A stretch of DNA of 64,000 nucleotides. Origin: Centroscyllium fabricii (taxonomy: Eukaryota). The stretch spans positions 289,168,001-289,232,000 of the forward strand of contig JBNRSN020000002.1 in assembly GCA_051313645.2 (NCBI GenBank), in the 5' to 3' direction. The position numbers were made by a program, and so were the translations under genes. Below are positions 1 to 64,000 of this stretch, piece after piece; position 1 is the stretch's first letter; every line of letters starts with the position of its first letter. The notes beneath the pieces are model-generated. The model was not told the DNA's origin. It did not search any database and worked only from the letters and a program-made list of their open reading frames with translations.

Positions 1-680
1 CACCTGACCAGTCCACTGATATCTTCCTGCAGTCTACAGCTTTCTTCTTCATTATCAACCACACAGCCAAGTTTTGTATCATCTGCAAACTTCTTAATCA
101 TACTTCCTGCATTCAAGTCCAAATCATTGTTATATACCACAAAAAGCAAATGACCCAGTCCTGAACCCTGAAGAACCCCACTGGAAACAGCCTTCCAATC
201 ACAAAACCACCCTTCGATCATTACCCTTTGTTTCCTGCCTCTGAGCTAATTTTGGATCCAACTTGCCACTTTGCCTTGGATCCCAGGGGCTTTTTGCTTT
301 CATGACCAGTCTGCCATGTGGGACCTTATCAAACGCCTTGCTAAAATCCATATAGACTACATCAAATGCACTGCCCTCATCTACCCTCCTAGTTACCGCC
401 TCAAAAAATTCAATCAAGTTAGTCAGACATGACCTTCCCTTAACAAATCAATGCTGACTGTCCCTGATTAATCCATGTCTTTCTAAATGAAGATTTATCC
501 TGTCCCTCAGAATTTTTTCCAATAATTTTCCCACTACCGAGGTTAGGTTGACTGGCCTATAATTATTCGGTCTATCCCTTTCTCCCTTTTTAAACAACGG
601 TACCATGTTAGCAGTCCAGTCCTCTGGCACTACACCCGTAGCCAGAGAGGATTGGAAAATGATGGTCAGAGCCTCTGCCA
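1..680 (-). mobile_element. CR1 LINE ORF2 (RT) fragment, degenerate, runs off the window start
   Basis: Minus ORFs read VVPEDW-ANMVPLFKKG...YRPVNLTSVVGK and [19 protein letters not shown], which are CR1 RT motifs; frameshifted. Confidence 0.93.
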
Positions 681-1570
681 TCGGAATTGTTCTTTTCTTC
701 AGATCACTCTTTAAGTGCTGCATCGGCAGTGTCACTGAGACAATGGCTAGCTTCTGCTCTTTGGTAGCAGTAGCCTACCTCTTAGTGGCAAGGGGAGCCC
801 ACTCAGAGACTGGCCTGCATGGCAAATGACCTATCACCAAGGGAAATGGTTGGGGTCGTGGCAGGATCGCAGCAGCATGCAAGAGGAGAACACAGCACTT
901 GGTCTGTGCTGAGTTAGCTAAACTCAGTCGAGGTGGATCATACTTAATAGTATATAATTCAGAGAGGTAGCATAAGGAAAAACATTTTCAAAGCTATGGG
1001 GCAAGAGCAGTGGAGTGGGACTAATTGGGATAGCTCTTTCAAAGAACCAGCACAGCCAAAATGGGCCAAATGGCCTCCTTCTGTGATTCTATCTATTCTA
1101 TGGCTGAGATTTTCTGGGGAGTCTGCGGGCGCGATCGGTGGCGTGTCGGGTGGCAAAGTGTTTTTTTCCCTAGCGGGTCAGGACCCCGCTATGAATCCGC
1201 TGCCATGCGACTTTCCCTGATGTCGGGTCTGTAAGGGCTGAGCAGACACGACACGCAGCGACGGGGGACTCAATTTAGGTAATTATGACCTTGTTTAAAG
1301 ATCATTAAGAATACATTTCAGCTCACCTTTTGATTTTACGTGCTCGCCCATGGGGTCCTCGCTGCTAGGGGATCACATCTGTTAAGCTGAGGCTGGAGTT
1401 CAGTGGTCATTGAATCAGCTGCCGAGTTGATAGCTTCAAATGTAAAGTAAAAGCTCCCACCTTACAGAGATAAGGTTCTGCTGAGAGAGTATGAGCAGCT
1501 AGGGGCCAAATTAAAAAACAGAACCACAAGGGTAATAATCTCTGGATTACTACCTGAGCCACGAGGAAAT

Positions 1571-1975
1571 TTGGCTAGGATAAATAAAATCAGAGAGTTA
1601 AATGCGTGGCTCAAAGACTGGTGTGGGAGAAATGGGTTTTGCTTCTTGGGACACTGGCACCAGCACTGGGACGAGAGAGAGCTGTTCCGTCAGAACGGAC
1701 TTCACTTGACCAGTGCTGGGACTAAAATCCCGGCGAATCAAATAACTAGGGCTGTAGAGAGGGCTTTAAACTTTAAACAAATTAGTGGGGGAGAGGTTTC
1801 AAGAGAGCAAAAAATAAAAATGTCAGGTAAGAAGGCAATTGAGCAAAGTAGCAGTGGGGGAATTAAAAACCAGAGCATGACAGAAAGGGGCAAAATGTAT
1901 AAGGATAAAGGCAAAGTATTAATGGGAGTAAAAGCAGGAATAATTTGTTACAAAACATATTTAAAAGTTCTTTAG
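1571..1975 (+). pseudogene. CR1 ORF1 SGNH/GDSL esterase C-terminal part running into the ORF2 start
   Basis: NAWLKDWCGRNGFCFLGHW...NGLHLTSAG motif. Confidence 0.85.
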
Positions 1976-4770
1976 CTGAATGCACGCAGCATTCATAACA
2001 AAATAGATGAGTTGACGGTACAAATAACTACACATGGGTTTGATCTGGTGGCCATTACAGAAACATGGCTGCAAGGTGACCATGACTGGGAACTAAACAT
2101 CCAGGGGTATTTGGCAATTAGAAAGGACAGACAGGAAGGAAAGGGAGGTGGGGTAGCTATGTTAATAAAAGATGGAATTACTGCAACAGTGAGAAATGAT
2201 ATTGGGTCAAAGGATCAAGATAGTGAAACAGTTTGGGTTGAGATAAGGAATAAGAAAGGGAAAAGGTCACTAGTGGGTGTAGTATATATGCCTCCTAACA
2301 GTTGCAACTCTGTTGGTCAGAGTATAAATCAGGAAATAATTGGGGCTTGCAATAAGGGAATGGCTATAATCATGGGGGATTTTAACTTTCATATTGACTG
2401 GACAAATCAAATTGGACAGGGCAGCCTTGAGGAAGAGTTCATAGAATGCATTAGGGACGGGTTCCTTGAGCAGTATGTAACTGAACCGACCAGAGGGCAG
2501 AAAATCTTAGATCTGGTACTGTGTAATGAGACAGGATTAATAAAAAATGTCCTAGTAAAGGATCCCCTTGGTATGAGTGACCATAACATGGTTGAATTCC
2601 AAATTCAGTTGGAGGGTGAGAGAGTTGGATCTCAAACCAGCGTACTAAGCTTAAATAAAGGAGACTATGATGGTATGAGAGCAGAGTTAACTAAAGTGGA
2701 CTGGGAAAATAGATTAAAATGTAGGATGATACATGAGCAGTGGTGTACATTCAAGGAGATATTTCACAACTTTCAAGAAAAATATATTCCAGTAAGGAAA
2801 AAGGGGCGTGAAAGAAAAAACAGCCATCCGTGGCTAGGTAAAGTAATAAAGGATAGTATCCGACTGAAAACATCGGCATATAAAATAGTCAAATCTAGTG
2901 GGAGGACAGAAGATTGGGATGCATTTAAAAGCCAGCAAAGAATAACTAAAAGATTAATTAAGAAAGGGAAGATAGATTATGAAAGTAAACTGGCAAAAAA
3001 TATAAAAACAGATAACAAGAGTTTCTGCAGTTATATAAAATGAAAAAGGGTGGCTAAAGTGAATGTTGGTCCCTTAGAGGACGAGACCGGGAAGTTAGTG
3101 GTAGAGGACATGGAGATGGCAAAAATGCTGAACAAATATTTTGCATCAGTTTTTACAGTAGAGGACACTAAAAATATCCCAACACTGGACAAACAGGGGA
3201 CTATAAAGGGGAAGGAGCTAAACACGATTAAAATTACTAAGGAGGTGGTACTCGATAAGATAATGGGACTAAAGGTGGATAAATCCCCTGAACCTGATGG
3301 CTTGTATCCTTGGGTCTTGAAAGAAGTAGCGGTAGGGATTGTGGATGCATTGGTGATAATTTTCCAAAACTCCCTGGATTCGGGAGGAGGCCCAGCAGAT
3401 TGGAAAACTGCTAATGTTACGCCCTTATTTAAAAAGGGAGACAGACAAAAGGTTGGAAACTATAGACTGGTTAGCCTAACATCTGTGGTTGGTAAAATGT
3501 TTGAGTCCATTATTAAGGAAGCAGTAACAGGACATTTGGATAAGCATAATTTAATCGGACAGAGGCAGCATGGTTTTACGAAAGGGAAGTCATGTTTGAC
3601 AAATTTGCTCGAATTCTTTGAGGATGAAACAAACAGGGTGGATAAAGGGGAACCAGTGGATGTGGTGTATTTGGACTTCCAAAAGGCATTTGACAAGGTG
3701 CCACACAAAAGATTATTGCACAAGATAAAAAAAATCATGGGATTGGGGGTAATATACTGGCATGGGTGGAAGATTGGCTATCTAACAGAAAACAGAGAGT
3801 TGGGATAAATGGTTCATTCTCGGATTGGCAATCAGTGACTAGTGGTGTTCCGCAGGGGTCAGTGCTGGGACCCCAACTTTTTACTATCTATATTAACGAT
3901 TTGGAGGAAGGGACCTAGTGCAACGTATCCAAGTTTGCTGACGGTACTAAGATGGGAGGGAAAGCAGTGAGTGAGGAGGACATAAAATACCTGCAAAGGG
4001 ACATAGACAGGCTAGGTAAATGGTCAAAGATATGGCAGATGGAATATAATGTTGGAAAGTGTGAGGTTATGCACTTTGGCAACAAAAATCACAGAGCAAA
4101 TTATTATCTGAATGGAGAGAAACTTCAAAGTTCTACGGTACAAAGGGATCTGGGGGTCATGGTGCATGAAACACAGAAGGTTAGTATACAGGTACAACAG
4201 GTGATCCGGAAGGCCAGTAGAATCTTGGCCTTTATTGCAAGGGGGGTGGAGTATAAAAACAGGGAAGTCCTGCTGCAGTTATACAGGGTATTGGTGAGGC
4301 CACATCTGGAATACTGCGTACAGTTTTGGTTTCCATATTTGAGAAAGGATATACTTGCTCTTGAGGCAGTTCAGAGAAGATTCACTCGGTTGATTCCGGA
4401 AATGAGGGGGTTGACTTATGAGGAAAGGTTGAGTAGGTTGGGCCTCTACTCATTGGAGTTCAGAAGAGTGAGAGGAGAACTTATCGAAACATATAAGATT
4501 GTGAAGGGGCTTGATCGGGTGGATGCGGTGAGGATGTTTCCACTGATGGGTGAGATTAGAACTAGGGGCCATAATCTGAGAATAAAGGGCTGCCCTTTCA
4601 AAACTGAGATGAGAAGAAACCTCTTCACTCAGAAGGTGGTAGGTGTGAGGAATTTGCTGCCCCAGAGAGCTGTGGAAGCTACTACTTTTGAATAAATTTA
4701 AAACCGAGATAGACATTTTCTTGGAAGTAAAGGGAATTAGGGGTTACGGTGAGCGGGCAGGTAAGTGGAT
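1976..4770 (+). pseudogene. CR1 ORF2 endonuclease/reverse transcriptase, disrupted
   Basis: ORFs 2012-3043, 3050-3808 and 3952-4695 are consecutive ORF2 segments; the catalytic FADD reads FADG. Confidence 0.93.
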
Positions 4771-4891
4771 GTGAGGCTAGGTTCAGATCGGCCAAGTGAT
4801 CTCCTGGACAAGTTTCGATCCCCTAGATGGGTCGGAGAGGAATTTCCCAGATTTTTTCTCCCAAATTGGCCACTGGGTTTTTGTCTGGTTT

Positions 4892-5160
4892 ACATAGAAA
4901 CATAGAAGATAGGAGCAGGAGTAGGCCATTCGGCCCTTCGAGCCTGCTCCCCCATTCAATGAGATCATGGCTGATCATCCAAACCAAGCACCCCGCCCCT
5001 GCCCTCTCCCCATATCCCTCGATCCCTATCGAGCCTGCATCAACACATATCCCACCCTATCCCCATAACCTCACACATTTAATCCCCCTAACACTAAGGG
5101 TCAATTTATCCTGGCCAATCAACCTAACGTGCACATTTTTGGACTGTGGGAGGAAACCGG
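4892..5160 (-). mobile_element. HE1-like SINE, 5'-truncated, inserted antisense in the CR1 3' UTR
   Basis: (ACATAGAA)n tail plus CR1-type 3' end; near-identical to the 9682-10101 copy. Confidence 0.85.
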
Positions 5161-6179
5161 TTTTCCGCCTCTCCCGGGAGATCACATGGGTTCGGGCGTG
5201 ATGGAGAGTGAAAGTAGATTTGAGTTTGGGATCAGATCAGCCATGATCTTATTGAATGGCGGAGCAGGCTCGAGGGGCCGATTGGCCTACTCCTGTTCCT
5301 ATTTCTTATGTTCTTATGTCTTCCCTCAGCCACAAGCTCTTCCTCACTGCATTTCCAGAACAGATTCACCATGCTGCAAGTCTTTACGCAAGTTTCCAAC
5401 CAGGCTAACCTCATTACCTCTCTCACCAGTGACAGATCGCTTCTGTCATCTCTACTTCAGCTGCCATCTATTCCATCAGCATGGGTGCCCTTTATACTCT
5501 CTCACCTTGGTCCTCAGAATCCCACCACGATCAGCCCCAACACCAACAGCACCAGGCACACCAGCAGCATCAACAACAACATCAACCTTCTCCACAGTCA
5601 ACTGATGCTGCACAGGACAGAGGGCATCAGCACCTGACCACATTGCTGCCTGGGAAGCCAGGAATGGCCTCACCATGGCCAGATTTACTTCACTTGATGC
5701 TGTACACTCTGGCTGCCACATGATGCACCAGGTTAGCACCACCCCACACCAACACCATAAAGCATCCCTACAATGCTCAAACCATTCCTTTCACAATCAT
5801 CACCATTGCAGGGGTACCGTTATATCTCACCATTCCCTGCAACTCACTAAGCCACTTCCAAAGGTGCACATAAATCTGTCGAAGAACGCAAAGTGTTGAA
5901 AATAAAGGTTTCAATGTTTGACAGCACATTAATAGAAACTTTACATGAACATTGCATAAAACATCCTTGTTGGTTGTTGGTGGGTGTGACTGCACTAGGA
6001 TAAAGGTGAGTGTGAGGGGCAGCTAGTGAGCTGAGGATGTAATAATATAGGTGGGGAGGGATGGGTGGAGGTGCAAGGTAAGTTGGTGTGAGTAAGGATG
6101 TGCAGGAGTAGGGTAGGGAAGGCAGAGTGATGGGGATGTGATGGGAGACACAGCAGGATTCAGTTGAGTGTGGCTTTGT

Positions 6180-6420
6180 ACTAACGTTTCGTGGTCTACT
6201 GAGATCATTGAAATCTTTGCACCACTGCACCCAGGACCTCCTGACCACATCCCTGCTTGTGACCTCCCCTGTAATGTGCAACCAGGCTGTGTTGATTTCC
6301 TGGGGAGGTCTCCTCCGCCCATGGGAAGGGAAGAGGACCTCCCTGCATGCTGTGACTCCCTCCATAAGCATACGGAGGGAGTCATGGGAGAGCCTGGGTG
6401 CAGCCGTGCACCTCTGTGCA
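6180..6420 (-). pseudogene. Myb/SANT-like DNA-binding domain of a Harbinger ORF, degenerate
   Basis: APRLSHDSLRMLMEGV...EVLFP...AWLHITGEV...RRSWVQWCKDFNDL fits the Myb/SANT-like pattern found in Harbinger elements. Confidence 0.7.
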
Positions 6421-7496
6421 GTGCTTGTCAGTGTTTGCCGCACCTTAATGCTGTAGAACACTGACAGCACAACTGTCAAAATAAATTTGGTCACGATCCC
6501 TTTAAGGAAACTGGCTGATGATGCGTCATCAAATGGTGTCACCAGATCCACTTCCTCTAATTGGCCGGGAAACATGCTGGGCGGGTTTAACATGCCCAAT
6601 CAGGGTAAATTCATTTCAGACAGTGGACTGGAGCCAACAGCGGGGTCAGCACCCGCCACAGATGTCGTTCACCACAGACTTGCCGAGGTCAGCAAAATCA
6701 CGGCCTATGATTCTATGAAGTCCATTAAAAAGGTGGAGATGTACCCCATTGTTTCAGAAAGGGAGTAGGGGAGAAAATCAGAGTGATCAGTGGGGGAAAA
6801 AAGTTTTGAAGGCAGGTTTTACCTGTAGCTTGTTTGCTGAATAAATACTCTGGCTAAGAAATTTGGGAGCTCCCATTTTGGACGCTCGGGTCTGGTGGGG
6901 CCAGGGGGGGCAGGTGCAGGGTGGTGAAGGGTAAGTACCCTGTGCCAGAATGGTGAGGTTCAAGGCTCCTGAGATATTGTGCCACAGACCTCATTGTCAC
7001 AGAGCTGGCGTGATGCATCGGCCCACCGGTGAAGACCGGGGAAAGTGCAAAGAAAATTGGGCCACTGTTAGCGTGGAAGCTGATCCCGTGTCCTCAGGTA
7101 AGTGGGTCTGGTGGTCAGATCGGGATCAAGATTGACTTTCGGGGTTGGGGGCCTGGAGTCCATGCTTTGGGGCCGGGGGGCGGAAAAATAGGGGTCAGAA
7201 GTATGATTGGGTCCTTTAATGCAGGGTGAGGAGGAGCACTCCTCATTCAGGTAAGTTATATACCTTCTTGGTTGGCAAGTGTTCCATCGAGCTGGTTTTC
7301 CTGATTGCAGCCCTTGATGTCACTGGCTGCCTCAGGGCAAACCAATGTTGGAGCGGGGACCTCAAGTAGGTGTCAGGCCCTTTAATTACATATGCAAAAG
7401 GACAAATGCCTGCTTCAGATATGGGTAAAGGATGTCTCTTTTTTGTCCTTGCCCAATGTAGCAGCCAGAGCAGTTCTGGCTGGAAGCGAGCACCTG

Positions 7497-8134
7497 CTCT
7501 TGCTGCAGTTGAACAGGGCCTTGGTGAGACCACATCTTGAGTATTGTGTGCAGTTTTGGTCACCTTATCTAAGGAAGGATGTTCTTGCCATGGAGGGAGT
7601 GCAGCGAAGATTTACCAGGCTGATACCTGGGATGGCAGGAATGGCGTATGAGGAGAAATTGGGTCGATTGGGCTTATACTCGCTGGAGTTTAGAAGAACT
7701 TGAACAAACTTGAGCAAATAAAACTTGAACTTGAATGAGAGGCGATCTCATTAAAATTTATAAAATTCTAAAAGGACTAGACAGACTAGATGCAGGAAGG
7801 ATGTTCCCGATGGTCGGGTAGTCCAGAACCAGGGGTCACAGTCTAAGGATAAGGTGTGATCCATTTAGGACTGAGATGAGGAGGAATTTCTTCACCCAGA
7901 GAGTGGTGAACCTGTGGAATTCGCTACCACAGAAGGCCATAGAGGCCAATTCATTAAATATATTCAAAAAGGAGTTGGATATATTTCTTAAGGCTAAAGG
8001 GATCGAGGGATATGGGGAGAAGGCAGGAAAACGGTACTGAGTTTGGATGATCAGCCATGATCTCATTGAATGGCGGAGCAGGCTCGAGGGGACGAATAGC
8101 CTACTCCTGCTCCTATCTTTTATGTTTCTATGTT
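7497..8134 (+). mobile_element. CR1 3' fragment inside a GC-rich MITE-like sequence (about 6850-8225)
   Basis: LVRPHLEYCVQFWSPYLRKD motif, CR1 3' UTR and TATGTTTC tail. Confidence 0.9.
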
Positions 8135-9681
8135 TCCTGCTTGCCATTTTAAGGCCTTAGTAGGCTACATAGCACCCAAAAAATGGGCGTTAAATGGCCT
8201 AATTTGCAGGCCTGGGACTGTTTTGTTACAGATTTTTAAATTCATGTTAAATTGCCTGCAGTTTCTGACAGGTAATGAGTGCAGTAATGTATAAGGAAAA
8301 GGATGATGGATAGTAGATGTATGAGGATGAATTGCACATAGGAGATTGTACCAGAGTTGGTACCTTACATAACTCAGTCAAAGGAGTAAAAGATTCATAA
8401 ATCACTAATGATATCATGCAAGTGAAAGAACCTAATGCACTGACAATGGTGTGATCTCCAATTTATCATATGGGGGGCCTTTGAAACGCGGCAGCCAGTG
8501 TAGGTTATTAAAAGGATCACAAAGTCTCCAGATATAATGTGTGGCATTCAGATTTCCTAGTTCCCTCTTTTACTGCAAGTAGAGTTATTCTCCCCCACTG
8601 CCTGCCTGCCCCAGCACTCCCCGGAGACCCTGTTTCACACCATCATTTTCTTCCAGGTTAGAAACTCTGTAGTAAATAACAACTGTTAGGATTATACTTT
8701 TCAATCTTCAATATTGTTAGGTGCTACTTTCCTGGGTACAAACACATCAAGAGAAGGGTAGGTATGAACCAGAGGTGGCGAGGGCTGGTTCAAAAGCAGG
8801 AAACATACACCTCAGTAAGACCCAGTCAGCAGGACGGTCAACATTGGATACATTCTAAGTCAGAGATTTTCAGTTTAAAGGTGCATGCATAAAACACCAG
8901 TCACACTACACTGTAATAATATTAACTTGGCTAAAATGTTAAGATGCTTCTTTCACACTGACCACAGGGAACGACTAAGTGTCACTAATGAATGCTGGAG
9001 AAATGCCAAGATCTACCTACGCAGTCCAAACATATGGGAGATTGTAGTCCAGAGGTGGGAGGGAGGGAGTCTGCGATCTCTCACATAGGACTCCCTAAAC
9101 GCAGGAGCGTTGGTAAGCCTGCCAATAAATATTTACAGCATATAATTATTTTTAACTTACCTTTTATCTTGCAAGTAGCCTAATGTCTCATCACATTTAC
9201 AGGTCTATTCTAGTCCTCGATTGACAACCAGAATGCACAGTGTGCAACTTCCACACCTAGACTTTCTGCTGCTTTGTACACTAGCTGCCCTCCTGTGAAA
9301 CAGCCTATTTATCTTCAGCAGAAAAAAAATAAGAGCCGCTCATATGTCCAATTCTTTAATGAAGTGGAACTCACACAGAGGACATGAAGGCATGGCTGGA
9401 ATCTCAGTCCTAATGGATTTTCCTCAGATTCAAGTGTGACTGGGCTGCATAAGAATAACAATTTGGTTTCACTCGTAATGAAATGCATAACTTTTGTGAT
9501 GTTCTGGATCTCTTTTTACCCCCCAAAAAGCACAGCTCTCTGTGTTGTTGGGTGGAAATAAAACAAAATCAGAATCTAGAAAAGTTTAACAGAATTACCA
9601 AACACAATGTAAATGAAATGAAGCTCGCGTACAGTGAACTAGTTTGTGAAGCGATAACTCCTGACAGGCCAGATATTTTAA

Positions 9682-10101
9682 ACATAGAAACATAGAAACA
9701 TAGAAGATAGGAGCAGGAGTAGGCCATTCGGCCCTTCGAGCCTGCTCCGCCATTCAATGAGATCATGGCTGATCATCCAAACTCAGTACCCTGTCCCTGC
9801 CTTCTCCCCATATCCCTCGATCCCTATCGAGCCTGCACCGACAAATATCCCACCCTATCCCCATAACCCCACATATTCAATCCCCCTAACACTAAGGGTC
9901 AATTTATCATGGCCAATCAACCTAACTCGCACATCTCTGGACTGTGGGAGAAAACCGGAGCACCCGGAGGAAACCCACGCAGACACGGGGAGAATGTGCA
10001 AACTCCACACAGATAGTACCTGAGGCTGGATTTGAACCCGGGTCTCTAGTGCTGTGAGGCAACAGTGCTAGCCACTGTGCCACCGTTCCACCCCACCGTG
10101 C
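9682..10101 (-). mobile_element. HE1-like SINE, near full length (tRNA head plus CR1 tail)
   Basis: Minus strand has a tRNA-like head with A/B boxes (GGTGGCACAGTGG...GGGTTCAAATCC), a central GTGTGGAGTTTGCACATTCTCCCCGTGTCTGCGTGGG core, and a CR1 3' end with (TTTCTATG)n. Confidence 0.88.
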
Positions 10102-10776
10102 AGTAAAGGGGGGCTTTCAACTGCCGGCTGCCCGTTTCGGGGCATACGTTTTTGTTGTTCTTAAATTTTTTGGGTGGCCAGAAGGAATAGCATGAATGGT
10201 CTTCCTAGTCTCACAAAAACCAACCAGCCACTGCCAGCTTGTTCTCAACCACCGCGCCAGCCTCCACCCGCAATGATCTGTCCCGCCCCCCTCCAATACA
10301 CCTTACCTGCTGGGCGACCCCATGCAGAAACCGGACAACTTTCCACCATCCAAAACCAGCAAGCAGCAGCGGAGCAACCATTTGGTGCCCAAAGCTCGCC
10401 TGTAAAATTTAAATCCAGCCCAAACCTGAAAATACTTTGGGCCATCTGACTTTGCTCTTGGGCGGGCGCTGCTAGCGCAGTGCCAACTACATGCCCATTC
10501 TGGCTCGAAGTTCAAAATCACCCGCCCTCCCAAAGAGTCTGCAGAAAAAGAGAAAAAACATTCACTGGTGATCAACGCTACATGGCACTGGTTCAAAACA
10601 TTCCTGGATCTGTGAAGTGACAACCAATAGAATTCTAAGTTTATTTAGAATAACAGTGTACTGGGTGGAAGTATTGGTTATGTCCAGGCACACAATCTGC
10701 TTGTACCTACATTATCAACGCCTTTTAAAGGCCTGGCAGTTCATGGCCATCCTCCCCTCTCAATCCTCAAAACAGA

Positions 10777-10858
10777 GTCTGATTGACGCTGTCTGAGTCT
10801 GATTGACGCTGTCTGAGTCTGACTGATGCTGTCTGAGTCTGAATGACGCTGTCTGAGT
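10777..10858. repeat. 20-bp tandem repeat, about 4 copies
   Basis: GTCTGATTGACGCTGTCTGA units. Confidence 0.85.
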
Positions 10859-10898
10859 GGACGAAAGCAACAGTCGGCGCCTCATTAAATCAATACTG

Positions 10899-13800
10899 TG
10901 TGGCGACACACCCACCAAAGCCATCGAATCCGCCTCGGGAGTACTGCGGGGCATGGCCCCGCCCATCGGGTGACGTGATGACGTCACCGCGACTTCCGGC
11001 GTAATGACGTCACCGGGACTAGCGGTGTGGTGACGTCACCAACGGCGGGCTCTTTAAATAAGCCTGCTCCAGGTGGATCAGCCGCTTTGCTACCTGGCCC
11101 CTGTAAAGTATAGTAATAAACAAGTGTTTTCCTATCTCACTGGCTCCAGCGTGGTTCTTCAGGCCTGCTTGCACTACAGTGGTGACCCTGTACCTGGAAC
11201 ATCTTCCAAGGGAACAAAAATGAAGCAGTTGCTGCAGGACTGAGCGCCAAGCTGCCTCAGAACGCTCCCAACCAACATGCCATCAGGGAGCCAAGCAGCG
11301 CGACCTCAAAGACTGGGCCAGAACTCCAGCCAAAAACCAACTCTGCCAGAGTTCTGGGAGCTACGCCCAGTGGCCTGGTTCCTCTGCATTGAGACTACCT
11401 GCCGCATCCATGGCGTCCAGGGGGACGATCGATACGACCTGCTCTTCGCGGCCCTACCACAGACCACGGTCGACTGGATGTGGCCGACGCTACAGCGTGC
11501 ACCAGCTGCAGGCAGGTATGAATTCCTTAAGGCCGCGCTGCTAAGGAAATTCACCCACTCCCAATTTGAGCGCGACTGCCAGCTCATCAACCTCCCCGAA
11601 CTCGGGGACGCAGACCCATCGGACCTCTGGGCCCAAATGGAAGCGCTGAACACAGACCCAGCCTCCATCAAGCGCACCTTGTTCCTCCTTAAACTGCCCC
11701 CCTCCATCAGACCGGCTCTGACGGCCCTCTGCCACTACAGCGGAGAACGGCTGGCTGAGGAGGCCGACAAGCTCATGACGGCCGAGCGAACCCGCTCCGC
11801 CACGTGCGTGCCCACTGCTCCGGCAGCTGAGCCCCGCTACGCGCACCCCAGGTCCGACCCCAAGTCCGAACCCAGACCAACGCGGCCCCGCAAAAAGCTG
11901 CGCTCAACAGCCACCGGCTGGTGTTACTACCACACCCGATTTGAAGCCAAAGCGCAGCACTGCGTCCAGCCCTGCACCTTCAAACCCCAGCCCAGCTCAA
12001 GCCCCACCATGTCCGTAGGCCGCTTTGGAGCACTGCTCTACGTCACGGACAGCGGCACAGGCCTCCGGTTCCTCTGCGACACAGGCGCGCAGCACAGCAT
12101 CGTGCCAGCCTCCCCCGCAGAAACCAAACAAGGCACCCAGGGCCCACCACTCGAAGCCACAAACGGCTCTGAAGTAATAACATACGGCACTCGCAAGCTC
12201 ACCATCAAGCTAGCAGGCCGCACGTACCTTTGGGACTTTATCACCGCCCAAGTCAAACTACCCCTCCTCGGGGCAGATTTCCTCTGCGCCCACGGCCTCC
12301 TGGTCGACATCCATAACATGTCGACCATCCCATGCTCCACAGGGCCGGCACACCAGGCCCACGCAGCGGCACACTGCCGAGCCCGGAACTCCGACACGTA
12401 CGTCGCGCTCCTCACGGAGTTCCCAGCCCTCACCAACCCCATCTTCACAGCCCGTACGGCCAAACATGGGGTGGAGCATCACATCACCACCACCGGCCCT
12501 CCCGTCCATGCCCACGCCCGCAGGCTGGACCCGGCCAAACTGGAGATCGCGCGCACCGAGTTCCGCACCATGGAACAACTCGGCATAATCCGCCGCTCCA
12601 GCAGCCCCTGGGCCTCTCCCCTCCACATCGCCCCCAAGCCGGGCGGTGGCTGGCGCCCCTGCGGAGACTACCGCCGCCTCAACAACGCCACCACCCCAGA
12701 CAGGTACCCCGTCCCCCACATCCAAGATTTCTCAGCAAGGTTAGCGGGCTGCACGGTCTTTTCCAAGATCGACCTGGTACGGGGCTACCACCAGGTCAGC
12801 ACCTCCCCCCAGGAACACCTCCTCCATCTCAGGACCCTGTTCAAACGCCTGGTCGAACACGGCCTCATATTAAGCCCCTCCAAATATCGATTCGGCCTCG
12901 AGACGATCGACTTCCTCGGCCACCGCATTTCCCAGACCGGGGCCATTCCCCTGCCCTCCAAGGTGCAGGCGGTCCAGGAATTCCCCCGCCCGCACTCCAT
13001 CAAGGGGCTGCAGGAATTCCTCAGGATGGTTAATTTTTATAACCGCTTCATCCCAGGAGCAGCCGCCCTCATGGCACCCCTTTATCAGGCCACCCGCGGG
13101 CAGTCCAACAAGGCTGCGGTCGAGTGGTCGGCCGAAGCCACCACCGCCTTCACCGCAACCAAAACCGCCCTGGCCAAGGCCACGCTCCTAGCCCACCCTA
13201 GGCCCAACGCCAGAGTGGCCCTCACCACCGACGCCTCCGACCACGTGGTCGGAGCGGTCTACGAGCAGTGGACCAGCAACTCCTGACAACCCCTGGCCTT
13301 TTTCAGCCGACAACTTCGGCCCCCAGAGGTCAAGTATAGTGCCTTCGACAGGGAGCTACTCGCTCTCTACCTTGCAGTGCGCCACTTCCGCTTCCTCTTA
13401 GAGGACCGCCACTTTACAGCCTTCGTGGATCACAAGCCACTTGTGTCCGCAATGGCTAAGATCTCCGAACCCTGGTCGGCCAGGCAGCAGCGTCAGCTCA
13501 CGGCCGTGTCGGAATTTACCACCGACATACAGCACATCGCCGGCCGCGACAACGCGGTTGCTGACTGCCTGTCACGTCCCACCATCAGCGCCGTACAAAC
13601 GGCGGTCGACTACGCCAAACTGGCGGCCGACCAACTAACCGACCCTGACCTGGTCGACCCAGCTACCAACCTCCCCGGCCTGCACTTGGCCAGCGTAGCA
13701 CACGGGCCCACAGCCACAGCGGTCCGCTGCGACGTCTCCCTCCCGCAGCCCAGACCCGTCGTCCCCCACACATGGAGGCGACACATCTTCCAGACCCTTC

Positions 13801-15260
13801 ATGGCCTGTCCCACCCCGGCACCCGCACGTCCACTAAGCTGATTTCGGCACGTTTCGTCTGGCGCAGCCTGCGCAAGGATGTCCGCGCCTGGACCAACGC
13901 CTGCACTGCCTGCCAATGCGCCAAGGTGCACAAACACATCAAGGCACCGCTGGAAATGTTCACCATCCCAGCTAGACGCTTCGACCACGTCCACATCGAC
14001 CTGGTCGGACCACTACCGCCATCACGGGGACACACACATGTCATGACCATGGTCGACCGCAGCAGCCGCTGGCCAGAGGCAGTCCCACTCATCGCTACCA
14101 CCACCGCGGACCTGGCCAGGGCTTTCATCGCCACCTGGGTCGCACGTTTCGGCGTACCCACCGACATCACATCGGACAGGAGCCCCCAATTCACGTCAAC
14201 ACTATGGGTGACCATCGCCCGCGACCTCGGGGTAACCCTGCACTGAACCACCGCCTACCACCCACAGGCCAATGGCCTCTGCGAACAGTTCCACCGCTCC
14301 ATCAAAGCTTCCCTGTGGGCCAGCCTGAAGGACGCAACCTGGACCGACCGCCTGCCCTGGGTAATGCTCGGCCTCCGCTCAGCAGCCAAGGAAGACCTGC
14401 ACGCCTCAGCGGTGGAACTCGTCTACGGCCAACCTTTAACCATACCAGGCGAGTTCCTCGCAGAACCCAACGCTCCCTGGTCAGCCAACCAGTGCCTCAA
14501 AGAGTTCAACAATCAGGCACGAGCGTTCAAACCACTACCGGTGGCCCGGCATGGAGAGCCGGCAGCACGTGTACCAGACGGCATCAAGAACGCCAAATAT
14601 GTGTTTGTCCGCCACGACGCACACCGATCGCCACTACAGCCACCGTACGACGGACCGTACAGAGTGCTTCGGGCGGGAGCTAAGGCTTTTGAAATCAAAA
14701 TGGGCAACAGTACTGAAACTGTCTCGATAGACCGGCTCAAACCGGCACACGTAATGGCGGGCAAGACAACAGTCCCCGTGCAGCCACCAAAACGCGGACG
14801 CCCTCCCGCACCAAAACCCGCCCACACTCCCACGCAGAACAAGGAGCAGCGCACGACACGTGCCGGCCGCATCATCCGGCCACCTCAACGCCTCGCTTGA
14901 GACTCATTTTTTATTTTAACTTTATTCTCCCTTTTTTTATTTTCATTTTATTCTCCCTCACAGATTCTGGGGGGGAGCTGTGTGGCGACACCCCCACCAA
15001 AGCCATCGAATCTACCTCGGGAGTACTGCGGGGCACGGCCCCGCCCATCGGGTGACGTGATGACGTCACCGCGACTTCCGGCGTGATGACATCACCGGGA
15101 CTAGCGGCGTGGTGACGTCACCAACGGCGGGCTCTTTAAATAAGCCTGCTCCAGGTGGCTCAGCCTCTTTGCTACCTGGCCCCTGTAAAGTATAGTAATA
15201 AACGAGTGTTTTCCTATCTCACTGGCTCCAGCGTGGTTCTTCAGGCCTGCATGCACTACA
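10899..15260 (+). mobile_element. Full-length Ty3/Gypsy LTR retrotransposon, CsRn1-like
   Basis: 280-bp LTRs 10899-11178 and 14981-15260 (TG..CA, about 11 mismatches by hand); TSD ACTG; tRNA-Trp-like PBS TGGTGACCC at 11180; PPT before the 3' LTR; CHCC gag motif CYYH...C...C. Confidence 0.95.
11277..14900 (+). pseudogene. gag-pol (Gag, PR, internally deleted RT, RNase H, integrase)
   Basis: ORFs at 11277, 13377 and 14364 share one frame, broken by TGA at 13284 and 14244; DTGA protease; TTDAS RNase H; HHCC plus integrase core, GPY motif; RT YxDD block missing. Confidence 0.93.
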
Positions 15261-16147
15261 ACTGCGTACTTGTTGAGCTTTGCAGAGAATGCATGGGAAC
15301 AAAAATATCCTGCTACCGACAAATATGGTGATACAAACTGAACTAAAAGATCAGTGGCCTAATTATTGTTGAAAGGTATGATGCCATTATATATCAACAA
15401 TTGCTAATTAAACAGGGTCAGGAAGTAGACTATGCCACTTTAAGGTGATATATGTGGTTACATTTATTTTTTCCACTACTCTGTACATATGACTTAAATT
15501 AGCCGAGTGGGCCTTGGGCAATTGCCCCTAAAGCTGGTATTGTGAGTGAGCGTAGGTGAGTGCTTCAAAAAAAATGTTCTTATATAAATATCCTTGTCTT
15601 GTGATTCATTAGATGAACAATTCGTCATTTGAATGCTCAATACTATGGCTACATTCTTTAAATCTTTCCATAAGGTATACAGGGACGGGGCGGGGGGACT
15701 TTCAACTGCAGGCTGCCAGTTTCTTGCTTGAAAAACAGGCAACTGGCAGGCGGATCAGGTTAAAATCAGGCAAATATGTGAAAGCACTTAAAGATGTTTT
15801 AATGTGATCAGGCACTAAATAAATGCAAGTCCCTCACCTTCATATCTCATCATTAAAATCATTAAAGCATTACTAATTTGATGTTCCGACCATGGCAAAA
15901 CAATACGGGCCTTTTATTAAACATAGGATAGCCATTAAAAGTAAATCTACTTTATTGAACTGGTCACTTGCCAAGACTTTAATTTAGAATCAGTATTTTA
16001 TTTACTTGGTACAGCCTTGCAGTAACCTTTACATCTATTTAAAAATTAAATCAATAAAGTTGCTAAAATGAACCCTGCAGTTGTAAAATGCTATGGGTCC
16101 ACATTGTAGTGAATTTTTTAGTTAAAGAAAGAACATGCATTTATATA

Positions 16148-16358
16148 GAAATAACAACAGAAAATGCTGGAAAAACTCAGCAGGCCAGGCCGCATCTGTG
16201 GAGAGAGAAATTGAGTTAACGTTTCGGGTTCTAAGGGACCAGAACCCGAAACGTTAACTCAATTTCTCTCTCCACAGATGCGGCCTGGCCTGCTGAGTTT
16301 TTCCAGCATTTTCTGTTGTTATTTCAGATTTCCAGCATCTGCAGTATTTTGCTATTAT
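16148..16358. mobile_element. Penelope-like non-autonomous fragment with an inverted pLTR (85-bp perfect palindrome)
   Basis: Arms 16148-16232 and 16241-16325, 8-nt loop; CGAAACGTT half-hammerhead motif; 13-bp flanking duplication ATGCAT(T/A)-type at 16135-16147 and 16359-16371 with one mismatch. Confidence 0.7.
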
Positions 16359-17474
16359 ATGCATTAATATAATGTCTTTCACAATCTGAGAACATCCCAA
16401 AACACTTTACTGCCAATGAAGTACTTTTATAATGAAGTACTAAAAAGCCTTAATTTGGCCACCTTTGTGATTGATTCTTCCTTTTAATAATTTACTTCTA
16501 CAAATAAATTGGCAGAAAAAGGAAAGATGCATTAAATTAAAAATTAAGATGCATTATTCTGGTCGTGCAGTAGGCAAAGAAGAAAGAAGTTGCATTTATA
16601 TAGTGCCTTTTACGACCTCAGGATGTTCCAAAGTGCTTTACAGCCAGTGAAGTAGTTTTAGAAGTGTAGTCACTAATGTGGGTACCATGGAGGAGTAGGG
16701 GACAGGATCCCACCCATCATTACTGTTGTATTAATTTATATTCTTCATTGGATTAGTGGGAGCAGGCAAATAATAGAGACAAGAATCACCCTGGGACACT
16801 CTCATCCACCTAACAACAAAAAACAGTTCCATAGCAGGACTGACAGGAGCAGGTCACCTGCCCAGTCCCTTGGTTGGGGAACAATGCATAGCACTGGAAA
16901 GGGTGAGGGCAGAAATAACTCAGAAGTGCTTTGACATTATAAAAATGTAGCCAATGGCATATGTGCTGTTCTCTCACTGTTGGCATCACTCATAGAAAAT
17001 ATAGGAATTGCTTGATGAAAAAAATATTTACATCCATCTAGTTCACCTTCTACCATCCTGGTAGAATCGCATGACACAATGATAATGAAGTTGTTGACTA
17101 ATCATTGCAATCTATCTCTATCAATTAGTCTACAACAGACCTAGACATGAGGCAAGGAACCCCCCAGTGGTGGAGAGGTTTGGGAACCATAGGTCTAAAG
17201 TCACACTCAGAAATACAAGTGCCTTCCAGCTGGAGCAGAGACCTATTTTTATGATCTGCTTCTGCCTGGCATATGATGGAGAATTACACCTGCTGGAGGT
17301 ATAAAGATGGGAGCAATGTATTGGGAGAACACTCCACAATGTAAACAGCAAACTACAAGCATCTAAACACTGCTGAATATCGAGAATGTTTGTGTTAAAA
17401 GGTGCAACATTAACTGAGATCAGTGGACTGCACTTAAATAGCCTTATTCTTAAAAGAATCTAAATCTAGATATT

Positions 17475-18305
17475 GGGCCCTGTTTTCCTGTGCTCCAGAG
17501 GAGCTGCACACTCACGAAGGGGGGTCAGAAATGCCCCGTGGGTGTGCAGCACGGGGGATGCCCACGAACGGGAATTTCCTGTGCTGATGGGCAAGGCCCG
17601 TCAGCTCCCAACGCAAGAAGACCTTGCACTGACGATTTCCTGTCAGAACGGGTGATTTTTAGAGAGTGATTCCGTGTGCAACTGGCTCACAAGCTGCCCA
17701 CGAAAAAACCAGTAGTAAGAGGGAGAAGATTTAGTTATTGAAGCAAGTATGTTAATTTTTTAACTTTAATTTAAATTTTTTACAGTTTTTGGGAGTAGTG
17801 TGGCCAGATCGGTAGCGTTAAATTTTTAAGTTAAAGTTTTTAAAAACATTTTACAAATCCGATTTTAAGTTAATTTACCTGTTTCAAATCATTAATTTTT
17901 AAAGTTAAATTTCTGAAATTTTCAACTCTCTAGCTATTAAAAAATCTAAGAGGAAAAAATGGCAGACTTACCTTCCGTTTCTTCCTCTGAGAAGCTGCTG
18001 TGCCCCCACGCTGCTCCCCGCCAATCTGTCAGTGCAGCTCCGCACTTCCCTGCTCTCACAAAGGTCCGACTCGGGATCTGTTTATTTAAATTAGGGTTTT
18101 GGGGGTCGTTTTTAATTTAAATTTGGGATCTGTGGGGGGGGCTTACACTGCGCACCTAGCGTGGCTGGACTGCCACGCAGCACAGGAATGGGGAGGAACG
18201 GGGAGGAAATTGACATTCACACTTCTGTGCAATGTTGGTGCGTGCGATTAGGAGTCCCCAGGGTCCTAGCGCACGCACTAACCGGCACACAGGAAAACAG
18301 GGCCC
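17475..18305. mobile_element. MITE (non-autonomous DNA transposon)
   Basis: Perfect inverted ends TATTGGGCCCTGTTTTCCTGTG (17471) and CACAGGAAAACAGGGCCCAATA (ends 18309); AT-rich core. Confidence 0.85.
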
Positions 18306-18338
18306 AATACTTTGATGATACTAAACCATGCATATCAG

Positions 18339-18626
18339 TGTAGCATAGCCACTAGGGGGAGACACTCTGGTCTCCCCAGGATGTTATAATCCCCATTCCA
18401 GAGTTGGTCCCGCCCCTGTTTCCCCATTGGGTGGTTGGATCAACAGTTCCGGTTCCTGATTGGTCATGCGAGCTGTCAGTCAAAAGCCCCATGATGCTTT
18501 GCAGTTTCACGCCTTTTGTGAGTTAGTCGTGTTTGGATTGAAACCAATAAAGACCTGTTAAAGCTTGCTCTGCGATTTTTCGACGTTTTATTGATTTTAA
18601 AGAATGGGGAGCGGCCGTTCCCTACA
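18339..18626 (+). mobile_element. Solo LTR
   Basis: TGTAG...CTACA termini, AATAAA at about 18546, TSD TCAG on both sides. Confidence 0.85.
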
Positions 18627-19860
18627 TCAGCACACTTGTGTGGCATTCCTTTAGCAGAGACTTGGCATATTCAAAATAAATGGGTTAATGCTCATGTTAA
18701 AATAATGAATATAATAATGTCATATAAACACATTAATCATCTACTAATATCAATAACATTGGTTCCCAGTCCAGCAACGGCTCAACTTTAAAATTCTCAA
18801 CCGTGCGTTAAATGCACTATACAATTGTTGTTGTTGAGTGAGCCTTGGCTTAGTGGTAGCATTCCTGCCATCGAGCCAGCAGGTTATGGGTTCGACCCCC
18901 ACTCTCGACAGCACTGGCGATTGGAGACCAGAGTTCTGGTCTCTGAAAACTGGGTTGCCATTCAACAGGGGTTCTCGCGTCTGGCAGGATCAGAGTGTCA
19001 ACCTCTACATTGCATCAGACGAACATCCTGGTCATACAAAAACAACCCTGACCAATATGCTGGCAGTAAAAGCAGTGGAAGAAATCAGTAGCTTCATCCT
19101 CTGCTTGACATGGAGAGGGAAAAGACCATCAACAGTCTTTTCTAAGCTCTAGGATATATACATGAATGTGGAAACATTTATAAAGGTAGAAAACTTTCTC
19201 CTGTAAAGTTTACTTGAATGCTTAGCTATATATGGAACAGTAGAACATTTTCTAAAATGGTAGGAGAAAATTTTTGGTTGCTTTGCACCTCTTTAATCGG
19301 GGGAGGGAAGCCTGTAATACCACTGTGCTATGTGCCGACGCGCATGATGCTGCTGTACGCAGAGCAGCGTCATGGGAGCGTCCCAAGAGGGAGGGGGAGC
19401 ACTTACAGTAGCTGAATTTCGGCCGCAGGGGCACTAACTTTTCGGGCCACTAAAATTTTCGCCCCAAAGGGGGTGCGAGCTAATTTCCCCCTGGAAACTT
19501 TGAATAAATTAATTATTCACAGTCTTAAATGCTACAGTGATCCTTCAAGTGTTGTTGATATTCATGATTACTAATTAGTTTAACGGTATGTGTTACAAAT
19601 GTTAGTTGCAGTGCCCTGAGAGATCTCCCACTAGTTAATAGATTATTGCATCTTTACCGAACAGTAATTAGTACTTTTAACTATTCATTTGTTGGACATT
19701 ACAGCACATGGTCTGCAAAGCAGAACCCACAAAACGAAAGTGAAACTAAAGTCAAACAGGACCCCCCAGGCCCCTCCCTTCAGGTAACACCCAGGCACTG
19801 GGACAAACTTAATTAAAGCAAACTCAAAACACAACACTCCTTTCCTCCAGATAAAACCCT

Positions 19861-22800
19861 TTAGTCCTCCAGGCGTCTGGGAAGAAATCTAACGTGACTT
19901 GAACGCCGCTGGACAGGCATAGTCGGGGTGCCACTACTAGCTGCAGGAAAACCTTCCTCCATGGCTGATGACGCCGTGACACCTTCTGTCGATGTGGCTT
20001 CAGTTGCTGTTGCGGGAAGCAGGCCGTCACTGCCTGGCAGAGGTGGTGGAGACAATGGCCTAGCCTGTGACGTCTCTGTTACTCTCACCGGAGTACGACC
20101 CCGTAGCTGGTCTACGTGGCGTCTGTGCAGCTGGCCATCAGGTGTACGGATGCTGTATGACAGGGGACCTGTGGCCTACTCCACCACGGCAGACATCCAT
20201 TTGTCTCCTCCTGCATAGCAACGGGCAAACACGGTCTCTGAAGGCTCGAACTGCCTGGCGGTGCCCTGGTGCTTCTTAGCCAGCTCCTCTTGCTTTGTGT
20301 GCATCTCATTCCTGTAGTCCGGGTGTAGCCGGTCCAGTGCAGTCGCCAGTCAGCGACCCATCAGTATTTCGGCAGGACTCTTCCCCGTTGCTGAGTTTGG
20401 TGTGGTATGCTGTGATAACAGGAACCTGGCCAATCCGATTTGCTAGTCCCCCACCGATATCCTCACCAGTGCCTCTTTTGTGGTTTGCACCATCATCTCT
20501 GCCTGCCCATTAGAGGAGGGGTGATAGGGCGCTGTGGTCACATGGCGGATTCCGTTTCTGCCTGCAAAAGCCGTGAACTCCACTGACGTGAAGGCTGCTC
20601 CATTGTCCAAAGCCAGCATGTCGGGGACCCCATGTGTGGCAAACAGCAAACGCAATATGTTGATCACTGCACTGGATGTCATGGAGCTCATGATAGCCAC
20701 ATCCAGCCATTTTGAATGAGAATCCAACACCATCAAACAGACCTTCCCCTGAAATGGCCCTGCAAAGTCAATGTGGAGTCTTGACCATTTACGAGTGGTC
20801 CACTCCCAGGGGTGAAGGGGAGCCTTGGGTGGGCTATGGCGAGTCAGCTGACATGTCTCACAGCTCTTTACCACCTCCTCCATGTCTCGGTCCAACCCTG
20901 GCCACCAGACGTAGCTTCTCGCCAACGCCTTCATGTGCACAATCCCAGGGTGTGAGTCATGTAGCATTTTCAGCACCTCCTCTCTTGCGGCAGCAGGAAC
21001 CACCACATGGCTTCCCCAGAGCACACAGTTCTTGTGTGCAGACATTTCATGGCGCCTCTGAACGAAGGGCTTGAAATGCTCCTCCTGGACCTCGGAGGGC
21101 CAGCCATGCAGCAGCCAGCGTAGCACCCGTGACAAGACTGAATCTTTCTGTGTGAGGCTGTCAATCTGCTGGGCATGGAGTGGGGCCTCTGGAACCACCT
21201 CCAGGGATGGTGGCGTCTCAGCCATCGGCCGGTTCAAAGGCAAGCGACTCAGAGCATCAGCATTAGCTAGCATCTTCTCAGGCCTGTAGCAAAGTTCATA
21301 ACTGTAGGCCCCCAACATCAGACTCCACCGAAGCATACGCGGTGATATGATCTGGGGCATGGGCTTGGAGTGATGCAGGAGTCCCAAGAGTGGCTTGTGG
21401 TCTGTGTAGATGACGAACTGTCTCCCTAACAGGTACTGGCTGAACTTCTTTACCCCAAATATGATGGCTAGGGCCTCCTTGTCAATCTGGGCATAATTAC
21501 GTTCTGTTGTTGAGAGTGTTCTTGAGGCAAAACTGATAGGCGCTTCCTGGCCATCTGGCTCTATGTGATCCAAAAGAGCTCCCAGCCCATATGGTGAGGC
21601 ATCACACACCAACACCAATGGCTTGTTTTCATCATAGTGTGCCAGAACCTTATCTGCTTGTAGCAGTTCCTTTGCCTGTCTGTAGGCTGTTTCATGAGCT
21701 GAGGTCCAGTTCCACACTGTTGCTTGGTCTAACAGCCTGTGCAGTGGCTCTAAGTTTGTAGCTTTGTCCTTGAGAAAACAACTGTAGAGGTTTAACAGTC
21801 TGAGGAATGCCTGCAGTTCAGCCTTGTTCTTGGGGGTGGGAGCGCTCCTGATAGCCTCCACCTTCTCCGTAGTCGGATGCACACCATCTTTGTCCACTCG
21901 TAATTCCAAGAACTCTACCCCATTGGCAGTGAACACGCATTTCTCCTTCTGAAGGCGTAGTCCTACCTCCGCCAGCCGTCATAGTACTTACTGCAGCCGC
22001 TCATCATGGGCTTCCTGTATCTTGCCTGTAATCAGTATGTCATCCAAGTAAGGCTGAACTCCCAGGACCCCAGCCAACAGGGTGTCCATGAACTTCTGAA
22101 AGATTGCCACAGCCGTAGACACCGCAAACTGCAGCCTTGTGGCTCGGAAAAGTTCTCTGTGGGTGTTGATTGTCAACAGCTCGGCTGACTCTTCATCCAG
22201 GACCAGTTGCTGGTATGCTTGTTTGAGATCCAGCTTGGTGAACAGGGTGCCTCCAGTGTTGAAAATAGCTCTGTCAGTGATACACATCTGGTAACACAGC
22301 TGTATTAACCATACATCTGTAATCTCCACAGATTCGCAGGCCCCCATCCTTCTTTGAAATGGGCATGATAGGGGTGGCCCAACGGGAGTTCTTCACTGGC
22401 AAGAGAACCCCTTGGTTCACCAGCTTATCCAGGGCCTCATCCACCTTCTTGCACAATGCAAAAGGCACTGGTCGCGCCTTGAAGAACTTAGGCGCTACCC
22501 CTGGGTCCACTTTGATTGAGACTGGCGGTCCCCGACAGGCCCCGAACTCATCAAAAACCTCTTCATAGTTCTCCAACATAGGCATTATGGGCTGTTGCTG
22601 TACTGTGTGTACTCCTGTCACTTCAATACCGAGGGGCAGAAACCAATTTCTGCCCTGCAGGCTTGTGCCCTGCCCCGCCACCACATAAAGTGGAAGTGTG
22701 TCCTTGACTGCCTGATACTTAACTTCCACATGAATCATACCCAGCACCTGGAGTTGAGCTTGGGACCACTGCGGTAGCACGCCACTGACCTGAGCCATCG

Positions 22801-23776
22801 CCGGGGGTTCACTTGGCCACAGCCTATTGTAAGTCTCTTCACTTATCAACGAGCACGCTGAGCCTGAATCCACCTCCATGCAGAGTGGTGCCCCATTCAT
22901 GATCACATTTGCCGTGTACCCCCACCGTCTGTGGGGTAGCTGCACAGCTTCCATGGTATACACTGTGTACCCATTGTTGTCCTGCAGTGTCAGGGTGTGT
23001 GTCTGCGGTGCTTGTGTTGGCTCTGCTGCAGCAGCCTGAGCTTTCTTCATGCAGACACGAGCTATGTGTCCTTTTTTCTTACAGAAATGACATACCGCTG
23101 ACACAAATTTACATGTAGTGGGACCATGGAGAGCCCCACAGTGGAAACATTTTTTTCCTGTCTCTTTAGTTGCCTCCATGTCTCTCGCAGCAGCAGCTGT
23201 GTGTGTGGTCTTGTGCACCTCTTCGGCGGCCTGAGATGGCGCTGCCTCTGTACGGAGCATACGTGTGTTCATCGATGCAGCCTCTGCTGCTAAAGCCTTC
23301 TCCTCGGCCAATCGGAACGTCAGGGCCTTCTCTGCTAACAGCTGTCTCAGCAATGCCGAGTCCAGCACTCCACACACAATCCGATCACGGAGCATCTTGC
23401 CTAAATGGTCACCAAAATTACAATGTAATGAGCATTTCCTCAACTCAGCAATGTAACTTGAAATAGATTGTCCAGGCTGTTGTTTACAATTGTGAAAATG
23501 GAAACACTGCACAATCTCTGAGGGTTTTGGGTTAAAATGTTTCTGCAGCTCCTCAATCAAATCAGCATAATCAACCTCACTAGGTTTACGAGGAGCCACC
23601 AATGAACGCAGGATGGAGTAAGTAGGAGCTCCGCATAAACTTCGTAACACTGAGCGCTTCTTCTCTTCTTTGTCAATATCATTGGCCGCAAAGAAACACC
23701 CCAGTCTTTCTGCGTATTCCTCCCATGAACTATCCTTATCCCCAGAGAACTCTTCAATAGGTCCCAAGGTAGTCAT
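19861..23776 (-). pseudogene. gag-pol of the Mag-like element
   Basis: Gag with double zinc knuckle, DSG protease, ICGDY and YLDD RT, CDASPYG RNase H, HPG and HIDFAGP integrase; several frameshifts and stops. Confidence 0.93.
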
Positions 23777-23806
23777 AGTTTAAATGTACACTATCCCTTT
23801 AAGATC

Positions 23807-24044
23807 TGTGGTAATCCTATAAATACCACTGTAAATAGTTGATGGCTCACCTTGTATTGTATTGTAGGCCAGGTCAGCCACACCCCTAACTCCTCCCCTT
23901 AGGTCGGAGCATATAGGTGAGGGCTGCCCTGCCCCTGCTCATTCTTCGCCTTGAACTCATCAGGAGACCAGCTCCATTGTTAGTTAATAAAAGCCTGTAG
24001 TTTAGGTAACTACTCGTCTTTGCGTTTTAATTAACGATACGTCA
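23807..24044 (+). mobile_element. Solo LTR inserted antisense in the 5' leader of the Mag-like element
   Basis: TGTGG...GTCA termini, TSD AGATC, AATAAA; blocks similar to the 30041/35433 LTRs. Confidence 0.88.
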
Positions 24045-26479
24045 AGATCCACGGACTTTTTTACTTTTCTCTTTTTTTAATATATATTCTTTTTCTCCTC
24101 CGGCCAGAGTTACGTTAGCTGCACTCACGGTAGTTGCCTGGCCCGCACAATACTATGTCCGCTGTCTGCGTCGCAGCTAGCCAACTATCAAAATGCTATT
24201 GATGTTGCTAGCTGAGTGGCCCGCTCGTCGCCATTTCCAATATCACGGCTGTAGGTTCGAATGTCTATCTCCGTCCTTTTAGAGAGTACAACAGCCGCCT
24301 CATCGCCAGTATTGCATCTTGACCGAACAGTAATGAGTAGAGGAGACAGAATGTACTTTTAACTATTTACTGAGTAAGTTGATCTACATTACAGCACATG
24401 GTCTGCAAAGCAGAGCCCCCAAAACGAAAGTGAAGCTAAAGTCAACAGGACCCCCCAGGCCCCTCCCTTCCGGTAACACCCAGGCACTGGGACAAACTTA
24501 ATTAAAGCAAACTCAAAACGCAACATAGATTAAATGAAGATTTAATGGAGAGCAACCCTCCATGGTGAGTCCACTGGAGATAATATTCAGCATAAATGGT
24601 TTCTGGTTTTGTCAGACAAGCAGCCAGCGCAGATTCAACAGCACTTGAATTATTAACTTCACACTGAAGTGCAGTCTCAACCAACAACGGGAACTGCACA
24701 ACAATTCACCCATCAGCATTGTTTAGGCATAACCATTGTGGTAACCGTAATTACCAGTCTGTATATAGTTATGTGTTCATCAGTGGCTCTGTACATTGTG
24801 GGTTCATATATGGATGTATTCACCTGTAACCCTGTATATTGTGTGTAAGGCCAGGTACTCATCTTTCTTGTCTTGATTGACGATATGTCAACCATCAAGA
24901 AGACAGCATTTACATTTATACCTCTTTGTTTTTCTTCAAATTATTCTGCAAAAATACTGTCTATGTCTAAGATATCAAAACTGAAGACACCAGTCTCTTG
25001 TAACATCCTCCAACTCATGCCATCATAGTCCTTGTTTCAGATGGTTCAAGAGTAATTTCAAAGTGTAAACAGAATAAAGGATGCATTGCATATCAATGCA
25101 CCTCCCTGAGTTGTGTTGGGCATCACTAGTGTAGGCGTATCAGCTAAAGAGTATAGAGTGAAGGTTCACACTCTACAGTCAATTCTTATTGAGCAGGTGA
25201 ATTTAGCATCAAGAACATGTTTGTAGTCGGCGTCTCTCTCAACTGGATTCCTCCTTCCTCTCTTTCTTTCTCAGTCTTGTTTTTTCTAATTAATCCCACA
25301 AACCATACCTGGGGATATATTGCTACAAAGCTGATTGCTTTTAACGGGTTGTCTAAAACTTTACAAACATACCCAATATCACTCAGGAGAGGGGATAATA
25401 TTTACTTATGCTTTCCTAATCTAATGTGAATATCAACATCAGTACTTGGCTATCCAATTAGTTCCATTCCCCTGCTATTGCCCCGTAGCCCTTCAATTTT
25501 TTTCCTTTTCAAGTATATATCCAATTCCCCTTTGAAAATTATTATTGAATCTGCTCCCACCATCCTTTCATGATTCCAAATCATCAAAACTCACTGCGTA
25601 AAAAAAAATCTTATCTTTCCTCTGGTTCTTTTGCCAATTTTCTTAAATCTGTGTCCTGTGATTACTGACACACCCACCCACCAGTTTCTTGTTATACACT
25701 CTAACAATCAGAATACCGTACAACAGGGTAAAAAAAAGAAGAGAGAACTCAAAATGATCAAAAAGAAAATGTAACTATAAATATAAAACAAGATCAAACA
25801 GCTGCAGCCCAGAAATCAATGCGGCAGAGAGATTTAACAAAATATAAAGTGCTGCAGAATATAAATGTTATTCTGCAACACCTGTCCTCTGAACCTCTCG
25901 ATTAAAGACTTCCATTTGCCACAATACTTCTGCAGCTGCCGATTTGCTCAACCATTCTCTCAGCTCCACCAGTGCCCTCAGTAAATCTTTTACTGCCTCC
26001 CGTCCTGGTCATTCCTCCTGGTGTGGCCCCCATCTTCACTCCCTCTAGTTCAAGGAGCGCAGACACTGAGCAGATCTGGCACACAATCGTGTCTTGCTCT
26101 CCAACTTCATTCCCCTGTCTGGCTACTGTCTCCTATTTTAATTGAACCAATAAGGAGACACTGAGTTACCCCAGTGTCATCAATGCAAATAAAACTAATC
26201 TAATAAAAGTGCCACCTTTTTAGAGAGGCACAAACAATAAATACCCAAATCATAAAAAAAACCAAAAGGAAACTTATTAAATTTAATAAGAATGTTGTCT
26301 CCACTGTGCCGTCCATTCCCCGGTCGCGGAAGGCCTCAGGCGTACCGGCGGACACCGCATCCTCCTTTTTCAGGGCCACCCGGGTGCAGATAGAGCCACA
26401 GAAGAGAGGCAGGCAGCCGGAACGAACACTCCCGATGTTGGCCATCGTCTCAGGCTGAACCGGATGACTCGCCGCCTCG

Positions 26480-27130
26480 GCATCCTATTTGACCCTAAAC
26501 TGAGCATCTGACGACTATATTCGCTCTATCACTAAGACTGCCTACTTCCACCTCTGTAACAATGCCCGCCTCTGATTCAGCCCACCTGCTGCTGAAACCC
26601 TCACCCATGCTTTTTTCATCTCCAGACTCGACAATACCAATGCTCTCCTGGTCAGCCTCCGATCCTCTCCCCTCCCTAAACTTCAGCTTATCCAAAAAAT
26701 ATGCTGCTCATATCCCATCTAGCACCAGGTCCTGCTCACCCTGTCCTCCCTAACATACATTGGCTCCAGGTTCCGCAACTCCTCAAATTTATGGCCTCAA
26801 CCATCCCTATCTCTAACCTCTCCCAGCCCTACAACCCCTCCTAAAACTTTCCATTTCTCTGATTCTCACCTTTTGTGCATTCCCACCCTTCACCCCACTG
26901 CCCACTGTCAGTAGCAATGCCTTTAGCTGCCTCGGCCTCACATGCTGAAAATTCCCTCCTTAAACCTCTCTGCATCTCCATCTCCTTTAAGACACTCTTT
27001 GACCAGGCTTCTGGTCACCATTCCTAATATTTGCTTCTTTGGCTCGGCAACCATTTTTCTGTACTCCTCTGTGAAGCACCCCAGGATATTTGTTCTACCT
27101 TAAAAGGTGCTATATGAATGCAAGTTGTTA
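26480..27130 (+). mobile_element. L2 LINE 3' fragment, old
   Basis: TAYFHL.NxA and AETLTHAF..SRLD-type remnants; L2 tail GGTGCTATATGAATGCAAGTTGTT. Confidence 0.75.
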
Positions 27131-27984
27131 TTGTTCTAACTATCTATCATTATAAATAGTCTGTACATGATATTACTTTCGTTGCTTCTCTCCTCCTTTA
27201 TTTACCCCCACTTTTTTTCCCTGACTGGCCTCAGTTGCTGTTTCTCAACAACTTTAGCCAGGAGAGCAGCAAGGTCTCGTCTCCACAGACAGCAGCAGTG
27301 ATGCTCCATGACTATTATATACAGTGATGATTTGCTTCTGTGAATCAGATCTCATCATTGTCCTATTACCCCTTTATTATCCTTGCTTGGTGAAGATTTG
27401 GGACCTTTCGGAAGCCATGAATGGGATTTACAGCACCTTTAAGCTGGTGGCAATCCCATTGAGGCCTTACAAGGGTATACTCGGCGGCATTCCTGGGGTA
27501 ACCAAAGAACGCTTTCAGATACTGCCTTATGTTGTCAGGGGAATAGGTGAAAATTTTCTCCTGAACCCCCCTCCACCTCTTTACTGGAAAATGGCTGTAT
27601 ACAAGAAATGGGCTTGCACCCCAATTCTGGCAACGGTTGAGCAATTTGCCCTCTATTTGTCGTGCACACAGATTAGAATTTCAAGCCTCAAGTTTCTCAA
27701 ACAAGTAACATGGCAGCTTTTCAGCAGAAGTTTCACAAAAATGTTTTTCTTCGCTGTTCCAGAAACCGAGGCTGCCGCTCTCCAAACTCCTCAACCTGGT
27801 GACCCTGACCTTAGAAGGACTTTTTGAGCTGCAGCTACATTGGTTTAAGCAAGATATGTGTGAATATTTACATTATATATATCTGGAATTCAAATAAGAG
27901 GCAAAACCACAGAACTGTGCATGCAGCCCCTAAAAATAATATAATGGTCTCTGTATGTTTAATCTATTATTGGATTTCAATACT

Positions 27985-29203
27985 AGAAAGAAACAATGTG
28001 CATTTATATAGCGTTTTATGACCTCAAGGGGGATAAATTCGGTGGCTTGCGCCTGCCGTTAGCGCCTTAAGAGGGCGCTAATGGGGCACAAGGCACTTAG
28101 CGCCTGGGCTGGCGCCTCCTGTGATATTCATTGGGGCGCTGACGTGGGCAGTAGTCGGTAGCGCCCCACTGACTATTAGCTGCTGTTCGCCGCCGGGGAT
28201 GACATCATAAGAACGTGCAACGACCCTCTCGTGCCCAAGGGAGCGAAATTGAGTCGCGCCCGCTGACTTTCGGGCGGACACTGCCCGCGACAGCTTCAGC
28301 CTGTCATAACTGCAGCGGGGGAGCGCTGCTTAAAGGGGAGGGTGTCGGGCGGCCATTTTTGTTGCTGGCCGACTGCCAGCACCTTCCCCCTCTACCGCCC
28401 CCGGCCTCCCCCGCTGCCCACCCCCCCGCGGTCTGCTGCCTCTACTCACTGAGCTCGGCACTTCCCTCGAGTGCCGGGCTCCTTCAGTGTCATGGCGTCC
28501 CATGGCAGCCCCGCGGGGCTCCGGCTGAAACTGCGCTAGGCCCCACCTTTAATCAGGGAGGAAGGCCTGCAGTACCGCGGCACGGCACCCTGTGCTGCGT
28601 GTCGCTTCAGCCCACAGCGCCGGAACTTCGGTTGTGGTGCCTAAAGAACGAGGTCGGGCGCCTGCAGTTGCGCCCGACCTCCTACTATGGGCGCTACAAC
28701 CCCGAATATCAGTGATAACGGCGCCAGTGGTAGGCAGGCGCTAAAAGTAGCGCTGCTCCGAGGTTACCGCCACTAAACGTGCGCGACCGAATTTTTCCCC
28801 CATAGACTTCTCAAAACACTTCACAGCCAATTAAATACTTTTGCAGTGTGGTCACTGTTGTAATGTAGGAAACACGGCAGCCAATTTACATAGAGCTAGG
28901 TCCCATAAACAGCAATGAGATAATGACCAGATAATCTGTTTCTTGGTGATGTTGGTTGAGGAATAAATATTGGCCAGGACACTGGGGAGAGCTCCCCTGC
29001 TCTTCTTCAAATAGTGTCATGAGATCCTTTATGTCCACCTGAGTGGGCAGACAGGGCCTCAGTTTAACGTCTCATCCGAAAGACGGCACCACCAACAGTA
29101 CTGCACAGGAGTGTCAGCCTAGATTATGTGCTCAAGTCTCTGGAGTGGGACTTCAACCCACAATCTTCTGACTCCGAGGCAAGAGTGTGAGCACTGAGCC
29201 AAG
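27985..29203 (-). mobile_element. Deu-domain SINE (SacSINE1-like) interrupted by a MITE
   Basis: GCAGACAGGGCCTCAGTTTAACGTCTCATCCGAAAGACGGCACC Deu core at about 29047-29090; tRNA-like head near 29145-29203. Confidence 0.72.
28028..28801. mobile_element. GC-rich MITE
   Basis: TIRs GGGGGATAAATTCGGT and ACCGAATTTTTCCCCC match 15/16. Confidence 0.82.
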
Positions 29204-30878
29204 GCAAACTGTCTACACATGAAAAACTAACCATGCAAAATTCATAATGAACATATTTACTCAACTTCCAATCCAGTTGAAAAAGATTTTCACCTATATG
29301 TGGACAGGATGAATTTCTAAAAAGCAGGATAACAGAAACATTTGGAACCAACTGAGACCTGTAACAAGAATTGAATATACATAACTTTGGTATATATTCA
29401 AAGATCTCTCTCAAACCTGTGAATACCAGTTTAATATTGAGAGTGAGAATTATGATTGGCAAAGTGATGTAGGTTGCAAAACCATTCAAATATGCAGAGC
29501 AGTGACATGGATCTGCTGTATGGAACATGCTGTCAACATCCCGAAGAAATATTAATGCCAGGCAAACTGTATTGCTACCGCTAGATTGAAGGAGATATTG
29601 AATATATGTCTGACACTAGACCACAGGGAAATACAGTACCTGCTGCTAGATTGTCCTTCACTCAGCTGGATGAATATTGTCTGGGTCCCCAGAAAAAAAG
29701 AATTAAATGATGCAGGTCACTGTGGTAAAACCCAGCCGTGGCACCGTGTGTGATTCCAGTTTTGCAACTAGCTGCAGCTTTAATTGTTCCAAATTAATTA
29801 TGTCTGCTGAAACATCATGTTGTAAACAAAATAACAGGTTTTGTGAGGCTGGTTTAAAGACTGCCACGCTGCAATGAAATCTCAGAGCAATAATCTCGAA
29901 CAGGCAAATGGAGACAGCTGGAAGACAACTGTAAAATGTCAGCCTGGCAAAAGTACAAGCTTCTTGGCTTACTTAGCTATGACTTGCTTCATCAAAGTAT
30001 GTAGAATTGGTCAGCTCAAAGGATTAGAAGACAAAATCCTTGACGTATCGTCAAGATCTTCAATTAAAAGAGTCGACGCGTAGTTACCGAAACTAAAGGC
30101 TTTTAATTACTAAAGAACGGAGCTACTCTCCTTACGAACTACTATACAGGAATGGATGGAGCCTCGGTCAGACCACACCTATATCGGGGCCTCACCTGGG
30201 GGAGGAGTCGGGGGTGTGGCTGACCTGGTTCCCAGCAGTGTCATAGTAAACAGGGCTGTGCCTAACATCTGCACAGCCCATCATTAGCAATGGTGATACA
30301 GTGGTAATATAGTTGTAAGACGGTTACCACATTCACCCCTTCTTAAAAACTTTGAGTCCGGGGTGGGTGAATGGATCGAACAGTTCATAATTAGTCTGTC
30401 CGGCGGTCGTGTCTGCCTGGCGGACCGCCGGAGCTCCGGTGTTGGTGGTGATGCCTCCCTGGTAGAATAGCCCGCATCTGTCGGCACTGTGACTTCAGGT
30501 TGCGGTGGGCTCGGCTGGGCCCCGGCGTCCGGGACGTAGTCGGGGAAACTCGGGGGCCATCTTGCGTCTGGTGGTTGGTCGACCTGCTGGCCAGCAGGAG
30601 GCGCTGTGGTGGTGTTTCCGGCCGGGGCCAGGTCCCTGATGGACACAGTGTCCTCACGCCCGTCTGGGAACTGCACAAAGGCGTAGTGCGGGTTGGCGTG
30701 TAGGAGCTGTACCTTGTCCACCAGGGGGTCCATCTTGTGGCTCCGGACGTGCCTTTTAAGCAAAACCGGCCCCGGAGTCGTCAGCCATGGAGGGAGTGCC
30801 GTCCCCGAAGTCGACCTCCTGTTAAACGAGAAAATAAGATCGTGCGGGGTGGCGTTAGTAGCAGTACATAACAGTGAT

Positions 30879-31559
30879 CTTCTTCTTTCGTTTGCTTCAG
30901 TATCCCGTTGTCAGATCACCAGCTCGGTTGAGGAAAGCCATGCTAGCGTTTCGTCGTCTAGAGCAGCTATGCCGGCTTCGCCGTTGGGTGGTCGATGTTT
31001 TAGACATGACTCGATGATGTGATCGACTGTCTGTTCAGGGTGACCACAGTCGCAGACAGCCGAGTCCCTGAGTCCCCATCCTTTCATGGTCGCGGCGAAA
31101 CGGCCGACACCAGTCCTGAGGCGGTTGAGCATTGTCCACTGCCGGCGAGGGAGGTCCATGCCCAGTAGTTCATCCGGCTCCTCCACAAATCTGTGCAGCC
31201 TTGATTGATCTGCTGCCTGCCATTCCTTCGTCCAGCGGCGTTTAAGCCAGGTTCGTTTTGTGACATCACCGGGTGTTGAATGCAGGAGCTGGTGGGCGTG
31301 CTCCGCGAATGGGCGTCGTGACTTCAGGCGAGCTCGTGGAGGGATCTCTGTGACGAACTTGTGGAGAAGGTGGTCCTCATCGTTGGTGGCTTTTCGGGAC
31401 AGTGCAAGGACAGCTGCTTCACGGCGCAGGGTTGGTGGTGCGATGCCGGCGAGTATCGGTAGTTGGTTGACCGGCGTGGCGCGCAGGCAGCCAGAGACTG
31501 TGCGTAAGGCGGTGTTGAGCGTTGTGTCCAGCTTCTTGGTGTGGGAGCTCCTGCACCAG
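30879..31559 (-). mobile_element. Vingi/Ingi-like non-LTR 3' fragment nested in the Gypsy integrase
   Basis: RLKSRRPF, LNRLRTGVGRF and CDCG..QTVDHII..C motifs; GAAGAAG tail; TSD ACAGTGAT at 30871 and 31560. Confidence 0.8.
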
Positions 31560-33937
31560 ACAGTGATCTGATAGAGTGCAGCGCATCTGGGAGGACTGCC
31601 TGCCAATGGGACACTGGAAGGCCTCTGGACTTCAGAGCCAGGGTGACCGCCTTCCAGATAATCCCATTCTCTCTTTCTACCTGGCCGTTCCCCCGGGGGT
31701 TGTAACTGGTCGTTCTGCTCGTGGCAACCCCTCTCTGGAGCAGAAACTGGCGCAGTTCATCGCTCATGAACGATGACCCCCGGTTGCTATGGATGTAGCT
31801 GGGGAGACCGAAAATGGCGAACAGCATGGTGAAGTGTTTGATCACCGTTGCGCTCGTCATGTCTGGACATGGGAAGGTGAAGGGGAAGCGGGAGAACTCA
31901 TCTACTACCGTGAGGAAGTATGAGTTGCGGTCGGTGGAAGGGAGGGGGCCTTTGAAGTCCACGCTGAGACGTTCAAAGGGGCGGGTGGCCTTGATGAGGT
32001 GCGTCGTGTCTGGCCGGAAAAAGTGGGGTTTGCACTCGGCGCAGACAGGGCACTCTCGGGTTATAGCCTTGATCTCCGTGATGGAGTAGGGGAGGCTACG
32101 GGATTTGACGAAATGGGCGAGTCTGGTGACACCCGGGTGGCAAAGGCGGTCGTGGAGGTCCTTCAGCCAGTCTAGCTGGGCACTGGCGCACGTTCCCCTG
32201 GACAGTGCGTCCGGGGGTTCGTTGAGTTTGCCTGGTCGGTAAAGAATGTCGTACTCGTAAGTCGAGAGTTCGATCCGCCACCGCAGGATCTTATCATTCT
32301 TGATTTTACCCCGTAGTTTATTGTTAAACATAAACGCCACCGACCGTTGGTCGGTGAGCAGGGTAAAACGCTTACCGGCCAGGTAATGGCGCCAGTAGCG
32401 CACGGCCTCCACGATGGCCTGGGCCTCCTTTTCCACTGCTGAGTGGCGAGTTTCGGGTCCCTGTAAGGTGCGGGAGAAAAACGCTACGGGCCTGCCTGCC
32501 TGATTCAGGGTGGCAGCAAGGGCAAAGTCCAAAGCGTCACTCTCCACCTGGAAAGGGATGGATTCATCAACAGCGAGCATGGTCGCCTTGATAATATCTT
32601 CCTTTATCCTTGCAAATGCCGTTTGGGCTTCTACAGAAAGGGGGAAGACTTGAGGAGTGGTCTAGCCTTATCTGCGAACTGTGGGACCCATTGTGCATAA
32701 TAGGAGAAAAATCCTAGACATCTCCTCAAGGCTTTGGGGTTGTGAGGTAGGGGCAGTTCTTGCAAGGGTCGCATACGCTGTGGGTCGGGGCCGAGGACCC
32801 CGTTCTCCACCACGTATCCGAGGATGGTGAGCCGGGCTGTATTAAAGACACATTTATCTTTGATATACGTGAGGTCTAGCTTAGCCGCCGTGGCGAGGAA
32901 TTTGGCCAGATTGGCATCGTGGTCCTGCTGGTCGTGGCCGCAGATGGTCACGTTGTCCAGGTAAGGGAAGGTGGCCTGCAAGTCATTTTGGTCGACCATA
33001 CGGTCCATCTCCCGTTGGAACACTGACACTCCGTTGGTCACGCCAAAGGGGACCCAGAGGAAGTGGTAGAGCCGACCGTTCGCCTCGAAGGCGGTGTAGG
33101 GGCGGTCGGCTTTCCGAATCGGGAGCTGATGATACGCCGATTTAAGGTCGATCGTAGAGAACACCTTGTACTGGGCGATCTGATTGACCATTTCTGAGAT
33201 GCGGGGAAGGGGGTAGGCGTCGAGCCCGGTGTAGCGGTTGATAGTCTGGCTGTAATCGATAACCAGCCGCTGTTTTTCCCCAGACTTCACCACTACAACT
33301 TGGGCGTGCCAGGGGCTGGTGCTGGCTTCAATAATCCCCTCCTTCAGCATCCGCCCGACCTCCGACCTGATAAACGTGCGATCCCCCTCACTGTACCGCC
33401 GACTCTTAGTGGCAATAGGTTTGCACTTTGGATCGAGGTTGGCGAACAGCGAGGGGGGGTCGATTTTCAGGGTGGAGAGGCCGCAGGCCAGGGTCCGCTT
33501 TGGGGGGAGATTGTCCCGGCTACTGAGGGTGAGGGGGGGTAAGGTCCCGCCGAACTCCATTGTCACATTCCTGAAGTGGCACTGGAAATCCAAACCTAGT
33601 AAGGCTGGGGCACACAACTGTTGGAGGGTATACAATTTAAAATTACGGTACACGCGCCCCTGGACGGTGAGCGTGACGGAGCAGTAGCCGGTGACGTCCG
33701 CGGTGTGGGACTGTGAAGCTAGTGAGATTTGGTAGTTGGTGGGCAGGACCTGCAGTCCGCAGCGCCGCACTGTATGGGGGTGAATAAAACTCTCAGTGCT
33801 GCCTGTGTCGAAAAGGCAGTCGACAGTATGATTATTAACGCCAATCGGTCTTATTGAGTTAGACAGGTGATGGGGCCTGCCTTGACTAACTCTGGTTCTG
33901 GCTGCAGCAGCCCCTGCTGATAGGGACTGTGCACAAA

Positions 33938-34445
33938 ATGGCGCCGCCCCTGGCTCGCACATGGAGGGGCCCTGGATGCAAGATGGCGCCGCCCCTGGCT
34001 CGCACATGGAGGGGCCCTGGATGCAAGATGGCGTCGCCCCTGGCCCGCAGCTGGTGGGACCCCGTATAAAAGATGGCGCCGTCCCTGGCTCGCACATGGA
34101 GGGGCCCTGGAAACAAGATGGCGTCGCCCCTGGCCCGCAGCTGATGGGGCCCCGTACAAAAGATGGCACTGTCCCTGGCTCGCACATGGAGGGGCACTGG
34201 TTGTGTAATGGCGTTACTGAGGGGCCCTGTGAACGCGCTGGCGGCGCCCGTGATTCGCATGCAGCGAACCGCGGTGAACGCGCTAGCGGCGCCCGTGATT
34301 CGCACGCAGCGAACCGCGGTGGTCGGGTTGGCGGTGCCCGTGATTCGCACGCAGCGAACCGCGGTGGTCGGGTTGGCGGTGCCCGTGATTCGCACGCAGC
34401 GAACCGCGGTGATCGGGTTGGCGGTGCCCGTGGTTCGCACGCAGC
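33938..34445 (-). repeat. Two in-frame 45-bp (15-aa) tandem arrays in the Gag-PR linker
   Basis: FAACESRAPPTRPPR about 5 times; SMCEPGAAPSCIQGP-type about 6 times. Confidence 0.9.
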
Positions 34446-35904
34446 CGGCCGCGTTGGGGGGTCGCGCTTGGCCGGTCGCCGCTGCATCGGTGTGGGGGAT
34501 GGGGGCGCTTGTCGATTACCCCCGTACCGTCGCTGAATCGCGCTGCTAAGGCAGCTTACCTGATCTCTGTCGGTGCTCTCACAGGCTGCACTGTTGTACC
34601 TTTTATTAAACGCTGCTGGAGACGCTGCTGGAGACGCTGCTGGAGCTGATTTGCAAACCTTAGCGTTGTGTCCCTTCTTTGCGCATTTCTTGCAGGTCGC
34701 TGTCCTGGCTGGGCATTTTGATCTAGGATGCAGTCCCTGGCCACAGAAGTAACAGTGCTTCCTTTTAACATCTTCAGTGGCCGTCGCGGCCATCGTGGGT
34801 GTCTCGGCCCGTGGCGCCCAGGCCTGGGCCTGTTGAGGCGCGGCCCATATGTTGTAGGCTTGCGGGTTGGTGCCGCTGTACGCCTGTAACTTTTTGCGGG
34901 CCCCCTCAACCGATTTGGCTAACGTGGTTGCCTCATCGAGGGTTAGATTGTCTCTTTCTAGTAGCCGCTGGCGGGCTTCCACACGCCTTAGTTCTGTTAC
35001 ATAAGCGTCCCGAGCGAGGAGTTCTTCCTCCTCTGCAATAGTTGTGCCTTTGCAGCCACAGGCCCGTACCAGGGCTAGGAGCGCTTGCTCAAACTCTTCG
35101 TTCGACTCACCCGGTAGTTGAGGTCTAGTCGCTAGCACATGTCGGGCGTAGACCGAATGGACCGGGCGCACGTAGCATTTCTTTAAAATCTTAACGGTCG
35201 CTTCGTAGGTTGTGGCGTTCCTGACGAGGGTGAATACTCTGCTGGAGATCCTAGATCGCAGGACATGTAGCATGTCTTTGTCTGCTGTAGCCTCGGTGGC
35301 TTCCATGTAGGCCTCCAGTAGGCCGAACCAGTGTTCGAAGGTGGTGGGAGCAGCAGGGTCCTGGGGGCTGATGTCCAGCTTCTCAGGCTTCACGTTGTAG
35401 CTATCCATTTTAAATAATTTAGTAATTAAAATTGATGTATCGTCAAGATCTTCAATTGAAAGAGTCGACGCGTAGTTACCGAAACTAAAGGCTTTTAATT
35501 ACTAAAGAACGGAGCTACTCTCCTTACGAACTACTATACAGGAATGGATGGAGCCTCGGTCAGACCACACCTATATCGGGGCCTCACCTGGGGGAGGAGT
35601 CGGGGGTGTGGCTGACCTGGTTCCCAGCAGTGTCATAGTAAACAGGGCTGTGCCTAACATCTGCACAGCCCATCATTAGCAATGGTGATACAGTGGTAAT
35701 ATAGTTGTAAGACAGTTATCACAATCCTTTTGTATTTTGTACACAATTTTGTGTCAAACACTATCGACCACAACAAAACCCATGACATTTCTAACATTCA
35801 TGTTTGCACAGATGAGCCTGAATAATTATCTTGAAAGTTCCTAACCCCACTGGAAACAACAAAGATTTTTGATATGTTATTCCTTTAAAAGGTTACACAG
35901 ATCA

Positions 35905-36420
35905 CTTCCAAGGCACATGGCACAAGCCAGGAGTGTGATGGAATACTCTCCACTTGCCTGGATGAAAGCAGCTCCAACGACACTCAAGAAGCTCAACACC
36001 ATCCGGGACAAAGCAGCCCGCTTGATTTGCATCCATTCACCACCTTAAACATTCACTCTCTCCACCACCAGCATACTGTGGCTGTAGTGTGTACCATCTA
36101 CAAGATGCACTGCAGCATCTCACCAAGACCTCTTTGACAGCACCTCCCAAACCCATACTCTCAACCGCCAAGAAGGACAAGGGCAGCACCACTTCCAAGT
36201 TCCGTTCCAAGTCACACACCATCCTGACTTGGTGTGAGCGTTCCTTCATCATTGCTGGGTCAAAGTCCTGGAACTCCCTCCCTAACAGCACTGTGGGAGT
36301 AACTTCACCACACCGATTGCAGCAGTTCAAGAAGGTGGCTCACCACCACCTTCTCCAGGTCAATTACGACTGGGCAATAAACGCTGGCCTTGCCAGCGAC
36401 ACCCAAATCCCATGAACAAA
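35905..36420 (+). mobile_element. CR1/L2-group LINE 3' fragment
   Basis: RSVMEYSPLAWM.AAPTTLKKL.TI.DKAARLI; same family as 42745-43340. Confidence 0.8.
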
Positions 36421-36755
36421 TAAAAAAACAGGATCAAGCCTGGCTCTAATGTCCTCCACAGCTGAATAGCCTGCTGACTTATTCCATGAGGTCTCACACA
36501 TGAATAATGGCCACTTGAAGGAGATACTGGAAGGTGACTACGACTCAGACCTTGAGAGGGAGGTGTCATCATCAGCAGAGAAGGGAAATGGGGAAGCACT
36601 GGAGTGAGAAACATTTCCGTCATGGAATGATAGAATTATACAACACAAAAGGAGGCCTTTTGGCCCATCGTGCCTATGCTGGTTCTTTGAATGAGTTCCA
36701 ATTAGTCCCACTAACTTGCTCTTTCCCCAGAGCCCTTTAAATTTTTACCCTTCAA

Positions 36756-37587
36756 GGCGTCAAGTTTCATTGAGCCGTCAGGCAGGCTTTTCGGTGGGGC
36801 GGCCCACAAAATAGCAAAACCAGGGGGTCCTGACCACCCCCCTGCTGGATCCCCACTGCTTTCTAATTTCCCGCCGCCATGTCTGCCCGCCCCAAATCTT
36901 TCCTGCCCACGGCTAGCGAGAATGGTCGTTAGGCTCCTTAAGCACCCTTAATTGGAATGTATAATGCCATTTTAAGGGGCCATTGGTATTTTCAGGTGTT
37001 TCCCACCCATAACCCGCCAGCTTGAAACCCTGCCGGTGAAACCTGGTGGGGACACAATCGGCTTGCTGACTATCAGTTGCATGTCAAAGGATGACATTCA
37101 ATCAGCTGTAGCAGAAGTCGGCCCCGGGCAGTAGCCTGCAGGAGGGCTAACTGTATCCCCAGGGTATACAATATCAGTGAGAAAAATGCTTTCAAAAACT
37201 CACCTTCCAGCTCATTTTTAATGTTTGACAGATAGCTCTCCACTAGCTGTCGATGAAATGGTTCTGCTGCAGCAGGTCCCATTGTAATTGACCTGAAGCT
37301 GTCAGTCAAGGGCTGTGGTTTACTAGCCATTGTAATTGACCTGAAGCTGTCACTCAAAGGGCTGTGGTTTACTAGGCTTTGTAATGGGGCTCTGGTCTTT
37401 AAGCAGCCGACACCCCGCCAACTTTCAGACTGAAAATAGTCAAGTGGCAAGGGTTCCCACATGCAAGAAATTAATTGGCCAATTGAGCCAAAATTGCATG
37501 GGGCTCCCAGCCCCTTTAACATTCATGTCAAAAACCTAACCCACCCAGAACCCGCCAATTCCCCACACCTATGGGAAAATTGACACC
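36756..37587. mobile_element. Harbinger-type MITE
   Basis: TIRs GGCGTCAAGTTTC and GAAAATTGACACC; 3-bp TSD CAA; interrupts a CR1 tail. Confidence 0.68.
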
Positions 37588-37662
37588 CAATTATTTATCC
37601 AATTTGCTTTCGAAAGTTATTATTGAATTTGCTTCAACCACCCTTTCCTTTTGAAAGTTATT

Positions 37663-38381
37663 GGCCCAGAAATTAGGATCGGAGAAAGTTCACTTACGGA
37701 GCGCACCTACCGTTCTCCATTTCTGGCACTTGAACTCCCGATCCAGAGGCCTTCTGAAACTACCCCGCGCTGCGCTGGGGCATCTGGACGTCAGAGTTAG
37801 TGCAAGGCTCCGCGCGGGACCACGTGGTCTGTGGGGAGCCAATCAGAGCAAAGGATGCTTCATTCATAAGTTTGACAGAAAGATCTGTCAAACTTATAAA
37901 ATACTAGAGCCATATACCACACTAAACATTAAAATAAATTTTAAAAACCATCACATTTTTAAAAATTACTATCAATAACATAAATTAGCTATTTTAAACA
38001 AAAAATAAACATTTTGAAAAAACATTTAAAGATTTTAACAGGCCTAAAAATCAACTTACCTGTCTTTAAAGTTAAAAAATGAAAAACCTGTGAAAAAAAT
38101 TCTTAAATTGAATAAAATAAAGACTTACCTGATGAAATCCACTCCTTGCACTTGAAAAAAGGAGCCGTAAATATTTAAATACTTACCCTGAAAAAAACTT
38201 GTGCTAAAAATCGCAAGTTCACTGCGCAGCTCGCGCTGGGGTTCCCGACCCCTCCAGGCCCGGCATCGGAAGTGCTGGTTCTGTGCGCATGCACGGTGTA
38301 TGCCAGGAACCAGCAATTCTGAGGGCCTCATGCGTGAGTACACCATCTGTACTCGCGCGTTGCGGCCCTAATTTCTGGGCC
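37663..38381. mobile_element. MITE
   Basis: Perfect inverted ends TATTGGCCCAGAAATTAGG and CCTAATTTCTGGGCCAATA. Confidence 0.87.
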
Positions 38382-38384
38382 AAT

Positions 38385-40300
38385 ATTGAATTTGCTTCCA
38401 CCGCCCTTTCCTTTTGAAAGTTATTATTGAATTTGCTTCCACCATCCTTTCAGTCAGTGCATTCCAGAACAGCACAACTCACTGCGTTAAAATGTGTTTA
38501 CTCAAGCCGCTTCTGGTTATTGTGCCAATTAACTTAAATCCGTGTCCTCTAGTTACCAATCCTTCTGCCACTGGAAACAGTTGCTACTTATTTACTCTAT
38601 CAAAACTTTCGATGATTTCGAACACTGTATCAAATCTTCCCTTAACCTTCTCTGCTCTAAAGAGAGCAACCCCAGTTTCTCTAGCCTCTCCACGTAACTG
38701 AAGTCGTTCATCCCTTGTAATATTCCAGGAAATCTCCTCTGCACCCTCTCTAAGGTCCGGACATCCTTCAAAAGTGTGATGCCTAGAATTGGCCACAATA
38801 CTCCAGCTGGGGCCGAACCAGTGTTTTATAAAGGTTCTGCATAACTGCCTTGCTTTTGCCCATATGCCTTTTTAACAGCCTTCTCAATGTGTCCTGTTGC
38901 CTTCAAAGACTTGTGTACGTATACCCCTAGGTCTCTGTTCCTGCACCCTCTTTAAAATTGTACAATTTAGTTTATATTGCCTCTCCTCATTCTTCATACC
39001 AAAATAAATCACTTCACACTTCTCTGCATTAAATGTCATCTACCATGTGTCTGCCCATTTCACCAGTGGTCTATGTCATCCTGGAATCTTTTACGATCCT
39101 CCTCTCTATTTACTACATTTCTGAGTTTCGTGTCATCTGCAAACTTTGAAATTATGCCCTGTATATTCAAGTCCAGGTCATTAATATATATTGGCCCAGA
39201 AATTCCCGTTATCACATATTGGGTTTAAGCTCTGGTGCGGGCGCACCAGAGCTTAAACCCGCAGGAAGGAGCCGGTGCGTACGTTGCAGGACTTCCTGTG
39301 CCGCCCAGCGGGCAGGTCAGTGCTCCCTGCGAGGTCCATCGCAGGGAGCATCGCACTACAGGACCGCCCAGACATCCCGATGTTTTTTGGGGATTTTTCA
39401 GCGGACCAAGAGAAGAGAAATCAACGCTGGAAAAAAGCAGTCATTTTCATCTGGTAAGTGTATATTTTATTGATTTTAATTGTTGATTTTTCAGGTTTTT
39501 AATTGTTGGTAACTTTAAAGACAGGTAAGTATTTTTTTAGAGCTGTTTGAGGTTAAAAAAAAAATCTGCAATTTTTTATTTTTTATTTAAAATAGGTTAT
39601 TTTTGTTAGTTGGGGTAATGTTTAAAAAAGGTGGTGTTTGTAAAATTTTATTTTTGTGTTTAAGTGTCTTTTGAGAATCTCTCCATTCAAAACTCGCACA
39701 GATTTCTCTGTGGAAGTTTTGAACGGAGAATTCCTTCCACTGATTGGCTCCCTGCCAATCAGCTGGTCTCAAAAGCCACTTCGCACTAATTATGCCGTTC
39801 AGATCCCGCATGGAGCTTTGACAGGCAGGGGTAATGGTAATTTCTCTGTGCAAAAAATCAAAAGTGAATATGGGCAATTAAAGTGCGTTAAGCAGCTCTG
39901 CACCCGCATGAAAGGCTCCACTGCAATTTCTGAGCCAATAAAAATAGCAGTGGTCCCAACATTGACCCATGGGGGATACCACTGCACACATCCCTGCAGT
40001 CTGAAAAACAACCCCTCACCACTGCTCTCTGCTTTTTGTCTCTTTGTCATTTATGTATCCATGGAGCCACTGCCCCTTTAATCCCATAGGCTACAATTTT
40101 GCGAACAAGACTATTATGTGGTACTTCATCAAAACGTCTTTTGAAAATCCATATACACAACATCAACTGCACTACCCTCATCAACCCTCTCCATTACTTC
40201 AAAGAAATCAACCAAATTAGTCAAACACGACTTGCCTTTAACAAATCCATGCGGACTTTTATTTATTCACACACATTTTTCCAAGTGCCAATTCATTTTT
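38385..40300 (-). mobile_element. Old CR1 ORF2 3' half interrupted by a MITE
   Basis: LERVQRRF, YVERLEKLGL, KFADDT and MDFQKTFDEVPH motifs on the minus strand. Confidence 0.88.
39193..39936. mobile_element. MITE related to 37663-38381, opposite orientation
   Basis: TTGGCCCAGAAATT and AATTTCTGAGCCAA ends; internal TTTAAAGACAGGTAAGT block shared with the other copy. Confidence 0.83.
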
Positions 40301-42140
40301 GAATGCTGTGGCCCATGTAACGAAGGAATATTTTTATATTCTGACCTACAATGAGACAAAAAGAAGTCCAAAAATAACTGCACCCACACATCAAAGTCAG
40401 ACTTTTTCTGCACATCACACATATTTTCCACTAAGTGTATTTTCTTACTGTGCTTTTTTTTCCCATTTCCAGCAGTGCTTCTGTTTCTTTAGCTGCCTAT
40501 ACTATAATCCCTATCTTATTCTCCTTTTGCTGTCTCACTCCCTTCTCCCATTCCATTTCCAAGACTTTGGTTGCTTCAGGCCCCAAACAACATGCTTGCT
40601 GCGAAAAAAAAAAACAGCTGCCAACACTTCACAAGATTTTCTGGGGAAAATAAAATGTGTGATCTTCTGCGCATTTCTCCAGCCAATACAAATGGGTGCT
40701 AACAGAAACAGAAATTTCAGAGCACAAGATAAGTGAACTATTCAAAAATCATGTCGATGATGTCACATTTTGTACAAAATCCTGAACGTGAAACCAAAAA
40801 ATAAACAAATAATAACTAGTGAGACAAGAGGAGGGGAAAGAGTTGTGGTGGTGGCCATTTAATGTAGAGCATCATAAATGGGTTCATGGAGTTTTCCTCA
40901 GGCCATTATTTCTATCAAAGTCATGAAAATATTATTTTGAACATGTTTACAATTTTGCTCAGAAGGCCAACCAAAAATGAATGTATTTAAGTAGCCCACA
41001 CTCGCCACAGCAATTCTTCCCCAAGGGAAGTAAACGTAAGCAGTGAGATAATTTATTTTCTTGGTTGATTCCTGATTCCTCCATAATCGCACCCATCTGA
41101 CCCGAGGGCAATGGTTGGCAGGGAGCAAGAAAAGAAAAGCAAATGTCGATTTTTCCATTCTGATGCAGTCCCATCATTTCCCATTTTCTTACTGAAATAG
41201 CCACAGAACAATGATGGCAGCAATAAATCTGATGAGCGGACAGATTCCTTGTTAAAAAATATAGTACCTGTACTGTCAAATCACTGTTTAATTGCCAGTA
41301 TCTCCAACTAGCAAATAAATGTAGCCAATTACCCATCCTTCAAAAGGAGCCGTCTGCTTTATATTTATCTTTAATTAAATATTTTAATTGGTAGCTCAAT
41401 GGTGGTAGAATCACAACATTGGAGAGTCTACTGCCAGCAATGGTAATTACAGCATAAGACGCCTTTAATTTGTAATCTTGATATTATCATCTGTTTTTTT
41501 TGGTAGAAGTTCCCACCCAAATGTACGATGATGTGGCTGGTGATTATTCCATTGTTTCTTAGCACTGGCTGGATTCACCTTAACAGTCTCAACAAGGCCA
41601 AAGGGCCTAGATTTTCCATTCAGACAAAATCGCGAGCACAATTTGCATCCACCCAATGTCAATTGTGCTGACTCGGCATTAATTCCCAGGTTAACTTAAT
41701 TAAAGTATCGTGAGAAAGCTTCAGGTATCAGGCACCTCACTGCAGAGTGGGAACTAGTGTTTGCTGCAGCATTTAAAGACCTACAAAAGCTTAAAGGAAT
41801 GATCATCTAAATAAATGGCTTTGAAACCCACCAGCAGGGTTACTGCCAACATAGTGTCTATCAGGAGTGAAGGGGGGCCTCATAACTCTCAGATGGAGCT
41901 TTCAAAGTGCTGCTGGATCAAGTAATGCAGAGCAGGAAGGCCCTGTTTGGTACAGAGTTGGGCAAGACACCAAGGTGAGCAGCACAAGGGCAACATTTAG
42001 AACTGGCCAGGGCAATGAGTACCAACTCCAACAGCCCCTGCACAGCCAGCCAGAGCCAAAATATTAACCAGTCACGCCTTCCAAGAATGCATATTAATAA
42101 AGGTATCTGCCATGTACAATGGTTCCCTTCATACTGTACT

Positions 42141-42720
42141 AAATTCAATTCAATTCAATTCAATTCAATTTTATTGTCATTGCATAGTCTATAATCACAG
42201 TGCAACAACAAGTGAGCTCGCAAGCTCCCAGGACATGACATAACAGACATTAAGTTATAAATTATTCAGAGTTATGGATAAATAATAAATAAATAGATAA
42301 ATGAATAAAGAGTGCAAATAGCATTTCAAAGAGTAGATGAGCAAGTACTGGGGAGCAAAAGGGCTGTTAATGCAGAAAGTGCGGGTGGAGGTGCCGATGG
42401 TAGACAGATTTGGTGTTGAGTGACAGAGTTCAGCTGCATAACAGCCCTAGGGAAGAAGCTGTTCCTGAGCCTGGTTGTCTGGGCTCAAATGCATCTGTAG
42501 CGCCTCCTAGATGGCAGGGGGGCAAATAGTCTGTGGGTGGGGTCTCTGGTGATGCTGAGAGATTTCCGCAGGCAACGTTTCTCATAGATGTCTTGAATAG
42601 CAGGTAGCTGGGTGCCGGTGATGTATTGGGCAGTTTTGACTACTCGCTGCAAGGCTTTCCTGTTGGAGGTGGAGCAGGTGCCATACCACACTGTGATGCA
42701 GTTTGTTAGGATGCTAAAGT
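42141..42720 (-). mobile_element. Rex1/Babar LINE 3' fragment
   Basis: SILTNCITVWYG...RKALQRVVKTAQ.ITG.QLP; (AATTC)n microsatellite tail at 42142-42170. Confidence 0.85.
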
Positions 42721-42744
42721 GCCTGAATTTAAATATATATATTT

Positions 42745-43340
42745 TATGGGATGTGGGCGTCGCTGGCAAGGTTAGTATTTATTGCCCATCCCCAATTGCC
42801 CTTGAAAAGGTGATGGTGAGCAGTCTTCTTGAAATGCTGCAATCCGTGAGGTGAAGGTACTCCGACAGTGCTGTGAGGTAGGAGTTCCAGGATTTTGACC
42901 CAGCGACAATGAAGGATTGGTGATATACTTCAAAATCAGGATGGGGTGTGACTTGGAAGGGAACTTGGAGATGATGGTGTTCCCATGCGCCTGCTGCCCT
43001 TGTCCTTCTAGGTGGAAGAGGTCATGGGTTTGGGAGATGCTGCCGAAGAAGCCTTGGCGAGTTGCTGCAGTGCATCTTGTAGATGGTGCACACTGCAGCC
43101 ACGGTACGCCGGTGGTGGAGGGAGGGAATGTTTAAGGTGGTGGCTGGGGTGCCAATCAAGCAAGCTGCTTTGTCCTGGATGGTCTTGAGTGTTGTTGGAG
43201 CTGCACTCATCCAGGCAAGTGGAGATTATTCCATCACATTCCTTACTTGTGCCTTGTAGATGATGGAAAGGCTTTGGGGAGTCGGGAGGCGAGACACTCG
43301 CCGCAGATTATCGAGCCTCTGACCTGCTCTTGTTGCCATT
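42745..43340 (-). mobile_element. CR1/L2-group LINE 3' fragment
   Basis: MSAAPTTLKTIQDKAACLIG...HRRTVAAVCTIYKMHC. Confidence 0.82.
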
Positions 43341-43484
43341 GCTTACTATCAATACGCAGGAAGAAGCACAGGGCACTTCACATCCCCAGCTTTCACTTGG
43401 AAGTGTCCCCTCACCCACAGCCTTATGAATCTGGAACCCACTGAAAGCCTTGCATGGAATGTAATTGTTTAATACATGGCTGTT

Positions 43485-44545
43485 GCCACACCCATTGTGA
43501 TCTGCCTGTCACCACACCCATTGTGATCTGCCTGTCGCCACACCCATTGTGATCTGCCTGTCGCCACACCCAATGTGAACTGCCTGTTGCCACACCCATT
43601 GTGATCTGCCTGTCACCACACCCATTGTGATCTGCCTGTCGCCACACCCATTGTGATCTGCCTGTCGCTACACCCAATGTGAACTGCCTGTCGCCCCACC
43701 CATTGTGATCTGCCTGTCGCCACACCCATTGTGATCTGCCTGTCGCCACACCCATTGTGATCTGCCTGTCGCCACACCCATTGTGATCTGCCTGTCGCCA
43801 CACCCATTGTGATCTGCCTGTCGCCACACCCATTGTGATCTGCCTGTCGCCACACCCATTGTGATCTGCCTGTCGCCACACCCATTGTGATCTGCCTGTC
43901 GCCACACCCATTGTGATCTGCCTGTCGCCACACCCATTGTGATCTGCCTGTCGCCACACCCATTGTGATCTGCCTGTCGCCACACCCAATGTGATCTGCC
44001 TGTCGCCACACCCATTGTGATCTGCCTGTCGCCACACCCATTGTGATCTGCCTGTCGCCACACCCATTGTGATCTGCCTGTCGCCACACCCATTGTGATC
44101 TGCCTGTCGCCACACCCATTGTGATCTGCCTGTCGCCACACCCATTGTGATCTGCCTGTCGCCACACCCATTGTGATCTGCCTGTCGCCACACCCATTGT
44201 GATCTGCCTGTCGCCACACCCATTGTGATCTGCCTGTCGCCACACCCATTGTGATCTGCCTGTCGCCACACCCATTGTGATCTGCCTGTCGCCACACCCA
44301 TTGTGATCTGCCTGTCGCCACACCCATTGTGATCTGCCTGTCGCCACACCCATTGTGATCTGCCTGTCGCCACACCCATTGTGATCTGCCTGTCGCCACA
44401 CCCATTGTGATCTGCCTGTCGCCACACCCATTGTGATCTGCCTGTCGCCACACCCATTGTGATCTGCCTGTCGCCACACCCATTGTGATCTGCCTGTCGC
44501 CACACCCATTGTGATCTGCCTGTCGCCACACCCATTGTGATCTGC
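43485..44545. repeat. 26-bp minisatellite, about 41 copies
   Basis: Head-to-tail GCCACACCCATTGTGATCTGCCTGTC units with no spacers. Confidence 0.98.
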
Positions 44546-46814
44546 ATGTTGAAACCCGGGCTACTGAATGTCATGGTAACCAAAGGTAATTCTCACTTTT
44601 AAAAAAAGTGCTCATTAAGATATGGGATGTTAGTGCAGGGGATGGAAATCTCCCCACTTCAAGTACCCAGTGTCAGCACCAAGCACTCCCAGATGGGTGT
44701 AGCATAGCTAAATGCAGAGCAAAGCTCCACCTAATCTGCATCAATGATGGGGCTCAGCCGTTACAAGGCTACTGGGGAACAAGAGTTGTATGGGATTGTT
44801 TCATTATCCCTTTTTGTAGTGGCTGGGTCAGTCACAGATTCTCCCCTCTGTCTGACACTTTCATTGAAGAGGCAAAATGACTGCCCTTCCATTACTAAGG
44901 CCCAATTTCTTGCTCCTGGAATGGCAGCTGAGTTACTGCCACTTGTGTGAATACATTAGTCTGACATTTCAACCTCCAGCGCTCCTTTCCTTATGTTTAC
45001 ATCTCTTGTCTTCACCTTCTGGAGTCACTTCTGCAAATTAAACTGATGCAAGTCTATACACCAAACTAGTTAATTAAAAAAAACGTTTTTCTCCCTTCCC
45101 TTCTTGACCTTCAGTGATATAAGGTTCACTGGGTGCCAATAACCGCATTCAGTTTTAAATAGAAACATTTTGAGCAGCTTTTAATTATTACCCTATCTCA
45201 GATTCATATAATAAATCCACACCATTGTTTGTCTGGGCATCGAATAGAACATTGCAGACTGGACAGTGGCCGTCAAAAATGGGCAATACTGGCTCCACTG
45301 AGCGACCTGGCGATGTTTTATGATCACAGGAGCTGTGCCTTCAATAAAGCTGCAAACACATTTTTGCCACAAATTAAATAAAATGGAATTTAGCCCTGGG
45401 CATGTTCCAAAAGAGTAAACCCATAACATTATTCCTTGCAAACCACCTTACCCTTTGCAGAAGATCTGTGTAATCCAATAAAAACGTCACTGAGATTGCT
45501 GCAAGCTACTCTTGGCTAGTAACTAGTGTTTGCCATCAACTCTTATCATGCTTGAGTATATTTGAAGCACTTCAAGAGATATGGGAAGGCTCAGCAGTGC
45601 CAAAGCAAGAGAACTGTAATTAAAAGCACTGAAAAATCTCTCATGAAAGAAGATCTTGCTAGTATTCCCCAGTTTTCAATCTTTTTCTCATATAAATAAG
45701 GTCCTATAAATTTCTGTCTAATGACTGTGTACACCGTTCACTGAAGTGATCAAACCTACAAATAGAATTTCTACTAAATCCTATTATTCGCTCACTATTG
45801 TGTGATATCAACCTGTGTGGAATTCTCAACTTGCTTGTATGTTGTGAAATAAAATAGATTCAGAATTTAGAAGTTGGTGGCATCACCAGTTGTATTTGAC
45901 CTGCCATGTGCATATCTGTGTGCACGTGCGTCTGTGGGAGTTAGAAAATGTAAGTTCAAAAGAGTATAGGCCAGATATTAACTCAAGGCAAGTGGCGAGT
46001 GTGGGGCCTGCGAGGCGAGCAGCAAAGCACGCCCTGACTAATCGACATGAGGCCTGAGCCATTTTAATTCCTGGGTCTCATTTAAATAGACCAGATCTGA
46101 TGCCTAGCTCAACCTGGCATCAGTGAGATCAGGCCAGTGGGCGGGAGTTGGGCGAGTGCGGCAGGAGGCTCTGCAGTCAGGGACACACAAGGACGGTCGA
46201 AGAGGGCTGGGCGGGGAGTGGCGGGCGGGGGGGGGGGCGCCGGTTCAGGGCAGGGGATTCCAGGTGATCTCAGGAAACCCAGGACAGGGGGAGGTTGATC
46301 CTCCATGCCGGATGTCATTGGTGAGGCTGGAACCAGGCACCGACCTTGATCCTGCTGATTAAAATAATGTCAAGGTTTGATTGACATCATTAGCCCCTGA
46401 CGATTGAATGTCAATGAGGCCCTTGTCTTCTTGGGGCAAGGCCTCACCTGCTGCCCAAAACGTGTCAATAAAAATGAAAAAGGGCGCGTGTGCAGCCTGG
46501 CTCCAGTGAACACCACACTGCCGATGCAGTCAATTCGTGCATTTGTATTAATGACGGATTAGTGCATTTTTTCCCCATGCTTCTAGAATTGATCCAAGGA
46601 GTAATGCAGATTAATGCACGTAAATGCCTATACAGGGTATTTGTTTTCTGGGGGTGGGTGGAGCTTCTTTAGTGCCAATAAAGGAAACACGTAAATTTGC
46701 TCCCGCTTACCTTCCAGCCCATATTAACAACGCCCACTATAAAGATTACATAGGAGAGGTTCGGAACAAAGCAGAAGACTCTTCAGTGGCAGTGCAGGTG
46801 AATCAACACGTTTC

Positions 46815-47110
46815 AAGATGCTGGATACATTGGATGAGGAGGAGAAGCAACACATGGGGATGCCAGGGAGATTATAGAAGGAGGATCAACAGAACTGTTA
46901 TCATTCACAGCAACGTGACTACTAGAGATGGCAGAACTACCTCAACCTCAGCAAGGAACGCTGTGTCAGCAGACCACTGACATTCTGCCATTTCCTGTAA
47001 CCACAAAGCAACATCAGCATCACAACAACAAGAATGGTAAAAGTGACAATGGCACCCGATCATTCTGCCACAGGCTGCTTCCAGGCAACAGCATAAGACT
47101 TAGCCAGGGT
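46815..47110 (+). pseudogene. Harbinger (HARBI1-like) transposase N-terminal fossil
   Basis: One frame reads QRDY*RWQNYLNLSKERCVSR...VKVTMAPDHSATGCFQATA*DL, like the YLxLSExxC and VKVxxALxFxAxGSFQ motifs; multiple stops. Confidence 0.65.
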
Positions 47111-48635
47111 GAGTTGTTAGGGGCTCAACACCCACTTGACCATCTAGTTATTAGTGAATTATAAGCGGTTTCCACCTGCAAACCAGCACCCCCCTACCCC
47201 CCACCACCATGCACAGAGCAATTCTTCTTCCCCATTGCCATCAACTATGACTTGCAGATCTTTATTTGCTAATGATAGTTTCTGCTGTCTGCACTGTTCC
47301 TCCATTTCTCTGACGCTGTGTAATCACCAGCTACATTGGCCCACAGTGCACAATTTATATCGATTAGTGACTGTTCAGCCAGCTAGGCAGGATTCTTGCA
47401 AGTGCTTTTAGATTGGACACTCAGTTGTTTGTTATCATTTCCGTGCACCCAACCTTCTGAAAGCACACAGGGTAAGGTTGCTCCTGCAAGTACACCAACA
47501 CAGGGGAAAGCATAATTCCCATTTAATGCACTCTCAGTGCACTCGGAGAATTTCACCCTCCTCACGGATCATATTGTTTTCATAAAAAGTTGTTCATATG
47601 ACCAAACCTGTCTGAAAACTTCTTCAAGAAGCAACAACATCCCTTTATCTATCATCCAAGTTTTGCAATGATTACAGTGCGTGTATAGGTATGATTTTGC
47701 CATATATGCTATGGCTACACTTGTAGTTGATTGACAGAATCAAATCTCCTACAAGTTTAGGTGTTTGACTGTCACACCATTACAATTGAATACAAGATAA
47801 CTCAGAGGGTTTCATTTTTAAGATTAACTTGTGTAAAAGTAAATCCTTTAAAATGAAATCAGCAGCATTTCTTAACAAAATCCCTTCAACCAATTCACAA
47901 TAAACTGATGCAAGTACCTGTATAGCTACATAATGGTGGTCTATACTGGACAATTGCAATAATTCTTACCATAGGCCACTGACATAAATTTACTGTCATG
48001 AAAAGTTCACCACAGCTCATCTTAAGATGCATTAATTATGATTCAGTCATGGATTCTGCAGCTTACCAGTCAAGATACTACCACAGCTGTCGCTATTTTC
48101 AAACATTTCCTCCAATTGGGATACCATGTATGCCAAATGCCTGGGAATTTTTTTTTTTTCCCCTCTTGGTCATAATCTGAGTGCTATTCATCTTTTCGAG
48201 CCGGCTCTACATCCCCTAGCTGAAAGAACCAGCAACCTCACCCTTTCTGCTCAATATATTTCAGATATGACAGCAGCGTTTTATTTCAGAAGTATTGAAC
48301 TTTGACCTCTCCAGTGTGGCTTTTGGTAACCTCACAACATGGTCGTCAGAGCAAAATTCTAAATGTTTCTTACCTGGCACAATTTCAAAAAGGAACTTCC
48401 TGGACTCATCTCCATTATATGAATGTTCAGTAACATTATTTCCAGGCAAGAAAATAGTCCCCTGTAAAAGAGACCAAATGAGATTGAGAAAAAAAGGTGC
48501 TGCACAGACTGAGAAAAGAACCAATAGCAATTATAAAACACAGCAATTAAAATTTGCAGCAGGATTACTGTTACAAACTCTACTGATAATCAGGAACTGA
48601 ATGCAATGTCGTGGTTGTTGATGTTGAATGTGAAA

Positions 48636-49203
48636 TAAAGAAATAAGACTTGCTTTTACATAGCGCTTTTCACAACCTTCGGATGTCCCAAAGTGCTTTA
48701 CAGCCAATGAAGTACTGTTGTAATGTAGGAAACGCAACAGTCAATTTGCTCCCAGCAAGGTCCCACAAACAGCAATGTGATAACGACCAGATAACCTATT
48801 CTTTAGAGATGCTGGTTGAGGGATAAATTTTGGTCAGGACACCGGGTAGAACGCCACCTGAGAGGGCAGACTTGGTTTAATTGCTCATCCGAAAGACAGC
48901 ATCTCCAACAGTGCAGCACTTCCTCAGTACATAGAAACATAGAAACATAGAAACTAGGAGCAGGAGTAGGCCATTCGGCCCTTCGAGCCTGCTCCGCCAT
49001 TCAATGAGATCATGGCTGATCATCCAAACCCAGTACCCCGCCCCTGCCCTCTCCTCATATCCCTCGATCCCTATCGAGCCTGCATCAACACATATCCCAC
49101 CCTATCCCCGTACAGCATGGACTTTTGTGCTTATGTCTCTGGAGTGGGACTTTGACCCACAACTATCTGACTCAAAGGTGAGAGTGCTAACACTGAGCCA
49201 CAG
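48636..49203 (-). mobile_element. Deu-domain SINE with a nested HE1-like SINE fragment (about 48929-49109)
   Basis: CTCATCCGAAAGACAGCA core and tRNA-like head; insert flanked by GTACA. Confidence 0.72.
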
Positions 49204-51419
49204 CTGAAACTAAAGATGCCTCCAGAGATCAAGCTGAGTGGATTACCCTAGACAGACTAGCGAGTGGGTATGGAGACATCCATCTCCCCACTGCCCATGA
49301 CATAATTTATTCATAACACTTACTATTAGATCTTCTGTCATGTTAAGAAAGAAAGACTTGCATTTATATAGAATGCCTTTCATGACCACTGGCCGTCTCA
49401 AAGCGCTTTACAGCCAATGAAGAACTTTTGAAGTGGAGTCACTATTGTAATGTGGGGTGTTACTTATGGGTAGTCCAGAACCGTATGCGTACCACATTCA
49501 CAGTGAAGCGTAAACATGATGGTGGTTTGCCCACCACTATTATAGCAAATTTGATGAAGCAGCATATTACATAATTGACATGAGATAAAAAGTATTACAC
49601 TTTACCAATATTAATCATCTCAGATATATGTAGAGGATGTGAACTGGAGAATTAGATATGGCTCAAACTGCCATATTCCTAACCATTAATTTTAATCACT
49701 GGATAATCAGGAGCACCACTGATGGCCACGTCCAAATCTCTCATTTACACTGCTGACCAACAAGACTCCATGCTGGAAGCAATTTTGGGAGTTTAATAGG
49801 GGCATATTTCTACAGGGGTTCTCCCACACCACAGCCGCAAATCCCGGAAAAATGGCACAAAGTGCTTCAGGAATGTTTTTCCTAATGTCAAGTCTCCAAT
49901 GATAGTAACTTGGAACAGGTTCACCACACTGACTGACGACTGATGCTAAGCTCAGACATTGCAGCTGCAAAGTGCTTTGCCTCAGAATTTTTACACAACA
50001 GATTAAACTGTATGAAACAATGGGAAAAATATTGCTTTTAAAAAATGTTGTTGCTTTAGGTCACTTAGCAAGTGTAAAATAATGTGTTATGGAGTGTGGC
50101 AAATGCCTATTAAATGCAAGACTTTCAATGATGTAGGCAAGACTTTCAATGATGTAGGTAGATAACAGATTTTCAACTTCAAAAAGACATTTTGTTGCAT
50201 TGCTCTTTCACTGATATTTACCCCAAAATATGCAATAAATTTTGACTCATACTTTTATACAACAGCATGTGTCAAAATAGAGATCTCAGCAGGCCTCATC
50301 TGTAATCAGAATTTGTAGAAATAAATGTGGAAAATAATTTCACACACCACTAAACACCAAAGAAGGATCTTCATCATTTATACTGAGCGTGACCAATGTT
50401 TTTCTTGATGTGGAAACCAATATATCAGCAAGTATTCATACAAAATGATGATAGACAGTTTCATTTCTTCATTGCCGACAATTACTGAAGCTAAGGATTG
50501 TCCTCTTAGTGGTAGTGTTCCGCAAGGCGAGACTTCCACCTGTGCTTCTGACAATGATCTAACCCTGACCAAATGGTTCCCTGGTCAGGGTTCATCAGGT
50601 GTGCACGGCTGGTCCTGGTGGGATTCCCGCCACCAGCAGAAAGCCCGTCATTACCTGGCTGCAAAATTTTGGTGGCCCTGAGTGGGTGAAAAGGTCAGAA
50701 GTGCTGCGAAGATCTGCACAACAGCCGTGGAAAGGTAAATTGCAATGAGAGTGGAGGGAGAAGAGGCCCCATAATGCTCTCTGGCTCCATGCTTGTGGGG
50801 GACCTCAGGGCTGTGGTGTATGGACAACATACACATATATACTGATGATGCTAGACTCTACCTCTGCATCACCTCTCTATATCACCCCGGGGCTATCCGA
50901 TTGCTTGTGCTCAATTCCAGTCTTGGCTGAGGCATAACTTCTTCCAGTTCAACACTGGAATGACCAAAGTCATCATTGTGGTGCCTGTGCCTTTAAGGAT
51001 TATACTGGGCACTGCATTATGTGATGTCACCATGCTGCAGTACATTTACCAACCACTATCGTGTATATAAGCTCGTGTGTGCAGTTTCTGTTTCAGTTCT
51101 GTTCTGCAGTGAGTTCCAGATTTACTATGACTAGTAAACATCGTTGTACCTTTACCGTCGAGTCTGTCGTTATTAATCCTTAATAGCGCGGACTTAACAA
51201 TGGCGACGAGGTCGGACGAAGCCATAGCTGTGCAATTGGCTACGTCGAGAAATGATGAAAGTTCTGTGTTGAACTAATCCATCGACCACCAAGGCACACC
51301 CTGCACCTCAAACCAAGGAGGGGCAGCGACTTCCAATGGTAGGAACTCATAGGCCTACACTTCAGAAATGGGAGTGGCGAAGCATCTTCACTCCAGCCAC
51401 CAGAAATCGGCATCAGGAG

Positions 51420-51705
51420 TCCACAGAAGTCGGCAGCAGCAGTCAACAGAATTCGGCAACAGCAGCCACCAGAATTCGACAGCAGCAGCCAGCAGCGATC
51501 GGCAACAGCAGCCAACAGAATTCGACAACAGCAGTCAACAGAATTCGGCAACAGCAGCCAACAGAATTCGGCAACAGCAGCCAACAGAATTCGACAACAG
51601 CAGCCAGCAGAATTCGGCAACAGCAGCCAACAGAATTCGACGGCAGGAACCAGCAGAGTTTTGCATCAGTAGCAGCCAGCAGGAATCGGCAACAGCAGCC
51701 AACAG
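51420..51705 (+). repeat. 23-bp tandem array in the 5' leader
   Basis: GGCAACAGCAGCCAACAGAATTC units, about 11 copies. Confidence 0.88.
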
Positions 51706-51879
51706 CGACCGGGTGCCCAGCTCTACTGCGGCAGGTAGGCCACGGAGCAGGACCCAGCCAACAGAAGTGGTCGTCGAGGATCAGGGGTGGTCCTCCGACC
51801 TGAAGAAAAATTACAGCTACCAGGTAGAAAGCATTTGTTACTCTGACCGTGGGAGGGAAGTAAGACTCAGCGGGGAAGA

Positions 51880-52290
51880 GGTGCGCAGAGGCGGGGAGAC
51901 ACCATTTTGGGGCGCGAAGACGCCGGAAGAGACGCGCAAGGGTGGGAAAAGACGCCATCTTAGCATGCAAAGAAAATGGAAGAGACAGGCAGGGGCGGGA
52001 CCAGACGCCATCTTAGCGCGAGAAGAAACTGGAAGAGGCGCGCAGGGGCGGGACCAGACACCATCGAAGCGCGGGAAGAAAACAGAAGAGACGCGCAGGG
52101 GCGGGACCAGGCGCCATCGAAGCGTGGGAAGAAAATGGAAGAGACACGCAGGGGCGGGACCAGACGTCATCTTAGCGCGAGAAGAAAACGGAAGAGACGC
52201 GCAGGGGTAGGACCAGTCGCCATCTTAGCGCGGGAAGAAGGTGGGAAGATGCCGGAAGAGACACACAGGGGTGGGACAAGACGCCATCTT
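51880..52290 (+). repeat. About 53-bp tandem array in the 5' leader
   Basis: GAAGAGACGCGCAGGGGCGGGACCAGACGCCATCTTAGCGCG units, about 7 copies. Confidence 0.85.
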
Positions 52291-52312
52291 ACCCCAATAG
52301 CATACAGTAAAG

Positions 52313-53643
52313 ATGGGGGAACAGGAAAACGCACAACCAGAGGCAACCAGAGCCAGACAAAATAGAATTGTACCAAACGGGTTTGGGGCTTTCCAGTCAG
52401 AAAAAGAGGACTGGGAAGCATATTTAGAACATTTTGATATATACTCCAACGTAGCAGATGAAAACAAACTAAATGTTTTACTAAACGCAGTAGGACCCGA
52501 AACATATGGGTTACTACGAACGCTAGTAGCCCCGGATAGACCGGCGAATAAAACACTCCAAGATGTAAAGGATATCTTAAAGGAAAATCTAAACCCCAGA
52601 CCCCCGTTCATAGCAGAACATTTTAAATTCTTCAATAGAGAACAGCAAAAGGGGGAGTCAAAGTCCGAGTATCTGACCAAACTTAGACGTTTAGCAAAAC
52701 ACTGCGACTTTGGGGATGAACTAGTTAATTATTTGAGAGACAGATTTGTCTGTGGCATTCTGGACGAGGCCACTCACAAGAAGTTACTGGCTAAAAAGAC
52801 GCTCACGTTAGAGCAAGCTTTAGAAACAGCCGCAGCCCACGAGGCTGCTGCAGCAGGGGCAGCACAGATAAGAAACAGCGGGGGTTGCCTAGAAACCCAC
52901 GAAATTACGACTCGCACGAAAAAGTGCTACCGCTGTGGCAAGTCCACACACGATCAAAACAACTGCTGGGCCAGGGATAAGGATTGTAGGCAGTGTGGCA
53001 CGATAGGCCACATTGCGGCGGTTTGTAGGTCAGGGAGACAAACAAAAGGGTCACGAAGGCAAACACAAAAACAGGGCGGTCCCAGGAAGGTAGACAAAAT
53101 TACAGAAGACGGTTCGGAGAGCGAACCAGATAACCAGGGCAGAGAACACTGGGGGCTAGGAAGCCTAAAAGTCTACAACAGGGGCGGTCACACTGACTGG
53201 AGTATAATATGGATTCCCCTTAGGGTGGCAGGGGTACCCATATCAATGGAGCTAGACACAGGGTCGGCTCTATCGGTCATAAACAAACATTTTTACAAAA
53301 AGACGTTTAAAGGAATACCCCTACAACAGTCCCCTGTGATACTGAAAACATACACGGGACAGATGTTTAGGACTTTGGGGAGGTTGCCCGTCACAGTTAG
53401 ATATGAAGGTAATCAGACAAAAGGTCTTTACCGAAATGTCTTAAAGGATGGTGGAGCACCACTCTTGGGGCGTGAATGGATAAACAAAATCCATATAGAT
53501 TGGAACTCAACCCATGACTTACACATAAAGGGTGAAGAAAATAATACAGCCACGTCGGACAAACTGGATATACACCAGAGGCATATCTCCCGTCTGACTC
53601 AGGGGCTACAGGAAGCCCGAGACCAAATTGATTTGTTGCGGAC
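52313..53643 (+). CDS. Gag (double zinc knuckle) plus aspartic protease; 5' part of the interrupted 801-aa ORF
   Basis: LRDRFVCG, CYRCGKSTH..C, CRQCGTIGH...C, ELDTGS, LLGREW; no stops up to the nested insertion. Confidence 0.88.
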
Positions 53644-54350
53644 TATTGTGTATTATATCATATAATAATACAAGGACACCAGAGATAAAATAAACAAGTC
53701 TTTACTGGGGGTCGTCATCAGGAGAAGTGAGGAGTGTGGCTCCACCCCTTATTTATACTGGGGCCCGGAACTTCTTTACAATACAATGTATTCTTACACA
53801 GCAAGAAGTTCCGGGCTTCACAATATAGTGCACTGTCTACACATACACCACACTCCTCCCCTTTTAGTTTTTACAGCAATCTTTGTTAACTATATACAAT
53901 ACAATCTTTGTTAACTATAAACAATACACTACTTTTACAATTCCTGTCTTTATGAATAACATCCATTTGTAAAAGTAAACAAACAATCGCTGATGATAAT
54001 TGCTTTGGTTATCATTACAAGTTCAGCCTTTTTGGAGGCCTTCGATCCCTCATGGGATATCGTCGTTCCCTTGTTTCCGGCTCTCTATGTGGGCTTGGCT
54101 CCCTGTCATCTAAGGGATGATTTGTATCGTCTAGCACCTCAATGAGGTCTTCAATCTCGCTGCTGTATTCTTCCATCTGAGCATATGCATGTGATCTGTG
54201 GTGCTCTTCAGTCTGAGTGTGTGACTGAGATCTGTTTAATAATTGGTCGGCGTGTCTGCGTACTGTGTTGTCTCCCACATTCATGGTATAGGTGAGTGGC
54301 CCCTGGCGTTCACTTATTGTTCCGGGTTGCCACTTTTCTGTTGTCCGGTA

Positions 54351-55335
54351 GTCAAAGAAGCACCAGTAGTAGATCCGGTAGAGATTTTCCATGCAACTAT
54401 TGTTGATGCACTGCCAGTCACCAATGCCGCGATAGAGACAGAGACTAGGAAAGACTCGACACTGTCGCGGGTGTATGATCTAACGGTATCCGGATGGCCA
54501 GCACAGGGTGACCCACTGTTGCCAGCATTTTCTGCCAGAAGTGAACAACTGTCAGTGTGCCGAGGAACCCTAATGTGCGGCACACGGGTGATCATTCCTC
54601 CCAAACTCCAAGAAAAAGTTCTCAAAGAACTCCATGAAGGACATCTGGGGGGAGTAAAGATGAAAAGCCTCGCCAGGGCATATGTGTGGTGGCCAGGCAT
54701 AGATAAACAGATAGAGGACCTGGCCAAAGGATGCAATGGATGCCAGAAGGTCGAAAACGCGCCGCCACCAGGGCCCCTACATCCGTGGGAGTGGCCCTCC
54801 TCTCCTTGGCAGAGGGTACACATAGACTTTGCTGGCCCATTCATGAACTCAATGTTCCTTATCGCTGTCGACGCCCACTCGAAATGGCCGGAGGTCATCA
54901 AGATGTCCTCTACCACTACAGAGAATACCAATTCGGTCTTGAGGATGATCTTCGCCAGAAATGGATTGCCAGAGCAAATATGCTCAGATAATGAGCCTCA
55001 ATTCGTGGCGGAGGAATTCAAAAGTTTCATGAAAGTTAATGGAATCAAACACTTCACGTCAGCACCTTATCACCCAGCCACAAATGGTCTGGCTGAACAT
55101 TTCGTCCAAACCTTCAAGAAAGGTATGAAGGCAATGTGTGATGACAACAGGAAATTGCAACATAAACTTGACTGTTTCTTGTTTGCGTACAGAAATACGG
55201 CGCATTCTGTCACTGGGCAGCCTCCTTCGATACTGATGTTCAACCGACGGTTAAGGTCAAAATTGGACCTGGTGAAACCAAACATAAGAAGGGAGGTAGA
55301 AGACCAACAGTACCAGAGGGTATATGAGAAACCCA
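54351..55335 (+). pseudogene. Integrase segment inverted relative to its element
   Basis: HEGHLG..KMKSLAR, HIDFAGP and PYHPATNGLAE read on plus, while gag, PR and the integrase tail are on minus. Confidence 0.9.
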
Positions 55336-55800
55336 TGTACATCTACGTACTGTATGCAGTACTGGGTTAATGGTGACTTTGAAGTCCCCACATATTCAAA
55401 CTTTTTGTGGTTCCCCAGGTGTATCCCTTAAGGGTTTCTTCATAACCGGTATAATTGGCGTGGCCCATTCGCTATACATGACTTTAGAAAGTACCCCTGC
55501 CCGCTCGAGGCTCTCTAATTCTGCCTCCACGGCCGGGCGAATGGCATACGGCACAGGTCTTGCCTTAAAGAATTTCGGGGTGGCATTTCCTTCGATCTTG
55601 ATGGTGGCGGTCATACCTCTAAGGGTTCCTAGTCCTTCCTGGAATATCTCTTTCGTTCTGTTCAGTATCTCCGCCAGTCTAGCTGGATTGTCGCTAGCAT
55701 CTCTGTTGGCCTGGGTGGAACGCCAGTCAAGTTGGATTTTCCTGATCCACTCACGTCCAAGTAATGGCGGACCTCCATTCTGTAAGATGTAGATGTACAT

Positions 55801-56943
55801 ATAGAACATAGAACATAGAGCATAGAACATACAGCACTGTACAGGCCCTTGGGCCCTCAATGTAGTGCCGCCCTTAGTCCGTCTCTGATTTTTCCTGACC
55901 CCCTACTGTTCCTTCCCCTCCATGTACCTGTCTATCATCCTTTTAAAAGCACCCAGACTGTCCGCATCCACTATTTCAGATGGTAGCCTATTCCATTCCC
56001 CGACCACTCTCTGTGTAAAGAACCTGCCCCTGCCATCCCTTCTGAATCTTCCTCCTTGAATCTTGTGCTCGTGTCCTCTTGTTGACGTTCTTCCCGCCCG
56101 GGGAAACAGTCTTTGCACGTTTACTCTATCGATCCCCTTCATCATTTTAAACATCTCTATCAAGTCCCCCCTCTTCCTTCTCCGTTCCAGGGAGAAGAGT
56201 CCCAGCTCCCTCAACCTCTCCTCGTATGACTTTCCTCCCATTCCCGGCAGCATCCTGGTGAATCTCCTCTGCACCCTCTCCAGCGCCTCCACATCTCTCC
56301 TGTAGTACGGTGCCCAGAACTGCACACAGTACTCCACGTGTGGCCTCACCAGTGACCTGTACAGCTGCAGCATGACCTCCCGGTTCTTAAACTCTATTCC
56401 CCTGTTGATGAAGGCCAATACACCATAGGCCTTTTTTACTGCTTTGTCCACCTGGGTGGCAGCCTTCAGTGATCTGTGTACATATACTCCCAGATCCCTT
56501 TGCTCCTCTGCTTCACTCAGGATCCTGCCATTGACCCTATATTCCCTCTTCCTATTTGCCCTGCCGAAGTGCATCACCTCGCATTTCCCCGTGTTGAACT
56601 CCATTTGCCATTCTTCAGCCCAGCTCTGCATCCTGTCTATATCCCTCTGAATCTTTCTACTTCCTTCCTCCTCCTCCACTTCTCCCCCAATCTTTGTGTC
56701 ATCCGCAAACTTGCTGACCCACCCCTCAGTCCCCTCCTCCAAGTCATTGATGAAGATTACAAACAGTAGTGGCCCCAACACCGACCCCTGTGGTACCCCA
56801 CTGGTGACCGGTCTCCAGCCCGAGTATTGGCCCTCTACCACTACCCTCTGCTTCCTTTGAGCCAGCCAGTTCTCAATCCATCCCACCACTTTGTTGCTTA
56901 CCCCGCAACTCCTTACTTTCCTCATGAGCCGACCGTGCGGGAC
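55801..56943 (-). mobile_element. Young 5'-truncated CR1 inserted in the protease of the nested element
   Basis: Open RT C-terminal half (QGSVLGP, FADD) and (CTATGTT)n tail; flanked by CAT. Confidence 0.95.
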
Positions 56944-58026
56944 CATGTTAGCTATGTTTCTACCGCGGTAACGTACGGTGACTTTAAATTTTCCTTTGGG
57001 GCATACTTTCTGTCCCGTGTACGTCTTCAAGGTTATCTTCGTTTGTTTCAGTGGAATATGTGAAAAGAGCCGTTCATAGTCTCTCTTATTTATAATAGTG
57101 AGGGCTGACCCAGTATCCAGTTCCATGTCAAGTCGGACCTTTTCAATGTTAAGTTTGACCCAGATGGTCCCACGATCGTCATTTTCGCTGACCTTGTTCA
57201 GCTTAAGAGAGCCCAGGTCTGTGCTGGAGTTGTCGGTTTTACCCTTTTCGTCCTCCGAGTCTGAACTACCCTCGGTTACTCTGTGGACCTTGGTGTTTGT
57301 CCATTTTGGGGATATTTTACTTTCTTTACTCGGTTTATTCCCCGCTCTACAGACCCTGGCAATGTGGCCAATTTTGCCGCATTGTCTACACTGTTTGTCT
57401 TTAAACCAGCAGCTTTTCTGGTCGTGGGTTGTTCTGCCACATCAGTAGCATCTATCAAATCTCTGAGACATCTTGTTAGCCTCATACTCCCGCTCCCGTG
57501 GTTGGTGTTGAATTTCCGCCGCACTTTTATCTGCCGATTCGTGGGACAAGGCTATATTAAAAGCCGTTTCCAAAGTTAAGTCTTTCTTTGTTAAGAGCAG
57601 TTTTTGCGTGCTCTCGCTGACTAAACCACATACAAATCTATCTCTTAGCAGTTCTGACCGCATGTCTCCATATTGACAATGGTCTGCTAGTTTCCTTAAT
57701 TCAGAGTGGTATTCCGCATTTGACTCCCCTCTATGTTGATCCCTTCGATGAAATTTAAAATGTTCAGCGAGTATCAACGGTGCAGGGCTTAAATGTTCCT
57801 TAAGCAATGTGACTATCTGTGTATAAGTCTTGTCAATCGGTTTCGTCGGCGCCGCTAAACTTTTTAAAAGCCCGAAAGTTTTTGCACCCATCGCATTTAA
57901 AAGGGTTATAGTCTTTTTATTGTCATCAATTTCATTAGCTCGGCAATATATCTCGACTCTGTCGATATATGTGTCCCAATTCTCAATATCGCTGTCAAAA
58001 GCTGCCAAGCTATTATTTCTGGCCAT
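56944..58026 (-). pseudogene. gag-protease of the nested element
   Basis: One frame with a single TGA at 57442-57444 in the first zinc knuckle; ELDTGS at about 57120. Confidence 0.9.
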
Positions 58027-58982
58027 TTTCTTAACCCTTTTATCCTTTCCAAAATGTCGATTTTTTTTTCCCCTTGTCCTTCTTCACCGGGGTTTCCCGC
58101 TCTTTCTGAGTAAAGATGGCGCTTTTCCCCGCCCTTGTCCTTCTTCCCCGGGGTTTTCGCGCCTTTATTTATTTCTTTGGTTTGCCCAAGTGTGGCTCTG
58201 CAGTGTCCTGTCTGCAGAATTGCCTCCGCTGCACCAAAGCTTATGCACGGCGTCTTGCAACCCTTGGCTCTGGGTTCGTGGCTTTCTGGTCGGTGCCAAT
58301 TGTGCCCCGCTGCCAAAACCCTTCTATGTTTTCCCTGGCTCAGAAATCAGTGCTGAGCGCTTCGCTGCCGGCAATGGCTTCTCAACTTCCACCCTATTTA
58401 TTTGCCGTTTTTCCCCCGCTCCGTGACTCAGGCAGGCTGTCTTGGTCGTGCCGCCGGTCAAGAGAGCTTTTGAGAAAAGTAAACGGTTGTACCTGCAGCC
58501 AGTCCATGTGCTGGCTTCACCTCTGTGTCCGTCTCTGTCTGCTGAAACCGGAGAATCAAGCCTGGTCCTCGACAGTTGGTTGGAGATTCAGCAGTCTTTC
58601 TTTGTGCTGGGCCTAGCTCAGTGCAGATTTTGCAGCCTGTCTGTACATCAGGTGGAGATCTGTGCTCGACGCCCACTGCTGGAATGTTCTGGAATACTTC
58701 TTTTCGGTTTTTTTTAAACAGAAATCCACAAGTGTGAGGCTGGGTTATTCCGCTATCTCGTCGCCAATTATTGTGTATTATATCATATAATAATACAAGG
58801 ACACCAGAGATAAAATAAACAAGTCTTTACTGGTGGTCGTCATCAGGAGAAGTGAGGAATGTGGCTCCGCCCCTTATTTATACTGGGGCCCGGAACTTCT
58901 TTACAATACAATGTATTCTTACACAGCAAGAAGTTCTGGGCTTCACAATATAGTGCACTGTGTACACATACACCACACGGAC

Positions 58983-60057
58983 TGCACAAAGCGAGTGGAA
59001 GCATCAACACATACGATCACGGTTGAACGGAGAACTTCAGATAACTGAAGGAGGGACTTTGAGTGAACTGACTCAGAGTCCTGAATTGGCTGAACCAAAA
59101 GACGGCACGTTGCCTTACGGTGCTGGACTGAGTTACGCACCTCCATCACTGATACCAGCAAGCACCCCAGACACACAAAGGGGCTGCAAGAACTTGGCTA
59201 ACAATAACCAGAGCCCAGTAGTCGACTCTAAATCTGGGAAGAACGTTAATAAGAAGAAAGGTCTTCTGAAGAACCTTCCTGTGATTTCCAATAGGACTGC
59301 TACTTCAGAAAGTTGCTCAGTCCCTGATGGTGGCTCTACTTCAGAAATACTCAAACTTGAATTGAACAATAAGACTGATGTCAAGGACAAGGTGATCCGT
59401 TGTCTCCAGATTAGTTTCAAAGGTCAGGTGAAATTTCTGCAAGCTGAGCTACAAACCTCCAAAGTTACAGTGGCTGCTTCGCAGGACAGAAATGAGTCAC
59501 TGGAGGAGATGCACAAAGAAATGAACCAACTTAAGGCTCAGATGCAGGAGTTGCATGAAACAAACAAGGCACTGCAAGACTATTTGGTTGAGACCAAGGA
59601 ACAAAATAAGGATCTTCAGACACAGCTGAGCTCCAAAATAACTGACTATGAGAGCAAATTGGAGCAGCTCTCAACTGGCAGGAAAGAAAAGTGCTTGGTG
59701 GCAATAACCAAGCAACAAGAGACTGAGAAGAACCTGCAAGTAGTGCGGAACCTTCTTAAACAGTCAACTGAAGAGGTTGATGGACTTCAGGAGAAACTGG
59801 CTGTAATGGAGCAGGAGAAAGAGCTATTGGCGGAAGGTAAAGCGGAGGTTGAAAGAAAACTCGATTGCGTGACTGCTGAACTCGGGAAGCTGGGAGTGTT
59901 GGTGGGGACAGCTGAAGAGCAAGGCTATCCAGAGATGACGGACGCTGAATGGCTTGGAGGACACGGCTACCAGTTTGCCGATGAAAGCCATACAGTCAAG
60001 GAACCAACCACGAAAGCAAAGAAACAACACCGTCGGAGAAAAACTAGAAATCGTTAA
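58983..60057 (+). CDS. Coiled-coil and basic-tail domain; in-frame 3' part of the same ORF
   Basis: Joining across the CGGAC TSD gives DLLRT-AQSEWKH; E/K/Q/L-rich heptads; ends KAKKQHRRRKTRNR. Confidence 0.8.
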
Positions 60058-61732
60058 ATGTTAAAATTGTTAACAATGTTGGAACGTTCAAATGTACAGA
60101 GTGGATGTAACTAGAAATTGTTAAATGTTAAAATTGTTAACTATGTTAGAACATTCAAATGTATAGAGCGGATGCACCATGTTAAGGAAGAGTACAAGGT
60201 GACAAACGTACGTTGATTATTGTGGTAAAAATGTTATTTCAATTTAGAGAATGTAACATGGAACGTTCGAGCTAAAAATATTGTTTGTACGAAAAGGTTA
60301 TACTGAGTGGAATGGTGTCAAAAATGATGGTAAGAGACTAACTAGCATCGAACAATGTATGTAACAAAAGTTAACTGTTGTACCCCCTTGTATACTTATC
60401 ATCGAACGATGTATGTAACAAAAGTTAATTGTTATACTCCCAAGTGTACTTATCATCGTACCTGTACGATTGAATTAGGAAGGGAGGAATGTGGTGTATG
60501 GACAACATACACATATATATTGATGATGCTAGACTCTACCTCTGCATCACCTCTCTATATCACCCGGGGCTATCCAATTGCTTTTGCTCAATTCCAGTCT
60601 TGGCTGAGGCATAACTTCTTCCAGTTCAACACTGGAATGACCAAAGCCATCATTGTGGTGCCTGTGCCTTTAAGGATTATACTGGGCACTGCATTATGTG
60701 ATGTCACCATGCTGCAGTACCTTTACCACCACTATCGTGTATATAAGCTCGTGTGTGCAGTTTCTGTTTCAGTTCTGTTCTGCTGCAGTTCCAGATTTAC
60801 TATGACTAGTAAACATCATTGTACCCTTACCGTCGAGTCTCTCGTTATTAATCCTTAATAGCGCAGACTTAATAAGGGCTGTTACTGCTGCTTCCCAGGG
60901 CCTGCTAATACCTTTGACATGGCAGCCCTGGGAGGCGATGATAATAGAGGTGGATGGGATCCAGGCCTCATGCCTCCACTGCCATTTGCATGTGCTGGCT
61001 GAGAAAGGAGCAGCCAGTAATGGTCACGGCAGGAGCAGGGGATTCATTGCTGGTCAGGCGGTGCAGCCTGCCGCTGTCTCAATTAATTTTGCATCAATTA
61101 TTGTTGCTATCTTGCCCCAATGCAGAGGAGAATGCAGTCCAATATGTAAATGGACAGAATAATCGCAGATGAAATTTAATGCAGACAAGTGTAAGTAACA
61201 AAAACATAGGGGCCAGAACGAAAAGGTGGGTGGTCAGCAGTCAAATGGGAATGGGGTCAATGGAGTAGGAGGTGGGTCTCATGGAAAAAATGAGCTTGGA
61301 CAGGGCATGAGGGTAGACAGGAAAGAGACTAAAGAAAGGCGCAGGTTCAGGGCTAGAACAGGAGCGAGCATGGAGGGAAGTTTGGCTTGGTGGGCAAGGG
61401 GAAGTGGGAGCAGGGAATGGGAAAGCAGCAAAGGCCATTCGAATGGATGATCTTCTGGAGGCAAAATCCCTGGAATCATTTAAGAATCAATTAGAGGGAT
61501 TTTAGGACATTTCTGGATGGATGAATTATGATCGACTGAATGGCCTTCCTCATTCGCAATTGTCTTATGATCTTGTGACCTACATGAAACACAGCAATCA
61601 ATGTGATTTAAAAAAATGTATGTAGCAGTTTTCCATATGTATTTCAATCATGGCACATAAAAGCAGTGTTTGGGTAAACTAATGCAAGAAGTCACACAAC
61701 ACCAGGTTATAGTCCAACAGTTTTATTTTAAA

Positions 61733-61770
61733 TCACAAGCTTTCGGAGCTTCTGCCCCTTCGTCAGGTGA
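61733..61770 (-). ncRNA. Minimal type I hammerhead ribozyme motif
   Basis: UCAC CUGACGA A GGGGC AGAA GCUCC GAAA GCUU GUGA. Confidence 0.75.
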
Positions 61771-62210
61771 AAGAGAAGCTGACTTAAAGAACGCACATAT
61801 GGGAGGAAGAGAGAAATCTGATCTCCCACATCTCACCTTAGCAGAGATAGACAGAGCACACAAAGGCGTATTAACATATTTTAACACATCAGTCGAGCAG
61901 AGGCTGATAGCCAAATTCCGCACCCATGAGGACGGTCTCAACCGTGATATTGGCTTCATGTCACGTTACATGTGACCCTGCCTGACATAGAGTCATCCAG
62001 ACTAGAGACATCTTTGTCTTGTAAGGAACTTCCATTTTTTTAAATCATTCTGTGTGTTTGACCCCTTGTGACTGTGCCTCATTGATCTCAGACTGATGTG
62101 TTAAAATATGTTAATACGCCATTGTGTGCTCTGTCTATCTCTGCTAAGGTGAGATGTGGGAGAGCAGATTTCTCTCTTCCTCCCATAGGTGCGTTCTTTA
62201 AGTCAGCTTC

Positions 62211-63369
62211 AGCAAGGCGTTCGACAAGGTCCCGCACGGTCGGCTCATGAAGAAAGTAAGGAGTTGCGGGGTAAGCAGCAAAGTGGTGGGATGGATTGAG
62301 AACTGGCTGGCTCAGAGGAAGCAGAGGGTAGTGGTAGAAGGCCAATACTCGAGCTGGAGACCGGTCACCAGCGGGGTACCACAGGGGTCGGTGTTGGGGC
62401 CACTACTGTTTGTAATCTTCATCAATGACTTGGAGGAGGGGGCTGAGGGGTGGGTCAGCAAATTTGCAGATGACACAAAGATTGGGGGAGTAGTGGATGA
62501 GGAGGAAGGGAGTAGAACGATTCAGAGGGATATAGACAGGATGCAGAGCTGGGCTGAAGAATGGCAAATGGAGTTCAACACGGGGAAATGCGAGGTGATG
62601 CACTTCGGCAGGGCAAATAGGAAGAGGGAATATAGGGTCAACGGCAGGATCCTGAGTGAAGCAGAGGAGCAAAGGGATCTGGGAGTATATGTACACAGAT
62701 CACTGAAGGCTGCCACCCAGGTGGACAAAGCAGTAAAAAAGGCCTATGGTGTATTGGCCTTCATCAACAGGGGAATAGAGTTTAAGAACCGGGAGGTCAT
62801 GCTGCAGTTGTACAGGTCACTGGTGAGACCACACGTGGAGTACTGTGTGCAGTTCTGGGCACCGTACTACAGGAGGGATGTGGAGGCACTGGAAAGAGTG
62901 CAGAGGAGATTCACCAGGATGCTGCTGGGAATGGGGGGAAAGTCATACGAGGAACGGTTAAGGGAACTGGGACTCTTCTCCCTGGAACGAAGAAGGAAGA
63001 GGGGGGACCTGATAGAGATGTATAAAATGATGAAGGGGATCGACAGAGTAAATGTGCAAAGACTGTTTCCCCGGGCGGGAAGAACGACAACAAGAGGACA
63101 CGAGCACAAGATTCAAGGAGGAAGATTCAGACGGGATGGCAGGGGCAAGTTCTTCACACAAAGAGTGGTCGGGGAATGGAATAGGCTACCATCTGAAATA
63201 GTGGATGCGGACAGTCTGGGTGCTTTTAAAAGGATGATAGACAGGTACATGGAAGGGAAGGAACAGTAGGGGGGACAGGAAAAATCAGAGACGGAATAAG
63301 GGCGGCACTACATTGAGGGCCCAAGAGCCTGTACAGTGCTGTATGTTCTATGTTCTATGTTCTATGTTC
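62211..63369 (+). mobile_element. Young 5'-truncated CR1 inserted in the Penelope pLTR
   Basis: Open 340-aa RT C-terminal half, near-identical to 55801-56943; (TATGTTC)n tail. Confidence 0.95.
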
Positions 63370-63373
63370 TCTT

Positions 63374-63411
63374 TCACCTGATGAAGGGGCAGAAGCTCCG
63401 AAAGCTTGTGA
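63374..63411 (+). ncRNA. Minimal type I hammerhead ribozyme motif
   Basis: UCAC CUGAUGA A GGGGC AGAA GCUCC GAAA GCUU GUGA; stems I and II pair; palindromic AAGCUU stem III. Confidence 0.78.
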
Positions 63412-64000
63412 TTTCAAATAAAACTGTTGGACTATAACCTGGTGTTGTGTGACTTCTTGCATTTGTCCACCCCAGTCCAACACCGGCACCTCCACATCAT
63501 GGGTAAACTAAACCTCATGTGCTGGTCTATCTTGTGAGATTGGGAATGCCTGCCCTCTGCAGCATTGGCTTCAATAATGGAAGTGAGAGTAGGAATCATT
63601 GCATAATGACTAGACAATGTAAAGCTGCATTGGGGAAAGCGCGTGTCAGGGAGGATTTACTGATGCAGGGAGCTGAGGGCGAGAAAAGATGATTCAGAGA
63701 TTAGTCAATGTGATTTTCAAAACTGTTAAAAAGAATAACAATGACTCTTTAGGAACAGTTAATGAATTTCACATCTCAAAGTAAAATATTATCTGAGAAG
63801 AAGTTATGTTCCATTAACAGGGGAAAAGCTCCAAACTGATTTCTGAATCGGAATTGACCTGAAGTGCCTCATCTGTCCATAATCTGTCTCGTTTAGCATG
63901 GTGATAGTGCCACACTACAGGGTGGTCACTGCTACGAATGCTATCATGAAGATTCGTGTCTGCGACATGTAGACTGGTGATGATAAGGTCAAGTAGGTTA

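Follow-up and report, generated by a model that had tools for sequence, protein, structure and literature searches.

A retrotransposon lineage of Centroscyllium fabricii very probably primes reverse transcription with its own RNA. The window considered here is a stretch of 64,000 nucleotides of this genome, and the element under study within it, young and broken, belongs to a very abundant Ty3/Gypsy lineage that is devoid of a chromodomain. Self-priming is supported because the primer-binding site (PBS) covaries with a segment of the element's own long terminal repeat (LTR), and because aberrant copies carry a copy of the primer. This primer is probably a 5' fragment of the RNA with a predicted length of about 53 nt (44-55 nt), of which only the last 13-14 nt would be paired; we infer its start and its cut site from motifs and from DNA fossils. 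In the mechanism that we propose, transcription would start at an initiator, and a segment of R ending in the poly(A) hexamer would pair with the PBS. A single cut directly after the duplex, before a conserved [G/A]CC, would then free the 3'-OH. The primer would stay attached and be copied during plus-strand synthesis, a step which would rewrite the PBS from the LTR at every cycle. The copy reaching the 5' end of the RNA would sometimes hit a wrong acceptor or fold back, and would thereby leave fossils.

The element and its primer-binding site

The element is a minus-strand Ty3/Gypsy LTR retrotransposon with TG...CA LTR ends, a 5-bp target-site duplication (35724..35728 on the left, 30036-30040 on the right) and a polypurine tract (30332..30344). 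Its 5' LTR (35433..35723) and 3' LTR (30041..30331) are 291 nt long each and show 4 differences over this length. Open reading frames and domains delimit a gag-protease-RT frame (32631..35408), with the RT motif YLDN near 32.9 kb, and an RNase H-integrase frame (31324..32661), so that the domain order is protease, RT, RNase H, integrase. The copy is broken by a frame shift between these two frames near 32.65 kb. Comparison with the sister copy L242 reveals an insertion of about 680 nt within integrase (30881..31559), missing from L242, which we take to resemble a LINE 3' fragment. In-frame arrays of 45-nt repeats are also present within gag (window 33850-34550).

The sequence-only reading had described a 5' LTR followed by no TGG, and indeed none is found in this copy or in the 30 family copies fetched out of 40 matches listed. 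The terminal CA is followed by one A (35432), 14 nt complementary to the LTR (35418..35431), 9 nt, and the gag ATG at 35408. The single-base spacer is an A in 36/38 families. As had been noted, the 14 nt from 35431 to 35418 are the exact reverse complement of LTR positions 35506 to 35493, they begin one base from the LTR edge, where a PBS sits, and the paired LTR segment, the putative 3' end of the primer, contains ATTAAA (35494..35499), a likely poly(A) signal. It could be asked whether a tRNA PBS had been deleted from this copy. The 14 nt following the LTR are identical in 30/30 family copies, therefore no tRNA PBS was lost here, and the full 14-nt pairing is seen in 29/30. In a comparison with a small set of tRNAs (9 distinct loci) the longest shared word was 7 nt.

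A solo LTR near 23.9 kb of the window represents a sister family; of 30 loci fetched for it, 9 show a 5' LTR-gag junction and 21 do not. The PBS position of the sister family differs at the two sites where its LTR differs, as expected from the covariation that the sequence-only reading proposed to look for, and the pairs are restored; seven of the 9 junctions are perfect over 13 nt. This solo LTR is carried by one of three further Gypsy elements of the window, all with a TGG-type PBS: 20443-24290 (minus strand), 10896-15260 (plus strand) and 53635-58978 (minus strand), the last with an apparent LINE insertion. The RT match in the 55-kb element looks like an inserted LINE and was left out of RT comparisons. 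Part of the RT core is gone from the 11-kb element (12.3-13.3 kb) and from 4/6 fetched relatives (L287, L289, L290 and L291); the frame is kept open, and copies differ in what they lack. Minisatellite arrays of 26, 23 and 53 nt are found at 43321-44600 and 51348-52310.

Covariation of the PBS with the LTR across the lineage

The pairing was then considered over the whole lineage. Among 230 loci examined, 171 were usable, i.e. contained a gag start and 150 nt upstream (128 from the same genome and 43 from metagenomes, the latter taken from the best 80 of 534 loci by RT). Selection on PBS letters is absent from the metagenome set alone, some own-genome loci having been picked with such letters. 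In this set, chosen by RT alone, 36/43 loci pair over 11-19 nt with their own LTR; in the own-genome set 103/128 pair over at least 11 nt with their own upstream LTR. After shuffling of the upstream sequence, a match of 11 nt arises in 5/1960 trials, and never a longer one. When the loci are grouped in 49 sequence clusters, 38 pair over at least 11 nt, with 29 different 12-mers among them, and the duplex starts 1 nt past the CA in 34/38. In about 22/27 loci (by eye), the LTR end defined independently from the 3' LTR lies no more than 4 nt from that CA. Each of the duplex positions 4 to 13 shows two to four pair types among the 38 clusters. The PBS matches its own LTR at 11.9 of 12 positions on average, versus 7.6 for LTRs of other families, and perfect pairs across families are rare (28/1406); cluster representatives are the best-pairing members, so that perfect pairing is partly by choice.

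Compensatory changes are found lineage-wide. Double changes within clusters, which mix subfamilies, are compensatory in 5/5 cases. In one copy of a young family, L140, both LTRs carry a change and the PBS has the matching one; L137, with a change in both LTRs and none in the PBS, is a counter-case. Over 158 registered copies we counted 1998 Watson-Crick pairs, 8 G-U pairs and 48 mismatches. We propose that pairing is near-perfect and G-U pairs are scarce because copying of the primer renews the PBS from the LTR. Several of the 11/49 clusters devoid of an 11-nt match are truncated or decayed, and two loci (L170 and L199) are unexplained. At the scale of the genome, a pattern made of the LTR end, a T-rich PBS and an ATG has 78,535 matches, versus 59 for its control. 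Another pattern, aimed at single-copy changes in the family of the window copy, caught other families instead, with 29/30 loci paired (L272 was not). The gag alignment of the lineage is too variable for a locus scan, and scans of viral contigs revealed no relatives of the lineage.

These results bear on the role of the duplex. AATAAA or ATTAAA lies inside it in 28/38 families, an overlap expected if the duplex served only to hide the 5' poly(A) signal while some host RNA, a tRNA fragment for instance, acted as primer. This explanation is extremely unlikely: against it stand the fixed start of the complement exactly 1 nt past the LTR, the 29 different 12-mers each following its own LTR, the near absence of G-U pairs, and the leader copies described below, which come directly after the PBS. 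Moreover the hexamer is missing from the duplex in 10/38 families, hence masking cannot be the sole reason for the pairing. Hiding of the 5' poly(A) signal, which the sequence-only reading had also put forward, is a plausible second use of the duplex and would not be a general one.

The boundaries of the duplex are informative on the primer itself. Its 3' edge is fixed and its length varies on the 5' side, positions 14, 15 and 16 being paired in 26, 20 and 17 of the 38 clusters. The spacer is nearly always an A and the LTR base following the segment is G or A in nearly all families, so that the primer likely stops right before the [G/A]CC. Family comparison identifies a conserved [G/A]CC[T/A] directly after the primer end, located in this copy at 35478..35492 (minus strand), which begins a short hairpin in many relatives and is reduced here to 3 bp. 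A hairpin is present right after the primer in 19/38 clusters (4.3 expected by shuffling, 7-22/38 at offset controls). A U5 hairpin at the LTR end is found in 14/16 own-genome versus 3/22 metagenome clusters, and the region around the PBS has folding z scores of -1.8 and -2.2. A helix joining the leader to the AUG region was not supported (mean z of -1.2 for own-genome and 0.0 for metagenome clusters). U5 often has a second, shorter T-rich word, as judged by eye in this copy (window 35447-35468, minus strand) and in related families; its pairing with the hexamer region could form an alternative hairpin, in both LTRs. We also sought a poly(A)-tailed retrocopy as a marker of the RNA 3' end. Two patterns led to the same hit and no other; it is a regular element, whose 5' LTR is complete and whose 3' LTR continues into an apparent LINE, and it was rejected as a retrocopy.

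Predicted transcription start and presumed copies of the primer

Promoter motifs were analyzed in 16 own-genome clusters. Relative to the paired segment, a TATA-like box is located at -62 to -71 in 11 of them and an initiator at -37 to -40 in 14, and the distance between the two is 31 nt even in a family with a quite different intervening sequence. A clear TATA box is present in only 4/22 metagenome clusters. In the window the TATA-like box lies at 35570..35577 (minus strand; related families have TATAAA at the same place), and its function would be to direct transcription from the initiator A at 35545, 31 nt downstream. Transcription is therefore predicted to begin 39 nt upstream of the paired segment, which disagrees with a transcript starting downstream of the complement, one of the outcomes envisaged from the window sequence. 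The 39-nt leader (35507..35545, minus strand), as delimited by fossil end points, would be the unpaired part of the primer. This start was predicted from the TATA-initiator motifs before the fossil end points were seen.

A primer that remained attached to the minus strand and was copied should leave, in some insertions, an inverted piece of LTR after the PBS. The search for such fossils asked for an LTR, a spacer and a PBS, then the LTR stretch preceding the paired segment in reverse complement; patterns of this kind do not see copies below about 24 nt. Three patterns yielded 234, 33 and 6 aberrant loci in the genome, and the reversed-pattern controls none. Among the 136 loci read (100, 30 and 6, respectively), the inverted copy stops within about 80 nt in 67 and runs on far beyond the start in 69. 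In the first 100 loci the end point falls at -1..+2 of the initiator A in 33, within the leader in 19 and at +4..+22 in 5, and the remaining 43 continue to or towards the LTR start. For the other 36 loci the corresponding numbers are 4, 6, 0 and 26, which brings the stops at -1..+2 to 37 of the 67. Counted as distinct junctions, 20 fall at -1..+2, 25 in the leader and 5 in an equal stretch past the start. The peak at the start differs from a uniform distribution (p=4e-11), and the step between the leader and the U3 side has p=2e-4. Copied primers end 52-55 nt from the 3' edge, and 44-46 nt in one family, whose leader is shorter by 8 nt and in which the two near-start copies stop at 45-46 nt (predicted 44). 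As the fossils stop at the predicted start, the primer is likely a 5' fragment of 44-55 nt, and these mis-copies likely map the RNA start to the base, from DNA, in the one genome where the primer 5' end was mapped.

Past their end point, the aberrant copies mostly resume inside the element. One junction into gag (about +135) is common to 16 loci, including L327, with 7 nt of microhomology; these are 16 of the first 33 peak loci and were counted once among the distinct junctions. In 14/16 a T complementing the initiator A is present where the gag acceptor has a C, and the same 14 copies follow the acceptor after this T. The 16 loci have different flanks and several LTR variants, and the junction accordingly was formed repeatedly or, alternatively, was carried along by a derivative that multiplied. 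The long run-on copies are DNA fold-backs. A 5-bp target duplication is present in 4/10 of those with visible flanks, so that they likely integrated with two U3 ends, and they indicate that an inversion can arise without an RNA leader. Some mini-elements of this fold-back type consist of an LTR and an inverted partial LTR (L326, L335, L354 and L390, also L329), with two U3 ends and a target duplication of 5 bp.

Three other origins of the primer have to be weighed against the 5' fragment. Transcription could begin at the paired segment itself, the first 13-14 nt of the RNA being the primer as in Tf1. A second initiator-like word 4-5 nt upstream of the segment in 4/16 own-genome clusters would suit such a start. 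So would the sushi-type elements of this genome, of which 4/10 fetched (L225, L226, L228 and L231) have an 11-nt self-complementary primer about 29 nt after a TATAAA. Both the TATA-initiator spacing and the pile-up of copied primers nevertheless lie 39 nt further upstream, which makes this start very unlikely and runs counter to the sequence-only reading on this point; a second, nearer start, whose copies would be too short (below about 24 nt) for the patterns used, may exist besides.

The same primer sequence, with the same 5' end, could also derive from a short polyadenylated LTR transcript trimmed to the duplex, acting in trans or corresponding to the element's own 3' R. The hexamer at the end of the duplex in 28/38 families is in keeping with such a source, and so are the many solo or 3' LTRs in the genome, illustrated by the 21/30 sister-family loci that are not junctions. 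It is however improbable. Ten families have no hexamer in the duplex, two of them having one further downstream, and a primer taken from the 3' R would have U3 ahead of it and would not end at the start site. In addition, the copied leader resembles its own LTR more than the family average in 30/33 cases and has 26 non-majority variants in common with its own LTR versus 10 private ones, whereas a primer pooled in trans would not track them.

Lastly, the primer could be an internal piece of 13-14 nt released by two cuts. The plus strand would then terminate in a short copy of the PBS and could anneal to the 5' end of a second, uncut RNA of the same element and copy it to the cap. Both the stop at the start site and the match to the element's own variants would be explained equally well in this way, and normal copies show a complement of only 11-19 nt. 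A second cut would be required, for which no conserved signal is seen, and the paired length varies on its 5' side, unlike the fixed 3' edge; we regard this origin as quite unlikely. The 5' fragment cut once thus is our preferred primer. As a control, the sushi-type family shows 0 extended copies versus 693 normal junctions (a weak comparison, about 2 being expected); two of its loci, L233 and L234, pair over only 7-8 nt by exact match.

Relationship to known self-priming elements

Tf1/sushi elements prime reverse transcription with their own 5' RNA end. In Tf1 the first ~11 nt of the RNA act as primer, and self-priming of the Tf1 type involves three duplexes forming a "pretzel" around the PBS. 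The present lineage resembles this system by a PBS complementary to its own LTR, with covariation, and differs from it in several respects. Its copied primers appear to end 44-55 nt from the 3' edge. The sushi-type primer of this genome lies about 350 nt before the AATAAA, whereas primer and poly(A) signal overlap in the window lineage. Tf1, Tf2, Tj1 and the Tf1/sushi group are chromoviruses, whereas no match to a chromodomain, a Tf2-type SH3 or Retrotrans_gag was obtained in the window copy, in the uninterrupted sister L242 or in 9 related polyproteins; a chromodomain was detected in the sushi-type control L225. Self-priming in an element lacking a chromodomain, as initially proposed, is hence upheld by the covariation and by the leader-carrying copies, and the part of the proposal that equated the primer with the 5'-terminal bases of the RNA is not.

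In comparisons with the Ty3 RT, the RT of the lineage scores 106 bits and that of the sushi type 223 (queries of 254 and 277 aa). In the RT tree the lineage forms a clade of its own (100/99) on a long stem, outside 4 sushi-type rows and apart from the sushi-type, Mag-type and CsRn1-type elements of the same genome, the last two names being labels that we presume from gag and PBS features. The trees were built without fungal or plant chromoviruses and named references, and those with three groups cannot place the lineage. The best four-group tree, which carries a long-branch warning since long branches meet in it, does not join the lineage with the sushi type; their sisterhood is compatible with the data and not rejected (p-AU 0.29). 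The RT catalytic motif is DN (YLDN, YMDN or YVDN) in 20 of 25 readable RTs and DD in 5. Relatives by RT occur in sharks, rays, corals, nematodes and a damselfly, and by gag in a sea cucumber (matched by protein alone).

Release of the Tf1 primer is ascribed to the element's RNase H in PMC7175516. Here too the cut could be due to RNase H, an assignment to which we give even weight for and against. Passages of PMC6317226 predict self-priming for the plant TAR lineage (Ty1/copia; Houba, Osr-1) and for the Tcn1 clade, from a complement of at least 10 nt starting 0-5 nt after the 5' LTR, and give no primer ends; self-priming outside Tf1/sushi has thus already been proposed. TAR is a copia lineage and Tcn1 a chromovirus clade, whereas the window lineage is a chromodomain-less Gypsy. 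For molluscs, PMC6238403 lists Cigr-1 and 16 MolGy clades of Ty3/Gypsy, and its main text has no match to "primer" or "tRNA". In the literature covered, with most subscription journals, Repbase and GyDB outside its scope, no report was found of self-priming in this lineage, of a long, internally paired primer or of a previous mapping of the primer 5' end in the lineage; this includes passages of PMC3601003, PMC10886601, PMC13524379, PMC4600332, bioRxiv 2022.12.06.519325, PMC5443660, PMC6934838, PMC3670739 and PMC5341516.

The layout seen here, with an internal paired segment that usually contains the poly(A) signal, differs from that of these systems. It is likely a variant of the known mechanism, with a primer longer and differently placed than in the yeast elements. 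A stronger version, in which the whole capped leader of about 50 nt would be cut at its own poly(A) signal, would have an origin unrelated to Tf1/sushi and would also silence the 5' poly(A) site through the duplex, can be advanced tentatively and is on balance doubtful. The mapping of RNA starts by fossil mis-copies could be applied to other repeat-rich genomes, and annotation tools for which a tRNA PBS is mandatory would probably overlook or misjudge the lineage. Demonstrations of self-priming exist for yeast Tf1, and proposals chiefly for chromoviruses related to it and for a single copia lineage of plants; in the present genome it would occur in one of the most abundant LTR lineages.
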